A program made the position numbers and the translations under genes. The notes beneath the pieces were generated by a model. The model was not told the DNA's origin and did not search any database. It saw only the letters and a list, made by a program, of their open reading frames with translations. A stretch of DNA of 64,000 nucleotides from Mytilus edulis (taxonomy: Eukaryota): assembly GCF_963676685.1 (NCBI RefSeq), contig NC_092351.1, positions 88,350,001 to 88,414,000 on the forward strand, written 5' to 3'. This document shows positions 1-64,000 of the stretch, piece by piece. Numbering within the stretch: the first letter of the stretch is position 1; every line of letters starts with the position of its first letter.

Positions 1-1878
1 TACATGTTAATCCGACTGACCTCGCCCATCAACTTGTAAGTTTTGTATTTTTCATTGTAGCGCACAGTTCCTTCAAAAAGAGCGCCACCTGGTTTAGTTT
101 CTAACATAAGTTGATAGTCAACATAAGAATCTATTCGATTACCGAACACTACGGTTCGATTGATAACGTCCCAATCACTGCTTTTAAACGTCAGAACCTT
201 ATTCGGCAATATCAGTTTTGAAGCCAATTTTATTTCATTTAAATATAACGTTTCACACACAGTCGATTTATTGAGTTGTTGATTTAGCTCTAATATCACT
301 TGTTTTGCTGATTGCACTGCACTCTCAGCTTTAGTTGACAACATTTCGTGATCTGCGCACGAGCACCAATGAGGTAACATGTCAACGTCATTACACGTTC
401 GAGATTCCGGAATTTCATCGAGTAAGCTTGTTGATCTACTTTTATGTAGTTTCTCTTTTCTGTTGCTTTTGAAATGAAGAATATCCATCAAAGTAGCATA
501 TATATCAAACGGGGTTGTTAGTCTCCGTGAGTTAGTTTCTAAATTTCGTTTTAAATTCGGATATTTTTCATAAAACCATTTTGGGAATATAAAGAACCCA
601 AACGGTAAACGCTCCTCTAATTTTCCAATGAAGGTTTCCCGAACCTTTCCGAACCTTATTCCATGATCACTAAAGAAGAATAGCACTGTATTATTTAAAT
701 TATTGCCTTTGCTTAGATTTTCAAAGAAATCTTTATACAAACGATCAGCCATTGCTGGTCGCTCCATCCGGTCATGCGTCAATCTAGAAATAAAAGTAAA
801 TGCAAAATACGGATCGGATTTGAAGACGGTCATAAACTGTTTTAAATAATCCAAAATAAAAGCTGTTTCCGGACGTGCATGTATACAATTATTATCTGTG
901 TTCCATGGTTCATATTCCTTTTCCATGGCAACACTTAAATGTCTATTATAGTAGTCGGTCGCAGGACGTTCAAATCCCGCTTTGTGGTAATCAAAGATGG
1001 CGATTTTTGGTGCATCTTCTGCATAAAACGTCCGGTAACCTGCACGGGAATATTTATTCCACATAAAATCATGTTTATCCAGTGGTACATCTTTAACAGT
1101 TTCGTTCCATGGTAATTCTTCTAGATATTTACCCGTTGTCATGGGAACGATATTTGGAAAAGTGTTATCAGCTAACTTGTTGTATCCTAAAAGTTCAATT
1201 GCTGACATGTTTTGTAAAAGATATTTACGTGTTTCAGTCATATAACGAATCATGTTTATTTGCGAAACAGATTCTACTCCAAGCATCATGACGCTTAAAC
1301 GTTCATCCTGATTTTTCGAATATTTTTGATAAACTTTATTACACCTCTTTTCAACTCGATCTTTTCTCTGAACAAATGCAAAAAAATTTGTATAGATAGT
1401 AGTGTCGTCTTTTTCATAACAATTCAATCTAACAAATTCATCCTCACTTCTTAGTTTGATATCGGACGTGAAAGCCTCGCTTTCATTTATGTACCGGAAA
1501 TAGTCATGAGACGTTGGTTTTTCGAATGGACGCCATATTGTCTTATATTTACAGTATGACAAGTCTTTATACCTGCGCGATTCATTAACGGCCGTTCGGT
1601 TTACGACAAGTTTGTTGTCTTTTTGGTAAACAATGTCGACATCCGGGTCACATCTCAACACTGTTCCCGGTTTTAACAGTTTTTTGACTGACGGAGCAAA
1701 AGGGTCTACTTTTGGAATCTTGCAGGCGGAGGTGTACACTAAAAAGGCATCTTCTGATCTTGATGTAAATGAAAGGACAACGTTTGTCGAAGGAAAGTTC
1801 ACATTCTGTAGTCCAAGTATAAATATAGAGGCTGTGACAAATAGAAGTAATAGAATTTTCAACCAGTAATTGATGGAC
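1..1878 (-). CDS. DUF229-family protein (alkaline phosphatase/sulfatase-like fold, N-terminal membrane anchor); large exon, incomplete at the window edge, first exon not located
   Basis: Acceptor tttcAG at 1879-1880, then an open frame in the stretches translated down to base 1: SINYWLKILLLLFVTASIFILG (TM), CKIPKVDPF, SVMMLGVESVS, GYNKLADNTFPN, GYRTFYAED, FFSDHGIRFG..GKLEERLP, NSRRLTTPFDIYATL, RTCNDVDMLPHWCSC. Presumably absent from the ORF track because there is no stop in the window. Confidence 0.88.
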
Positions 1879-3994
1879 CTGAAACGAAAATCAAATGTAA
1901 GAATACATTGACGAAGTAAATTGTAAATTTAAGTTACCAAAATACACACAACAATCATTACATATCTATAACGAAACAAAAAAATAGACTTGATTCTAAA
2001 AAAATCGCCTTTTTTAACAGATCACGAACATTGAAGAAATGATTGGCGAAACATTTTTTATAATTCATCTTATTCATCATGTTTATATTTCATGATTTTA
2101 TAAAGAGTGATTATATCCGATTATGTTATTTCAAAACTATATACAGCCAGATTGAATTCACAAAACTCTCATAATTAACAATAATATTTCCCCAGATTTT
2201 CCTAACAATCTGGTTATCGAATTTGTTCAACCTTTGTTACTTTCAAAACATTAAAAACCTAGCTAAAATCACTCAAAATTTATAATGCCCAGTTAAAATG
2301 GATACGTGTACAGACAGACAGACAGACACTCCAATGTGATATGAAGCTTTTTGCACCCCCATCCCCCACCCCCTCCGCCAAAAAATAAATATAATGTTAC
2401 AAATTTTTAAAATGATCTTACAATACTTCAAACGGCAAGTCTCCATTTGAAAACTTATAAAACAAAAAGATCAAATGCGTTTTTGATTGTTAATTTATAG
2501 AGACAAGTAATTAAAAAAATTAAAAACGTATGTTTGTTAAGGGACTCAAGATTATATCTTGCTGTGCGATATGGGTTTTGCTTATTGTCGAAGGTCATAC
2601 GACGGCCTGTAGTTTGTTACACTCTACGTCATTTTGTCTCTGATTGAGAGTTGTCTCCCTCATTGGCAATCTTTTTATTGTTGTTCTTACCTTGAATTTA
2701 GTTTGTTTCTGTTTTGTTCCATTTTCTATAAATAAAATAAAGATCAAATTTAAAAAGGGGGAGTTAATACAAACCTTGACACTCAAGTCAAACTGCATAT
2801 CGTGTGAATTATTAATTTAAAATTTAAAAATCGTGCAACATCGTTTTAGTGTTATAAAACAATGTTTAAAGGCAAACAATGGAATAAAAATCTCCACTTT
2901 TCATCTATTATTTTATAAAGAGTTTTATTTTCAGAATAAAGATTAAAAAAAAAGAGTTTTATTTTCACGATAATTGGTCTATTATCGGTAAAAAGGGGAA
3001 TGAACAAACTACTTTTCAGTATTTTATTATCAACATAAATGTTAAAGGCAAGGGTTGGCGCAAACAAACTAGTTTAACCCCACCACATTCTGTATGCGTC
3101 TGTCCCAATTCAGTGGTTGTCGTTTGTTGCTGTGTAACATATGTGTTTTTCGTTCCTTATTTTGTACATGAGTAAGGATGTTAGTTTTCTCGTTTGAAAT
3201 GTTTTCATTTGTCACTTCGGGGCCTTTTATAGCTGACTATGCGGTTTGGGCTTTGTTCATTGTTGAAGGCCACATGGTGAACTATCATTTCTTTGTAATT
3301 TGGTCTCTTGTGGAGAGTTGTCTCATTGGCAATCATACCGTATCTTCTTTTTTTTATATATACGAACGTGTTAACCTCAAAACACTACTATCGATCGTAT
3401 ATCTGGTTTAAAATGATTTTGATCAACCCAATCATACAAATCGACACATAGAAAGTTTTCTGCATGTATTCAGTAAATCTAAAGCTACCTAAATGAATTA
3501 GTCTTATTTGTTCAAGCATAAAATTCAAGTGTCCTACCTGTTGAGAGTTTTGTGTTGTTTTAATAAATATCTCCGACTTATCTAAGTCCGTTATCTATCA
3601 TATGCTAGGTAACAATAGTTGTACAAATATACTATAAAACTAACGTGACATTGTGTCGGGGATCAACAAAAACATGCTCTTGTTTTTAAACAGATCACAT
3701 TCAAAATGGCGCGATCTGCATGGTCTGACTTAGACAATATACGCGAGAAGATCATATATACGGATCCAGGGAGGGGGCAGCCCTCTTTTTTTAGGGAAAA
3801 AATATTGATTATATAGGGAATCAATGAAGCGGGTCCCGTCTTAGGGCCGTCAGTGCCCCCCACCTCTTAGTGAAAATTTCTGGACCCGCTACTAAGTGAA
3901 GATAAGAAACATATAGCTAATTAGTGTCTAGCGGAAAATTGAGTGCATCTTCAGGGAGAGAACCTGATTTTTGTGATATGAGAATTAAACTTGC

Positions 3995-4473
3995 TTTGTA
4001 CCAGACCGATACACTGAGTGTGATCTTTAAACAAAGTGCTAGTTAAAACACGTGAGGTAACAGTCCACGAGAAAACATGTCACTCTAAGCGGAAACGTTA
4101 TCAACTCCGAACCGACCAGTCTTTGCTTTTATTTCTAAATATCGTATGCTTAGCAGAGAAACAGCAAATAACAACTATCATGTCTTTGGTTTGACATGTC
4201 AAAGGTTCGAACCCAGCACCACCAATCGCATTCAAGCAAACCCAGCACCACCAATCGCATTCAAGCAAACCCAGCACCACCAATCGCATTCAAGCAAACC
4301 CAGCACCACCAATCGCATTCAAGCAAACCCAGCACCACCAATCGCATTCAAGCAAACCCAGCACCACCAATCGCATTCAAGCAAACCCAGCACCACCAAT
4401 CGCATTCAAGCAAACCCAGCACCACCAATCGCATTCAAGCAAACCCACCACCACCAATCGCATTCAAGCAAAC
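3995..4473 (-). mobile_element. Degenerate tRNA-derived SINE (bivalve V-SINE-like)
   Basis: Minus strand has B-box-like gggttcgaacc, followed by tcaaaccaaagac...tttgctgtttctctgctaagca...agcaaagactggtcggttcgg, resembling the central domain of mollusc SINEs. Confidence 0.55.
4210..4473. repeat. 29-bp minisatellite, about 9 copies (aaacccagcaccaccaatcgcattcaagc)
   Basis: Near-perfect period of 29 (acccagcacc at 4211, 4240, ...). Confidence 0.97.
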
Positions 4474-6413
4474 ACACCCCCAATTGTTTATAATCCACGA
4501 ACGATAACTCTTAATGAAAGGAAGAACATTATTCTCATTATAAAACAAAACAAACAGCATCACTCGCGACCCAGTCACATAAATAATCGATCATGTTCGA
4601 AGTAGACATTATTTTTTCAACGACCAATATTAAAGTGTAAACGAACAAGCGTTGTACGTCAGGAGTTAAAGTAGTAGTTCTTTTTAACTGGCTTTCAGAG
4701 AGCATTATCTAAATTGGATTTAATTCCGTATTGTTCATAGCTTTAAGGTTCTTCACTCATTTTTAACTTGTGCTTTTATTAACAAAAGAGGGGGGATTTG
4801 ATTGTCACTGCCCTATGTTAATATATCAATCCTAGTCGTAAATAATACATGTATAAATGCCTTTTTTCAAATAAATTATTGGGAGTAGTGGTGTATGAAT
4901 ATGCTGAAATGTGTGTGTGTCTGAGAAAATGGATAGACTGAAAATGACAACCAGAACAACTTTACTGTAAACTTAATAGTCCAGAAGTTAGTCAATGTTG
5001 TCTTTCATTTTTATTTGTTTTTAATATTTTTTGTTTCCAATATGTGGGCACAATCCCCCTCCTATGTCTCCTATCCCCTTATAGAGTATACCATATATCT
5101 ATTGTCACCGAGGCTCTGTCAGTTGTATTCACTTTGAACATTTAGACCTGGACATCTGTCATTTGGTATTAAAACTGTTGAAGACCATGTGACGACTATA
5201 ACTAATCTTTGAAAATTTTCATTTTTTGTTATGTTGATCCCGTATTGACTTCAAGTTTTCTAGAATTTGGTTTTTTTTTTTAAATATTTAAGAGCTAAAA
5301 CCAACAGACTTGCCTCCTCCATCCCAAGCGCTTGTTTCAGAAAAAAAATTCTAAGTTGTTATAGATTTTTTTTCTGAAACAAGTGAACGTGTCCTCCCCG
5401 TCTCCCTCGTCTTTGTTTCAACTCGACCAAACATAACTAGTCTTGCACTGTTAGTAATCTTCACAGGCACTTGTCTCAGAAAAAAAATTCTTAGGAAAGA
5501 AAATTCTGGGACAAGTGCCGGAGGTAATCTTTCAGTGTGATGGAAACAGTTCTTTATTTCAGAATAATGGAAGAAACTTTTTCTTTAATCAGAATAACAA
5601 TGACTACTGAAGATTAGACGGGAGGTCTCTAACAGAAATAGAAATCGAAAAATCTAGCTTTTATCCATAGCCGTTACGAAACATCTGCATATTCAGTAGG
5701 TCATCACATCAATAAGATAAAATGATCAATCATGCTATCTCTGTTATGGGGAAGTACTGTTTAAATGTAAATGCTAAATAATCATGTACGGGTCAAAGTT
5801 TATCTTACTATCAGTTTACTATTACACACACCTGATCATAAATGTAAAAGTGAAAGATTTGCCTTTAATAAGTGTAAATTTGTCCGTCGTCATTTTACTT
5901 AAAAAAAAACTTTTCTTAATCCACCCGATACAAAATCAGTACATGCAAAACAAAAACACATTTTCATTTCAGAAAGGGGACGACCATTTGAAAGGGGACG
6001 ACCATTTGAAATTCTTGAAGATGGCATATATCATCAATATGATTATATTTCAGTCAGACAGCTGAGATCTGAAGTTTATCCATGATAATATATCGAAATC
6101 AATACCAGTAATAAAATTAAGAATGGAAACGGGATAAGAGACAACAACCCTACCACGGAACAAGCCGACCAAAGAGCAGAAAACAGCCGAAGACTTCCGA
6201 TGGGTCTTCAACATGTGTAGCGAGTAAATTTTTGACAGAACCTGTTAACTTCAAACTTTAACTGGTGTGTTCAACTTTTTTATTCGAGCGTCCACGATGA
6301 GTCTTTAGTAGACGAAACGCGCGTCTGGCGTACAAAATGTTATGTCGAATGAGTTTAACTAGATTGATTCACTTCTTCTTTAGTCTCGGGCCAATTTAGA
6401 GATTGACAATTAC

Positions 6414-6726
6414 TGTAAACCAACTTAATATGTTTGCGGATACGTTATTTCGCGTTTAGTCTTTTTTAGTCCACTTCACGGTATTTGAAAATCACAAATC
6501 AATACGCTGGTATTATTTTTTTCAGAATTGATATGATGGCTTATAACAAATGCATGTCATTAATTTTGAAAGAAGATGTGGGGTATACGTAAGAGACTTT
6601 TAGCTTTCAATCATAGAGTTCTTGATGTAGTTTATTAAGGAAAGATTCAATTTCTAACATATTTGTATTTGCGTTATTAATTTTTATTCTCGCGAAAGTC
6701 GCGAAAATTAGTTGGTTTACATGCAG
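6414..6726. mobile_element. Degenerate TA-flanked MITE
   Basis: ta|ctgtaaaccaact ... agttggtttaca..cag|ta inverted termini with internal ttcgcg/cgcgaa motifs. Confidence 0.5.
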
Positions 6727-7500
6727 TATACATTCTTAACCATATGCATTGCTGATGGACATATGTTTACATGTGCATGTAGATGCCTTACGTCTTTTAG
6801 TGTTGTTGGAATGCTGTTGCATTCACGTATACCCCACATCTCATTTTCACATCAATGACAGGCATTTGTTTAGCCATAATATATCAATATTAAATAAAAT
6901 TACCAACGTCTTGATTCGTGATAAGTTGTATGACGATCAAGATTATTATTACAGTTCGACAACCGCGTGTCAAGACAAGGATTATTTGACATCTAAATGA
7001 TGAAGGATATCAGTTATCCGAAATATTTAATATTTGTTCATGATTTTACTATTTTAGTGTGATGTTTTACCTTTTTTTATAATTACTTATAAAAGTTTTT
7101 TCACATTTATTATATAATATATATTAATACTATCAAATCTAATGGACTAAAGTACATGCATGTAATCTGAATTCAATTCATATTTATAAAAGTAATACGT
7201 GTACATACGATTGACATGATAAAAGGAACACAGATTTCAAATAACTAAGTATAATCACAGATTAATTTCGTAGTTCTATTCATGCTTATGTTAATTTTAC
7301 ATTTTTATTTTCTCTTACTATAAATATTAAATGAAGTATAATACAAACATTCATAAAAACTCTGAAAAAAACTGTCATCTAAAATACAAAACAGTTAAAA
7401 CAAATAAAAAGCGTATTCTAAAACGGCTGCCAAGAATGGAGCATTTTATAGAAATATAGGCCAAAAGCTAATATAAAATTTCTTAAATTTATTTCTTTTT

Positions 7501-7629
7501 TGTTTCTGATACACTCTGTGACTCAGATGTTTTGGTTTGTGATACACTCTGTGACTCAGATGTTTTGGTTTGTGATACACTCTGTGACTCAGATGTTTTG
7601 GTTTCTGATACACTCTGTGACTCAGATGT
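7501..7629. repeat. 33-bp tandem repeat, 4 copies, each containing TGACTCA
   Basis: gatacactctgtgactcagatg at 7508, 7541, 7574, 7607. Confidence 0.95.
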
Positions 7630-8154
7630 ATTGAATGTCACAGAAAAGCCCGGGTTTTATCGAAAGCTGCACGTGTTATAGTCTAAGACACTTGTATATA
7701 TTAATTTAATCTGACATTATAAATACACAGAAACTCCCAATCGGCAATCACCGGATAATTCCTCTACTCTTCTATGCGTTTGAAGGAGGAACGGAATAAG
7801 TCGACTTTAGACGAGAGAGCACCGACGTCCATGAAGACATTTTTAAAAAGGAGTATAATTATTTTAACAAACAATCCTCTGCAATTATTGTAACATTATA
7901 CAAACTAATATACAGCAAACCATAACTTATATTTCATAAAAATTGAGCTCAAAATCTACAAAAGAATTGGACAAGTTTTAGTCTGTTAAACTGCAACATT
8001 TTTAAACAGGTTTCGTCGCTTAATTTGTAGGTGCACTATATTAAAACATTAATAGTTAAATGAAGTCACGAAAACTTGAAATCTTAAATGTTAAGTATGT
8101 GAACCAAACCTAAAAAACAGTACCAAAAAAAACGAGAAAAAACATACAAAATTT

Positions 8155-11100
8155 TCAGTGATCAAGAAAATCAAATTTGGCTTTTAACTTTGTTCTCGTT
8201 TTCTTCTCTTCGGCTTCTACTGTGATTTCGGTACCTCCAAATGTCATCTGCACTACTATTTCTTTGTCTTTCACAGACGAACCTTGTAGAGGTACTTCAA
8301 TCTTTCCCAAGTAGTTACATGTTGGTTCAGTGGTATAGCTGGGATCATCGTCCGTAGACATGTAGACAGGAATCACCACTTTTTTAACGTCGCTGTTCAA
8401 AGGAAAATATGACTGGGGATTTAAAGATTCACCAACCTTGACCGTTTGACCAACTTCCACGTGTTTATCAAAGACGTCACTACATTTGTCACGTCCATTG
8501 GCTTGAAATTTCTTATCTCGTGGGTCACCCTCGATGAAGTCTCGCGTTGTTTTGACTCCGTATGTATATTTCGCCTTCCGGGACACAATTGTGGCAGGAT
8601 TGTGTCCAAACAGCACTGCACCTTTCACTACTGCTAAACCAGCATCTTCCGGAATGATGATTTTCATATGAGAAAAGTTTGTCTTGAGTGCTTCCTGTAT
8701 CATTGCACATTCTGAGAAGCCCCCTACCATTAAAATTGTGTCGACACCTCGACTAACAGGATTGTTTAGAATATCTTTTAAATGTTGGACGATACTATCG
8801 GAAACTTTGGTAAAAAGTTCTTTTATCATCGCATTATCCACTTTTAACTTATCCCCGACCCAGTTCATGTGTTTTGCATATGGCGTCTGCTTGATGCTTT
8901 GTCTCAAGTCGGCGCCGTTATTTATCTCTTCGAAAGCTTCCGTTAAAGATATAGGTATTCGGAACGCAGTTTTACCGGTGGCATCTGGACGGATAGATCG
9001 TTTCTTGATCTCAAATTCCCTAAGTAGATCAAGTTCATCAGATTTGCTATCGCACTTGAACCTTTGTATGACTGGCTCACCGACAACTTTTACGATCATC
9101 TGCATAAAGTTTTCATCTACTTTCGTTCCTCCCCACGCCCCGCCACTTGCTTTGTGTAGTTCCTTCAAATTGTCATTTTCCAGAACTTCCTGTACAGTTA
9201 TATCCACAGTGCCACCTGTAAAATATTTTTTTGGTGAGGTCAGTATTGACGTATCCAATAATCACATAATCACTAAAGTTGCATGATCAAGAATTTGAAT
9301 ACTAAAATGTCAATAACAATGACATATGTTAATATTTTTATCTTATTTGGAGACTATTGTGTTGATTGCAGATATTCGATATATATAAGTTTCCGTTAAA
9401 ATTCTTAGAATTCTAAGAAACAGAACTTCGTTTAAACTCTGATATATACATCAGTATTTACTATCTGTTGTTTGATTTTACGTAGATGACTTTTGGAATT
9501 TTATGTGTCTTTCATACAAGTGAGAGGTTTGGCTAGCTATAAATCCAGGTTCAATTTACCATTTTCTACATAAGAAAATGTCAGTACCAAGTCAGGAATA
9601 TGGCAGTTGGTATCTATTCGTGTCAATTATATAAAAAAAAAAGATGTGGTATGCTTGCCAATGAGACAACTATCCACAAAAGACCAAAATGACACCAACA
9701 TTAACAACTATAGGTCACCGTACGGCCTTCAACAATGAGCAAAGCCCATACCGCACAGTCAGCTATGAAAGGCCCCGATAAGACAATGTAAAACAATTCA
9801 AACGAGAAAACTAACAGCCTTATTTATGTAAAAAAAATGACGAAAAACAAATACGCAGCATATAAACAATTTTAAGGATGACTTGTACTTAGGTGAGGTT
9901 TTGGAATTTGTGTCAAATGTTCTGACTCCTTGGTGTTTTTCCATACAAAGCAATGTAAAATATTTTGCCCCATAACACCAATTTATTTTTTCATATAAGA
10001 TTAAATACCTCATGAAAGGTCATTTACCAAAATTTTCGAAGATTCTTAACTTTCTTTCTTTTGTTTTGAGACCCAATAATACCAATGCAAATATAAGGTA
10101 AAAGTCAGAGTCAGTTTAAATCTCAATTATCTCGAAAAGCCCTATTTATATTTTTTAGCTTATTTTCATCCTAAATTGATGCTCTACCAGCTTATAGAAT
10201 ACATTTTAACTTCTTAATTTATTAATTTTCATCTAGCCTCACCTAAGTACATCCTTAAGTGATGTGGCACGTATATTTTGATTTTGCTATTTGATAAGGG
10301 ACTTTCCGTTTCGAATTTTCATCAGAGTGCAGTATTTTTGTGATTTTTCATTTTGGTTATGTTTGTCGTTGGATTACTCTTTCATCTTAGTGACATAAAC
10401 CCCATATCCACATAAAACATACAAATTTATAGTCAGCAAAGCCAGTCTTTAGAAGCAAAAACTGTTATCATTTTCCACTAAATAATGATTAAAGCCTGAC
10501 ATGCGTGTACATTTGCATTTTGAGTGGCTTATCAAAGCAGTTTATAATGTAGAAAATAGTCTTACACGTTAATAAAAACGGTAGCATATTGGTATTCAGA
10601 GTAAAATCTTAATGGAATTTTCTTCTCGTATAATTTTTACATTTCAGGTCTTTAATGGTTATTATAAAAAAGAAGATGTGGTATGAGTGCCAATGAGACA
10701 AATAGTTGTTGATTTTACTTTTCAAACGACTCAATTCATGATTTCTGTAAGTATATTAAATATGTCATAAGATACTTTAACACCAACTTTCTGCCATTTA
10801 TTGTACTGTTCCTTCAATCTTACTTACCGCCTAGATCAGCAACCATATATTTTGAACCCGGTTTGAATACTCCCAAGTTACCGCCACCACCGGAAACAAA
10901 CTTTTCAACCGGTAGTATTCTGCAATACATGGCTGCGGCCTCTGGTTCCAATGAAATCATCAAATGAGTGTCTTTTATTCCAGCCTTTAATATTTAGAGA
11001 AAATTTTACATTTCAAAAGAATAATACAATCGTAAATGTTGCAATAATTATATTGTCAAAATGGTGTTTAGACTTGAAACACAATTTTAGACATATTTTG

Positions 11101-13260
11101 TGGTTGTCTTTTTAAACTTTTTGCTCCAAACATGCACGTATGTCGTGGTCGTGTTTAGCTTGAAAATTAGTGTTTTATTCTTAAACACTCTTAATTTAAA
11201 ACACATTTAAAAGCGTTTGAAATTTATTCATTGAAAAGACATTTGTACATTTATAATAAGCTTACCGAGAAATACATGGCTTCATTTAAAAACAGAGATA
11301 TATAAAAGCACGTAACATGTTTAAGCGTGCTTCCTATATAGTTTCATTAACAAATTTCATAGATATTGTAGGGCTCGCATACAATCAAAAAGTTTCGAAA
11401 ATCTAAACGACAAAATCCATAAAATATATATATTTGATGGGAACAAAATAGAAATACTGGCTTCAACAGAGGTCTTAATTATTCTATAGAAGATTGTCTG
11501 ATCATATCGTTTTTCGATAACGCAGAACATGTACCTATAAGTGATACCCCTAACTCGTGGAATATGTACCTGAATATATGATGCCACCTGCCTCATGACT
11601 AATTAACATGTACATATGATGCCGCCTACAGGTCTAGTGAACTATTAAAATGTATCTATGATGCCGTTTACCTCTTTTAGCATGTTCTTAAGACACCGCA
11701 CACCTTATGAACTATTTACATGTACCTTTAATATTATGTACCTCTTGTCAAACTACACATGGTGACCTAGACCTCGTGAACAATTCACATTTAAAGTCAC
11801 AACAACATGAACTAAATGTTAATGCATATACCTGCGAAGCGGCTTCTCGCATGAACTGCTTAGCACTATCATTCCAGATCGCTGGTACAGTGAGGACCCA
11901 GTGAATATCACTTTCATTTAGACCAGTATGACTGGATTCAAGATGTTTTACAAGATGGTTCTTTAAAAAACGTATCCCGTGACTAAAGATAATTTGTGCC
12001 GGCATCTTCTTGTTTCCCGAATCATCTGGTATCTCAGTGTGTCTTGACAGAGTCTGAAAAATTATTTATAATTAAGAACTGAATGCTTCTTTTTTGTAAT
12101 TTTTAGGCATAAAAGCGTTGACCACAACACATTTTGTGTAAAGCGGCGCTCGTTGTATTTTGTGCAGCCAGCCTTTTGCGTCAAAAGTTCCTGTGAAAAA
12201 CGTGTTTTGTAAAGATTAAATGTTTAAAAAACATATACATAGATTTTTGGACCTATGACCAATCTGGATATGAAAAAACAGACAATCAAACAGAAAATAG
12301 TCCATAAAAGGTGTAGCAAAAAAAACAATTTTAATGTTCTTATGACATGCAAGAACCAACTTTGTAGGTTGAATTTGTCACAAGCTGTCTAAACATTTAT
12401 TTTATTGTCTCTAATTATCATACATGTATTTGAAAAATCAACCGGGCCAACACTCCTTATTGTATATTGCCAGCGCACCTCGAGGCGATCCGAGCGAGGT
12501 AAGTCACGGCAGGGTTCGGTCCTTAGCATGGTCGATACAAATGCTTTGACTTTAAAATTTGCCTCAGTGTAGAGCAAAATATAGCTTTATCAATGATATC
12601 AATTACATGAAAGTGTCTAGACTATAATTGACTGTAATACCATTCACTGAACATTATGCTGTCACAAAAGAATCAATACATGAGCATTTGCAATCACTTG
12701 AATTTGTCATTCCACTTCCATCTTTAGTTTTGTATTTATATAACGCTTTAAGAGAAAGACATCCATTTTATAAGAATATTAAATAAAACAATAAGAATTT
12801 AGCTACACCCAAGGTCGGTGCTTGTTATGTTATTATAGATTAAATGGTTCTGTACAATATCTTTTTCTTTAAGTAAAAAATAACAACTCACAGTATTATT
12901 GAATAGGGACATTTTAAATCTCTTGAAGAAGTACCAGTCTTCATGTTCTTCCTCTAAAGCTAGCTCTGCATACTTCTCCTCTGCTTCGTATCCGAAAGAG
13001 TGAAACGATTTATTAGGTTGTAACAAGATACATGTTGGTGTTTTTAATGATATTAAATTCTTCTGTCCAGCTACCCATGTCGAATTGGTTACGATCTTAT
13101 TAGGATCGGTTTCAAACCAAGACTTGAAAGAAAAAGCGTAACCGGAAAACGTAGTTCCAAAATCTATGGCTGCCACCAAAATCTTGTTTGATTTATAACT
13201 GACGGAAAAGTCACTATCATTGTTTGAGTCTTTCGGGTCATATTCTTGGCAGTAGGCCAT
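8155..13260 (-). CDS. HSPA12: Heat shock 70 kDa protein 12-like (atypical Hsp70), copy 1; join(13260-12892, 12053-11832, 10984-10828, 9215-8155), 602 aa
   Basis: Motifs AAIDFGTTFSGYAFS, WVLTVPAIWNDSAKQFMREAA, LEPEAAAMYC, DLG|GGTVDIT, GGAWGG, MVGGFSE, AVVKGAV. GT-AG introns in phases 0,0,1; total 1809 nt in frame. An acceptor at 13293-13294 implies an upstream non-coding exon. Confidence 0.95.
9636..9865 (+). repeat. Abundant dispersed repeat family (aagaagatgtggtatgattgccaatgagacaact...)
   Basis: Recognisable copies near 2570-2660(-), 3070-3350(-), 9636, 10670, 24385, 25048, 31600(-), 34112, 35450-35715(-), 43085, 58895. Confidence 0.8.
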
Positions 13261-13319
13261 GTCTGCTTATGTTTTCAGTTATCTGTTCCTGTCTAAAAAA
13301 AAAAAAAAGGTAATCCACA

Positions 13320-14712
13320 ATAAAATAAGAGTGCACACACTGAAATGTCTCGCCTTTACTACTAACCATTGATAGGTTACTACAACTATCCTATCATTTT
13401 AACATAATCCAAGAAAATGAGGTAAAGGTCAGATGATCCGAACTGGAAATACATGTACATTTGTACACCTTACAATCATTTCATACACCAAATAAGTTTT
13501 AAATATACTTGAGCTATTGCACATCGAAGAAACAAACTAAACCAGGAAAAGTTAACAATGATGAATGAACAATGACAATGAGACAAAAGACAGAAGAACG
13601 CTGCAAGACAGACATGTATGTACACCAGAAAATGGTATTTTTATTTTCGAATCAAGATATTATAAGATTATGTGCCAAAACCTGTAATTTTATTCTTAAA
13701 CGACGCCGAGAAGTTTTATATTGTAAATAATAATTAAATACTTTTGTTATATAATTTTACCATTTAGGTTTAATATTTAATATGTACATATACATATTCT
13801 TTTAAGTGATTATCGTCTCTCATAAATCTGTACAGATTGGCTTATGTATACAAAATGTATCTTTTATAAATGTATTGTGTAATTTTATACATAAGGTGAG
13901 ACGTAAATAAAATATTGAATTGAATTGAATTACAATCATTACATGTTTTAAATATAGTTTGCATATATAGTATCTAAGAAATACACTAAATCAGCAAAAC
14001 TTTTAATAAGATTGACCAATGAACCATGAAAATAATGTCATAGTCAGATGATAATTGTCAGACAGACATATACATGATATACATGCACCTTAAAATCATT
14101 CCATACACCAAATATAGTTGACCTATTGCTCAAAGTATTAGAAAGACAGATAAAAAACTAAAATTTAACATTGAGCAATGAACCATAAAAATGAGTTCAA
14201 GGTCAAACAAAACATACCAGACTGACATGTACATTCTAAAATATGTGAAAACACCAAATATAGTTAACCTATTGAATTCTATTATAAAACAATAGACTAA
14301 AACACAAAAAACTTAACTATAATAACAAATGAATCATGAAAATGAGGTCAAGGTCAGATGACACCTTCATTTCTAGACAAGATGGACTTGTACACATAAA
14401 AATCACTCCATACACAAACTATAGTATACCTATCATGTCTTTTGCATACATTATTAGAAAAACAGACTAAAACAAAAAAAAAAACTGTTATTGTCTTCTT
14501 AACAATATAACAAAACTTGACAGCAATAAAAAAAATATTGATTCAGGTGATTCATTTTGAAAAGAAGTATCTTTATCATTTTCTTTGGATGTCTAGATGC
14601 ATGGGTTTAGAGATTATTTTCATTATACCCTGACGAAACTGTGCATTAATACATCCCACATAAAATTGTTCATAAAATGCCTAAGTCCTGACTAAGCATA
14701 AGGGGAGATAAT
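13320..14712 (-). mobile_element. Degenerate Helentron-associated (HINE/pearl-like) element with internal core repeats
   Basis: Repeated core aatgaaccatgaaaatgaggtcaaggtcagatga...catacaccaaatatag; boundaries approximate. Confidence 0.5.
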
Positions 14713-15837
14713 ATGACCAGTTTGGCAAGTGTTTTTCGTTTTTTGTAGCAACTTAATCACAATGTAAACTACTTGAGTGCATCAGTTCAACAGATCATAA
14801 CTTACACACGTTGAACCTATCTATATAACTTGATTTGTAGAGTTGGTTAGTTTTCGCCTTTATACATGTTATATGTATGCAGGATAAGTTTTAACTTTTT
14901 ATTCAAAGTGTATTGGGAAACCAGTAATTGCAACTTATACTAATCCTTTTCCACTTTGCAGGTGCGAGTGCTGCTTCGTAGCGGCATAAGTCTGCTCCTC
15001 AGGTCTGCTCTTTTTCGATATCTACAAGGGTGTCTTTCACATGCATGTCTCTCTCTCTCTCTCTTTATTAATATTCATCCCCTTAAGACGGACTATCATT
15101 CATCGTTTATGAAGACCATATTTGCGAAAATTCGATGATGTATTGTTAAATGTTTAACGTCCAGTAGCAAAATATATTTATTGTTGTTTGTTCAAAGTGG
15201 AAAATATTTCAAGAATATACAGGACAAGAACATATTATTTCTTGGCAATCATACTAGATCTTCTTTTTTTATTTATAAAGAGGACGTCCGTGCAACCAAC
15301 CGGCAGAGGCACCCGATCTAATCAAAAACAAATCAATGCTAGTACCGATTAACATGATTAAACACATATTCAAATATCGTACACACGTGACACATGGTAC
15401 AGAGGAGCTAAGATGATTATCATTAAGTTTATCAGTTGAGTATGTTTATTGAAAACGTTCAAGATCATATATTTATAGTTGTCTCCTCTCCCCAAAAAGA
15501 GTAAATGGTTGTCCTCTCTATTTTTTTTTTTATCGTGACCTATTTCACCTATTAATACAGATTAATTCTTGGAAGAATGTACAATATTTTGTAAACTAAA
15601 TTTTGTCAAATTTATATTGCGTTCGTTAATTTTATTCGTTTTTATAAAAATTAAAACTTTTTTAAAACGAATCACATCTGAAAAATTAAATAGTATAATG
15701 AGCATAGATAATAACAAACACGTACACCATTGTACACTACTGACGACAAGCATACATGTATTTACATTGTATGTATATTCTACTTCCTCATTCAACACAA
15801 CTTAATCTATAATATAGTTAGTAAAACGATTGCAAAC

Positions 15838-16045
15838 CTTGAATCTAATTCATGCATTTAAGTCTCTCTATTCCAATGCGATGTTCCTTTTGGTTGAATA
15901 ATGCTTAAGTTACGGTATGTCTCAATAAAAATAGAGAAATCTTGAGTGCTAATTTTTGACATTGCTTAACAACACGAGTTATCGTTCTTTTGTAACAGGT
16001 TCGAGACAACTGGAGTGCGTAAGTTTGTTCGAGAGGGAAATTTAA
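15838..16045. promoter_or_regulatory. Candidate bidirectional promoter and divergent non-coding first exons of HSPA12 copy 1 and the MIEAP-like gene
   Basis: Both start-codon exons are preceded by acceptors, so 5' exons are needed upstream. Back-to-back donors: - strand aag|gtttgc at 15837 (weak) and + strand gc|gtaagt at 16019 (strong). gggaaattt lies at about 16035. Confidence 0.35.
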
Positions 16046-17320
16046 ACAGTGTCATGTTGAAACGGTCATCTTGTCAGATCTGATCACAAAAGATTGAAAA
16101 TAAATTATCATTTTCTTTTCAGCTTTTAAGTTAATTTTCTGATATATATCGCTTGCAGTCAATAAATAAACTCATCATAGAAGATACCGCGGCAGGACTG
16201 ATTAAAATCATGTGTACGCTAATTGCGTGTTTCGTCTAGAAAAACCCACACGAGACGCTCGAATCAAAAAGTTGAAAGGCTATATACAGTACGAAGTTGA
16301 CGAACATTAAGGACCTAAAATTACAAAAGTTTCGCAGATATGGCTAGGCTAAGATAATCAATTCCTTTGGAGCAAGTCCTTAGTATTTTAAAAAAAAGAT
16401 AAAATATTTGTAAACGGTCAAACTTAGAAATCACCAAAGTGGGCCTCCTCTTGTTGTAGCCAGTGACCATCCCTCTTTATGAATATTTCTGGATCCGCCA
16501 ATAATTTATGATTATGACCGTATTAATTATTGTTTATGTCAACACTGAAGTGCTGACTAAGTACACTAGGCTGGTGATACCCTCAGAGAGGGAGCTATTT
16601 CCAGTTACTTTTTTTTTCATTACAGAAATAACAAAATACTAAATTATCTAAAAAGCTAAAGAACAGTTCTGTATTTACTGCAAGCAAAACATATGACCAG
16701 TACTTCAACTTAATAATTTCAGACTTTTCAGCTGATGTTAGAATAAAAAATAAAACCGAAAAATTCATATACAAACACTATGTCTGGCAGATGAGAGTCA
16801 AGACTTTTGAAAACGGGGTGTTAACTAGGCAACGTTTAGAGTATAGCCCGAGTATAGCCCGAGTATAGCATATCAAATTTTAAGCATTAACCATATTATA
16901 TATAGCCTTTTTAATCCTCCTAGCTAGTCAATATCTCCTTTCAGTTTTTGGTGGGTTTTTTAAGTAGCATATTTATTTAGCACACGACCTTGCTATGTTT
17001 TGTGTGTTATTGTAAACAAAAAATAGTTGCGGTTTTAACTTTTTATAAAAAAAAAATGATATTTTTTTTTGTGAAGAATTAAAATGTAGTCTTTCATGAA
17101 AATAATCAATTTTAACTAATAAAAATTTTAATATACTGAAATATACTACATCTGTGACATTCTATTGTATTTACAACACAAAAGCAAACATTCGTTGGCC
17201 ATCGATTATCATTATTACAGTCAGCTACGTTCACCTGATAATAAATTTAAAAATAACCTTTTCTGACGAAGAATTGATTTTCTTAAAGTGAACCTCATCT
17301 AATTTACTTCCTCGTTTAGA

Positions 17321-20300
17321 ATGGAGAGAATCAGAAGGTCCCTTAGAAAAAAGAAGAAAAATAAGCAGAAAGATGATAATAATTACAGACCAGAAACCTC
17401 AGGGTTTGTATATATATGCACTTACAGGAGTTGAAATTATTGACATGCATTTTGTTTACTTTCGGTTTTGTGAACCTGTAGCAATGTTGTTAATTTATGC
17501 AAATGCATTAACGTATACAATAATAGGTCGAACTTTAAATAATAAACTTATGACACAGAGGTATGTCTGTACTGTATGTAAACCGCTATCCAAAAGCTTA
17601 ATAGTTTACCATGACTGTGTAAGAGTACAAGGCATACTTATCTCCCTTGAAATGAGCTGCTTGCCATACAACTGCATGCAAAATATCATTGACTTTATCA
17701 TAAGCGGTCCCCCTTAAACTGACCTAATGACAAAGTTTAACATTTATACCATGACTAAGAGGCCCAAACGAAAGCAAGACAAAAACATTAGTGCTTCCCT
17801 ACATCATAGGGCAAATGGCATCCATTCACATATATAATACTATATACCCGATTTGATTATCCATTTTATGTAAATTTTCATTACCCAAATTTATTTTTAG
17901 CTATAAGATTGTAGTGTTATTTCTTCCCTCTTCTTTTCATTTTATACATAAGGGAGCAGCCATTTAAGTTCAAGGGGGAGGGGTATGGTTTTTTGTCAAA
18001 GTCATATTTTTTTTATAAAGTTTTTCAATGCTTTCAATCAATTCCTTTTTTTTTTAAATTCAAGACTATGATATATGGGGTGGGTGGTTAGGGGGGTGGT
18101 GAGTTCAGAACAATTTTTGAGAACAGTGCAAAACAGTTAATATATTTACACAATTATTTTTTAAATAATACAATTGTATTATGTTTACATTTCTTGTGGG
18201 ATATTTTTGAAAAGTTCAAAGAACAAATAGTATACAAACAAGGAGGAACCTGATGTTCAGCGATTGTCGTTTTTGATGTGGTTCATAAGCCAGTGTTTTC
18301 TCGTTTCTCTTTTTTTTTTAATATAAATTAGACCGTTTGTTTTCCCGTTTGAATGGTTTTAAACTAGTCATGGTTAGGCCCTTTATAGCTTGCTGTTCGG
18401 TGTGTGCCTAGACTCTGTGTTGAAGACCTGTAATGGTTTACTTTTACAAATTGTCATTTGCAACTAATCACATCTACTTATATCTAAGGGCATCACAAGC
18501 TTTGGTGAGATTTTAACCAACAAGTTTGGAGTATAGATTTGTGCAACCACCTACGAGGAACATTGGAAGGCTCTGAGACTGATTTTTTTTTTAAAGTAGC
18601 AATATTTTTACAAGCCATGTTCATGTTTTAAACAAATGTTTTCGAACTGGTGATTATTTCAACCATGTATAGTATGTAAATAACAAACCGTCTCCTCGAA
18701 AGCAGATTGAAGCTAAAGTTGTTTTTAGCTAACCTAGTGAGATTTTCTCATCACTTGGCGTCCGTCGACTGTCGTCGTCGACGACCGTTGTCCGTTAACT
18801 TTTACAAAAAATTTCTACTCTAAAACTACTGGGCCGAATTAAACCAAACTTGGCCTAAATCATCCTTAGAATATCTAGTTTAAAAATGTATCCGACGACC
18901 CCGCCAATCATCCAAGATGGTCACCATGGCTAAAAATAGAACATTGGGGTAAACTGCAGTTTTTGGGATATATCTCTGAGACTAAAGCCTTTAGAGCAAA
19001 TATGAAAAGCGGTTTTGTACTTCCAGTTCTATTTGCCCTAAAACTTTCAGACGCATCAGACAACCCGTTGTTGAGTTGCTGCCTCTGAATTGGTAATTTT
19101 CAGCAACTCTGAATCGGTAATTTTCAGCAACTCTGAATTGGTAATTTTCAGCAACTCTGAATCGGTAATTTTCAGCAACTCTGAATTGGTAATTTTAAGG
19201 ACATTTAACAGTGTTTAGTCATTATCTTTTTTATATTATAACAGATAGAGATAACTGTAAACAGCAAACTTGTTCAGCAAAGGAAGCTCTACAAATAAGT
19301 GAGCATGACCAAAATTATCATTTGACCCAATAAATTTTTCATAAATATTTGTAAGTGCAGTTCTTGTGATATATCTCTGAAAATAAATCTTATGGGCCAA
19401 TTAAATCTGACGTGGGATAACATGTTCATCAGGTCAAGATAAATCTGCCCAGATATATTTTCAGACGCATCCGTAACTCTTTGTTGGGTTGTTGCCTCTG
19501 AATTGGTAAATTTAAGGAAATATTGCAGTTATGGGTTTATATCTTGAATATTATATTAGATAGAGATAAACTATAAACAGCAAAATTGTTCAGCAAAGTA
19601 AGCTCTACAAATAAGTTAGCATGACAAAAATTATCAATTGACCCCTTCAGGAGTTTTACCCTTTAAAGTCTGCTTTTTACAATTTTTCGTAAATTTTTGT
19701 AATCTTTTAATAATTATAGACAGATAACTGTAAACAGCAAGAGTGTTCAGTAAAATAAGATCTACAAATAAGTAAGCTTGACCAAAATTGTCAATTGACC
19801 CCATAAAAACACAAAAAGAGATAATTTTGTCATGAATTCTATTGTTGTCTTTGATATTGTAGAGTGTCCTTTGTGTTTAATATGTACCACAGCACATAGT
19901 CCAAGGTGAGCGACACGGGCTCTTGAGAATCTCCAGTTTCTTTTTCATGTTCTGTGCTTAAGTTTTATTTTGCAAAAATACGTTTTCTCGTGCTAAAAGA
20001 ATGCATACATGTAGCATATTTCAAAACAATACAAAAAAGTTTCTTCGTATACCAAGTAATGACAGTAATTGCTGTTTAATTCACATGTTTGACTCTTTTC
20101 AGTTGTGTTTCCACTGAAGTTCGAGTTGTTGTGACAGGGACAGAAGCTCAATCGAGAGTCAGTGAACTGAAGGCATGTGCAAAGAAACTAAAGAATAAAT
20201 TAAAGAAAGATGGATCGGGGAAAAGGAGTCCTGTCAATGATTACAGAGATGAGTACAGTAATTTACGTGAACAAATGGAGCAAGTTAAACAGGTAAAAGA

Positions 20301-23300
20301 TATCATCTTTGTGTGCAACTAACCACGTAATTACAAGAGTACAATATCGACACACTTCGTATTTCCTCTGCAAACATCGAAAAAACTCATACTAGATAAA
20401 TACATATATATTAATATATAAGTACGTCTGAGTCAGTGATAACTCTACAACAGATTTATCTATCGGATCACCAGCAATAATGGTGATGCATGGCTGTGTA
20501 CATTATGTGTAAACAACTCGTCTAAACATCAACCAAACAATGTTAGATCTGTAAATTTGCTTTCGCAAATTTTTTGTTCTTCCCTCGCCGGGATCGAACC
20601 CATGCTTCTGAGATATCGTGACACCAAATCGATAGACCTTACAAAATAGCCATCCAATTGTACCAAACTTATAGAAATAAATTAGTCCTTTAAGTCTAGC
20701 AAAACTATGTAGATGACGAACCCAATAAAGCCACTGAACTTGATGATAAGAGTAAATGAACTTATTTCAACACTTGTGATTTATGCATATACTTTATCAG
20801 TTAATGCTTGTATGTAATTTTGATATACAAAATTATAAGTCTGGTATCTTTTAAATATTTGTTTTAGACTAATGTGACCAGGGAAAAAGCAGCTGCAATT
20901 TAATATTTTGGACTTTAATGTGACCAGGGAAAAAGCAGCTGCAATTTAATATTTTGGACTTTAATATAAAATTCTCAATTTTGATATTTTAGACTTTAAT
21001 TCTCTGTATTTTATAATTCACTATATTTTATAATTCACTATATTTTATAATTTCGTGTCTATTTACATTTCGTATCCAGGACTTAAAATCAACATGCTTT
21101 GCTTTGCATTTAATTCTCAGTTTGGACATTGAGTGAGATGTTATACTCTGTTAGCTAATTAGGGACATTTTACCTTATTCATAATGTTTGTTCTTAATTG
21201 TCATAATCAGATTATCATTTAATATTTATTCTTTAAGTTCTAAAAATAGTTTAATCTTTGTCAGTGAACAATATTACTCAAATTAATTGTTATTTGTTAT
21301 GTCTATACTTGTCAATTCAATTGTGTATAAATACTTGTTTATAATTTCTATAAGCAAGATTCGAACTCAGGGACAGTCCATCTGTAATAAAAGTAATAGT
21401 ATTCCATGCTGAATTGTTGGTTTATTCGTCGCTAGTTCCAGAGTTTCAGTAGTTAGTTTTCACCAGAGTTTCAGAGTCCAGATTTCTCATTGCTATTCAC
21501 AGCAATCGTTCGTTGTGTGATCAGGTGCATCACATAATTTCAGTAACAAGAGGCCATTCAGTCAGGCTCTTGTTGCACGACCCTACAAGTCACCCAGTTT
21601 TCCCCGGTGACACTAATATGAGACAGAATCTTCTTCCAAATGCTTCTACCGCCTTTCTATACTTACAGCAAAATGCATTGAGTGTGTAGGTAAAGGTAAT
21701 ATCTTCGACTAGCTTTATGCTAAGTATACTACCATCTCTTTTCGGAGAAAGATAGATTATCTGTCGGACTAGTCTACTCTTAAACGATTGGAGTAAAACT
21801 AACCTAATAAAAACTTCACGGTTCAGCTAGCAAACAAGCTAGTCAAACATATATTAACCTTTACCTACACACTCAATGCAATTTACTGTAAAAGTCTTTC
21901 CTGTGTTCATGCATATTGCTGTCTAATGACCTTTTTCGAGTGTATAGCCACAATATCCTTTTATGCATTCAGCTTATTTTTTTCTTTTAATAAATTTGTC
22001 CTCCTCTGCCAGTGTTTCCAATGTCCAGATGACGATGACCATGGGAGAGTTGATGAAGATGCTGGAGGATTCAAAAGACCGAGGTAAGGAAAAGTCCATT
22101 TAATTTAAAATGATATAGTTTGGTTTTTTTTTAACTAAAAAGACTATGCTGATCCTCAATTTTAAGAAAACAAATACTGTGATCAAGCAGATGACAAAAC
22201 AAACTGTTCTGAATCCAGATTCGAAAAATGTTAGCAAAGTACAATTTACGAATAAGAAAATTGTGTATGATTTCTAATTACACAAGTGTTCGCCAAAGAC
22301 AAAATGACATATATAAAGGCAAATTTATGTCACCATACGGTTTTAGCAAATGATCAAACCTTATACTGTAAATTTAAATATATAAAGCTTCGACAAGGCA
22401 AACAGTTCATACGATTTTATTTTCATTTTTTATTGCTATTTATTCACAGAACAAATTCTCCTACACATGCTGCAACAGTCCACAATAACGAACGTGAACC
22501 TATAGCGGATTATACATACAGCGAGAGTCGGAATAATGAAAGGTATTTACTTATTAACATTTGTAAGGGATATATGCATAGAGAGCTATAAACGTCAACA
22601 AGACTGCGATCTAGTGACGACAAAAAACAACAACAGATGACATCTTGAGAGCAACTTTAGTCTTTTTATTAAAACTATGATATTTATTTGCATGTGGCTA
22701 TACAAAATGTTGAGCTATTATATATCGTTAAGAGTCTCTAAATTTTTACATCAACTATAAACAGAAACAGTTTTTATTCTTAAAAAATACACAAATTCCC
22801 AAAATGAAAAGTGAATTTTATTTATGACATAGGACACCTATTGAGGAATATGTAGGTTCTAGTAACTTTGAATACACGTATTGGATAAACACCGACTTGG
22901 AAATGATATCAACTTTAAAAATACCGATTATTAGTTTACTTGTCAGAAAAATACATTTAATTGAAAGAACGACAAAGTATCATTTACATTGTAAAAACGG
23001 TCATGTTGTATCAAGGTTTGGAACTCATTCTCACGATCAAGATCAGCTTTAAAAAAAATGGAAAGGTTAACAACTATATTATTTTCGGTGGTCTGGTCTC
23101 GTGATAACATTCTGTCCTGCGTGTTGAATTCCTGGGCGAGTAATACCAAAGACATTAATGTTGACAGAAATGGTTTAGAAAAATAGCCTTATAAATGAAG
23201 TAAACCAAACCGTACAAATGTGACTGGGTAAGGCTATATGCTTCCTTTGAACATCCAGTCAGACTAAACCAATATTAACATGTTATTTACTATATATACC

Positions 23301-26300
23301 TGAAAAGCATCAATCTGCTTCAACAAAAATTATTTTTCTGGAATACAAATTAAGTGTTTCGACTCCTTAATATAACAATGAATTTGAAATGTATGATACA
23401 AAAGACAGACAATATATATATAATTTTCAGAGTAGACACCTCACGTGTACCATTTCACCGTTCACACAGTGTTGATGACAGAAAGACAAGGAAACTAGAG
23501 TAAGAATAAATAAATAAACACAAATAATACAAGCCTACGAGAAATTGCTTCCTCAATTATTGGGAAAAGGTGAATTATATACATTTAATAATCCATTTCT
23601 CAAGTTTTTTTCCTATTATTTAAATACATTGAGATATAAAACTATAGCGAGACAGAAATAATCCGAAATGGCACTTATTCTTCGCCTTACGAGAATAAGA
23701 GATAATACAATATTTATCATATTTTAAAACCGACACGACTCTATACACTATACAAAATAAGTGGCGTAAGTAGTTAACTGAAACATTAGATATGTCCGGA
23801 AGCATCTTTCGTTTTAAACAATTTCGGGAAAGATTGATTATAACTTAGATATAGCATATAACATTTCGAACGTTAATATTACGAACGTATAAAACTAATT
23901 ACGAACGTATCAAACCATCACTACTATAGTGTCAAACAATACGAAGATACGATTGAGATATCAGTAATTATATAATTAGGTATTTTTTTAATAATTTATA
24001 CAGAACATAAAAAAAATATTCATTTGATATGACATTTTCTATAATTAGTATTTATTTTTGCATTATTAGTTATAGAATGCAAGAAGAATTAAAAGTACGA
24101 GAACAGGCTAATGAAAAGTAAGTTGTTAATTCAAATAAGCAAATATAAAAAAGAAGATGTGGTTTTAATTCAAATAAGCGAAACTGTTTAACAAAACATG
24201 TTTCTGATGGATCATCAAATGAATAAGTAATATATATATAACTTCGACAGATGTTTTAGACATTCCACCACAGTTTTAGTGGCAAACATTTTGATTTAAA
24301 GAAATAACATGTTTAAATAGAAATTTTGTTGTATCATACGTAACACACTACACTATTTCACCTTATATAGATACAAATGTATAGGAAGATGTGGTATGAG
24401 TGCCAATGAGACAACTCTCCATCCAAATAACAATTTATAAAAGTAAACCATTATGATTATAGGTCAAGGTACGGCCTTCAACACGGAGCATTGGCTCACA
24501 CTGAACAACAAGCTATAAAGGGCCCCAAAATTACTAGTGTAAAACCATTCAAACGGGAAAACCATTATACATTTTTTGTAAATACACAGACATCTTTTGA
24601 TTATGTTTTCAGACTCCAACGTGATATACAATATTATAAGGATCAATTACAGCAATATAAAGACGATCTTAGGAGGAGCAAAAGGTATGTATAGGAACAA
24701 GCTGTCTGTAAATGGACTTAATCTAGGTACTTCTGATGAAACCTATTTCCTATGTATTAAATGAACATGAACGAATTTTGTGATTCCCGACATTGTTATT
24801 ATTTATGGAAAAAAGTCTTGAATTCTGATATTTTCTATTTTGATAGTTTGAATTTTGGATGTTTAACAAATGCTGATAAAATCCTACTTTCAAATTGTTT
24901 TTAAATATATTTTTCATTTCAACAAACGGATATATACATACTTTTCTTATATTTTTCGTAAATCGTAAATATACTCCTCAATTTACAACACCAGATTTCT
25001 GTGGGCGAGTGACTTCTTTAAAAATATTTTCAAGGGAAATATAAAAAGAAGATTTTGTATGGTTGCCAATGAGACAACTCTTAACAAGAGACCAAGAGAC
25101 ACAGACAACTATATGTCACCGTACGGCCTTCAACAATGAGCAAAATCAGAAATGTATTGCAGAGATATTTTGCCTTATCTTCATAATGGAGAATACTGTG
25201 GGACTGAGAGTTCTAAAATTTGAACAAATGAATGCCAGAATTAAATCAATCAATCAATTATTTAAATAAAACAAATTAATCGCCCTCATTTTAAAAGAGA
25301 AAAGAAATTCAGATTTTCAGTTCTTCATAAAGGAGAAGATGCGATCTGAAGTCGGTTTCACAAAATACCACTAAGATTGATCTTAAGTACTACTTAATTG
25401 TTCATTTCTTATGATCAATCATAGTCGTAAGTTTTGAAACAAACTTCAAGGTCCTACTGTTAATGACCCCTAATGATATTACTAGTCCATTTTAAAAAAA
25501 TGAAACTAGAATCATATTCAAAACAGTGTGGTCCTGGCCATTGATTGACGACCTAAATTATCCCATTGACTGTGACAGCTTATGTGAACGTTTGTCTGTA
25601 ACGACCATTGCTCACTTGTTACTTATTATAGAATTTAAACTGTGGGGACACCAAAGGTTTTTAACGCCTTTAATAATAAAATAATTCGAAAAATTATTCA
25701 TGAATAACCTTTATGTTTTGATTTAGTGTCTTTTAAAAGTACATAGTGAGCAGTGATTGTTTCCGACAAACGTTCACCTAATCTGTCCCAGTCAATGGGA
25801 TAATTTAGGTCGTCAATCAATGGCCAGGACCACACTGTTTTGAATGTCTATTCAAGTTGATGCATAAACATAAGAAAAGATAAATAGACCGTACACAAGT
25901 ACACATAAACAGCATCAAGATATACATGTACTGGTAATTGAGTTTTAGAGTTTATCTATTAACAACAAAATAAATATTTTTATATTTGAAACTTTCAGAG
26001 ACCTGGATACAGAAATCAAAGCAAGAGAAGAGGCACAAAATAGGTACATGTACTGTGAACATAATGTATGTCGAATATATATATGGTCTCTTCTAAATAA
26101 AGGGAACTATTTTGAGTTCGATTTTTACGAAATTTTCTCAAAAACAAAAACATACAATAAAAGGAAAATAAAAGGAATATGATATACTGCAATGAGACAG
26201 CAACCAAAGGATATAAATAACAAAAGACATACAGCCCTCAACGACAGATCGTGTCTTTGTCAGTCACTAAGTTGTGAAAAGATAAAAATAGAATTACCTA

Positions 26301-29134
26301 AGATGCCTTTTAACGCATTAATTGACACAAAAAGAACAGGTACGGATAATGGTCAATAAGATGCAAAATGAGAATTCTGGTCACATCACCAAAAAGTTAT
26401 CAATATATATAGATGATCGTTAAATCACCTTCTTTCAATTCTTAATCATTATAGGTTGAGTGAAATGATGGGAAAACAGCTGAAAAATAACAACCCTGCA
26501 ATTACAGACCTTAGTGATCCAGATAGACCATTAAGTCTGGTAGAGAAATTCTCTAATGTATATGATAATGAATGGACGGACACAATTGAAGAAATAGAGC
26601 AAGTGACAGGAAATGAGAAAGCAGCAACAAAAATACTTCTCACTGTTGTAATAGTAAGTATTACCATATTAATTACACCTGTTTGTACATGTATATATTT
26701 GGGCAGTCTATTTAAAAGAATGTGTTCTTGTTTGAACGTTAATTTGTCTTGAGTTTATTGTAAAAGAGAATCGAAAGGTTACAAAGGGACATTTAAACTC
26801 GAAAAAAAACTGACAACGCCATGGCAAAAAACGAAAAACGACGATACGGTTCTCAAAACACACTTTTGTTACAGAAAGAGGATATGCAGACATAGAAGTT
26901 GGTGTAAAATATATGAAATGTGGAATTCTGTAATAATTGCATTTGTTGTAGAATAAAAGACGCATGTTTAATGATCTGCGCGTATACACACGTATATGGT
27001 GGTATTTGCTTCAATTGTACATAGCAGTTGTAGTCATATATATTTACATTGGGTATTCATAATTGGTTGATTGTTGAATGTTAACGTCCAATTACACATA
27101 TTTTAAAAACAAACGAGTCCTTATCGTTTGGTTTAACCACTTGTTCATCAGTGAACGTCTTATGAGGACAGTTGTCGGTTTGTACGTTGAAGCATCGATG
27201 ATACATTTTATCAGAAAACTTACACATGGACATGGACTCTTTATGCAAAATATAGTCATCTTATGTTTACATTTTTCCGGCTGTCTTTCGTTAAATTATC
27301 ATTTGATTTCCCCCCTGATTGGTCAATTCTATGACATTCTATTACATTGTAGGAAACATACTTAGAATGCTTCGATCTGCGACACAAAGGAAATTGTGCG
27401 CTGGAGCTGAAAAACAGAGGTGCTAGTGTGCAAATAAAGGTGAGCTATGAAAGCACAATGATTTAAATTCGTTATGCTCATGTCTGAAATTCAATCAGAT
27501 TAAAAGAGAAATATTGCGAAACCTTTTAAGGGCATCATTGCAAAACAACTTCAGACCTTTAACGTAAATCAATGTACTCTGTCGTGATTCTCCCTTAAAG
27601 AATTATAAATAATATCATTAGTACTTTTGGCATTTGTCCTCAATCTTTTGTTATTAGTTCTTTTTCATATGCTCTTTTGACATTATTATGTCTCACGGTC
27701 AACGAAGGGAGACACTTTATTTTGCCTTAATTGTTTTCTCTTCTTGAACGGTCTATACATTTTTATTTTCTGACATTGGATTATGATATTTGGCATGATC
27801 GAAGGTTCAATACCAGTGTGTGGCATATCGCCATGATCAAGTTCAAATTTGGGTTGTGTCACTTTGAATGTTCTTGAGATAAGAAGATGGTCTTTCATTG
27901 ACACATTCTACATTTATTTTTCTTACAAGAAATATACACCAAGAGTTACTTGAACGAATTTTTCAAAATAAAAAAGAATAAGCACAGAAATTTACAACTA
28001 TAGGTCACGGTACGGCGTACGGCCTTCAACAATGAGCAAATCGCATACCGCATAGTCAGCTATAATATTATAAGGTTTTCATTTCAGGTTAATGAAATAG
28101 CAGATGAATATAAAATTCAATTGAAAAAAATGAAATCCAATCAGCTGCAATATCTCAAACAGGTAAAAAAAACATAAATTACCATTCTCAATTCTATTTA
28201 CTCGTATTTATCAAATTTGTTTCCTATCAATTATATTTTCTATGTTAATTTATGGCAAACAAAAAACAAGATATTTTTAAAACAGAAAAAAAATAATTTG
28301 GCATGAAAAAACAAGTTTTACTTAAAATTTAAATTTTTGTTCATTATATTTAACATTATGATTAAATCCGTGGTCAATATTTTTTAACGTTTACATCCAT
28401 GGTAGATATTTTAATGATTCAATTTGTGATTAATATTTTAATGATTACATCCGTGTTAAACTTTTTAATGATTTCATCTGTGGAAAAATTTAAACGATTA
28501 CATCTGCGGTAAAAAAAAAATAATAATTTACAACTATGGTTAAATTTAAATGATTACATCTGCAGTTACATTTTAATAATTATATCTGTGGTTACATTTA
28601 CTGATTACATCTTTGACGACATTTAAATGATTACATCTGCGGTTACATTGTAATGATTACATCTGTGGTTACATTTAAATGATTACATTTGCGGTTACAT
28701 TTTAATGGTTACATCTGTGGTTACATTTACTGATTACATCTTTGATGACATTTTAATGATTACAGGGCATTATGCAGAAAATCGCCAAGAGCGTTGATGG
28801 TAAAGTACTGTCACGTATTTCCCAATCAGAGAAACAGTACTTTGAGAAATGCCTAGAGTTGTGTTGGATCATGGTTTGTCATTCTCCGCCTATTCACCTT
28901 GATTGGGAGTATAAAGGTCATCCATTCGACCTTCAGATTTTAAGACCATTCACAGAGTCAGGAGATGTCGTTGATTACATAATTTGGCCCGTAATGTTTT
29001 TACATAAAGATGGACCATTGTTATGCAAGGGAGTAGCACAGGGTCGAAGTAGCAATCATTATAAACAGGGGCGAAGTAGTAGCCAAAAACATAATCAGGG
29101 ACGAAGTAATAGTAGCCAGCATACCCAATTTTAG
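17321..29134 (+). CDS. MIEAP (mitochondria-eating protein C-terminal) domain coiled-coil protein; join(17321-17403, 20103-20292, 22013-22083, 22450-22542, 23431-23499, 24070-24117, 24613-24684, 25999-26043, 26455-26653, 27353-27439, 28088-28162, 28766-29134), about 466 aa
   Basis: All 11 introns are GT-AG and phase-compatible (1401 nt). Family motifs RLSEMMGKQLKNNNPAITDLSDPDRPLSLVEKFSNVYDNEWTD and YFEKCLELCWIMVCHSPP..FD..GDVVDYIIWPVMFLHKDGPLLCKGVAQG. N-terminal exons are less certain. Confidence 0.88.
18722..19938 (+). mobile_element. Helentron-associated non-autonomous element (HINE/DINE-1-like)
   Basis: 5' tttttagctaacct, (gtc)n microsatellite, duplicated internal block, 3' aggtgagcgacacgggctcttgagaatctccagtt. 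Relatives at about 43044-44130 and 63857-64000(-). Confidence 0.7.
19083..19196. repeat. 24-bp tandem repeat (about 4.7 copies) with alternating variants
   Basis: ctctgaat(t/c)ggtaattttcagcaa at 19083, 19107, 19131, 19155, 19179. Confidence 0.95.
20410..20631 (-). mobile_element. tRNA-derived SINE, 5' truncated
   Basis: Minus strand ...agcatgggttcgatcccggcgagggaagaac (B-box and T-arm-like head) followed by non-tRNA body. Confidence 0.55.
20871..20965. repeat. 46-bp direct duplication
   Basis: aatgtgaccagggaaaaagcagctgcaatttaatattttggacttt x2. Confidence 0.9.
21666..21888. mobile_element. MITE with TA target duplication (Tc1/mariner-type)
   Basis: ta|cagcaaaatgcattgagtgtgtaggtaaagg ... cctttacctacacactcaatgcaatttactg|ta. 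Confidence 0.75.
25516..25845. mobile_element. MITE with long (about 55-60 bp) near-perfect terminal inverted repeats
   Basis: attcaaaacagtgtggtcctggccattgattgacgacctaaattatcccattgactg is mirrored at about 25789-25845. Confidence 0.85.
28355..28765 (+). repeat. About 26-bp degenerate minisatellite (ttttaatgattacatctgtggttaca) ending at the last MIEAP splice acceptor
   Basis: Roughly 15 units; the final unit reads ttttaatgattacAG|exon. Confidence 0.9.
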
Positions 29135-32095
29135 TACATTCAATTTTATAAATATTTGTATATATGCATGTAGGTACATTTTAGCTGCCTGGGTTGGTGA
29201 ACAACAGATGGCAAAATACTCGGTACTGTATTTATGAGATTTGTATCTCGTGACTTGCCATTTTTAATAATTCAATTGCATTAACCTACCGTTGTGTCGT
29301 TTATATTCAATATACGGAGAGTCAATAATTTTTCCGTCATATTCAAAAATAAAAGTTTCACGTGTTTTTCATAACTTCCTGTGGCGAATATTTTAGAATA
29401 TTTTGTGTAACTTCGTGAAAAATTATACAGATATTGAATGTATCTCATTTTGGCACGAATTTTGGGTTATCTTATACAACAATGACAATCTAAGATTACA
29501 CATCAAATTTTGAAATAAAAAAAGACCCAAAGTATACAAAAGAGGTGCAAAAGATACCATAGGGGCATTCAAACTCATAATCTAAAAATAAACTGATAAC
29601 GCCATGGTTAAAAAAGACAAAGACAAACTGACAACAATAGTAAACAAAACACAACAAAGAAGAATAAAGACTATTAGTAATCAAAACGAACCCCACCAAA
29701 AACTGGGCCAGTGGGTGCTCTCAGGTGCTCCGGGAGGGTAGGTAGATCCTGCTCCACATGTGGTAACTGTCCTGTTGCTCGTGTAAGTACAGACCCGGTA
29801 CCTGTATGTTACATTCGAGAAAAGGGGAACGGGATTGGGATTGTAGTTACGACATAAGTTGACAACTTTTCTTTTTACACAAACTGATGGCAAATGAATG
29901 TGAAAAATTCAACTATTTTCGGACAACTGTTTACGAAGCATAAGCATTGGTATTTTTGATTTTTACTATCCATAATATGTATAAGTCGTTAAAATGGAGT
30001 CAATGTTGTCGACTCGCTATAGAAATAAGCAAACAATTATGTTTGCCATATGGTGTTTTCATTTACATTTTATTTTATTTTGTTTTATTTGCTGTAAAAT
30101 GTTAAGCTATGCATTTTGCATGGATTAAGGCATTAACAAAATGATTTGTGAAAACTGAACTCCTTAAGTAAGGTCTAAGTAATAGTTGACTTTTTGTCAG
30201 TGTCTTTCTTAATCTCAGAGTAGCTAAGCTTTTACAAAAAGCACATTACAAAGGACTATTAAAACAATAAAAAAGATCGACTTCTCGATTGTAAATACCG
30301 ACCACTTTATTTGGCAGCAGGCACAATTCTAGATTGATTCATAAAGCATTTCACCCCTCTTCAGCGAATAATATAACATGCTGGCGAGTCACGAAACCAC
30401 GTCAGCCATTAATATAACAGAGAATGCTTACTTTTTTCCGTGAAATGTCGTTAGCTAGTGATAAATTGAAGAACGATGCCTAAAACCAGTTATTCATTAG
30501 TATAAGTAGTACTAGTATGTCATTCATGCAGATGGTTGTTTTCATGTGTTGTGAAATAGTCATTTCAAGTATCATGTGCCCGGAAATGACGTCGTGAAGT
30601 GAGTGTAGTTTTGTCCTAACCTACATGTAAAGATCGAATTAGCTTTTGTGGCGTTTTGTGCAATATGCAATTTAAAAATACTGTTGAAAGTTTATCATCC
30701 ATTTAAAATTCACGCAGAAAAACATCGTGTTGCACTCAGCAGAGGGAGATGAATGAGTTTCTCCATTCTCACCTTGAGATTCTCCTTTCTCACTTGAGAT
30801 TATCCTTTCTCATCTCGAGATTCTCCTTTCTCGTCTTTTCCCCCCTTTTTCTTGGTACATGTAAACTACCTGGTCATTGACAGGAACACAGATGTTCCTG
30901 TGTTATTCAGGAGGTTTGAACACATTATTTTTCTGTGTTGAATTACGATATATTTGAACGTAGAACACCGGGTCAGTAGACGAATCAATCATCGGCAATA
31001 ATAATAGAAACGGAAAACTCCGACAACCCAATATCAAGATGTATAATCATCGTTCAAGCAAAGGCAGACTTTTATAATGTCGAGTATTGATCGATATATA
31101 GGTTCTTACAATGCTGGAGATGAATGAAAGAAACATATTTAATATACGGGAATCTTTTTATAAAATCTAGGTTATAGTTCTGTGCCATACTCGCCGATCT
31201 TTAACTGGATGGTGGAATGAACTTTCAAAGGTGTTTTCATACTTTTTGTAATTGTACATTTCATCGGGGATTTTTTTTTTAATTGAACCACACTGTATGT
31301 ATTGTTGTTTGTGTATCGTGTATTCAGTGCATTTGTAGAAAATTGTAGTCTAGTAATTTTAAAATTGTGAAAATATGTACTAAATGATTATTAAAAGCAA
31401 TTTAACAAATAATCATTATTTATCTAAACCACTGAACAACGTTACCTTCACAGATCTTCACAGGAACTGAAACCTAATGGAAAGTCTTGAAAATAAACTG
31501 TTTAAAAGTATGGAAAAGGTGAAAGTCGTAGTATACATTGAACAAAATTTTACAAGCAGTTGTTTTTGTCCTTATATTATATATGCAGCATTGTTGAAGA
31601 CCATACAGTGACCCATTATAATTATGGGTCACTGTATTTATCACTAGTTGTTTGGTCTCTGGTGGAGGGTTGTCTCATTGGCGATCTCACAATATCGTTT
31701 TATTTCTAAATACAATGTTAACCAAAGAAGCATAAATAACACAAGTAGCTTTAAAGAAAAACCTCCAAGAACCGAGCATTGTCAATTTTCACACGTATCA
31801 TTGGTTAGACTTGACATATATGTTATTATGTTTCATACAAATGATTAAAAATCATCGAAGAAAGTAAGTTTTACAAACTCAGTACTAATTTGAGCAGACA
31901 GAACTCTATTAACCACTAATCCTTGATGTATCTATCGTCTGCCATTTTAACTTTTCTATGTTATTCTATATAAATTTGCATGGTCTTTTTTAGGGAAAAA
32001 AAATAATTCCATCATTCTTTACGACACATATTTACACAATCAATTATGATTTGTACACCAACAATGTTCCAGAAACCAAAAGACCAACACAAGAT

Positions 32096-35000
32096 TTATT
32101 TATCACTTAGGAAGTCAAATCGCGACCTGAAGACTTCACCTGTATTTTTCTCCTTAGCTTCAACAACCAATTCCGTACCACCGAACTCGATTCTGACCTG
32201 AATATTGTTCCCGGATGTAACTTCCGAACTTATGTTGATCATCATTTCTCCAAGAAGTTTACAGCTATCATCAATGACATGTTTCGGATCTTTCATGCTT
32301 GAAGTGTAAACACGAACTCTATTATTCTGACCTTTGGCACTGAAGGGCATAGAATGTTCATCGCCTTTGTTGATTGGTTGACCCTTTTCCACAAATTTGT
32401 GAAATACGTCACGACACAACACAGCACTACCAGACGCAAACCGCAATTCCTCAGGATCGCCTTTAGTAAATAGTCTGCTAATGCCTATTCCGTACGTCAT
32501 ACGACTAACTCGAACAGATATAAGTTTCGGGCGATGTCCGAACAAGACGGCACCTTTCAGAACCGCTAAACCAGCATCTTGAGGCACGATCACCTTATGC
32601 TTTGGAAATCGTGCCTTGATTGTTTCCTGAACGATCGGAGACTCGGAGAACCCTCCAACTAACAAGAAAATATTTGTATCTTTAGCAACCGGTTGATTTA
32701 ATATTTCTCTGATGTGTTCAACAAGATGTTCCAGGGGATCCCGAAAGAAACCCTTCAATAATTCTGAGTCAATTTTCAGCTTGTCAGCAGTTTGGGAAAC
32801 ACGGTTAACATACATCGATTGCTCAATTGCTTCCTTAAGAGTCTTGCCCTTCAATACAGTATACGTTTCAATAAGTGCCGATGGCAGTTTAATATATGTA
32901 TTTTTGCTCATGCCTTCTTTAACTGTTCTCTTTTTTACTTCGAACTCCCTTCCCATATCGAAATGGTCCGAGGCATTTCTTTTCTGAAATTCGGCATACA
33001 CGTCTTCTTCAACTATATCTATTAAAAGTTGTTCAAACGCTTGGTCTACTTTGATTCCTCCCCACGCGCCGCCGCTCGCACTGTGGAGTTCCTTCAAAGT
33101 ACCGTCTTCTGCAACCTGGTGAATTGTTATATCAGCAGTGCCACCTGTGATAAGAAATGTCAAAATTTGTTGAAACAAGGATCTTGAAAATACATTTTAG
33201 TTTTCCTTAAATAGCCCAAAGTTACACTGCATTGTCGGATGGGTGATGTTCTTTATGGAGATACGTCAAAAGATAAACTTTGTGGTATCCGTTCCATACA
33301 TGAAGTTCTTGATTGTTTTTTTCCTTGCTCGAAACTAAATTTAACAAATTACCAGCACATACCGATAAAACGAAAAAGGGGTGTAACTTGTCCATTCGTT
33401 TTTTATGTGTTTTGTCATTTCATTTTGTCATGTGATTATGGACTTTCCGATTAGATTTTCCTCTAAGTTCAGTACTTTTGTGATTTTACTTTTTAAAGCT
33501 TTTTTTTTTATATATGTAGGGAATTGCCAAAGCCGTGTTAGCATTACAAATGACGTTTTATAAGAGATTAGTTAGTCAATAGTTATCTGAATTTAGAATG
33601 GTTTTGGAATTATGATGCACCAATATGCCGAATACCCCCAAAAATGTCAAAGGTTACAGACCTTATGGATAGTCAAAACACGAAAAATATCCCCTATCAA
33701 TCAATTTATCGAACTTGAAGGGGAAGGGTAAGATCAGAGTTTAGCTGTTTTATGCTTATCTTGATGACTTATAGATTTTACATGTAGCTTTGATTTTATT
33801 CACCAAAGTATAATCATAAAATAAATGTGTTTATGTTTAAGTCATAAATTCTAAATTGTTCATAAACTACTGACCTCCAAGATCTACAACCATGTATTTT
33901 GACCCGGATGTGAATATGCTTTGTCCAGAGGCGTCTGAGGTATATCTACACAAAACCGAGGCTGCTTCTGGTTCAAGGGCTACCAGCAGTTGGTCATTAA
34001 ATATGTCTGCCTGGAATGTAAAAGCAAGATTTAGTTTAGTACCAATTCAAAAACTTCTTAAAACCTCCAAAAATTGCATTTCTTTTTGTCCGAAGCAATG
34101 TTATATTATATAAAAAAGAAGATGTGGTATGATTGCCAATGAGACAACTATCCACAAAAGACCAAAATGACACACGGACATTAACAACTATATGTCACTA
34201 TACGGCCTTCAACAATGATCAATGCCCATACCGCATAGTCAGCTATAAAAGGCCCCGATAAGACAATGTAAACAATTCAAACGAGAAAACTAACGGCCTT
34301 ATATTAGCATTCTTTTTTCATATTCTAAATATACAAAACAAGTAGGGATAATTCACTAAAGATGTCCTAGTTTTCTTTCTCACTGTATCGGCAAAAACCT
34401 TAAAGGTCTAATGTTTTTAATATCAATGATTGTTTTTAACGGAGTTTTTTTTTTATAAAATACTTTGGGTTGAGGTATTAAAACGGATTTATATATTTTT
34501 TTCTTGTTTCAGAATCCCTATATTTCTGTTGTATATTTGTCATTTAAAAAAGAACCCATTGTTAATAAACCTATTGCGTTAAGCTGTGCAATTTTGGTCA
34601 AGGATTTAAAGTGTAAAAGTGTTCATTTTTTAAAATGAAAAGCAATTCAGGACTGACTGTAATATTTTTTCTGTCTATGAAGAAACAACATAAAAAAGTG
34701 GTGCACACTAAATAACGCGCGTAGTGGGTTATTTTATAGAGTGCATCTATTTTTTTTTTATGTTATTTCGAATAGATAGAAACAAAATTACAGTCAGTCC
34801 TTATAATTTAGTTCTAAATTCCATTTAAAGCCCGAATAGTCATGAAAAAAAAAACGTTGACGACGTCACGGTTACATGACAAAATCATGTCTATGAGCTG
34901 ATAGACAAACCACCGTCACCAATCAGATGACGCGTTACATACACAACTGAATTATTTCTGTATGAATGTAAACCTTACACGTTGTGCAGCTTCTCTCATA

Positions 35001-36053
35001 AATTGTTTGGCAGCGTCAGTCCAAATTGCAGGAACCGTTATAACCCATTGGACTTCATTTTCATCTATCTCCATTCCTGCACGTTTGAAATTCTCTAGCG
35101 CGTGGTTCTTCAGAAAAGCTATACCATGTCCAAAGACTGCCTTCGCTTGAACCTCTTCTCCATTTGCTGCTGCAATCTTGGTATCTCTGTTCAAACCCTG
35201 AAATTATAGAACATAGCGAAAATTAAGGGGGTACATCTTGACTAAAATTAGTTTTGCTCAGTTATTTTTTACGTCATTTCTAGTGTTACTAACGGATCCC
35301 GACATCCCTAAATACGAAAAAAGAATTCCCGGATCCCGAAAGGGTCGATTCCGAAATCCCGAGCTTAAAGACACCCGATCCCGGAATCCCGATAAAGGTC
35401 CTTTCCCCCTCTTGGAACAAACATAAAAAAAATATGGATTTTACCCATTGTTTAAGGCCGTATGGTGACATATCATAGTTGTTAAATTCTGTGTCATTTA
35501 TTCTCTTGATGAGAGTTGTCTCTTAAGCAAGCATACCACATCTTATTGTCATACTGACCTGGTGCAATCTGCACAACAATAGCATGGGAACATCAAACGA
35601 ACTTGTTGTATTGGCTTTGTCAATGTTAAAGGCCGTATGGTGACATAGTTGTTAATTTCTGTTTCAATTGGTTTCTTGTGGAAAGCTGTCTCATTGAACA
35701 TCATACCACATCTTATTTCTATGTTGGCCACTTACCGGATTCCTATGCAGTAACATTTTAAATCTTCGAAAGAAGAGATAATCATTGTGTTCGTTTTCCA
35801 GAGCCAGTTCAGTGTACTGATTCTCTGCATCATATCCAAATGCGACAAATTCTCTATCCTTGTTTAGGAGGAGACACGTTGGTGCCTTCAGAGACATCAA
35901 TGCTGCTGCACCAGCATTCCATACTTGGTTTGTTTTTATATTACTCAAAGGTTCTTTTATGAAGTCCGAGGTTAACTGAAATGAATATCCGGAATACGTG
36001 GTTCCGAAATCTATAGCACACACGAGTAGTCTACCATGAGTAATGTCCGACAT
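32096..36053 (-). CDS. HSPA12: Heat shock 70 kDa protein 12-like, copy 2; join(36053-35736, 35197-34979, 34010-33875, 33144-32096), 573 aa
   Basis: CAIDFGTTYSGY, WVITVPAIWTDAAKQFMREAA, LEPEAASVLC, DLG|GGTADIT, LVGGFSES. GT-AG introns in phases 0,0,1; 1722 nt in frame. Acceptor at 36092-36093 upstream of the ATG. Confidence 0.95.
34649..34801. repeat. About 150-bp imperfect palindrome (hairpin element) in an intron
   Basis: aggactgactgtaat ... attacagtcagtcct arms with inner gtgcac/aaataac symmetry. Confidence 0.75.
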
Positions 36054-36593
36054 TTTGTCCTAAACTATTTTTAATTGGATATCACAAGCTTCTGAAAGAC
36101 AAAGTAAAGTAGGTTCTTTATTTGTAATTTCTAAATTAGAATGAGAATGGAAATGGGGTATATGTCAAAGAGAAAACAACCCGACCAAAGAGCAGACAAC
36201 AGTCGAAAGTTACCAATGTCACCAATGGGTCCAACGCAAAAAGAAAATCACGCACCTGAAAGTGGGCCTCAGCTGGCCACTAAATATAAATGTGTACCAG
36301 TTTAGTGAAAAGGGGCGTCGTACTACACCGCAAAACATATAAATGAACTAAAATTTAAACAAAAAAGATACAAATCTAACAAAGGCCATAGGCCCCTGAC
36401 TTGGGACAGGCGCAAAACAACGGCGGGGTTAAACATGTTTTTTTGAGATCTCAACCCTCTCCTACACATCTAGCCTAATATATACATTAAAGAAACACAC
36501 AACAATACGCACAGTAAAACTCAGTTCAAAAGAAGTCCGAGTCCCATGCCAGAATAGGTAGCAAAATAAACTAATTAAAATGGCAATGATATA

Positions 36594-37988
36594 CAGGGCC
36601 GTAAATAGCCCTTTTAATACTGAGGCAAAATATATTTATAATAAAAAAATTTGGCGAGGGGTCTGGGGGCCGCTTAAGGACTCTTTCTTACATAAAAACG
36701 CAAATCATTTTTAGCTATTTTTTCGACAATATTCTGGTCTCAAAGCAAAAACATAGATTCATTTTTATTTAAGACTTTAAAGTTTTAGGGAAATTCAAAA
36801 CATTAAAAGACCGATATGTAGAATAAAGCAAAAATCGTAATTCTCATAATCATTAATACCGGATCTGTCTGTCTGTTCTTGTCTTGTATTGTGCTGACTT
36901 GAAATTTTTTATGACTAGATTTAAATATAGTGACAGTCAATAGTGCAGTAATATACGTTAAATACTAGTACTACTCAAGTCGACACTAGGGACCAAATAT
37001 ACCTTGTTTTACGGTATTTATGATTCTTTCATTATTGAAGACCCTCCAGCAACTATCAAGATGAAGAACAGGAATAAAAACTTTGACCATTAATCATTTG
37101 TATTTTTTTTTTTCTACATTGACATTGTGTGCGATTAGCTCCCGTGCACGTGTACTTCATATTCCTTTATTTTCTGTTAAATGGTCTGAACACGACTTTT
37201 AAAATGCAAATTTAACTCTTGAATGTAAAAGGTCATATGGCAATACATTGATGTTTTTTTTCAACAAATGATTTGATACCGGGAAATTGATGGTCTTACT
37301 TTAATTTAAACCATGTCAGATGTCAGCTATATCTAGTTTCATCCACATGCGCTTGGGTATATGATACAGTTTTTTTTTTTTTTTTTTTTTTTATTAAGAT
37401 ATTCAATTTTCTAAATGTATAATACATATCTATCACTTCTGTGCATATCTCATCTATAGAAAATACCTAATTTTGCAATCCATACTAAGAAAAATTGGGT
37501 ATGGTTTAATATACAAGAAAGGCAGTTTCGTATTCTTTGATATCAAGTTCAATTTTCCATGCAGAAACGACCACTTGTTTCTGTGTCTATGCAGTAGCAT
37601 CGTATATTCTTAAAATATTTTCTCACATAATGCCTGGACATCGGTGGACATGCAACATTACACAGTGTGACACGTTTACAAATGAAAATCAACACTCAGA
37701 CTAGTCATTAAGTAGGACAATAAATGAACAAAAGACAAAACCCGGGACACAGAAGTACAAACAATAGACCATCAACTCAAAAAATCAAAAGTAAAATAGA
37801 AACATGGAATACGAAAAATATGCAGGGGCGACATCAGAGAGTGAAGAGAACTTGCTTCTTGCAAGACACTTTCAGTGAAAACAATTTGATATGAAGACAA
37901 TCATATGAAGACAAACTAGCTTTTGTTTAAGGTTGTTTTTTTTTAATTTTAAACATGAGGCATTTTCCTCAATGTAGTTACGGCCCTG
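36594..37988. mobile_element. hAT-like non-autonomous element inserted in a dispersed repeat (host about 36130-38210)
   Basis: TIRs cagggccgta...tacggccctg; the host repeat resumes on both sides and matches the 61915-62573 element in reverse; TSD not clean. Confidence 0.65.
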
Positions 37989-38378
37989 ATATATCAATTA
38001 ACAAAGGACTACAAGCAGCCTAGTTACCGACATGCCAGCTCCAGACCTCAAAATAAACTGATTGAAAGAATATGTCTTTATCATATGAAAATCAAGTACA
38101 ATAGTTAGGGGTTTAGTATCGTATCATCATAAAATATATGAGAACATAAACCGTTTCATGTCAACAACTGGTTTTTAGATGAAAAATGTGTTTATTTCCC
38201 ATGCAAACATATACTTCCTTTAGTAACAATTATATGCTTTTTAAACTTGAGACTGAAAAGCTATAAATAGGAAGTTAAAAACGCCCGAAGAAATAAAGGA
38301 CTAATTACTAGAATGCATACATATATGTGTTCAACAAACTTACATAAACCCAAATAAATTTTATAGAATATTTACTAA

Positions 38379-39513
38379 AGCCCTGGTCACAACGAACCCA
38401 CAACACATCTATGCAGCACCACGACAAGAAATTTGGTCAAATCGCGGGTCATCTGTGATCGTCGTACGACAGTCGCACGAAATTTTGAGCATCGTGGCGC
38501 TGTCGTGTGTAGTGGGACGAAAATTGAACATGCACCTTTTTTGCTCTACGATTTTTTGTCGTGTCACTGTCTTGTGGCTGGCGTGTGGGTGTCCTACCAC
38601 AATCGTGCGACTGTCGTGCGATAAACACATTGTCGTGGGTACCAACATAAACCATTTTAAGAAAAAACAATCGTACGATTGTCGTACGACAATCTCACGA
38701 CTGTCGCAATATATTCGTGATACAGTCGCACGATTGTCTCACCAATACCAAATTTCGTACGATATGCTCGCACAACAATGATTGTCTGTCGTACGACAGT
38801 GGTACGTTCGTCGTGCAACATATTTTCGTTTTATTTTAGAAAAATACAATTTGGCGGGAATAAATGTTTGGAAAACATACCGTCTGACGTTTAATGAGGA
38901 TGGCTATTCCACCAGAACGATTACGTTTGGCCCTGCTGAAAATGCGCCTTGCCGGACTCCAACAAGAGCAAAATATCATCCATTTCTTTTTCTTCTCGGG
39001 GACATCCTGGTTTAAATTCGCTGAACAATTATTATATAAACTAATACAAAAAATGTCGTTATCTTGGACCGAACTTATAATGACACTTAACTACATCGAA
39101 AGCAAAAGGCAAATAGCTTTCAATAAATCGGGCCTTCTATATATACATTTGTACTAGTAGTCCCGGAGTCAAACGCGCGAGTGACCCATGACTGTTGTAA
39201 GACAGTTGTAAGACAGTCATGCGACAGTGGCACGACAGTGACATGCGCATCCCATGACATGAAAACCTGAAAAATAGTCCAAAACAACTCATGATTGTCG
39301 TACGACTGTCGCATGACCGACTTGCGACAAACCCACGACAATACAATTTCATTTTTTTCTCTGTCGTGTACCCTTCGTGGAACCATCGTGGACATGTTGT
39401 AGCTGATGTGATCACTCGAAATATTTTTTTGGCATTTTGAACGACAGTGACACGACAACTATTTTATAGATCTTCCACGACAAAAAATCGTACGATCTGT
39501 TGTAAGCGGGGCT
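38379..39513. mobile_element. PIF/Harbinger deletion derivative, copy A
   Basis: TIRs agccctggtcacaac ... gttgtaagcggggct, taa on the left flank, dense gtcgt/acgac subterminal motifs. Confidence 0.8.
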
Positions 39514-39525
39514 TTTTAAAGCTTA

Positions 39526-40598
39526 AGCCCCGGTCACAACAGATCGTACGATTTTTTGTCGTGGAAGTTCTATCAAATAGTTGTAATTGTACTGTCGTGG
39601 GTTTGTCGCAATTAGGTCGTGAGACAGTCGTACGACAATCGTGAGTTGTTTTGGGTTATGTTTTTAGGTTTTCATTTCATGGAATGCGTGTGTTACTGTC
39701 GTGTCACTGTTGTGCCCCTGTTGTACGACTGTCTTACCGTAAGACAGTCGTTGGTCACTCGCCCGTTTGACTCCGAACTACTAGTATATAAGGAAGACCC
39801 CATTAATTGGGTTAGTGATGTGAGGGGCGACTCTCAACAAAAGTTCTTGAAACATGCCAGGTTCCATCCGCATGAGTCCAACGAAATCAACGGCAGATTC
39901 CCGCTTCAACTCTGGCATCAGTATACTATACTGCCCAAACATCAGGCGCAGTTCGATCCATGTTTTAACCCATCAATGTCGGTCGTTTTTCTGGTTCCTA
40001 TGCTGTTCATGTGCTCGAAATAACGTTAACATATTTTGCTCTTGTTGAATTCCGGCAAGGCGACTATTTAGTAGGGACAGTCATTCTGGTGGAATAACCA
40101 TCCTCTTTAAACGGCAGACGGTATATTTTTTTCCAAACGTTCATTGCCGCAGAATTGTATTCTTCTAAAATAAAACGAAAATATGTTGCACGACGAACGT
40201 ACCACTGTCGTACGACAGACAATCAATGTTGTGCGAGTATCGTACGAAATTTTGAATTCGTGAGACTGAGTGTATCACGTGGGTCTTGCGACAGTCGTGA
40301 GATTGTCTTAATTACGACCGCCGTGCGACAGTCGTATGATTTTATTTTTTATTAAAATGGTTCATGTTGGCACCCACGACAATGTGTTTATCGCACGACA
40401 GTCCCACGACTGTGGTAAGACATTCCCAGACGCCAGCCACAAGACAGTGACACGACAAAAAAATCGTAGAATAAAAAAGGTGCATATCCTATTTTCGTCC
40501 CACGACACACGACAGCGCTACGATGCTCAAAATATCGTGCGTCTGTCGTACGACGATCACAGATGACCCGCTATTTGACAACATTTCATGTCAAGGCT
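39526..40598 (-). mobile_element. PIF/Harbinger deletion derivative, copy B (inverted relative to A), with transposase N-terminal remnant
   Basis: Reverse complement of copy A over both arms. About 39985-39811(-) translates RH*WVKTWIELRLMFGQYSILMPELKRESAVDFVGLMRMEPGMFQELLLRVAPHIT, matching the Harbinger transposase N-terminal pattern. Confidence 0.82.
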
Positions 40599-42086
40599 TA
40601 AATGGGAATCTGGAACACATAATTCTACTCTCAGACAATTGTAATTATTTTTATAGTGATTTTGAATGAACATGCATGAAAAACGTGTTTAAATCCGAAT
40701 CATAATTCTAAGCACATTTGTTGTGCACTTTATTTTACATGTTTAGGTCTAAACGTGTTTCAGTACAATGTGTTTATGATCGTGTTTTATTCATTAACAC
40801 TTTCATTTTCAGTTTTCTTGCCTATGGCCTGTCGCTCTTTTCTGGCAATCTATTATTTTAACATCACGAAATAGCAAATAGCATTAAACACTTATCAATT
40901 AATCAATCAATCGAATTTCAAGGGGCCAGAAATGATGCCTTATCATACATGCGAGATTGGGGAATGGGTGTTCCATTTTTGTAATCTTTATTTTTTATTT
41001 CATTTTTCTCTTTTCTTTATCATTTTACATGTTTTTGTCATTTATTCTCGTTTCCCCTTTTCTAAATTCTCTATTTTTTTTACTGTTTCATTCATTCTGC
41101 CCCCCCCCCCCCCCCCCAAAAAAAAAAACTATTATCTATTCGGTTAACCCCATCCAGAGCCTCATACTCATACATTTACATTTACATTTATATTCATCAA
41201 TTTATCTTATCAATAAAATATGTGTGTAAACAATTGTTGAAATTATTAGAGAGGCAAAGGATACCATTTTTATTTAAAAAGGGACTGTACCCAAACTTGT
41301 ATATTGAAGATAAATTGACGTACAACACCATGTCTAAAAACAAATAAAAAAAGTAGCATGATACATCGGGGAGGGGGTCTATGTTTTGCCCCTCCTGGTT
41401 TGTTGGTAAAAAATAGCTACTGATCGAAATTAGGAAATACAATGAAAATGGCAAGATGGCAGATCGACTTTCTTCTATGTATTCTAAATTATTTGACTAT
41501 ATTTGTTTTACGCTTGTCATCCACTTTGAGAAGTTTGACCCCTCCCCCTTTTTTATGGCCTTTTTTACATAACATCTTCAACGTATACTTATCATAATTA
41601 ATACATGTTTTTTCCCCTGAAAAGGCAGTTTATATTTCCTGAATGTATATTAAATTATAAATGCATTATGTCCTTATTTTTTGAATGATGACTTTCACAT
41701 CGATACTCGTCAGAATCAAATCAAATATTTATTATTCCAAACAAGGATCCCAAATGGAGCCGATCGATTTACAAGCAGAAATTACTATTGTTATATAAAA
41801 TACGTACATGTTCACCATATAAAATGCAACAATCATGTTAAATTATACAGTAATGTATAATATAATATGACAAGGTCACTCGGTTCACAATTTGCACACA
41901 TTCAAATATTATAATATTTTACATTGGAAATGCATTGATTGTCAAGTTGAAAATAACTTAATTTATCTTCAAAATTTTACTTCAAAAGATAAATGATTGT
42001 GATTTTGAATTTAAAAAATTAGAATTTGTTGCAGATAATGATAGCCATAAGTATAGAAACATAACATTTATAGGCCAAAAACTTAC

Positions 42087-42175
42087 TGTTTACCTACATT
42101 TAACAAAACTTCTCCGTCGTTAGCTTATATAACGTGGTTTAAACCCGGGGTTTAAACTTCCTCTTTCGTTTTCTA
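42087..42175 (-). promoter_or_regulatory. Conserved upstream block (promoter / first non-coding exon) of HSPA12 copy 2
   Basis: Aligns by eye to 56113-56180 upstream of copy 3; contains GAAAACGAAAGAGGAAGT, tatataa and - strand splice donors. Confidence 0.6.
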
Positions 42176-42524
42176 TTTTAAACATGTGCATAGTCAAATG
42201 AATTCATACCAGGTTAATCTGGTATGAGGGTCTGCAGTGGATGGTTTTATTTTATATAGTTTTGAATTGCATTCTTTAATTTTTTTAGGCATTTTTTTCT
42301 ATCTTATTTTTTTTTGGGGGGGGGGGGGGTGCTCTTATTATTTGAAAGATCTTTTTCTCATTTTTTTTTGGTGGAAGTGCCCATTATTCTCATTATTCTG
42401 TGTTATCATGATAACACATATACACGTCTGCTACCTCTATCGATATGCATAAGTAAGGACGAATAAAAGGCCCCGAAATGACAATGTAAAAAAAATTCAA
42501 ACGAGAAAACTAACGGCCTTATTT

Positions 42525-42918
42525 CACAGGCGCTTGGGTCTATGATACAGATTTTTTTTTTTTTTTTTTTTTTTTTATTAAAATATTCAATTTTCGATAT
42601 TTATAATACATATCTATCACTTCTGTGCATGTCTCACCTAGTTTCGAGTGATTTAAACTACCCAGAGAACTTCTTAGTATGGATAGTAAAATTGGGTTTT
42701 TTCTCTGGGTAGTTTAACTACCCAGAGAAAAAACCCAATTTTACTATTCTTAGTATGAATAGTAAAATTGGGTTTTTTCTCTGGGTAGTTTAAATCACTC
42801 GAAACTAGGTGACATTCACAGAAGTGATAGATATGTATTATAAATATCGAAAATTAAATATTTTAATAAAAAAAAAAAAAAAAAAAAAAAATCTGTATCA
42901 TAGACCCAAGCGCCTGTG
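42525..42918. mobile_element. Foldback MITE with 8-bp TSD (P-element- or hAT-type)
   Basis: TIRs of about 145 bp starting cacaggcgcttgggtc; ccttattt duplicated on both sides; degenerate half-copy at about 37344-37500. Confidence 0.9.
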
Positions 42919-44465
42919 CCTTATTTATCTAAACAAATATACTGTAACACATAAACAAACGACAACCACTGAATTACAGGCTCCCATAGTGTGACTAGGG
43001 ACAGTTTTTTAAGGATCCAAATATACCGAATCCCATTGCATAGTTTTAGGTCACCTGACCTAAAAGGCCAATATAAAAAAAGAAAGAAGATGTGATATAA
43101 TTGCCAATACGGAAACTCTCAACAAGAGACCAAAGACACAGAAATTAACAAGTAAGCCTTTCTCATCACTCGGCTTCCGGTGTCCGCTGTCGTCCGTCTT
43201 CGTTAACTTTTACAATAATCTTCTCCTCTGAAACTACTGGGTCAAATTTAACCAAACTTTAAGCCACAATCATCATTGAGTATCTATTTTCAAAAAATGT
43301 GTCCGATGATTCGGCCAACCAACCAAGATAAACGCCATGGCTTAAACTGGAACATAGGGGTACAATGTAGATTTTGGCTTATATCTCTAAAACCAATATA
43401 TTTAGAGCAAATTGTTTATCAGGTCAACATATATCTGCTTTGAAATTTTCAGACAAATCGGACATCCTGTTGTTGGGTTGCTGCTCCTGAATTGGTTATT
43501 TTAGGACATTTTGTAGTTTTTGGTTATAATCTTTAATATTATTATAGATAGAGATAAACTGTAAACAGCAATATTGTTCAGCAAGGTAAGATCTACAAAT
43601 AAGTCAAATGACCAAAATGCTTAAATGATCCCTTAGGGAGTTATTGTCATCTATAGTAAATTTGAACAATGTTTGTAATTTTTTGCGAGATGAATTTAAC
43701 CAAATTTAATCACAATCATCATTAGGGTATCTAGTTTAAAAAATGTGTCCGATGACCCGGTAAACCAACCAAGATGGTCACCATGGCTAAAAATAAAACA
43801 TAGGGGTAGAATATAGATTTTGGCTTATATCTCTGAAACTAAAGCATTTAGAGCAAATATGACATGAGTAAAACTGTTCATCAGGTTGAGATGTTTCTTT
43901 CCGGAAATTTTCAGACGAATAAGCCGTTGTTGGGTTGCTGCCCCTGATTTAGAAATTCTAAGGAAATTTTAGTTTTTATTTAATATCTTGAAAATTATTA
44001 CAGATCTAGATAAACTGTGAACAGCAATAATCTTAAGAAAAATAAGATATAAAAAATAAGTCAACAAGACCAAAATGGTCAATTTGACTCAATAAGGAGT
44101 TATTGCCCTTTAAAGTCAAATTTAACAATTTTTTTGAAGTTCTGACAAAACTTGTTCTCGTTTTCACAATTATCCGCCATTGATTAATCATGTGACAAAA
44201 GAGATTCAACATAGCCTTTCAATCCTTCTCAAAATATTTTCGACTCGACATTAAACAATCCACTTATGCTAAGTTGCCGATGTTGGAAAACTACAAAATG
44301 ATACTGGTGGATGCAACCTCGCCAAATTTATCATTTGTTTCTAAAGGAGAGGTGGAAAATAACAAAGGAACACTCAGTCCAAAACAAACAGACAAAGCTA
44401 CAAAATGTATGACAATAACAAGAAAAAAAATACCAAAAGGATAACATCAGTACACAATACAAAAC

Positions 44466-47400
44466 CAGAGCTCCAGATAAGCTGCGTATTTGCGTGATCC
44501 CGCAATACAAATAATAGAAAACCCAATGCAATTGTCCATTGAAGGGTTCAACAACCCAATTAATTCAACGGAAAACCCAATTATATGCCAAAACCATGAG
44601 TTCTCAACCCTTTTATTGGCTACCGTTTGTGTTATTTACCCTTATCTGTTTACAGTCGTCGCTTAAACTTTTTTTTATAATATTTATAATTGGAAATTTC
44701 CTGTCGTTCTAAAAATAGATCCCTGCATCAAGTAGCTGTAATGGGTCCCTGTTTGAGTTTTCCGTTGCTTGATAGGTACACGTGTTTTTGTAAATATTTC
44801 GATCTTCTCGGTGTTTATCCAATAAGCGTGTGTCATGTAGTCATATTTTCTTTCGCATTGCTCGGGATTTTTCATAACATACATCGAATTAAAACGAAAG
44901 TGAATGTCCGGTTAAAATATTGAATAGAAGCATGTTTTCGGCTTATTTTGGAAAATTGAGGGAAAGTTATGATAACAAGACTCAGCTAGTGTCTTTAGGA
45001 ACAGTCCATCGAACGCACGGGCGTGTGTGCGTACCATAACGAAAACATTGCTAATAAACACAGGGTTTCATCAAAAACGAATTCAGTTGGAAAAAGTGAA
45101 AGGCCCAATCAATTATGAAATGATAAAGCATCAGAAATCAAAAGTTCTAATAAAATACAACTAAACCCAGATTTATGTAAATTGAATAAAAGAAAATCAT
45201 TCAAGTATAATTAGTTTATATACTATTTTTATACGACCGCAAATTTTGAAAAAAATTTCGTCGTATATTGCTATCACGTTGGCGTCGTCGTCGTCGTCGT
45301 CCGAATACTTTTAGTTTTCGCACTCTAACTTTAGTAAAAGTGAATAGAAATCTATGAAATTTTAACACAAGGTTTATGACCATAAAAGGAAGGTTGGTAT
45401 TGATTTTGGGAGTTTGGGTCCCAACATTTTAGGAATTAGGGGCCAAAAAGGGCCCAAATAAGCATTTTCTTGGTTTTCACACTATAACTTTAGTTTAAGT
45501 TAATAGAAATCTATGAAATTTTGACACAAGGTTGATGACCACAAAAGAAAGGTTGGGATTGATTTTGGGAGTTTTGGTTTCAACAGTTAAGGAATTAGGG
45601 GCCAAAAAAGGGCCCAAATAAGCATTATTCTTGGTTTTCGCACAATAACTTTAGTTTAAGTAAATAGAAATCAATGAAATTTGAACATAATGTTTATGAC
45701 CACAAAAGGAAGATTGGTATTGATTTTGGGAGTTGAGGTCCAAACAGTTTAGGAATAAGGGGCCAAAAAGGGACCCAAATAAGCATTTTTCTTGGTTTTC
45801 GCACCATAACGTTAGTATAAGTAAATAGAAATCTATGAAATTTAAACACAAGGTTAATGACCATAAAAGGAAGATTGGTATTGATTTTGGGAGTTTTGGT
45901 CCCAACAGTTTAGGAAAAAGGGGCCCAAAGGGTCCAAAATTAAACTTTGTTTGATTTCATCAAAATTGAATAATTGGGGTTCTTTGATATGCCGAATCTA
46001 ACTGTGTATGTAGATTCTTAACTTTTGGTCATGTTTTCAAATTGGTCTACATTAATGATTAAGGTCCAAAGGGTCCAAAATTAAACTTAGTTTGATTTTG
46101 ACAAAAAATGAATCGGTTGGGTTCTTTGATATGTTGAATCTAAAAATGTATATAGATTCTTGATTATTGGCCCAGTTTTCAAGTTGGTCCAAATCTGGGT
46201 CCAAAATTAAACTTTTTTGATTTCATCAAAAATTGAATAAATGGGGTTCTTTGATATGCCAAATCTAACTGTGTATGTAGATTCTTCATTTTTGGTCCCG
46301 TTTTCAAATTGGCCTACATTAAGGTCCAAAGGGTCCAAAATTAAACTAAGTTTGATTTTAACAAAAATTAAATTCATGGGCCTCTTTGATATGCTGAATC
46401 TAAACATGTACTTAGATTTTTGATTATGGGCCCAGTTTTCAAGTTGGTCCAAATCAGGATCTAAAATTATTATATTAAGTATTGTGCAATAGCAAGTCTT
46501 TTCAATTGCACAGTATTGTGCAATGGCAAGAAATATTCAATTTCTCAATATTGTGAAATAGCAAATTTTTTTTAAATTAGAGTTATCTTTCTTTGTCCAA
46601 AATAGTAAGCAAGAAATATCTTATTGCAAGAAATTTTTTTAATTGGAGTTATCTTTCTTTGTCCAGAATCAACTTAAATCTTTGTTATATACAATATACA
46701 ATGTATATTCACTTTTTACTACCATTTTTACCATTCAGTGATAACAAGCAGTTTTTTACATCTCAATATTTTATGATGTATTTAAATGAGTAGTTATTGT
46801 TGCAAACTCCATTAGAATATTTTAATTGAGATTAGTTTTGGAATAAGGGAAAGGGGGATGTGATTAAAAAATTGGGTTCAATTTTTCTCATTTGAAATTT
46901 CATAAATAAAAAGAAAATTTCTTCAAACATTTTTTTGAGAGGATTAATATTGAACAGCATAGTGAATTGCTCTAAGAGAAAACACAAATTTTAAGTTCAT
47001 TAGAACACAGTCATTCATTCTGTGTCAGAAACCTATGCTGTGTCAACTATTTAATCACAATCCAAATTTAGAGCTGAATCCAGCTTGAATGTTGTGTCCA
47101 AACTTGCCCCAACCGTTCAGGGTTCAACCTCTGCGGTCGTATAAAGCTACGCCCTGCGAAGCATCTGGTTTATTCATTTTACGGTTAATTAATGAATACA
47201 CACACCATGCACACAGCCACTGATCAGGCACTGGTCTCAGAATTTATCATATAAAGTTATAAGACGAGTGCCTGTGAATACACATATCCTTTTTTTGAAA
47301 AAAAACTGTTTGAAACTGGACACAAATTTAACCTACAATTGCTTCTCAGTGAATAAACCAAATAAAACAGCTAGCAAATAACCCTAACCAAAACCCTAAA

Positions 47401-47669
47401 CCAAATAAAAGAGCTAAACAAAGACAGAAACATATTACATGTATTAATTTAAGATGGAAAAAAATTGGGGTTGATATTGCCTAAATATTCAATATTGTGT
47501 TGATGAAAAAACCCAATACATGAAGGAGCTTGGTGGTGAAAAACCCAATTTGATATTAACCTGAGGGGTGAATTGGAATTGATAATGCAATTAAAAAACA
47601 TTATCACCCAATTATATAAGAAAATGGTGGGTAAAAACCCCAATTTATGAATTCTTATCTGGAGCTCTG
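44466..47669. mobile_element. Non-autonomous DNA transposon with 16-bp TIRs and 6-bp TSD, hosting a HINE
   Basis: caaaac|cagagctccagataag ... cttatctggagctctg|caaaac; aacccaa motifs at both subterminal ends. Confidence 0.75.
45226..47170 (+). mobile_element. Helentron-associated element (HINE) carrying internal satellite arrays
   Basis: 5' subTIR tttttatacgaccgca, (gtc)n, four about 160-bp units (45345, 45504, 45665, 45826), a second about 130-bp array, 3' subTIR tgcggtcgtataaa plus short hairpin, T-rich flanks. Confidence 0.85.
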
Positions 47670-48093
47670 CAAAACATAAAAAAAAAACATAAAGACTGAG
47701 CAACACGATCCCCATTTAAAACCGTGGGTGATCTCATTTGCTCCGAAAGTGTAAGCATAATCCTTCTCCACATGTGCACGTGACACCCATGATGTTGCTT
47801 ATGTAAGTATAAACTCGGTGATAAGTCTTATTTGGTAGGTCACTCACATCCGTTGATAAGAGGACGGGATTCCTCACTTGTAACATTTGGAGAGCTATAA
47901 TCTCCCGTAAGCGGGATTTACTTCTGTCACATTTTTTCTTCTAAAAACTAAACTTTTATTTTAATTTCTAATGATCTTTATATATTTTAAGTCACTTCTG
48001 TATTCTTTATGCCACACAAGATATTTTTTACACATATTTATAGTAAAATAAACAGTTTGAACTGCAAAAATGTTCTAAAAACCAGAACATGAA

Positions 48094-51000
48094 TTATTTA
48101 TCACTAAGAAAGTCAAATCGTGCTCTAAAGACATCGCCGGTATTTATCTCTCTAGCTTCAATAACCAATTCCGTACCACCGAACTCGATTTTGACCTGAA
48201 TATTGTTTCCGGATGTGATTTCCGAACTTATGTTGATCATCATTTCTCCAATCAATCTACAGCCATCATCAGTGACATATTTCGGATTGTTCGAGTTTGA
48301 TGCGTAAACACGAACCCTGTTGTTTTGGCCTTTGGCACTGAAGGGCATAGAATGTTCATCGTCTTCTTTGATGGGTTGTCCCTTTTCCACAAACTTGTGA
48401 AATACGTCACGACACAATACAGCACTGCCAGACGTGAACTTCAGTTCATCTGGGTCACCTGTCTTAAACAATCGACTGATTGCGATGCCGTAAGTCACTT
48501 GATTGACTCTTACAGATATAAGTTTTGGACGATGACCATAAAGCACGGCTCCTTTCAAAACTGCAAGACCAGCATCTTGTGGTACGATAACCTTGTGATT
48601 TGGAAATCTCGTTTTGATAGTTTCTTGTACGATTGGTGACTCCGAAAAGCCCCCGACCAACAATAAAATATTGGTGTCAGCAGCAACAGGCTGGTTTAGA
48701 ATCTCTCTGATATGCTCAACAAGGTGTTCTAATGGATCGCGAAAAAGTCCTTTTAATAAATCAGGGTCCATCTTCAACTTGTCGGCGGTTTGTGCAACAC
48801 GATCAGCGTACATTGACGCTTCTATTGCTTCCTTTATAGTTCGTCCTTTCATTGTTTTATAATGCTCCATTAAGGAAGATGGTAGTTTGATTACAGCATG
48901 TTTCATCTTGTCATTAAATGTTCTCTTTTTAACTTCAAAGTCCCTACCCATGTCAAAATGGTCACAGGCATTCTTCTTCTGAAACTCAGCAAACACATCT
49001 TCTTCGACAATATCTATCAGTAGTTGTTCAAACGCTTGGTCGACTTTGATACCACCCCATGCGCCACCACTTGCACTGTGCAATTCTTTCAATGTTCCAT
49101 CGTCTGCTACTTGGTGAATAGTGATATCAGCAGTGCCACCTAGGGAAGAAAATTTAAGGAATTTTAAATACATGGCCTTTCCTTTTTTTTTTAGTTACCA
49201 TGCATTTCAAATGATGTCCCTTGATATTTAGAAAAAAGACATTTGTTATTTAAGATAATAATTTCTTTTCAGGAACTGAATTCTTTCCTATGAGTTGTGC
49301 GAACATTGCTTGAAAGAAGTAAAGGATGAACAATGTTTTGTTTGATATCTATGAATGCATTAACCTTTCTATTATATATTAGATGCATACTTGGCAATAG
49401 TAGCGAGAAACAAAGAGGGGTTCAACGTTGGATAAGAATGGTTGACTGACAAAAAATCATTTGCATTTCCTTCAAAGCCTAGAGAACAGTAGAAATATTC
49501 TAGAAAAATCTATCAGATAGAGTTACAAAAAATATAGTTATCTGTGTAAATCAAGTAGTTTATTTTTCACACAGCTTTAATGCATCACTATACTTGTTCT
49601 GCAGCATATTGTTATAAAACAAATGGCAGACGGTAACCGTTGCTTATCAATCTATGTTGTTCCTTTGTGCCAATTTTCATTGACGAAAAGCTATTGTTAC
49701 GTATTTGGTGTCGTTTTGATTTGGATTTGATTGTGTTGAGTTGCTGTCTCATTGACGTTTATCCCATTTTCCCTTTTATTTTTCTGTCTTACAGCACAAT
49801 AATAAAATACCATTCAATCATACCTCCTAAGTCAATTACCATATACTTTGACCCTGGTTTAAACAGCTCATTACCAGATGCATCAGAGGTGTATCTACAC
49901 AACAATGACGCAGCTTCCGGTTCTAATGCTATTATTAACTGGTCGTTGAAAATGTCGGCCTAGAATTGAATAGATTTAAAATACTTCTTACGTCATATAA
50001 ATGAAATATTATGTGGAATGTCTGCTAATGAGACTGGCAGATAAAAAAAATACTTACACATACACAAGTATTATATTTAATTCTCGCTACATTTTGCGCC
50101 TGTGCAAAGTCCGACTATCTCGACCATGTCTCGTTTGTTGTTGTTTGTTTGATTGTATTTGACCAAAAGGACCAAAAAGGAGCTTGAAATAGGCAAATTA
50201 ATCTAAGGTCAACTTTGCATGAGAGAGTATTTTCTTAATAATTTATTTATGAGGAATTTACGAAAAGTTTGTTATAATATACGAAGTATTTCAAAAATGG
50301 AATTTCGCCAGAGATTGTTATTTTAAGAGTGTGATAATCTTTGTTCAATCTTTTCATTCAGACTCGGACGGGGCGATTAAGAGATTGACCATCAGATTGA
50401 TGTGGAGCAGGATATGCTTACCGTTCAAGAGCCTGCACCTGATACCATCCAAGTTTTTAGTGGGGTTCTTGATGCTCAGTCTTTAGTTTTCTATGCAGTG
50501 TTTTGTGTACTTTTATTTGTCTGTTGGTCTTTTCTTTTTTTAGCCATGGCGTTGTTAGTTTATTTTCGACTTGTGCGTTTGAATGTCATTTTGAATTACT
50601 TTCGCCTCTCTTTTCGGTAATACCTTTTGTGCAGCTTCTCTCATAAACTGTTTGGCAGCGTCTGTCCATATTGCAGGAACAGTTATAACCCACTGAACTT
50701 CAGAGTCTTCAACTTCGGTACCGCAACGGCGGAAATTTTCCAAAGCATGGTTCTTTAGAAAATTTATACCATGACCAAATATGGTCTTAGCTGCAATTTC
50801 CACACCATTAGATGCCGCTAACTTGGTGTCTCGATTCAGTCCCTATTATCCAAAATAAAAAAAAATCACATCAATTAACAAACTTCAAACTATTTTTAAT
50901 TGTAATTTTGCCTCGTTCTGCAAATATCTCACATATATGAAATGTATGAACTTTTCGTTAAGCATAATGAAAGAGGGACCTTCTAACATTACCAAATATA

Positions 51001-51980
51001 CAGTATACCTTTATTGTACTTGTACGGCAGTAGGTTACTATAAGAACTGATTTTCTTTTTTTTAGTTGAGATAAAATCGTTAAAATCAGAGGCGGATTTA
51101 GGGGGGGCCAGGGGGCACGGCCCCCCCCCTTTTGGGAAAAAATTTGGTTGCTTATATAGGGAATCACTGAAGCGTGACTGGAGCGGGCCCCCCTTTACGT
51201 CAGTCAGTGGGCCCCCTCTTATGAAAATTTCTGGATCCGCCACTGAAAATATCTTGAATGTAAATCCGCATAATATCAATATAGCAAACAATAATGGATA
51301 GCACTATCAAATTTTGATTAATCGAACAAAACCTCGAAAATTTGATAAAAATAGAAATTAATATGGAAGAAAGAAAAGAAGGTCAATTTGAAAGTTATTA
51401 TACTATTCGTTACTCTAATTTTTGAGGCTTTTTAATATACATTTAATAATATCCACTACTGCATGTCTCTTAACTGAAGTCATGAAAATCAAAAATGGTA
51501 TGATCATTGTTTTTTAAACCTAGTTGTATGAAATCGGTATCAATCTTTATGGTATCCTAGACATCCCACAATCATCACCAAAATTTGTAAAAACCTGAAC
51601 ATATGATATGGACACACCATCAAATAAATACACAAATATATATTGCATACCGGATTTCGATGAAGCAACATCTTGAACCTTCTAAAAAACAAATAGTCAT
51701 GATGCAGGTCATCCAACGCCAAATCACTGTACTGGGTTTCAGCGTCATAACCAAAAGCAACGAATTCTTTCTCTTTATCCAGTAGTAAACAAGTTGGTGT
51801 TTTCAGAGACATTAAAGCTGCCACTCCCGCATTCCATACTTGGTTTGTGTGAATGTTTTTTGTAGGTTCCTTCAAGAAGTCAGCCGTTAACTGAAAGGCA
51901 TATCCGGAAAAGGTTGTTCCAAAGTCTATAGCACATACAAGTAATTTTCCATGTGTAACTTGTTCTCCCATCTTTTCCAT
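48094..51980 (-). CDS. HSPA12: Heat shock 70 kDa protein 12-like, copy 3; join(51980-51651, 50842-50624, 49959-49824, 49139-48094), 576 aa (alternative ATG at 51971)
   Basis: Same motifs and introns as copy 2 (internal exons 219 and 136 nt in both); 1731 nt in frame; acceptor at 52039-52040. Confidence 0.95.
51087..51245. mobile_element. Short GC-rich MITE
   Basis: aaaat|cagaggcggat ... atccgccactg|aaaat; decayed relatives near 3760-3893 and 16440-16500. Confidence 0.75.
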
Positions 51981-53334
51981 TATTTTCAAGCACTATTTAT
52001 CTTTATTTCAAATGATACATTGTGTATCAATTGTTAATCTTTGAAAAAAGGAAAGATACAAAAAACAAGACTTGGTTTATGGTATTGACGTTTTCATCCT
52101 TATTTTCAAAAGGTTTATACTATAACGTCTAATTTCAAATATATACGGTTTTATATAAAAGAAGTTTACTATACTAGCATCTACTTTTTCGAATATACTT
52201 TTTCACAATAATCAAAGAGTTTAATTTATATTTCAGTTTTAAGGTTTTTATTTGGTTTGTATTTTTTACATTCTGTAATACAATTTGAGGGTTTAATTAG
52301 AAGATGGAAATATAAGTAAAAATACTTTTCTATATTAAATTGTATCTGATGACTTCTAATACACGTAACGTGTAAGCACGATAGACGAAAATAAGAAAGT
52401 TAAAACGAAACCAATGAGATGATAGCTAAATACGTTAAAAAAAAGTAAGTATTTTTGTTAGTCACGTATATGCATAATTATCACTATTATCTGTATTTTT
52501 CCTTTGATGTTTTTTGTGATAATTTTCATATCACTCGTGTAGAGTGAGAATGAAAATTATCGCTTGTTTCTAATGTCCTTAGCAACAGCGTATTAATCTA
52601 ATTCATGCACTGGAGTGTCGGCCAATCAGAAAAGATTAGCCAGAACTATACAAAAAACTGTTATCGGATGACTTCGCTGAAATGTCAACAATAAAAGATG
52701 ATTTCTCGTTTTAATATTTTACCGTGAATTTTGCCTTTAAATAATTTATTGGAAGTTAATAAAAGTAATCAAATCCTGTTATAAACAAATAAAAAAAATC
52801 CTTTTTTTTACATAAGTCTACTTCAAATCATCGTAGGTCTGTCTGCATGTACATTTCTTCATGCATGTATATTTCTTCGTCTGCTTTGAAAATACATAAT
52901 ATAATATTCAACCGTTCACTTCATTTTGATACGTAGAAACACAAAATTACAGCTTATCAACAGTGAAAATGGTTTTAGCCATATTTGAACACGCCGGATG
53001 GTCCAAGGATTTATAACTATACAAATCCTTGGATGGTCAGATGAGACATCTTTTTTCAAATGAATGAACTAACTGAGCGACTACATATATATATATATCA
53101 AATAAGCCTACGCCAAAAAAAATAGTACCACAAAAGAAAATGCATTATAATCGTATAAGATACTTTTTTTTACTGAAATTTAAATTAAATGATATTCGAA
53201 AATACAAATAATAGCGATAAATAGATTATTTATGTTTTTTTTAAACTCGATGCATTTTCTCATTCTCATCTCGTTTAAAAAAACATAAATAATCTATAAT
53301 TATATTGGTTGTATATCTTATTTACACCAAGATA

Positions 53335-54373
53335 TATGGCACGCCGTTTTTATATTTATTCAAATTTGAAGATATCTTATTTATTTAACAAGATATCTTA
53401 TTAAGTATTAAGATATCTTTAATTTTTATAAGATATCTTATTTAATTTGAAAGTAAATAAGATATCTCTATTAGTTTATAAGATATCTCTATAAGTTAAT
53501 AAGATATCTCTATTAATTAATAAGATATCTTATAAAGTATATAAGATATCTTACTTCTAGATATAAATATATCTTTTAAATACATACTTTATAAGATATC
53601 TTATTAATTAATAGAGATATCTTATAAACTAATAGAGATATCTTATTAACTTATGGAGATATCTTATATATTAAATAAGATATCTTTATAACCAATTAAA
53701 TAAGATATCTCTATAAGTTAATAAGATATCTCTAAAAGTTTATAAGATATCTCTATTAGTTTATAAGATATCTCTATAAGTTAATAAGATATCTCTATAA
53801 GTTAATAAGATATCTCTAAAAGTTTATAAGATATCTCTATTAGTTTATAAGATATCTCTATAAGTTGATAAGATATCTCTATTAATTAATAAGATATCTT
53901 ATAAAGTATATAAGATATCTTACTTCTTTATAAAGATATCTTTTAAATACATACTTTATAAGATATCTTATTAATTAATAGAGATATCTTATAAATTAAT
54001 AGAGATATCTTATTAATTAATAGAGATATCTTATAAACTAATAGAGATATCTTATTAACTTATGGAGATATCTTATTAAGTAAATAAGATATCTCTATTA
54101 TTAACTATATAAACGATATCTTATATAGTTAATAAGATATCTTATAAATTAATAGAGATAGCTTATATTTTAAATAAGATATCTTATATATTTAATAAGA
54201 TATCTTTATAAACATTTTAATAAGATATCTTATTTAATATATAAAATATGTTATTTAATAAATCAGATATCTCAATTAATATATAAGATATCTCATTTTG
54301 CTATTAAGATATCTCAATTAGTTTATAAATAAGATATCTCGAAATTGAATAAATATAATAACGGCGTGCCATA
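53335..54373. mobile_element. AT-rich foldback element with TATGG termini and 6-bp TSD (IS3EU-like non-autonomous)
   Basis: aagata|tatggcacgccgtttttatatttattcaa ... ttgaataaatataataacggcgtgccata|aagata; interior made of dozens of AGATATCT units. Confidence 0.8.
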
Positions 54374-56112
54374 AAGATAAGGATTAATGCAAAATGAAAG
54401 ATTTCAATCAGTTAGTAAGTAAAGTCTCATATGATCCTAGCAGATCTAGATATCTGTTAAAGATCTAACATCAAAATAAGCGATATACCAATCTGTTGAT
54501 TTAAATCCCGACTGTATGAAATATTGGCAGCTTGACGTTTATCAAACTATATGTTAACAAGTTTTGCAAGTAATAACTCGGTATATTATGATAACAATCG
54601 CATATAACATTACAAACTTTGACAGTTGATGTAGATTTATTTATAAATTTTATCTCTAAATGTAAACAATGGTATGCATAAGAGGTTTTATACTACACTT
54701 AAACTTGTTCATATACATATATCGAGCTATTTATACAAAAATAATTGGCAAGATACAAAGGGGTTTATCAATGACAAATATGTGTACATTCAAGGACAGA
54801 CAATACCACTGCCATAAAAGAAGTTAGAGAGAAAGGAAGGGTGTAAAGTTATCGGAATGCAACATTTATGTCATTTTTGTTTTGTTTTTGATATATCAAA
54901 AAGTTGCATTTTGCAGATCCTGGATTTTAAGTTAGAGGGTGCACAACAGTAAGAACTTTGCCAATTAGAGCGAAACGAAAATGATGTTGAATTGCTATTT
55001 ACCAAACAAATGACAGTTTCTCTATTTTGGTAGGGAGTGCCTCCTGCTGGAATCCTCGTCTGTAATATTTTGAAACACTGTACCCATACGTTACTTAAGG
55101 TACCCTAATGACAGATTATAGATTTTTTTTAACTTTTGTACATTTAAGAACTAAACAAAAGATTCCGTTCTGTATTAATTTTGAAGATTCATCCTTACTT
55201 ATTGTATAGTTCCACACATTTGAATTTGGATCCCTATATCATTGAAAATGGATTAACCGAACTTCAAATGATTTATATATACAAAAGTAAAAATCACAAA
55301 AAAATACTGAACTCCGAGAAAATCTCAAAACGGAAAGTCTCTTATCAAATTGCAAAATCAAAAGCCCTGACACATCAAACGAATGGATAATAACTGTCAT
55401 ATTCCTGACTTGAAAGAGGCATTTTCTTATGTAGAAAATGTTGGATTAAACCTGGCTTTATAGCTAGCCAATATTCGTGAACGAGGTATACATAAATTGC
55501 ACCCTTGGTTAACCGTTATCCTTAAAAAAATGAATAAATGATGTTTTGTTTTTCTGTGCACAATTTTTGGACAATTTTGATATACATGTAATTCATGCTT
55601 GATATGTATTTTGTAGAAAACTGATGTATTTTCCATATTATGTTTATCATAATTACTCATTTTAACGGTCATTTTTTTTGTGCGACATAATATTTAGACA
55701 TGTTAAAGAAGTGCATAATGATTAAATGATAGAAAACAAACAAATTGTTTAGTCTCTAAGAAGAAAACATTTACGATGTATATGATAAGAATATAGTCTA
55801 AATAATAGTAGAAAGTCGTCACATACACAATCCACCCCCTAAAATAAAATCAATTTATTAAAAATATTCATATAAACATATATCAACAACGCATCAAATT
55901 AAGTAAAGTAAGCTTAAGCAATAAGTTAGCTTTATAAACAAATCAGTAACATCGCAATTAAAAAGAGGTCCATGATACAAACCTGTCTGACAAACTCATT
56001 TAAAAAGTTTAATAAGAGTTCATAGATAAATTTTAAAATTGTGAAATTTACATATGCTTATTCACATTTTTAAATCTGAAAACTAGTTATTTAATGTAAA
56101 GTTAACCTATAG

Positions 56113-56180
56113 TTTTACCTCATTCAACAAGAAATTCCCGTCGTTATCGTACTGTGTTTATACTTCTTCTTTCGTTTTTG
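56113..56180 (-). promoter_or_regulatory. Conserved upstream block of HSPA12 copy 3
   Basis: Paralogous to 42089-42175; AAAACGAAAGAAGAAGT, gggaatttct, donor ag|gtaaaa at 56118. Confidence 0.6.
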
Positions 56181-56806
56181 GTTTGCAAACAAGAAGGAAT
56201 TTGATCTGATTAAGGTTAATATGGTTACTGATGTATTTAATATATAAACAATAAAAAGATTGAATTTTAAAATTCACTTATGATATTCAGTGTTTTGTCA
56301 AAATAGATCCTGATTACTTTCCTCCGTCGTCCTCATTGAACTTCTTTCTGGGGTCTTAAGGGGAGCAGGGTTCGATCGTAAAATAAAGACTATTTACTAC
56401 TAAATGGTAGGGTTATGTCTCATAAAATACAACATCAGTTCGTTAAACTACAATTGAAACTTGAAAATTAATGCATTTATCTCTTTAAGATAGATAACTG
56501 ATTGAAGTCATTCAAAATCGGTTGATTGTATAAATAGCAAATTCAATCGGAGAAAATGTTGTTAGATTTGTCTTAAATTAAAATCAACAAATCTCCGATA
56601 ATAAACATATAGATTTGTCCCGACAAATATACATAGTGTTGATACTTGAAATTCCGTTTTAATGATGTGAAATCATTATACGGAAATGTATGTATTAAAA
56701 ACATTTAGTTTTGTACTTCGAAAAAATGGATTGAGTAATTGCACAAACGATAAGATACAAACGATGCGATCAAAACAAAACCACGACAATGAAAATCTGG
56801 TGATAA

Positions 56807-57115
56807 GGGAGCTACCATTTGATTTTTATGGGGGGGGGGGGGGGGGGGGGGCTAGGAGGAAATTAAAAAAAAAAAATAGGCAGGACAGGAGTTTTGAGTA
56901 AAAAAAAAAGGCAGGATGAGACACTTGCAAAAAAAAAAAGTCAGGACGACAATTTAGGTAAAAAAAAGTCAGGATAAACTAAAAAAAAAAAAAAAAGGCA
57001 GGACCGAACAGAGTGAAAAATAAAAAGGCAGGACAGAGATTACAGCTAAAAAAAAATGCAGGACATTTTTCATCCTAGGCCCCCCCCCCCCCATAAAAAT
57101 CAAATGGTAGCTCCC
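56807..57115. mobile_element. Tourist/Harbinger-type MITE with TAA TSD
   Basis: taa|gggagctaccatttgatttttatggggg ... ccccataaaaatcaaatggtagctccc|taa; internal poly-A/caggac repeats. Confidence 0.85.
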
Positions 57116-60100
57116 TAAATAAGATACAACGTTTAAAGTTTTTAAACTCATCTGGAGTATTCAAACAATCTGAAGGAATCATGTCATATCCATACAGGGG
57201 AAGGCAGGGTACGAATCCATACCCAGTAACATAAGTTATTGATTCTGAATTTCTTTTTTGTTTCTTCTTACGTTGGTAGATAACGAGACAATAAGGCAAT
57301 CAACAATAGAAATCTCAGTATTTTGTACAGTGACATGAATAAGAATAACGAACTAGCGGCAACAGTAATAAACATGTTAGAATTAATTCATAATGAAAAG
57401 TAAATTAATAAAAATACCGAACTCTAAGGAAAATACAAAACAAATAGTCTTTTACCAAATTACGAAAACAAAAGCTCAAACACATTAAACAAATTGAAAA
57501 CGACTGTTATAAACCTAATTTTGCAGCATTGCCTTATATAAAAAAAAATGGAATAAACATGCCTAGAACCAAAAACAATTATGAGTGTTAGTTAAAGTAA
57601 CAGTGGTCTACCGATGTTATTTGTTGGTCACGTCTATGTTTGCCAAAAACGTTTTAATTAACCTTAAAATATGTATAATACACACCATTTTTTGTCTCCC
57701 TTTGTTTATAAAATTATGCAAATATCGTCAAGTTTTGTGTTGAAATTGTACATTTTTACTTCCTTTTTAAAATGCTCAAGAAATATCATTAATGGCAGGT
57801 CCGGAAGATTTGGGTTATCCAATAGAAACTCTATACAATCTCCCAATTCACTATTCGACCGCTTTACTTTTGTTCTATTTTAATTACGTCGTCTTTCTTA
57901 TATCTCAATGTTTTTATGGTTATCGTTATAACAATTCAAAACAGATCATTGTTGATTAATATGGTGACTTTTTAAACCAAATCAATGGTTAAATTTAATT
58001 TCAATAAATTAGGTATATTAAAATAGGTTAGTCTGAATTAGAAATACGAAATACGAAATACGAAATATTTTATTAAAGAAAGCTCAATTATGAACATAAT
58101 CATTGATAGCATAGATACAACAAAGAATAACATTTAAACAATCTTAACTAAAATGAATACACCACAAGTATCAAAGTATATGTGTTCCAAGGGGAGTAAC
58201 TCTAGTGTAAAAATATAAGTAATCATTTTATATTATAAGCAGCAAACAAAATAATTCATACTTATATTCTAAGTAAAAAAACACATGTTTATATACTTAG
58301 CTATACTTTTACAAACATCCTTAGATGTCTTAGATTAATTGGGATTATTTAGCATACTGTCCTGACTGGTTTTGAATTATAGTCACTGTGATAAAAAGTA
58401 AAATCACAAAAATACTGAACTTAAGAGGAAAATCAATTCGGAAAGTCCTTAATCACATGGCAAAATCAAATAACAAAACGCATCAAAAACGAATGGACAA
58501 GAACTGTCATATTCCTGACTTGGTACAGGCATTTTCGAATGTAGAAAATGGTGGATTAAACCTGGTTTTATAGCGCTAACCCTCTGACTTTGATGACAGT
58601 CTCATCAAATTCCGTTATATTTACATTGATGCGTTAACTAAACCGACACAATAAATAAAATAATCAAAATATGGGTACATCAGTCCTAATCGTATAACAA
58701 CTTTAAAAGGAACAATTTAACAGAACACAAAAACATCTATCTACAAACACATCCATTGATTTGTGTGTCTGACGTCAGAAAATTGTATACGTTAATATTG
58801 ATCTGGTAGGTTGATTACTATAGTATAATTAAATCATAAAACAGCTTCAAAATGCGACACGTTGTACCAACATCATTACTTATAGAAATAAATAGATGTG
58901 GTATAATTGAATGAGACAACCTTCAATAAGAGACATAAAGGCTCAGACTGTCATACAAGTGAGAGGTTTAGCTAGCTATAAAACCAGGTTCAATCCACCA
59001 TTTTCTACATAAGAAAATGCCTGTACCACGTCAGGAATATGACAGTTGTTATGCATTCTTTTGATGTGTTTGAACTTTTTTGCCATTTGATTGGGGACTT
59101 TCATTTTTGAATTTTCCTTGGAGTTTTTTTGTGATTTTACTTTTTAGAAAGTAAAAAAATACAGGTCAACACACGGCCTTGAATAATAAGTATCATCCAT
59201 ACCGCATACAAGAAGTAAGCTATTAAAGGTATCATAGTGTCATAACAACAGATGAATACAATTAGTTCAATATTGTAAGTGTGTTTTTATGTTTTTAAGA
59301 CTTTTAGCATGAAAATCAAAAGAAACTAGTTCAGCCATAAAACAATCATATCAAAGTTTGAGACGGACCTGAAAAAAATAGCCTCACATAACAATCAATA
59401 AACTTCACGTTAGATTGTGTGCACGATCTCCAACTACAAACTGTAGTAATAATCATGTGCTCGAAAGCGTTCAGTTGTTCCTGCTCTACTTTATTAACAC
59501 GTCACTGTTGTCTTACTCATAATAAAAATCGTGTGCTTACAGCTGTGAATTATTATTTGTGAGCAAATCTAATAAGTCGACAAAGATGACACACCAGGGT
59601 TAAACGTAACATTACAAAATTACTGGACTCCGAGAAAAAAATCAAAACGAAAAGTGCCTAATCAAATGGCAAATTCCAAAGCTCAAACACATCAAACGAA
59701 TGGATAACAACTGACATATTTCTGACTTGGTACAGGCATTTTTTCATGTAGAATAATGTGGATAATAGCTGGTTTTATAACCGACACAAACTAAGAGAAT
59801 CAAATTAACTGTGAATCTACACTTAGTGAAACTTGCAAAATTGGGAAAAGCATATAATCGTAGAAATTAAAGAACCGAGGATCTCAATATCTGTGACATC
59901 GGAAAAAATATGGCAATTCATGCTAGAGACCGTAAAACTGATGTAGTGTAAGTTATAGTCGTTCTTCATCATAACTGTGGGATAAAAAAAAAGTGAAATA
60001 ACAAAACTACTAGGATTCTTTTTCTATCTGCCAGCAATTTTCTATGAGGAGCAACCCCCTGCTAATGAAATCCGTAAGATGTAAACATGAACGAGCCTAA

Positions 60101-60579
60101 CGTATCACTTGATATATGTTAAAATCATACGATGGGACAGAAGATATTTTACAAAAGGGCCATTCATACTCATAGGTCGAAATAAACTGACAAAATCGAG
60201 ACAAAAAACGAAGAAAAAAAAAGAGAAAAATATATGTACACAAAACACAACATGCACAACACGGAAAGTTAAAGACTGAGAAACACAAACATGAACTATT
60301 TTCATATGTTCCTAATTCAAAGCAAAAAGGATTGGCTTGATAGAAATACAATGTAAAACTTTGTTTACTTATTTATTTGAATAATCTGGTAACATGTGAT
60401 GGATTTCTGATGATCATCGATGATATCTTGAGGTTATGATGCCATGTGGCTGAATACAGAATCTTCATTTTCTGAAAATAAAAATTATCCTATTATTCAC
60501 TAATTCATATACTATTTAGAAGTACAAATGAACAAAAATTGTTAAACTGGACATTTATGTATAATAAACTCTTCATAGT

Positions 60580-61565
60580 TACCAAGATTAAACTTTTGAC
60601 CGCAAGATGCTCATTTCGACTACATAATATTGTTAGTGCAATCAAATGAAATAAAGTTAAGATGACCAAACTAAGTACGAAGTTGAAAAGCATTGGGGAG
60701 TCAAAATTAAGAAAGGTTTTAATTTTGCCAAATACAGCTAAAATAGTAAAAAAATGGGTTATAAAAGTCTTTATATTTCGAAGTTTTGTAAAAAGTTAAT
60801 ATATAATTATGACCATGTCAATGGTAATTCATATTAATACAGAAGTACTGATAACTGGGCTTATAGCAGATGTGTTTCGATCCGTGTAGTTGACCCGGCT
60901 TTGTTATTGACGCTTGAATACAAAAAAAAAAAAAAAAAAAAAATGTAATTACGCCAGACGCGCGTTTCGTCTACAAAAGACTCATCAGTGACGCTCGAAT
61001 CCGAAAACGTTAAAAAGGCCAAATAAAGTACGAAGTTGAAGAGCATTGAGGACCAAAATTCCTAAAAGTTTTACCAAATGCAGCTAAGGTTATCTATTCC
61101 TGAGGCAGAAAAACCATAGTATTTCGAAAATTCAAAAGTTTTGTTAACAGTTAATCTATATATATGACCATATCAATGATAATTCATGTCAGCACAGAAC
61201 TACTAGGCTGGTGATACCCTCGGGGAATTAAAACTCAACCAGCAGTGGCATCGACCCTGTGGTTGTCAATAAACTCATCATAGATACCAGGATTAAATTT
61301 TGCAATTACGCTAGACACGCGTTTCGTCTACAAAAGGCTCATCAGTGAAGCTCGAATCCAAAAAGGTCAAAAAGGCAAAATAAAGTACGATGTTGAAGAG
61401 CATTGAGGATAAAAATTCCAAAAGGTTTTGCTAAATACAGCTAAGGTTATCTATAGCTATTTCTGAGGTAAAAAAAACCCTTAGTATTTCAAAAATTCAA
61501 AAGTGTTGTTAACAGTTAATTTATAAATATGACCATACCAATAATAATTCATGTCAGCACAGAAG
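60580..61565 (+). repeat. Tandem copies (about 355-bp unit) of a dispersed repeat
   Basis: gcgtttcgtctacaaaa.gctcatcagtga.gctcgaatc at about 60962 and about 61319, a decayed third copy upstream; relatives at about 16160-16590 and 6280-6335(-). Confidence 0.8.
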
Positions 61566-61637
61566 TGTTACAGTCTTACATATATTTTATACAGCTGTAC
61601 TTTTTATCATACCTTATACTTACAATTAATTGTAAGT

Positions 61638-63321
61638 CTATATATAACATCTACATTTGAGAGGATCAAATATCTGTTTAGAGGGGCACGTCAGTTCTAT
61701 AGCTCCAAACGTTCCCAGAAATATCTTAAAATATTCTGGACCTGATGATGACGGAACCAATGGACATGCTAAAATAGATGAAAATAATGTGAACCAATGG
61801 TCATGCTAAAATAGATGAAAACATTGTGAACCAATGGGCATGCAAAAATAGATGAAACATTGTGAACCAATGGACATACTAAAATATTTGAAAACATTGT
61901 GAACCAATGGACATAAGGTCTTTGCGTCGGAACTAAACACATTTATTCTAAAAACAGTTGTTGGCATGACACGGGTTATGTTCTTCTCATATATGTTATG
62001 ATGGTATGATACTAAACCCCTAACGGGAAGGATTGTGCCTAATGTTCATATGATGAAATCATAATCTTTCAGTCAGTTTAATTGAAGTCTGGAGCTGGCA
62101 TGTCAGTTAACTGCTAGTAGTCTGTTGTTATTTATGTATTATTGTCATTTTGTTTATTTTCTTTGGTTACATCTTCTGACATCAGACTCGGACTTCTCTT
62201 GAACTGAATTTTAATGTGCGTATTGTTATGCGTTTACTTTTCTACATTGGTTAGAGGTATAGGGGGAGGGTTGAGATCTCACAAACATGTTTAACCCCGC
62301 CGCATTTTTGCGCCTGTCCCAAGTCAGGAGCCTCTGGCCTTTGTTAGTCTTGTATTATTTTAATTTTAGTTTCTTGTGTACAATTTGGAAATTAGTATGG
62401 CGTTCATTATCACTGAACTAGTATATATTTGTTTAGGGGCCAGCTGAAGGACGCCTCCGGGTGCGGGAATTTCTCGCTACATTGAAGACCTGTTGGTGAC
62501 CTTCTGCTGTTGTTTTTTTATTTGGTCGGGTTGTTGTCTCTTTGACACATTCCCCATTTCCATTCTCAATTCTATGCTAAAATAGATGAAAACATTGTGA
62601 ACCAATGGACTGCAAAAATAGATGAAAATATTGTGAACCAATGGACATGCTAAAATAGATGAAAACATTGTAGACCAAATTCAATGTACATGCTAAAATA
62701 GATCCAATAGCCATGCTAAAATAGATGAAAACAATGTGAACCAAAGGATATGCTAAACTAGATGAAAACATGGTAAACAAATGGACATACTAAAATAGAT
62801 GAAAACGTTGCAATATCATGGATATTTTCGTGGTCACTTGGTATATAGTTCAATATCATAATTGAAAACAAGGATTTGTCAATATAGGTCTACCATTCAA
62901 AATTTGAATGCGTTTTTATGAAATTGCAAGCCATCTACGAAAACTGTTATTGTTATAGGAAAATACTAGAAACAAATGCATATGACATATTTTCCCCATC
63001 ATATTCTAATGAGCAAATAAGAATACATGAAAAAACATGTAGTAAAAAGAATTCTTAAATGGTTCTAAATATATGAATAGTAACAAAAACATAGAACTCC
63101 ATAAGGTAACTTTATAAATTATAAAGTAAATTCAATACACAAACCTGTTTCAGTTGTTGTCGGTGTTGAGATAACTGTTGTCGTGTCTGACGATTCTGTT
63201 GTAGTTGTCATTGACGTTGTTTTGGCTAGCCTTTTGGTTGTTAACGTTGTTGTGGGGAGTCTTATTGTTGTTGTTACTGATTTCGTCGTTGTAGGTAAAC
63301 TTTTCGTTGTTGTCGTGATAT
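61638..63321 (-). CDS. 3' end of a gene: Thr-rich mucin-like exon (63321-63145) plus terminal exon (61768-61638) encoding a chitin-binding-type Cys motif; 5' part outside the window
   Basis: Phase 1-1 exon ITTTTKSLPTTTKSVTTT...TPTTTET bounded by catAG/GTttgt, spliced in frame to ACPLVPSSSGPEYFKIFLGTFGAIELTCPSKQIFDPLKCRCYI*. Confidence 0.7.
61754..62808. repeat. 37-bp minisatellite (gaaccaatggacatgctaaaatagatgaaaacattgt), interrupted by an insertion
   Basis: Period 37 (61754, 61791, ...); about 11 units in two blocks, 61754-61914 and 62574-62808. Confidence 0.93.
61915..62573 (-). mobile_element. Dispersed non-autonomous element inserted into the minisatellite
   Basis: Begins (- strand) agaattgagaatggaaatggggaatgtgtcaaagagacaacaacccgacc; same family at about 36130-38210 and 6115-6210; the array resumes in register. 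Confidence 0.8.
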
Positions 63322-63856
63322 CTATGGAAAATAAGAGATATGTTTTTAAATTTACATTTCTTTAACATTGGATAGTGATTAAAAAGTATAACAAAACTAC
63401 TGAACTCTTCAACAAATTTAAGCAGGAGAAGTCCATAAAACCGTTAACACTATCAATCAACAGAACAAATTATCAATGATTATTTAAGTTGTGATACACG
63501 AAACATCCATTTGTGGCCATCTCATTACCACCTAAATCTCAAAGTAAAAGAAAGTATGAGCGGTCAGGGAAAGGTATGCAAATTAAAACGACATTAATTT
63601 TCCGATGTTCAAATCACATAAATCGCTAAAAAAAAACATATTAAGGTAACAAACATAAATTGAGAGAATCGCAAGTAGTCGAAAATAAGTATGTGGGTAT
63701 GTCTATAAGTTAAACGATACCTATCCAGTTTCCGAGCCTAGCCGTGACGGGTCATACTACCAGAAAGTTTACCTTCCCCAAAAACAAGAAGTACAATGTA
63801 ATAAAACATACGAACACACCCACTCACCTGATTCACTCATCCTCAAAAATATTTAA

Positions 63857-64000
63857 ACTAGAGGCTCTAAAGAGCCTGTGTCGCTCACCTTGGTCTATGT
63901 GAATATTAAACAGAGGAAGCAGATGGATTCATGACAAAATTGTGTTTTGGTGATGGTCATTGGTGATGTGTTTGTACATCTTACTTTACTGAACATTCTT
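63857..64000 (-). mobile_element. 3' end of a HINE-type element
   Basis: actagaggctctaaagagcctgtgtcgctcaccttgg is the reverse-complement counterpart of the 3' subTIR and hairpin at about 19900-19938. Confidence 0.65.

Follow-up and report, generated by a model that had tools for sequence, protein, structure and literature searches.

Introduction

In many bacteria grpE adjoins dnaK, and GrpE, a homodimer joined by its long helices, accelerates ADP release and acts at the top of the cleft between lobes IB and IIB of the Hsp70 nucleotide-binding domain (NBD). BAG, HspBP1 and Hsp110, the exchange factors of the eukaryotic cytosol, also act on NBD lobe IIB. Among animal chaperone genes, HSPD1 and HSPE1 (Hsp60 and Hsp10) form a divergent pair with a short shared promoter, which is single-copy, universal and experimentally proven. 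For two further families the picture is far less complete: HSPA12 is an Hsp70 paralogue whose function, mechanism and partners were called unknown in a 2026 review (PMC13580251), and Mieap/SPATA18, which is induced by p53, serves mitochondrial quality control, its human form being described as condensate-forming and cardiolipin-related, with no chaperone link and with no fold or biochemical activity assigned to its structured C-terminal domain (PMC10845071). Both HSPA12 and MIEAP rank with the foremost expansions specific to bivalves (PMC8382680), and no paper in the literature searched ties HSPA12 to MIEAP, or Mieap to GrpE.

Here we analyze a stretch of 64,000 nt from Mytilus edulis chromosome 8 (NC_092351.1: 88,350,001-88,414,000; hereafter the window), in which an HSPA12 gene (XP_071127564.1) and a gene for a coiled-coil MIEAP-domain protein (XP_071127568.1) form a real head-to-head pair. 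Should the MIEAP domain regulate HSPA12 in the manner of GrpE, both poorly understood families would gain a concrete and testable function hypothesis, and their joint expansion in bivalves (PMC8382680) would have a common cause.

Results and Discussion

Composition of the Divergent Gene Pair

On its minus strand the window carries three HSPA12 genes, all intact, and on its plus strand one intact 12-exon MIEAP gene that diverges from HSPA12 copy 1. The two ATGs, at 13260 and 17321, are 4,060 bp apart: the head-to-head arrangement of two intact genes separated by about 4 kb, as claimed in an earlier note on this DNA, is borne out by the exons, the orthologues and RNA-like contigs. That note had also placed the MIEAP gene inside a three-gene HSPA12 array. 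The gene does lie between copies 1 and 2, given that copies 2 and 3 occupy 32096-36053 and 48094-51989 on the minus strand, but the array exceeds three genes, with seven HSPA12 last exons between 88.16 and 88.46 Mb of the chromosome. Copy 2, which is convergent with the MIEAP gene, and copy 3 each consist of four open coding exons without a stop codon, and their last exons share 81% identity.

HSPA12 copy 1 is encoded on the minus strand. Its first coding exon (12892-13294; ATG at 13260; residues 1-123) carries the DFGTT phosphate-1 motif and has its probable upper end near 13294, as judged from a minus-strand AG acceptor. Coding exons 2 (11832-12053; residues 124-197) and 3 (10826-10987; residues 197-250) are followed by the last coding exon (8155-9216; residues 250-602, coding to 8158, with the stop at 8155), which comprises NBD lobe II and a C-terminal beta-rich region and is 100% identical to XP_071127564.1. 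The exons were searched singly, and the full-length HSPA12 and MIEAP proteins used below are the database records matched by them: the segments 13260-12892, 12053-11832, 10987-10826 and 9216-8158 share 100, 100, 98 and 93% identity with a 602-aa M. trossulus orthologue, and M. edulis XP_071127564.1 is 98-100% identical to copy 1 over the three exons compared. The NBD of this protein displays AAIDFGTTFSGY, DLGGGTVDITV and MVGGFSEC, corresponding to the phosphate-1 (DxGTT), phosphate-2 (GGGT) and adenosine (GGxSE) motifs. Pfam HSP70 matches it with 42 bits (cut-off 20.6) within profile positions 129-361 of 599 only; this partial match and the C-terminus ...FDFLDH agree with the view, put forward previously, that HSPA12 lacks the canonical lid and the EEVD tail. 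The best matches of copy 1 all bear HSPA12A/B-like names in RefSeq, and copy 1 resembles HSPA12A/B in its NBD with DFGTT, GGGT and GGFSE and in the missing alpha-helical lid and EEVD tail. It differs from them in that it belongs to an old orthogroup present across bivalves and is one of about 125 copies in the M. edulis genome; the bivalve expansion of HSPA12 asserted in the earlier note is published (PMC8382680).

The MIEAP gene starts with an ATG exon (17320-17403; ATG at 17321) with an AG acceptor directly in front of it at 17318-17319. In contigs of three RNA-like runs (X1, X3, X4) this exon is joined to exon 2 (17402/3 to 20102/3), a GT..AG intron having been removed. Exon 2 (20103-20292; residues 29-91) is helical. 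The six small coding exons that follow on the plus strand between 22013 and 26044 (about 22013-22084, 22448-22543, 23429-23500, 24065-24118, 24612-24684 and 25997-26044, with boundaries accurate to about 3 nt) encode a disordered stretch and a long coiled-coil helix and have their counterpart in the M. galloprovincialis orthologue. Exon 9 (26455-26653; residues 224-290) contains the most conserved motif of the family, NNPxITDLSDPxRP...YDNEWTD, a predicted HSPA12 contact. It is followed by exons 10 (27353-27439; residues 291-319) and 11 (28088-28162; residues 320-344) and by the last exon (28766-29134; residues 344-466 and stop), which comprises helices, a six-strand beta domain and a low-complexity tail. 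Searches by tblastn or tblastx with paralogues did not return the middle of the MIEAP domain; the middle exons were recovered by splice-site enumeration and then confirmed with the M. galloprovincialis orthologue. Together, the 12 coding exons end at 29134 and encode XP_071127568.1 (466 aa), which Pfam MIEAP (PF16026) matches with 59.1 bits (cut-off 27) over profile positions 2-193 of 195.

The Region Between the Two Genes

A 5' non-coding exon on the minus strand at 15838-15984, found in contigs of two RNA-like runs and bounded by a splice signal (the minus-strand donor GT reads AC at plus-strand 15836-15837), probably belongs to HSPA12 copy 1. The RNA-like contigs ending in this exon, one of 1105 nt in run X1 and one in run X4, have their remainders outside the compared stretch. 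Because of this exon and of the AG acceptor at 17318-17319 in front of the MIEAP ATG exon, the distance between the transcript 5' ends does not exceed about 1.34 kb (15984 to 17320, as read from contigs, which cannot mark true start sites), and 15985-17319 is a putative shared divergent promoter region of no more than about 1.3 kb. With an acceptor site at the start of the MIEAP ATG exon, the 5' ends are probably closer than about 1.34 kb; sparse contig cover around 16120-16519 may mark a first, non-coding exon of the MIEAP gene. Bidirectional pairs are defined by divergence and by start sites separated by no more than about 1 kb, of which divergence is seen here. The four RNA-like runs were picked for containing the MIEAP gene, and their contigs cannot rank expression. 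A perfect heat-shock element, nGAAnnTTCnnGAAn, occurs in neither phase across the whole window, where about one would be expected by chance. With a chaperone gene and a putative cofactor gene diverging from a short region, the locus is reminiscent of HSPD1-HSPE1, from which it differs in that the pairing concerns few members of two large families.

Linkage of the Two Families

The earlier note had contrasted its reading with chance adjacency of two expanded families, and on chromosome 8 adjacency does exceed chance: HSPA12 lies within 20 kb of MIEAP at four places compared with 0.59 expected from circular shifts (P = 0.005), and three of these four places are divergent. An alternative explanation nevertheless has to be considered, according to which two families expanding fast on one chromosome and its duplication hot spots yield the linkage as a by-product, the proteins do not interact, and the predicted docking described below is a memory of DnaK-GrpE. 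Chromosome 8, which makes up 6.6% of the genome, carries 72 of the 83 MIEAP matches and 40 of the 124 HSPA12 matches; 67 of its 72 MIEAP genes have no HSPA12 inside 20 kb, most genes of both families being unlinked; and the HSPA12 and MIEAP orthologues of the scallops Mizuhopecten and Ylistrum are on different scaffolds. All of this favors the by-product explanation, yet the circular shifts leave the clustering of each family unchanged and the excess persists, and co-location does not explain the fusions, the fold match confined to GrpE or the invariant MIEAP residues at the predicted interface that are presented in the following sections. We regard this explanation as unlikely.

In other species, gene placement was read indirectly from scaffold lengths and from the locus-tag numbers of the matches. 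By locus tag, HSPA12 and MIEAP are interleaved in unionid mussels (Potamilus CHS0354_026361/67/71/75/79; Sinanodonta ACJMK2_031001/031003), and the linked unionid HSPA12s constitute the sister clade of the window copy 1 orthogroup (aLRT 94). Within the M. edulis genome, the window MIEAP exons do not resemble the other copies linked to HSPA12 more closely than they resemble unlinked copies. Metagenome matches of HSPA12 exon 1 (80 loci, 378 kb) came without a MIEAP match, a scan that is uninformative on linkage because the contigs, mostly <7 kb, are too short to reach a neighbor.

A Predicted GrpE-Like Fold in the MIEAP Domain

In the AF2 model of the window MIEAP protein, a helix (152-236) is followed by a helical bundle (249-382) and six strands (388-438). 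With the model of the last exon (pLDDT 82), the top 11 Foldseek matches are all GrpE, from six species: the best one, 4ani_A, has a probability of 0.99 and an rmsd of 3.6 Å over 88 columns, and beyond GrpE the probability falls to 0.06 or less. An independent VIA search of the same model against 48,161 chains gave Z ≥5 for four chains only, all of them GrpE (9bls_B 6.5, 3a6m_B 6.4, 1dkg_B 6.1, 4ani_A 5.2), and in the next match (Z 4.2) only helices are aligned. The whole MIEAP model covers GrpE chains nearly end to end: 151 of the 158 residues of 1dkg_A (Z 6.9) and 146 of the 154 residues of 4ani_B (Z 6.6, rmsd 5.3). All these Z values, 5-7, are moderate and lie under the search tool's own caution line of 8. 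At the sequence level, Pfam GrpE (PF01025) has no match on the MIEAP protein at E up to 10, and PDB profile searches with this protein returned 453 weak matches with no GrpE among them. PDB sequence searches yielded nothing beyond coiled-coil noise, and the nearest named ESM Atlas cluster to the MIEAP domain, plant GIL1_IRKI_C (0.76-0.77), was set aside as below the counting level.

The models thus suggest a GrpE-like fold for the C-terminal half of the MIEAP domain. Like GrpE and GrpEL1 (1dkg, 4ani, 3a6m, 9bls), the only family that matches it by fold, the modeled MIEAP domain combines a long N-terminal helix, helices and a small six-strand beta domain; like GrpE, it has a gene that adjoins an Hsp70 gene, and its predicted contact is with lobes IB and IIB of an Hsp70-type NBD. 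It differs in the lack of detectable sequence similarity, in about four extra helices, in a conserved N-terminal motif, which to our knowledge is not a feature of GrpE, and in its putative partner, a cytosolic atypical Hsp70 of animals instead of DnaK or mortalin. BAG, HspBP1 and Hsp110 have folds unlike that of MIEAP, and none of them surfaced in the MIEAP fold searches.

Predicted Docking on HSPA12

Complex prediction with HSPA12 (602 aa) and MIEAP 152-445 resulted in ipSAE values of 0.75, 0.76 and 0.77, the best control reaching 0.02; at least 91% of the contacts are common to the runs, and partner pLDDT is at least 74. The earlier note had envisaged a complex prediction for copy 1 with a MIEAP dimer; the present model speaks in favor of contact (0.76 compared with 0.02 for the control) and does not discriminate between members of a family. 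Of 78 solved complexes, 51 passed the docking mark, as did 2 of 108 mismatched pairs; in the predictor's own trial 7 of 44 blind neighbor pairs also passed it, which speaks for the by-product explanation, and the predictor may recall solved DnaK-GrpE complexes.

The predicted interface comprises residues 25-72, 160-168, 308-342, 369-374 and 439-447 of HSPA12 and residues 219-269 and 400-434 of MIEAP. Judged by motif position, the HSPA12 residues would map to NBD lobes IB and IIB. Within the MIEAP domain, conservation is much higher at the interface than elsewhere (3.0 vs 1.7 bits, p = 3e-10); on HSPA12, conservation of the predicted interface does not exceed that of the remaining NBD.

Fusion Proteins and the Possible Role of MIEAP

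Fusions of an HSPA12-like NBD with MIEAP occur naturally in Mytilus. One of them, on chromosome 11, has the NBD and an entire MIEAP domain in a single frame, and this copy contains one TAA; open relatives are XP_071140034.1, XP_052084451.1 and CAG2214437.1 (656/643 aa). In the ESM Atlas the fusion protein does no more than resemble Hsp70 (0.80, below the counting level). The fused NBD is of the HSPA12 type, sharing 40% identity with HSPA12 exon 1 (E 5e-17), which bears on the idea that a GrpE-like MIEAP works with a different Hsp70, for example the mitochondrial one or cytosolic Hsc70, and that its HSPA12 neighbor is incidental. Human Mieap acts at mitochondria (PMC3022026, PMC10845071) and the complex test is blind to the family member, as this idea would have it; the type of the fused NBD, the restriction of the linkage to HSPA12 and the joint expansion with HSPA12 (PMC8382680) make it very improbable in our judgment.

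The fusions lack the DxGTT and GGGT phosphate loops of the NBD and have MIEAP in place of the C-terminal domain, so that a scaffold or adaptor role fits them as well as an exchange factor does. The two proteins might accordingly bind each other with MIEAP as an adaptor, client or effector module that is held, remodeled or localized by HSPA12-type ATPases, which could for example control coiled-coil assemblies or condensates of MIEAP. On this view the fusions resemble a scaffold more than an enzymatic cycle. Human Mieap drives condensate formation with both its halves, the coiled-coil/IDR one and the structured C-terminal one (PMC10845071), and the docking model speaks to contact, not to activity. 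Against such a module stand the sole fold match, which is a nucleotide-exchange factor, and the predicted site, which appears to map to the top of the IB/IIB cleft as in GrpE; on balance we consider it rather improbable.

Our preferred reading, held with about even confidence and based on modeling and analogy, is that the GrpE-built MIEAP is most likely a dedicated co-chaperone of HSPA12-type proteins that controls ADP/ATP exchange. The conserved N-terminal motif and the beta domain of MIEAP would clamp lobes IB and IIB of HSPA12 at the top of the nucleotide cleft; MIEAP so placed would control the exchange of ADP for ATP, by analogy with GrpE; and the short divergent promoter region would let both proteins be made together. 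Binding between HSPA12 and MIEAP and their co-regulation are put forward here as putative, as is the nucleotide-exchange activity of MIEAP, for which the modeled fold and the predicted docking site are the grounds. The earlier interpretation of the locus as an Hsp70 and cofactor pair gains from the GrpE-like fold, the predicted docking, the fusions and the short divergent region; it does not extend to a general gene-pair rule, as the unlinked majority of chromosome-8 MIEAP genes and the separate scaffolds in scallops demonstrate.

More tentatively, and with some doubt on our part, the whole MIEAP/SPATA18 family, human Mieap included, could be GrpE-fold exchange cofactors dedicated to HSPA12-type Hsp70s, in which case co-expansion in bivalves would have built many matched chaperone-cofactor pairs for stress or immune defense. 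The window gene product shares with human Mieap/SPATA18 the Pfam domain PF16026 located after a coiled-coil half, but its gene belongs to a lineage-specific set of paralogues numbering at least 80 and is not a SPATA18 orthologue. The best Pfam MIEAP match of the M. edulis genome is on chromosome 4 and is not the window gene.

A Predicted Partnership of HSPA12 and MIEAP

The earlier note had read a divergent pair of an atypical Hsp70 gene (HSPA12) and a MIEAP-domain gene as a candidate chaperone module resembling DnaK and GrpE, the bacterial Hsp70 nucleotide-exchange cofactor, and its observation of the gene pair is correct. The proposal of a GrpE-like cofactor started as an analogy and is now backed by four independent computed kinds of evidence, namely fold, docking with conservation, gene fusions, and linkage with phylogeny, but it does not extend to a general gene-pair layout. 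We consider it probable that HSPA12 and MIEAP are direct partners and give even chances to the further reading that MIEAP exerts a GrpE-like control of the HSPA12 nucleotide cycle. This partnership would hold at the level of the families and not of each gene pair: Because most copies in both families are unlinked, the pair in the window is a revealing case and not the general layout.

The two families are among the top bivalve-specific expansions, with ~68 and ~53 copies per genome, which the authors tied together just loosely, via stress (PMC8382680). A 2026 review remarks on the bivalve expansion of HSPA12 and calls its function unknown (PMC13580251), and as an anecdote, one HSPA12A and one MIEAP protein rose in zebra mussel gills upon cadmium exposure (PMC11036304). 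Our literature search returned no paper with both MIEAP and HSPA12.

Gene Models and the Divergent Promoter Region

Exons were queried one at a time (the M. edulis genome searched comprises 1.37 Gb), and the full-length proteins used in later analyses are database records. The window, chromosome 8 from 88350001 to 88414000, holds three HSPA12-type genes, all on the minus strand. As aligned to its 602-aa orthologue from M. trossulus, copy 1 (product XP_071127564.1) has coding exons at 13260-12892, 12053-11832, 10987-10826, and 9216-8158 with a stop at 8155, and copies 2 (32096-36053) and 3 (48094-51989) share this four-exon layout with open frames. On the opposite, plus strand between copies 1 and 2 sits the MIEAP-domain gene (Pfam PF16026). 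With the M. galloprovincialis orthologue as a guide, 12 coding exons were placed between its ATG at 17321 and a stop at 29134; they encode one 466-aa protein under two RefSeq accessions (XP_071127568.1/XP_071127569.1). The mapping thus upholds an intact copy 1 diverging from an intact MIEAP gene, the position of the latter within a three-gene HSPA12 array, and the ATGs at 13260 and 17321, which are 4,060 bp apart.

The last MIEAP exon is present in 20 sequencing runs from 10 studies, 14 of which are transcriptome-like in size, their RNA status being a guess. In three of four runs compared, a contig bridges 17402/3 to 20102/3 over a GT..AG intron, which confirms the previously proposed ATG exon. 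Two of these splice-joint contigs end at 17320/17321, immediately 3' of an AG at 17318-19; from this and the two accessions for one protein, alternative first exons without coding sequence probably lie upstream of the MIEAP ATG exon. One of them may correspond to the thin contig cover at ~16.1-16.5 kb. Other contigs, with up to 958 nt outside the compared stretch, terminate in a piece at 15838-15984, which is bordered by AC at 15836-7 (GT on the minus strand). We attribute this piece to HSPA12 copy 1, as its 5' non-coding exon; directly upstream of the ATG of that gene there is a minus-strand acceptor. The transcript 5' ends of the two genes, as judged from the contigs, are at most ~1.3 kb apart, even tighter than the ~4 kb noted between the ATGs. 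A perfect heat-shock element is absent from the whole window.

Fold of the MIEAP Protein

An AF2 model of the MIEAP protein (mean pLDDT 75) comprises a long helix (residues 152-236), a helical bundle (249-382), and a six-strand beta domain (388-438). Foldseek with the whole model gave no match at E <= 0.001, the leading chains being GrpE, and VIA aligned GrpE chains nearly full length: 1dkg_A (Z 6.9, 151/158 residues), 4ani_B (Z 6.6, rmsd 5.3 Å, 146/154), and human GrpEL1, 9bls_B (Z 6.5). With the last exon modelled separately (pLDDT 82), the top 11 Foldseek matches were GrpE from six species, led by 4ani_A (probability 0.99, E 0.03, rmsd 3.6 Å over 88 columns), and the probability beyond them was at most 0.06. 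A Foldseek-independent search of this exon against 48,161 representative chains found Z >= 5 for four chains, all GrpE (6.5, 6.4, 6.1, 5.2); the next chain (Z 4.2) aligned with the helices alone. On these models, GrpE appears to be the sole fold match of MIEAP, over most of the domain and with moderate Z values. Pfam and PDB profile searches found no sequence-level similarity between MIEAP and GrpE, and the literature search found no relevant Mieap-GrpE link. The C-terminal half of human Mieap is regarded as a hydrophobic, structured, lipid-binding region (PMC10845071).

By protein-language-model features, the named non-MIEAP clusters nearest to MIEAP residues 224-445 score 0.76-0.77, which is too weak to count, and belong to the plant GIL1/IRK-interacting C-terminal domain family (PF24994); this nearness could be a sign of a broader superfamily in which a C-terminal domain follows a coiled coil.

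Predicted Docking of MIEAP on HSPA12

The complex of HSPA12 copy 1 (602 aa) with MIEAP residues 152-445 was predicted by ESMFold2 without alignments, and the result supports binding: ipSAE was 0.75/0.76/0.77 as against 0.02 for the highest of three controls, a score that is the model's own confidence, possibly includes recall of solved DnaK-GrpE complexes, and is blind to which family member binds. The runs had at least 91% of contacts in common, with partner pLDDT of at least 74. The mark of this test is reached by 51/78 solved complexes and 2/108 mismatched pairs (39/65 and 2/126 for eukaryotes). The predicted contacts of HSPA12 (25-72, 160-168, 308-342, 369-374, 439-447) would, because of the phosphate-motif positions, fall on lobes IB and IIB of the nucleotide-binding domain (NBD), around the nucleotide cleft. 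Those of MIEAP comprise the family signature motif (219-269) and the beta domain (400-434). Conservation of the MIEAP interface amounts to 3.0 bits vs 1.7 elsewhere in the domain (p = 3e-10); the same comparison gave no excess on the HSPA12 side.

HSPA12-MIEAP Fusion Genes

Domain fusions are classical evidence of two domains working together. At 43.5 Mb of chromosome 11, one reading frame (L015:2855-4906 = G000:C11:43505855-43507906) carries both an HSPA12-like NBD and the complete MIEAP domain (Pfam positions 1-193). Its single in-frame TAA, at L015:3905-3907, marks a recent pseudogene or else a polymorphism. Open relatives exist in M. edulis (XP_071140034.1, same chromosome, 73% identical, reading across the stop position) and M. 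californianus (XP_052084451.1), and CAG2214437.1 is a full-length fusion (656/643 aa, 27% identical). In the fusions, MIEAP takes the place of the HSPA12 C-terminal domain, and the NBD has degenerate phosphate loops. The fusions also show the putative partner of MIEAP to be of the HSPA12 type.

Another MIEAP architecture occurs on chromosome 2: a single-exon 780-aa frame (L010:2781-5120 = G000:C2:4591781-4594120, minus strand) with B-box zinc finger, coiled coil, and MIEAP domain is TRIM-like without a RING; another MIEAP frame is found at a distance of 4.6 kb.

Linkage and Phylogeny

MIEAP last exons number at least 83 in the genome and HSPA12 last exons ~124, the latter as the union of three queries. 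Chromosome 8, 6.6% of the genome, has 72 of the former and 40 of the latter. HSPA12 lies within 20 kb of five MIEAP genes at four chromosome-8 places (14.30, 25.35, 28.92, and 88.37 Mb). Circular shifts on chromosome 8, in which each family stays clustered as it is, yield a mean of 0.59 such places (P = 0.005, or P = 0.015 with a 50-kb limit). Three of the four have a divergent pair, and at 28.92 Mb just 2 kb separate HSPA12 exon 1 from the first MIEAP-domain exon. Proximity of the two families exceeds chance on this chromosome, but gene pairing is no general rule, since for 67 of the 72 MIEAP genes there any HSPA12 is farther than 20 kb away. Large MIEAP tandem arrays occupy 25.31-25.70, 36.34-36.67, 37.87-38.00, and 38.85-39.02 Mb of chromosome 8.

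In quick trees with aLRT support alone, the copy 1 orthogroup is old, including scallops, oysters, Pinctada, Tegillarca, and Solemya (aLRT 99), and its orthologues are 54-59% identical vs at most 48% for the best in-genome paralogue. Two unionid mussels have HSPA12 and MIEAP genes whose locus tags interleave: Potamilus carries MIEAP CHS0354_026361 and 026371 and HSPA12 026367, 026375, and 026379 on one 1.78-Mb scaffold, and Sinanodonta carries ACJMK2_031001 and 031003. Precisely the four linked unionid HSPA12s form the sister clade of the copy 1 orthogroup (aLRT 94), the other unionid HSPA12s lying elsewhere in the tree. On the MIEAP side, the orthogroup of the window's gene takes in scallops and oysters (aLRT 82), and the linked unionid genes form a clade that may lie beside it. 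The orthologues of copy 1 and the MIEAP gene share one 176-kb scaffold in M. galloprovincialis and bear consecutive accession numbers in an older M. edulis assembly. Their separate scaffolds in Mizuhopecten (475,870 vs 320,268 bp) and Ylistrum (2.54 vs 2.18 Mb) count against deep conservation of the linkage. In Mya, Crassostrea virginica, Argopecten, Mercenaria, Dreissena, Pinctada, and Tegillarca, listed members of the two families sit on the same chromosome, which may represent a single old linkage group.

Repeats in the Window

Two short tandem-repeat tracts (4146-4507 and 7446-7641) read as open frames with units such as ...HHQSHSSKPSTTNRIQANPAPPIAFKQTQ... and ...SESQSVSQTKT..., and are likely minisatellites rather than genes. 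Between HSPA12 copies 2 and 3, G+C rises locally to 0.41 (vs ~0.33) at 38400-40100. Several frames of 90-134 aa there, found on both strands, have motifs in common (...SYDNxELFW...), and a repeat or a mobile element may sit at this place. The MIEAP introns hold dispersed repeat pieces (18300-19950, 24491-24562, and, on the minus strand, 18339-18407) which each of the four runs covers at contig depths of thousands. A 24-aa stretch is 96% identical to copies in two other stretches looked at (L011 and L014), and the pieces probably belong to a very abundant family, either a transposable element or SINE-like.

Follow-up and report, generated by a model that had tools for sequence, protein, structure and literature searches.

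What kind of protein is encoded by a MIEAP-family gene that sits within a cluster of three HSPA12 genes, all of them on the minus strand, and could it act on the products of its neighbours? The window analysed here is a stretch of 64,000 nucleotides of Mytilus edulis DNA, and the gene in question has 12 coding exons (17321..29134, plus strand) with a spliced product of 466 amino acids that is identical at 466 of 466 residues to P0312, RefSeq XP_071127568 from the same species. GrpE resets the Hsp70 chaperones of bacteria and docks on DnaK; HSPA12 proteins are atypical Hsp70s. The reading put forward below, with a probability of about 0.5, is that the MIEAP product serves HSPA12-type Hsp70 ATPases as their dedicated partner and has a predicted GrpE fold that docks on the nucleotide-binding domain.

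The MIEAP gene and its HSPA12 neighbours

8158..13266, minus strand: HSPA12 gene 1, in head-to-head orientation to the MIEAP gene
15838..15983, minus strand: probable 5' exon of HSPA12 gene 1, seen spliced in RNA contigs, with a GT donor at 15837
15978..16018, plus strand: MIEAP gene, probable non-coding first exon (putative, 5' end undefined), with a GTAAGT donor at 16019
17321..17403, plus strand: first coding exon, basic N-terminus
20103-20292, 22013-22083, 22450-22542 and 23431-23499, plus strand: N-terminal region, mostly of low confidence in the model of the allele
24070-24117, 24613-24684 and 25999-26043, plus strand: long helix, predicted coiled coil
26455..26653, plus strand: exon encoding the best-conserved motif of the family, RLS..L..NNP.I.DLSD..RP...YDNEWT
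27353-27439 and 28088-28162, plus strand: helical region, variable middle
28766..29134, plus strand: last exon, encoding the final helix and the beta head up to about 29050 (GrpE fold predicted), followed by a tail modelled with low confidence
32099..36059, minus strand: HSPA12 gene 2, in tail-to-tail orientation to the MIEAP gene
48097..51992, minus strand: HSPA12 gene 3 of the tandem cluster

From 20103 onward, the 11 exons carry AG acceptor and GT donor sites and, once joined, read as a single open frame, and the GT donor of the first coding exon was also confirmed. The last four exons are bridged by a single RNA contig (X2 record 19, 922 nt) that spans 26451-26653 and 28762-29315, and the 158 nt of the contig that lie between these two pieces fit the two small exons at 27353-27439 and 28088-28162. 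A preliminary description had placed the gene at 24070..29045, which takes in the last seven of the 12 coding exons and misses at least four upstream; its translation of the last exon (28766-29134, plus strand), GHPFD...GDVVDYIIWPVMFLHKDGPLLCKGVAQG, was accurate. At the 5' end, the minus-strand exon at 15838..15983 comes from two RNA contigs (X2 record 17 and X5 record 24) and is putatively joined to HSPA12 gene 1, and depth arithmetic for RNA contig 18 calls for about 41 nt near 15978..16018. With the minus-strand donor at 15837 and these roughly 41 nt beside the donor at 16019, the 5' exons of the two genes likely abut, although transcription starts are not definable from contigs of this kind.

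A relative of HSPA12 gene 1 (P0158) keeps its ATPase motifs and matches Pfam HSP70. Elsewhere in the window, an open frame of 642 codons (3-1928, minus strand) runs to the window edge and presumably encodes a DUF229-type protein. Tandem repeats occur in non-coding DNA at 4172-4602, at 19050-19200 and within the final MIEAP intron (28420-28760).

The mussel gene is a member of the MIEAP ('mitochondria-eating protein') family (Pfam PF16026). The last exon matches profile positions 124-193 of 195 with an E-value of 5e-10, and an allele of the protein (P0001) matches positions 2-193 of 195 with an E-value of 5e-16 and 59.7 bits against a cut-off of 27. The human member, SPATA18 or Mieap, is a p53-induced tumour suppressor. 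As in that family generally, a coiled coil precedes the domain, but the mussel protein is one of many bivalve paralogues, its orthology to SPATA18 is putative, and by inspection its basic N-terminus is unlike a mitochondrial presequence.

Comparison of the MIEAP domain with GrpE

The preliminary description had proposed, by eye, a GrpE-like order of coiled coil, helical region and small beta head. This order was borne out in the AlphaFold model of the allele, which has a long helix with high pLDDT (residues 81-152), a helical region (165-298) and a beta head (304-354). GrpE was the top fold match in all six structure searches of the PDB: a near-complete GrpE chain aligned with its order preserved, the long helix of MIEAP aligned to that of GrpE, and the C-terminal beta head followed a helix and had the strand order of GrpE. 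The long N-terminal helix is likewise present in the model, with a heptad pattern in the coiled-coil exons that is moderate (57% hydrophobic residues at positions a and d in the best register). Z was below 8 throughout, plain coiled coils tied with GrpE in the wide search with the full model (6.9 against 7.3), and Foldseek gave no fold match in the PDB at E<=0.001, with a best value of 0.031 and another of 0.10. The best match in a viral structure library had an E-value of 4.0.

The comparison with GrpE, Mge1 and GrpEL1 (PF01025; PDB 1dkg, 3a6m, 4ani and 9bls) also brings out differences. GrpE and the MIEAP model share a long helix, a helical region and a small C-terminal beta head, and the mussel gene described here, like that of GrpE, adjoins an Hsp70-family gene. 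Set beside the two short helices per chain that form the four-helix bundle of GrpE, the MIEAP region has six helices over about 135 residues, of which about 100 are extra and unaligned to GrpE. The conserved NNP.I.DLSD..RP/YDNEWT motif is MIEAP's alone, with no counterpart seen in the GrpE alignment, and the MIEAP head carries a signature of its own, WP..L...G..L.KG. The mussel genome has at least 82 copies of MIEAP (82 last-exon matches among 86 candidates) and one GrpE. The likely partner of MIEAP is HSPA12, and its dimer and exchange activity are putative.

At the level of sequence, the similarity had been called weak, and so it proved. The GrpE alignment (28 sequences: one from the mussel itself, 23 from ordinary bacterial GrpE and 4 divergent ones) gave a shallow profile (Neff about 4) and was set against two MIEAP alignments, one of 102 and one of 112 sequences. 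Profile comparisons in local or global mode gave no signal: hhalign probabilities were 1.3 and 2.4% for the coiled coil and 0.7% for head against head, where only the FD motif aligned. The head score of 13.6 lay within the range of 100 column shuffles (mean 10.6, sd 2.2, maximum 17.9). Scored with the GrpE profile, 6 of 112 MIEAP heads exceeded the 95th percentile of shuffles, as did 4 of 28 GrpE heads scored with the MIEAP profile. PF01025 was absent from the hits of the mussel last exon and the allele, and its search of the mussel genome found the ordinary GrpE only (1 match among 7 candidates); conversely, PF16026 was absent from the 28 GrpE sequences among the matches listed (25 of 63 Pfam families). 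A PDB sequence search with the protein and its profile returned coiled coils only, among the matches listed. The G of the GxxFD pattern (family position 311) is not conserved, with K at 18% and R at 11%, in contrast to F at 75% and D at 71%. Because of the shuffle-level scores and this variable G, the head pattern read by eye is not above chance and is no evidence by itself. The proposal that MIEAP domains are divergent Hsp70 exchange-factor folds is partly supported.

The model predicts a GrpE fold for the coiled coil and C-terminal head of MIEAP, and descent of the domain from a common ancestor with GrpE is judged probable. Convergence on a GrpE-like layout of long helix and small beta head, without common descent, is decidedly improbable.

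For residues 278-356 of P0001, the nearest unnamed clusters in the Atlas are Mucoromycota proteins (0.86-0.88) and the nearest named cluster is the plant GIL1_IRKI_C domain (PF24994; 0.76-0.77, a lead only), and these may possibly be further GrpE-like families. A bridge to GrpE via PF24994 was tried and rejected, with none of 61 bacterial genomes over the cut-off.

Links between MIEAP and HSPA12

PF16026 comprises 1,658 clusters at 50% identity, and relatives of the mussel protein have variable N-termini that include a B-box, very long coiled coils and tandem domains. An intronless 780-residue ORF on contig C2 (L003:3778-6120) combines B-box, coiled coil and MIEAP domain in a TRIM-like layout and is adjoined by a stop-containing copy. 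Chains with two to three or more tandem MIEAP domains occur in bivalves and bacteria (P0010, P0012, L007) and could mimic the GrpE dimer within one chain.

If the product works as GrpE does, it would dimerise through its coiled coil, and the GrpE-like head would sit on the HSPA12 ATPase domain as GrpE sits on DnaK. The docked head would then control the nucleotide state of HSPA12, and the variable N-termini would set where, or on what, the ATPase is switched. Binding of MIEAP to HSPA12 is given even odds; that it promotes ADP release is a more tentative suggestion.

Two observations, the head-to-head gene and the fusion of the two families in some relatives, make MIEAP a likely helper of the HSPA12 family. 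The fusions join an intronless HSPA12-like ATPase domain in frame with a MIEAP domain on contig C11 (43.50-43.53 Mb), where the copy in the mussel genome has one stop and a second, shorter fusion copy lies nearby (L001:5855-7909; L002:5727-7283). Three Mytilus species have annotated intact fusions (P0006-P0009), 55-95% identical, and no further one was found among the other 153 of 157 proteins examined; fusions were seen only in Mytilus. Compared with HSPA12A/B, the HSPA12-type half has MIEAP in place of its C-terminal region and has lost its ATPase motifs; the long coiled coil of MIEAP is missing too. The loss of the ATPase motifs fits binding but not exchange, and a tethered decoy or regulator fits better than a working exchange pair. 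The fusion could be a chimeric retrogene.

Linkage across the genome is not general. Both families are enriched on contig C8, which may reflect history rather than function. That contig holds 71 of the MIEAP copies, of which at least 8 have an HSPA12 exon no more than 50 kb away (counted against the best 150 of 182 and the best 150 of 186 HSPA12 candidates, as are all linkage counts here). Leaving out the locus described above, at least 3 of 23 C8 clusters are near HSPA12, with 1.16 expected (p 0.12). Around three other C8 clusters, viewed in 20 stretches, there are one further divergent pair about 9 kb apart, one 43 kb apart and one broken region. Genome-wide, at least 4 of 30 clusters are linked, a count that includes the fusion locus, with p values of 0.02 at 50 kb, 0.07 at 100 kb and 0.18 at 250 kb. 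Linkage to an Hsp70 gene is present at the locus described above, in one more pair and by fusion, and absent for most copies. Two MIEAP/HSPA12 pairs of the oyster Saccostrea echinata have equal scaffold lengths and close accession numbers, a weak hint only, because accession numbers do not give map positions and one protein had been selected for the match. HSPA12 was absent from 15 bacterial MIEAP loci and from 80 metagenome ones, most of which are short (22 reach 6 kb or more).

These counts suit another account, in which a GrpE-descended domain no longer touches Hsp70 and serves as a lipid-binding or condensate scaffold, the links to HSPA12 arising from two expanding families on one chromosome. 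The weak genome-wide linkage and the lack of HSPA12 beside the metagenome and bacterial loci favour it, as does PMC10845071, in which human Mieap is modelled as lipid-binding via its C-terminal region and the main text, as far as covered, has no mention of Hsp70 or chaperones. It must, however, call chance both an in-frame fusion that stays open across three species and the abutting 5' exons, and is considered rather unlikely.

A GrpE-like exchange factor or inhibitor might instead act on a canonical Hsp70, either cytosolic Hsc70 or, for the mitochondrial human protein, mortalin. All of the fold matches partner canonical DnaK or mortalin, and human Mieap condensates form at mitochondria according to the portion of PMC10845071 covered, but the neighbours and the fusion partner in the mussel are HSPA12-type and the mussel retains one ordinary GrpE, which makes this alternative quite improbable. 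A dedicated partnership with HSPA12 remains the preferred reading.

Bacterial copies and wider significance

In a prokaryote scan with one genome per species, five MIEAP loci were found, none of them outside 'Ca. Endonucleobacter bathymodioli' and one Endozoicomonadaceae bin, and PF16026 scored above cut-off in 6 of 63 Endozoicomonadaceae genomes and in none of 14 controls. The bacterial genes (L007-L011, L042-L051) include some with tandem domains and one split by an insertion sequence, and one 'Ca. Endonucleobacter' gene lies about 4 kb from an ORF that appears BIR-RING-like by inspection. The same parasite carries host-derived apoptosis inhibitors (IAPs), as described in the part of PMC11521996 covered, a main text in which 'mieap' does not occur; the direction of transfer and secretion are putative for MIEAP. 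In the supplement of that paper, as covered, two of three matching rows among the matches listed are host proteins, and host mussel 'mitochondria-eating proteins' are abundant at 0.11-0.15 %NSAF each (two rows listed; supplement file 4, table 10). PMC10845071, in the text covered, reports no Mieap orthologues in bacteria. A tree of 83 domains, bacterial copies among them, restricted to those of more than 150 profile positions and with every second representative left out, has a star-like base from which the donor is not resolvable; capture from the host is likely. None of 66 pattern matches in viral contigs was confirmed as MIEAP.

The growth of the family to at least 82 copies and its probable capture by a mussel parasite hint that MIEAP may have a role in stress or defence. 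In the portion of PMC11036304 covered, HSPA12A and SPATA18 are both up in zebra mussel under cadmium, among many proteins. A wider scenario is possible but doubtful as a whole: MIEAP/SPATA18 would be an animal GrpE branch outside mitochondria and HSPA12's dedicated exchange factor, an ancient two-part switch expanded in bivalves for stress or defence, whose GrpE-like half was captured by intranuclear bacterial parasites to jam it, with human SPATA18 and HSPA12A/B as the vertebrate remnant.

No paper giving the MIEAP domain a fold or a link to Hsp70, or MIEAP/SPATA18 a link to GrpE, was found in the literature searched, and ECOD, TED, InterPro and subscription journals, outside that search, may record the fold. 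A 2026 review (PMC13580251), as far as covered, gives the function of HspA12 as unknown and states that no cytosolic GrpE is retained in eukaryotes, and no cofactor of HSPA12A/B is described in the portions of the literature covered. The proposal would give the SPATA18/Mieap domain a fold and a testable biochemical job, would provide the first candidate cofactor for HSPA12 and, if true, would tie together two bivalve gene expansions.

Bacterial conflict systems with HSP70 and GrpE have been described (PMC7159879), with no mention of MIEAP seen in the part covered. As a separate observation, 5 of 41 bacterial genomes sampled contain an operon (L052-L056) in which a second, divergent grpE overlaps a divergent dnaK and follows a gene of about 500-870 codons.
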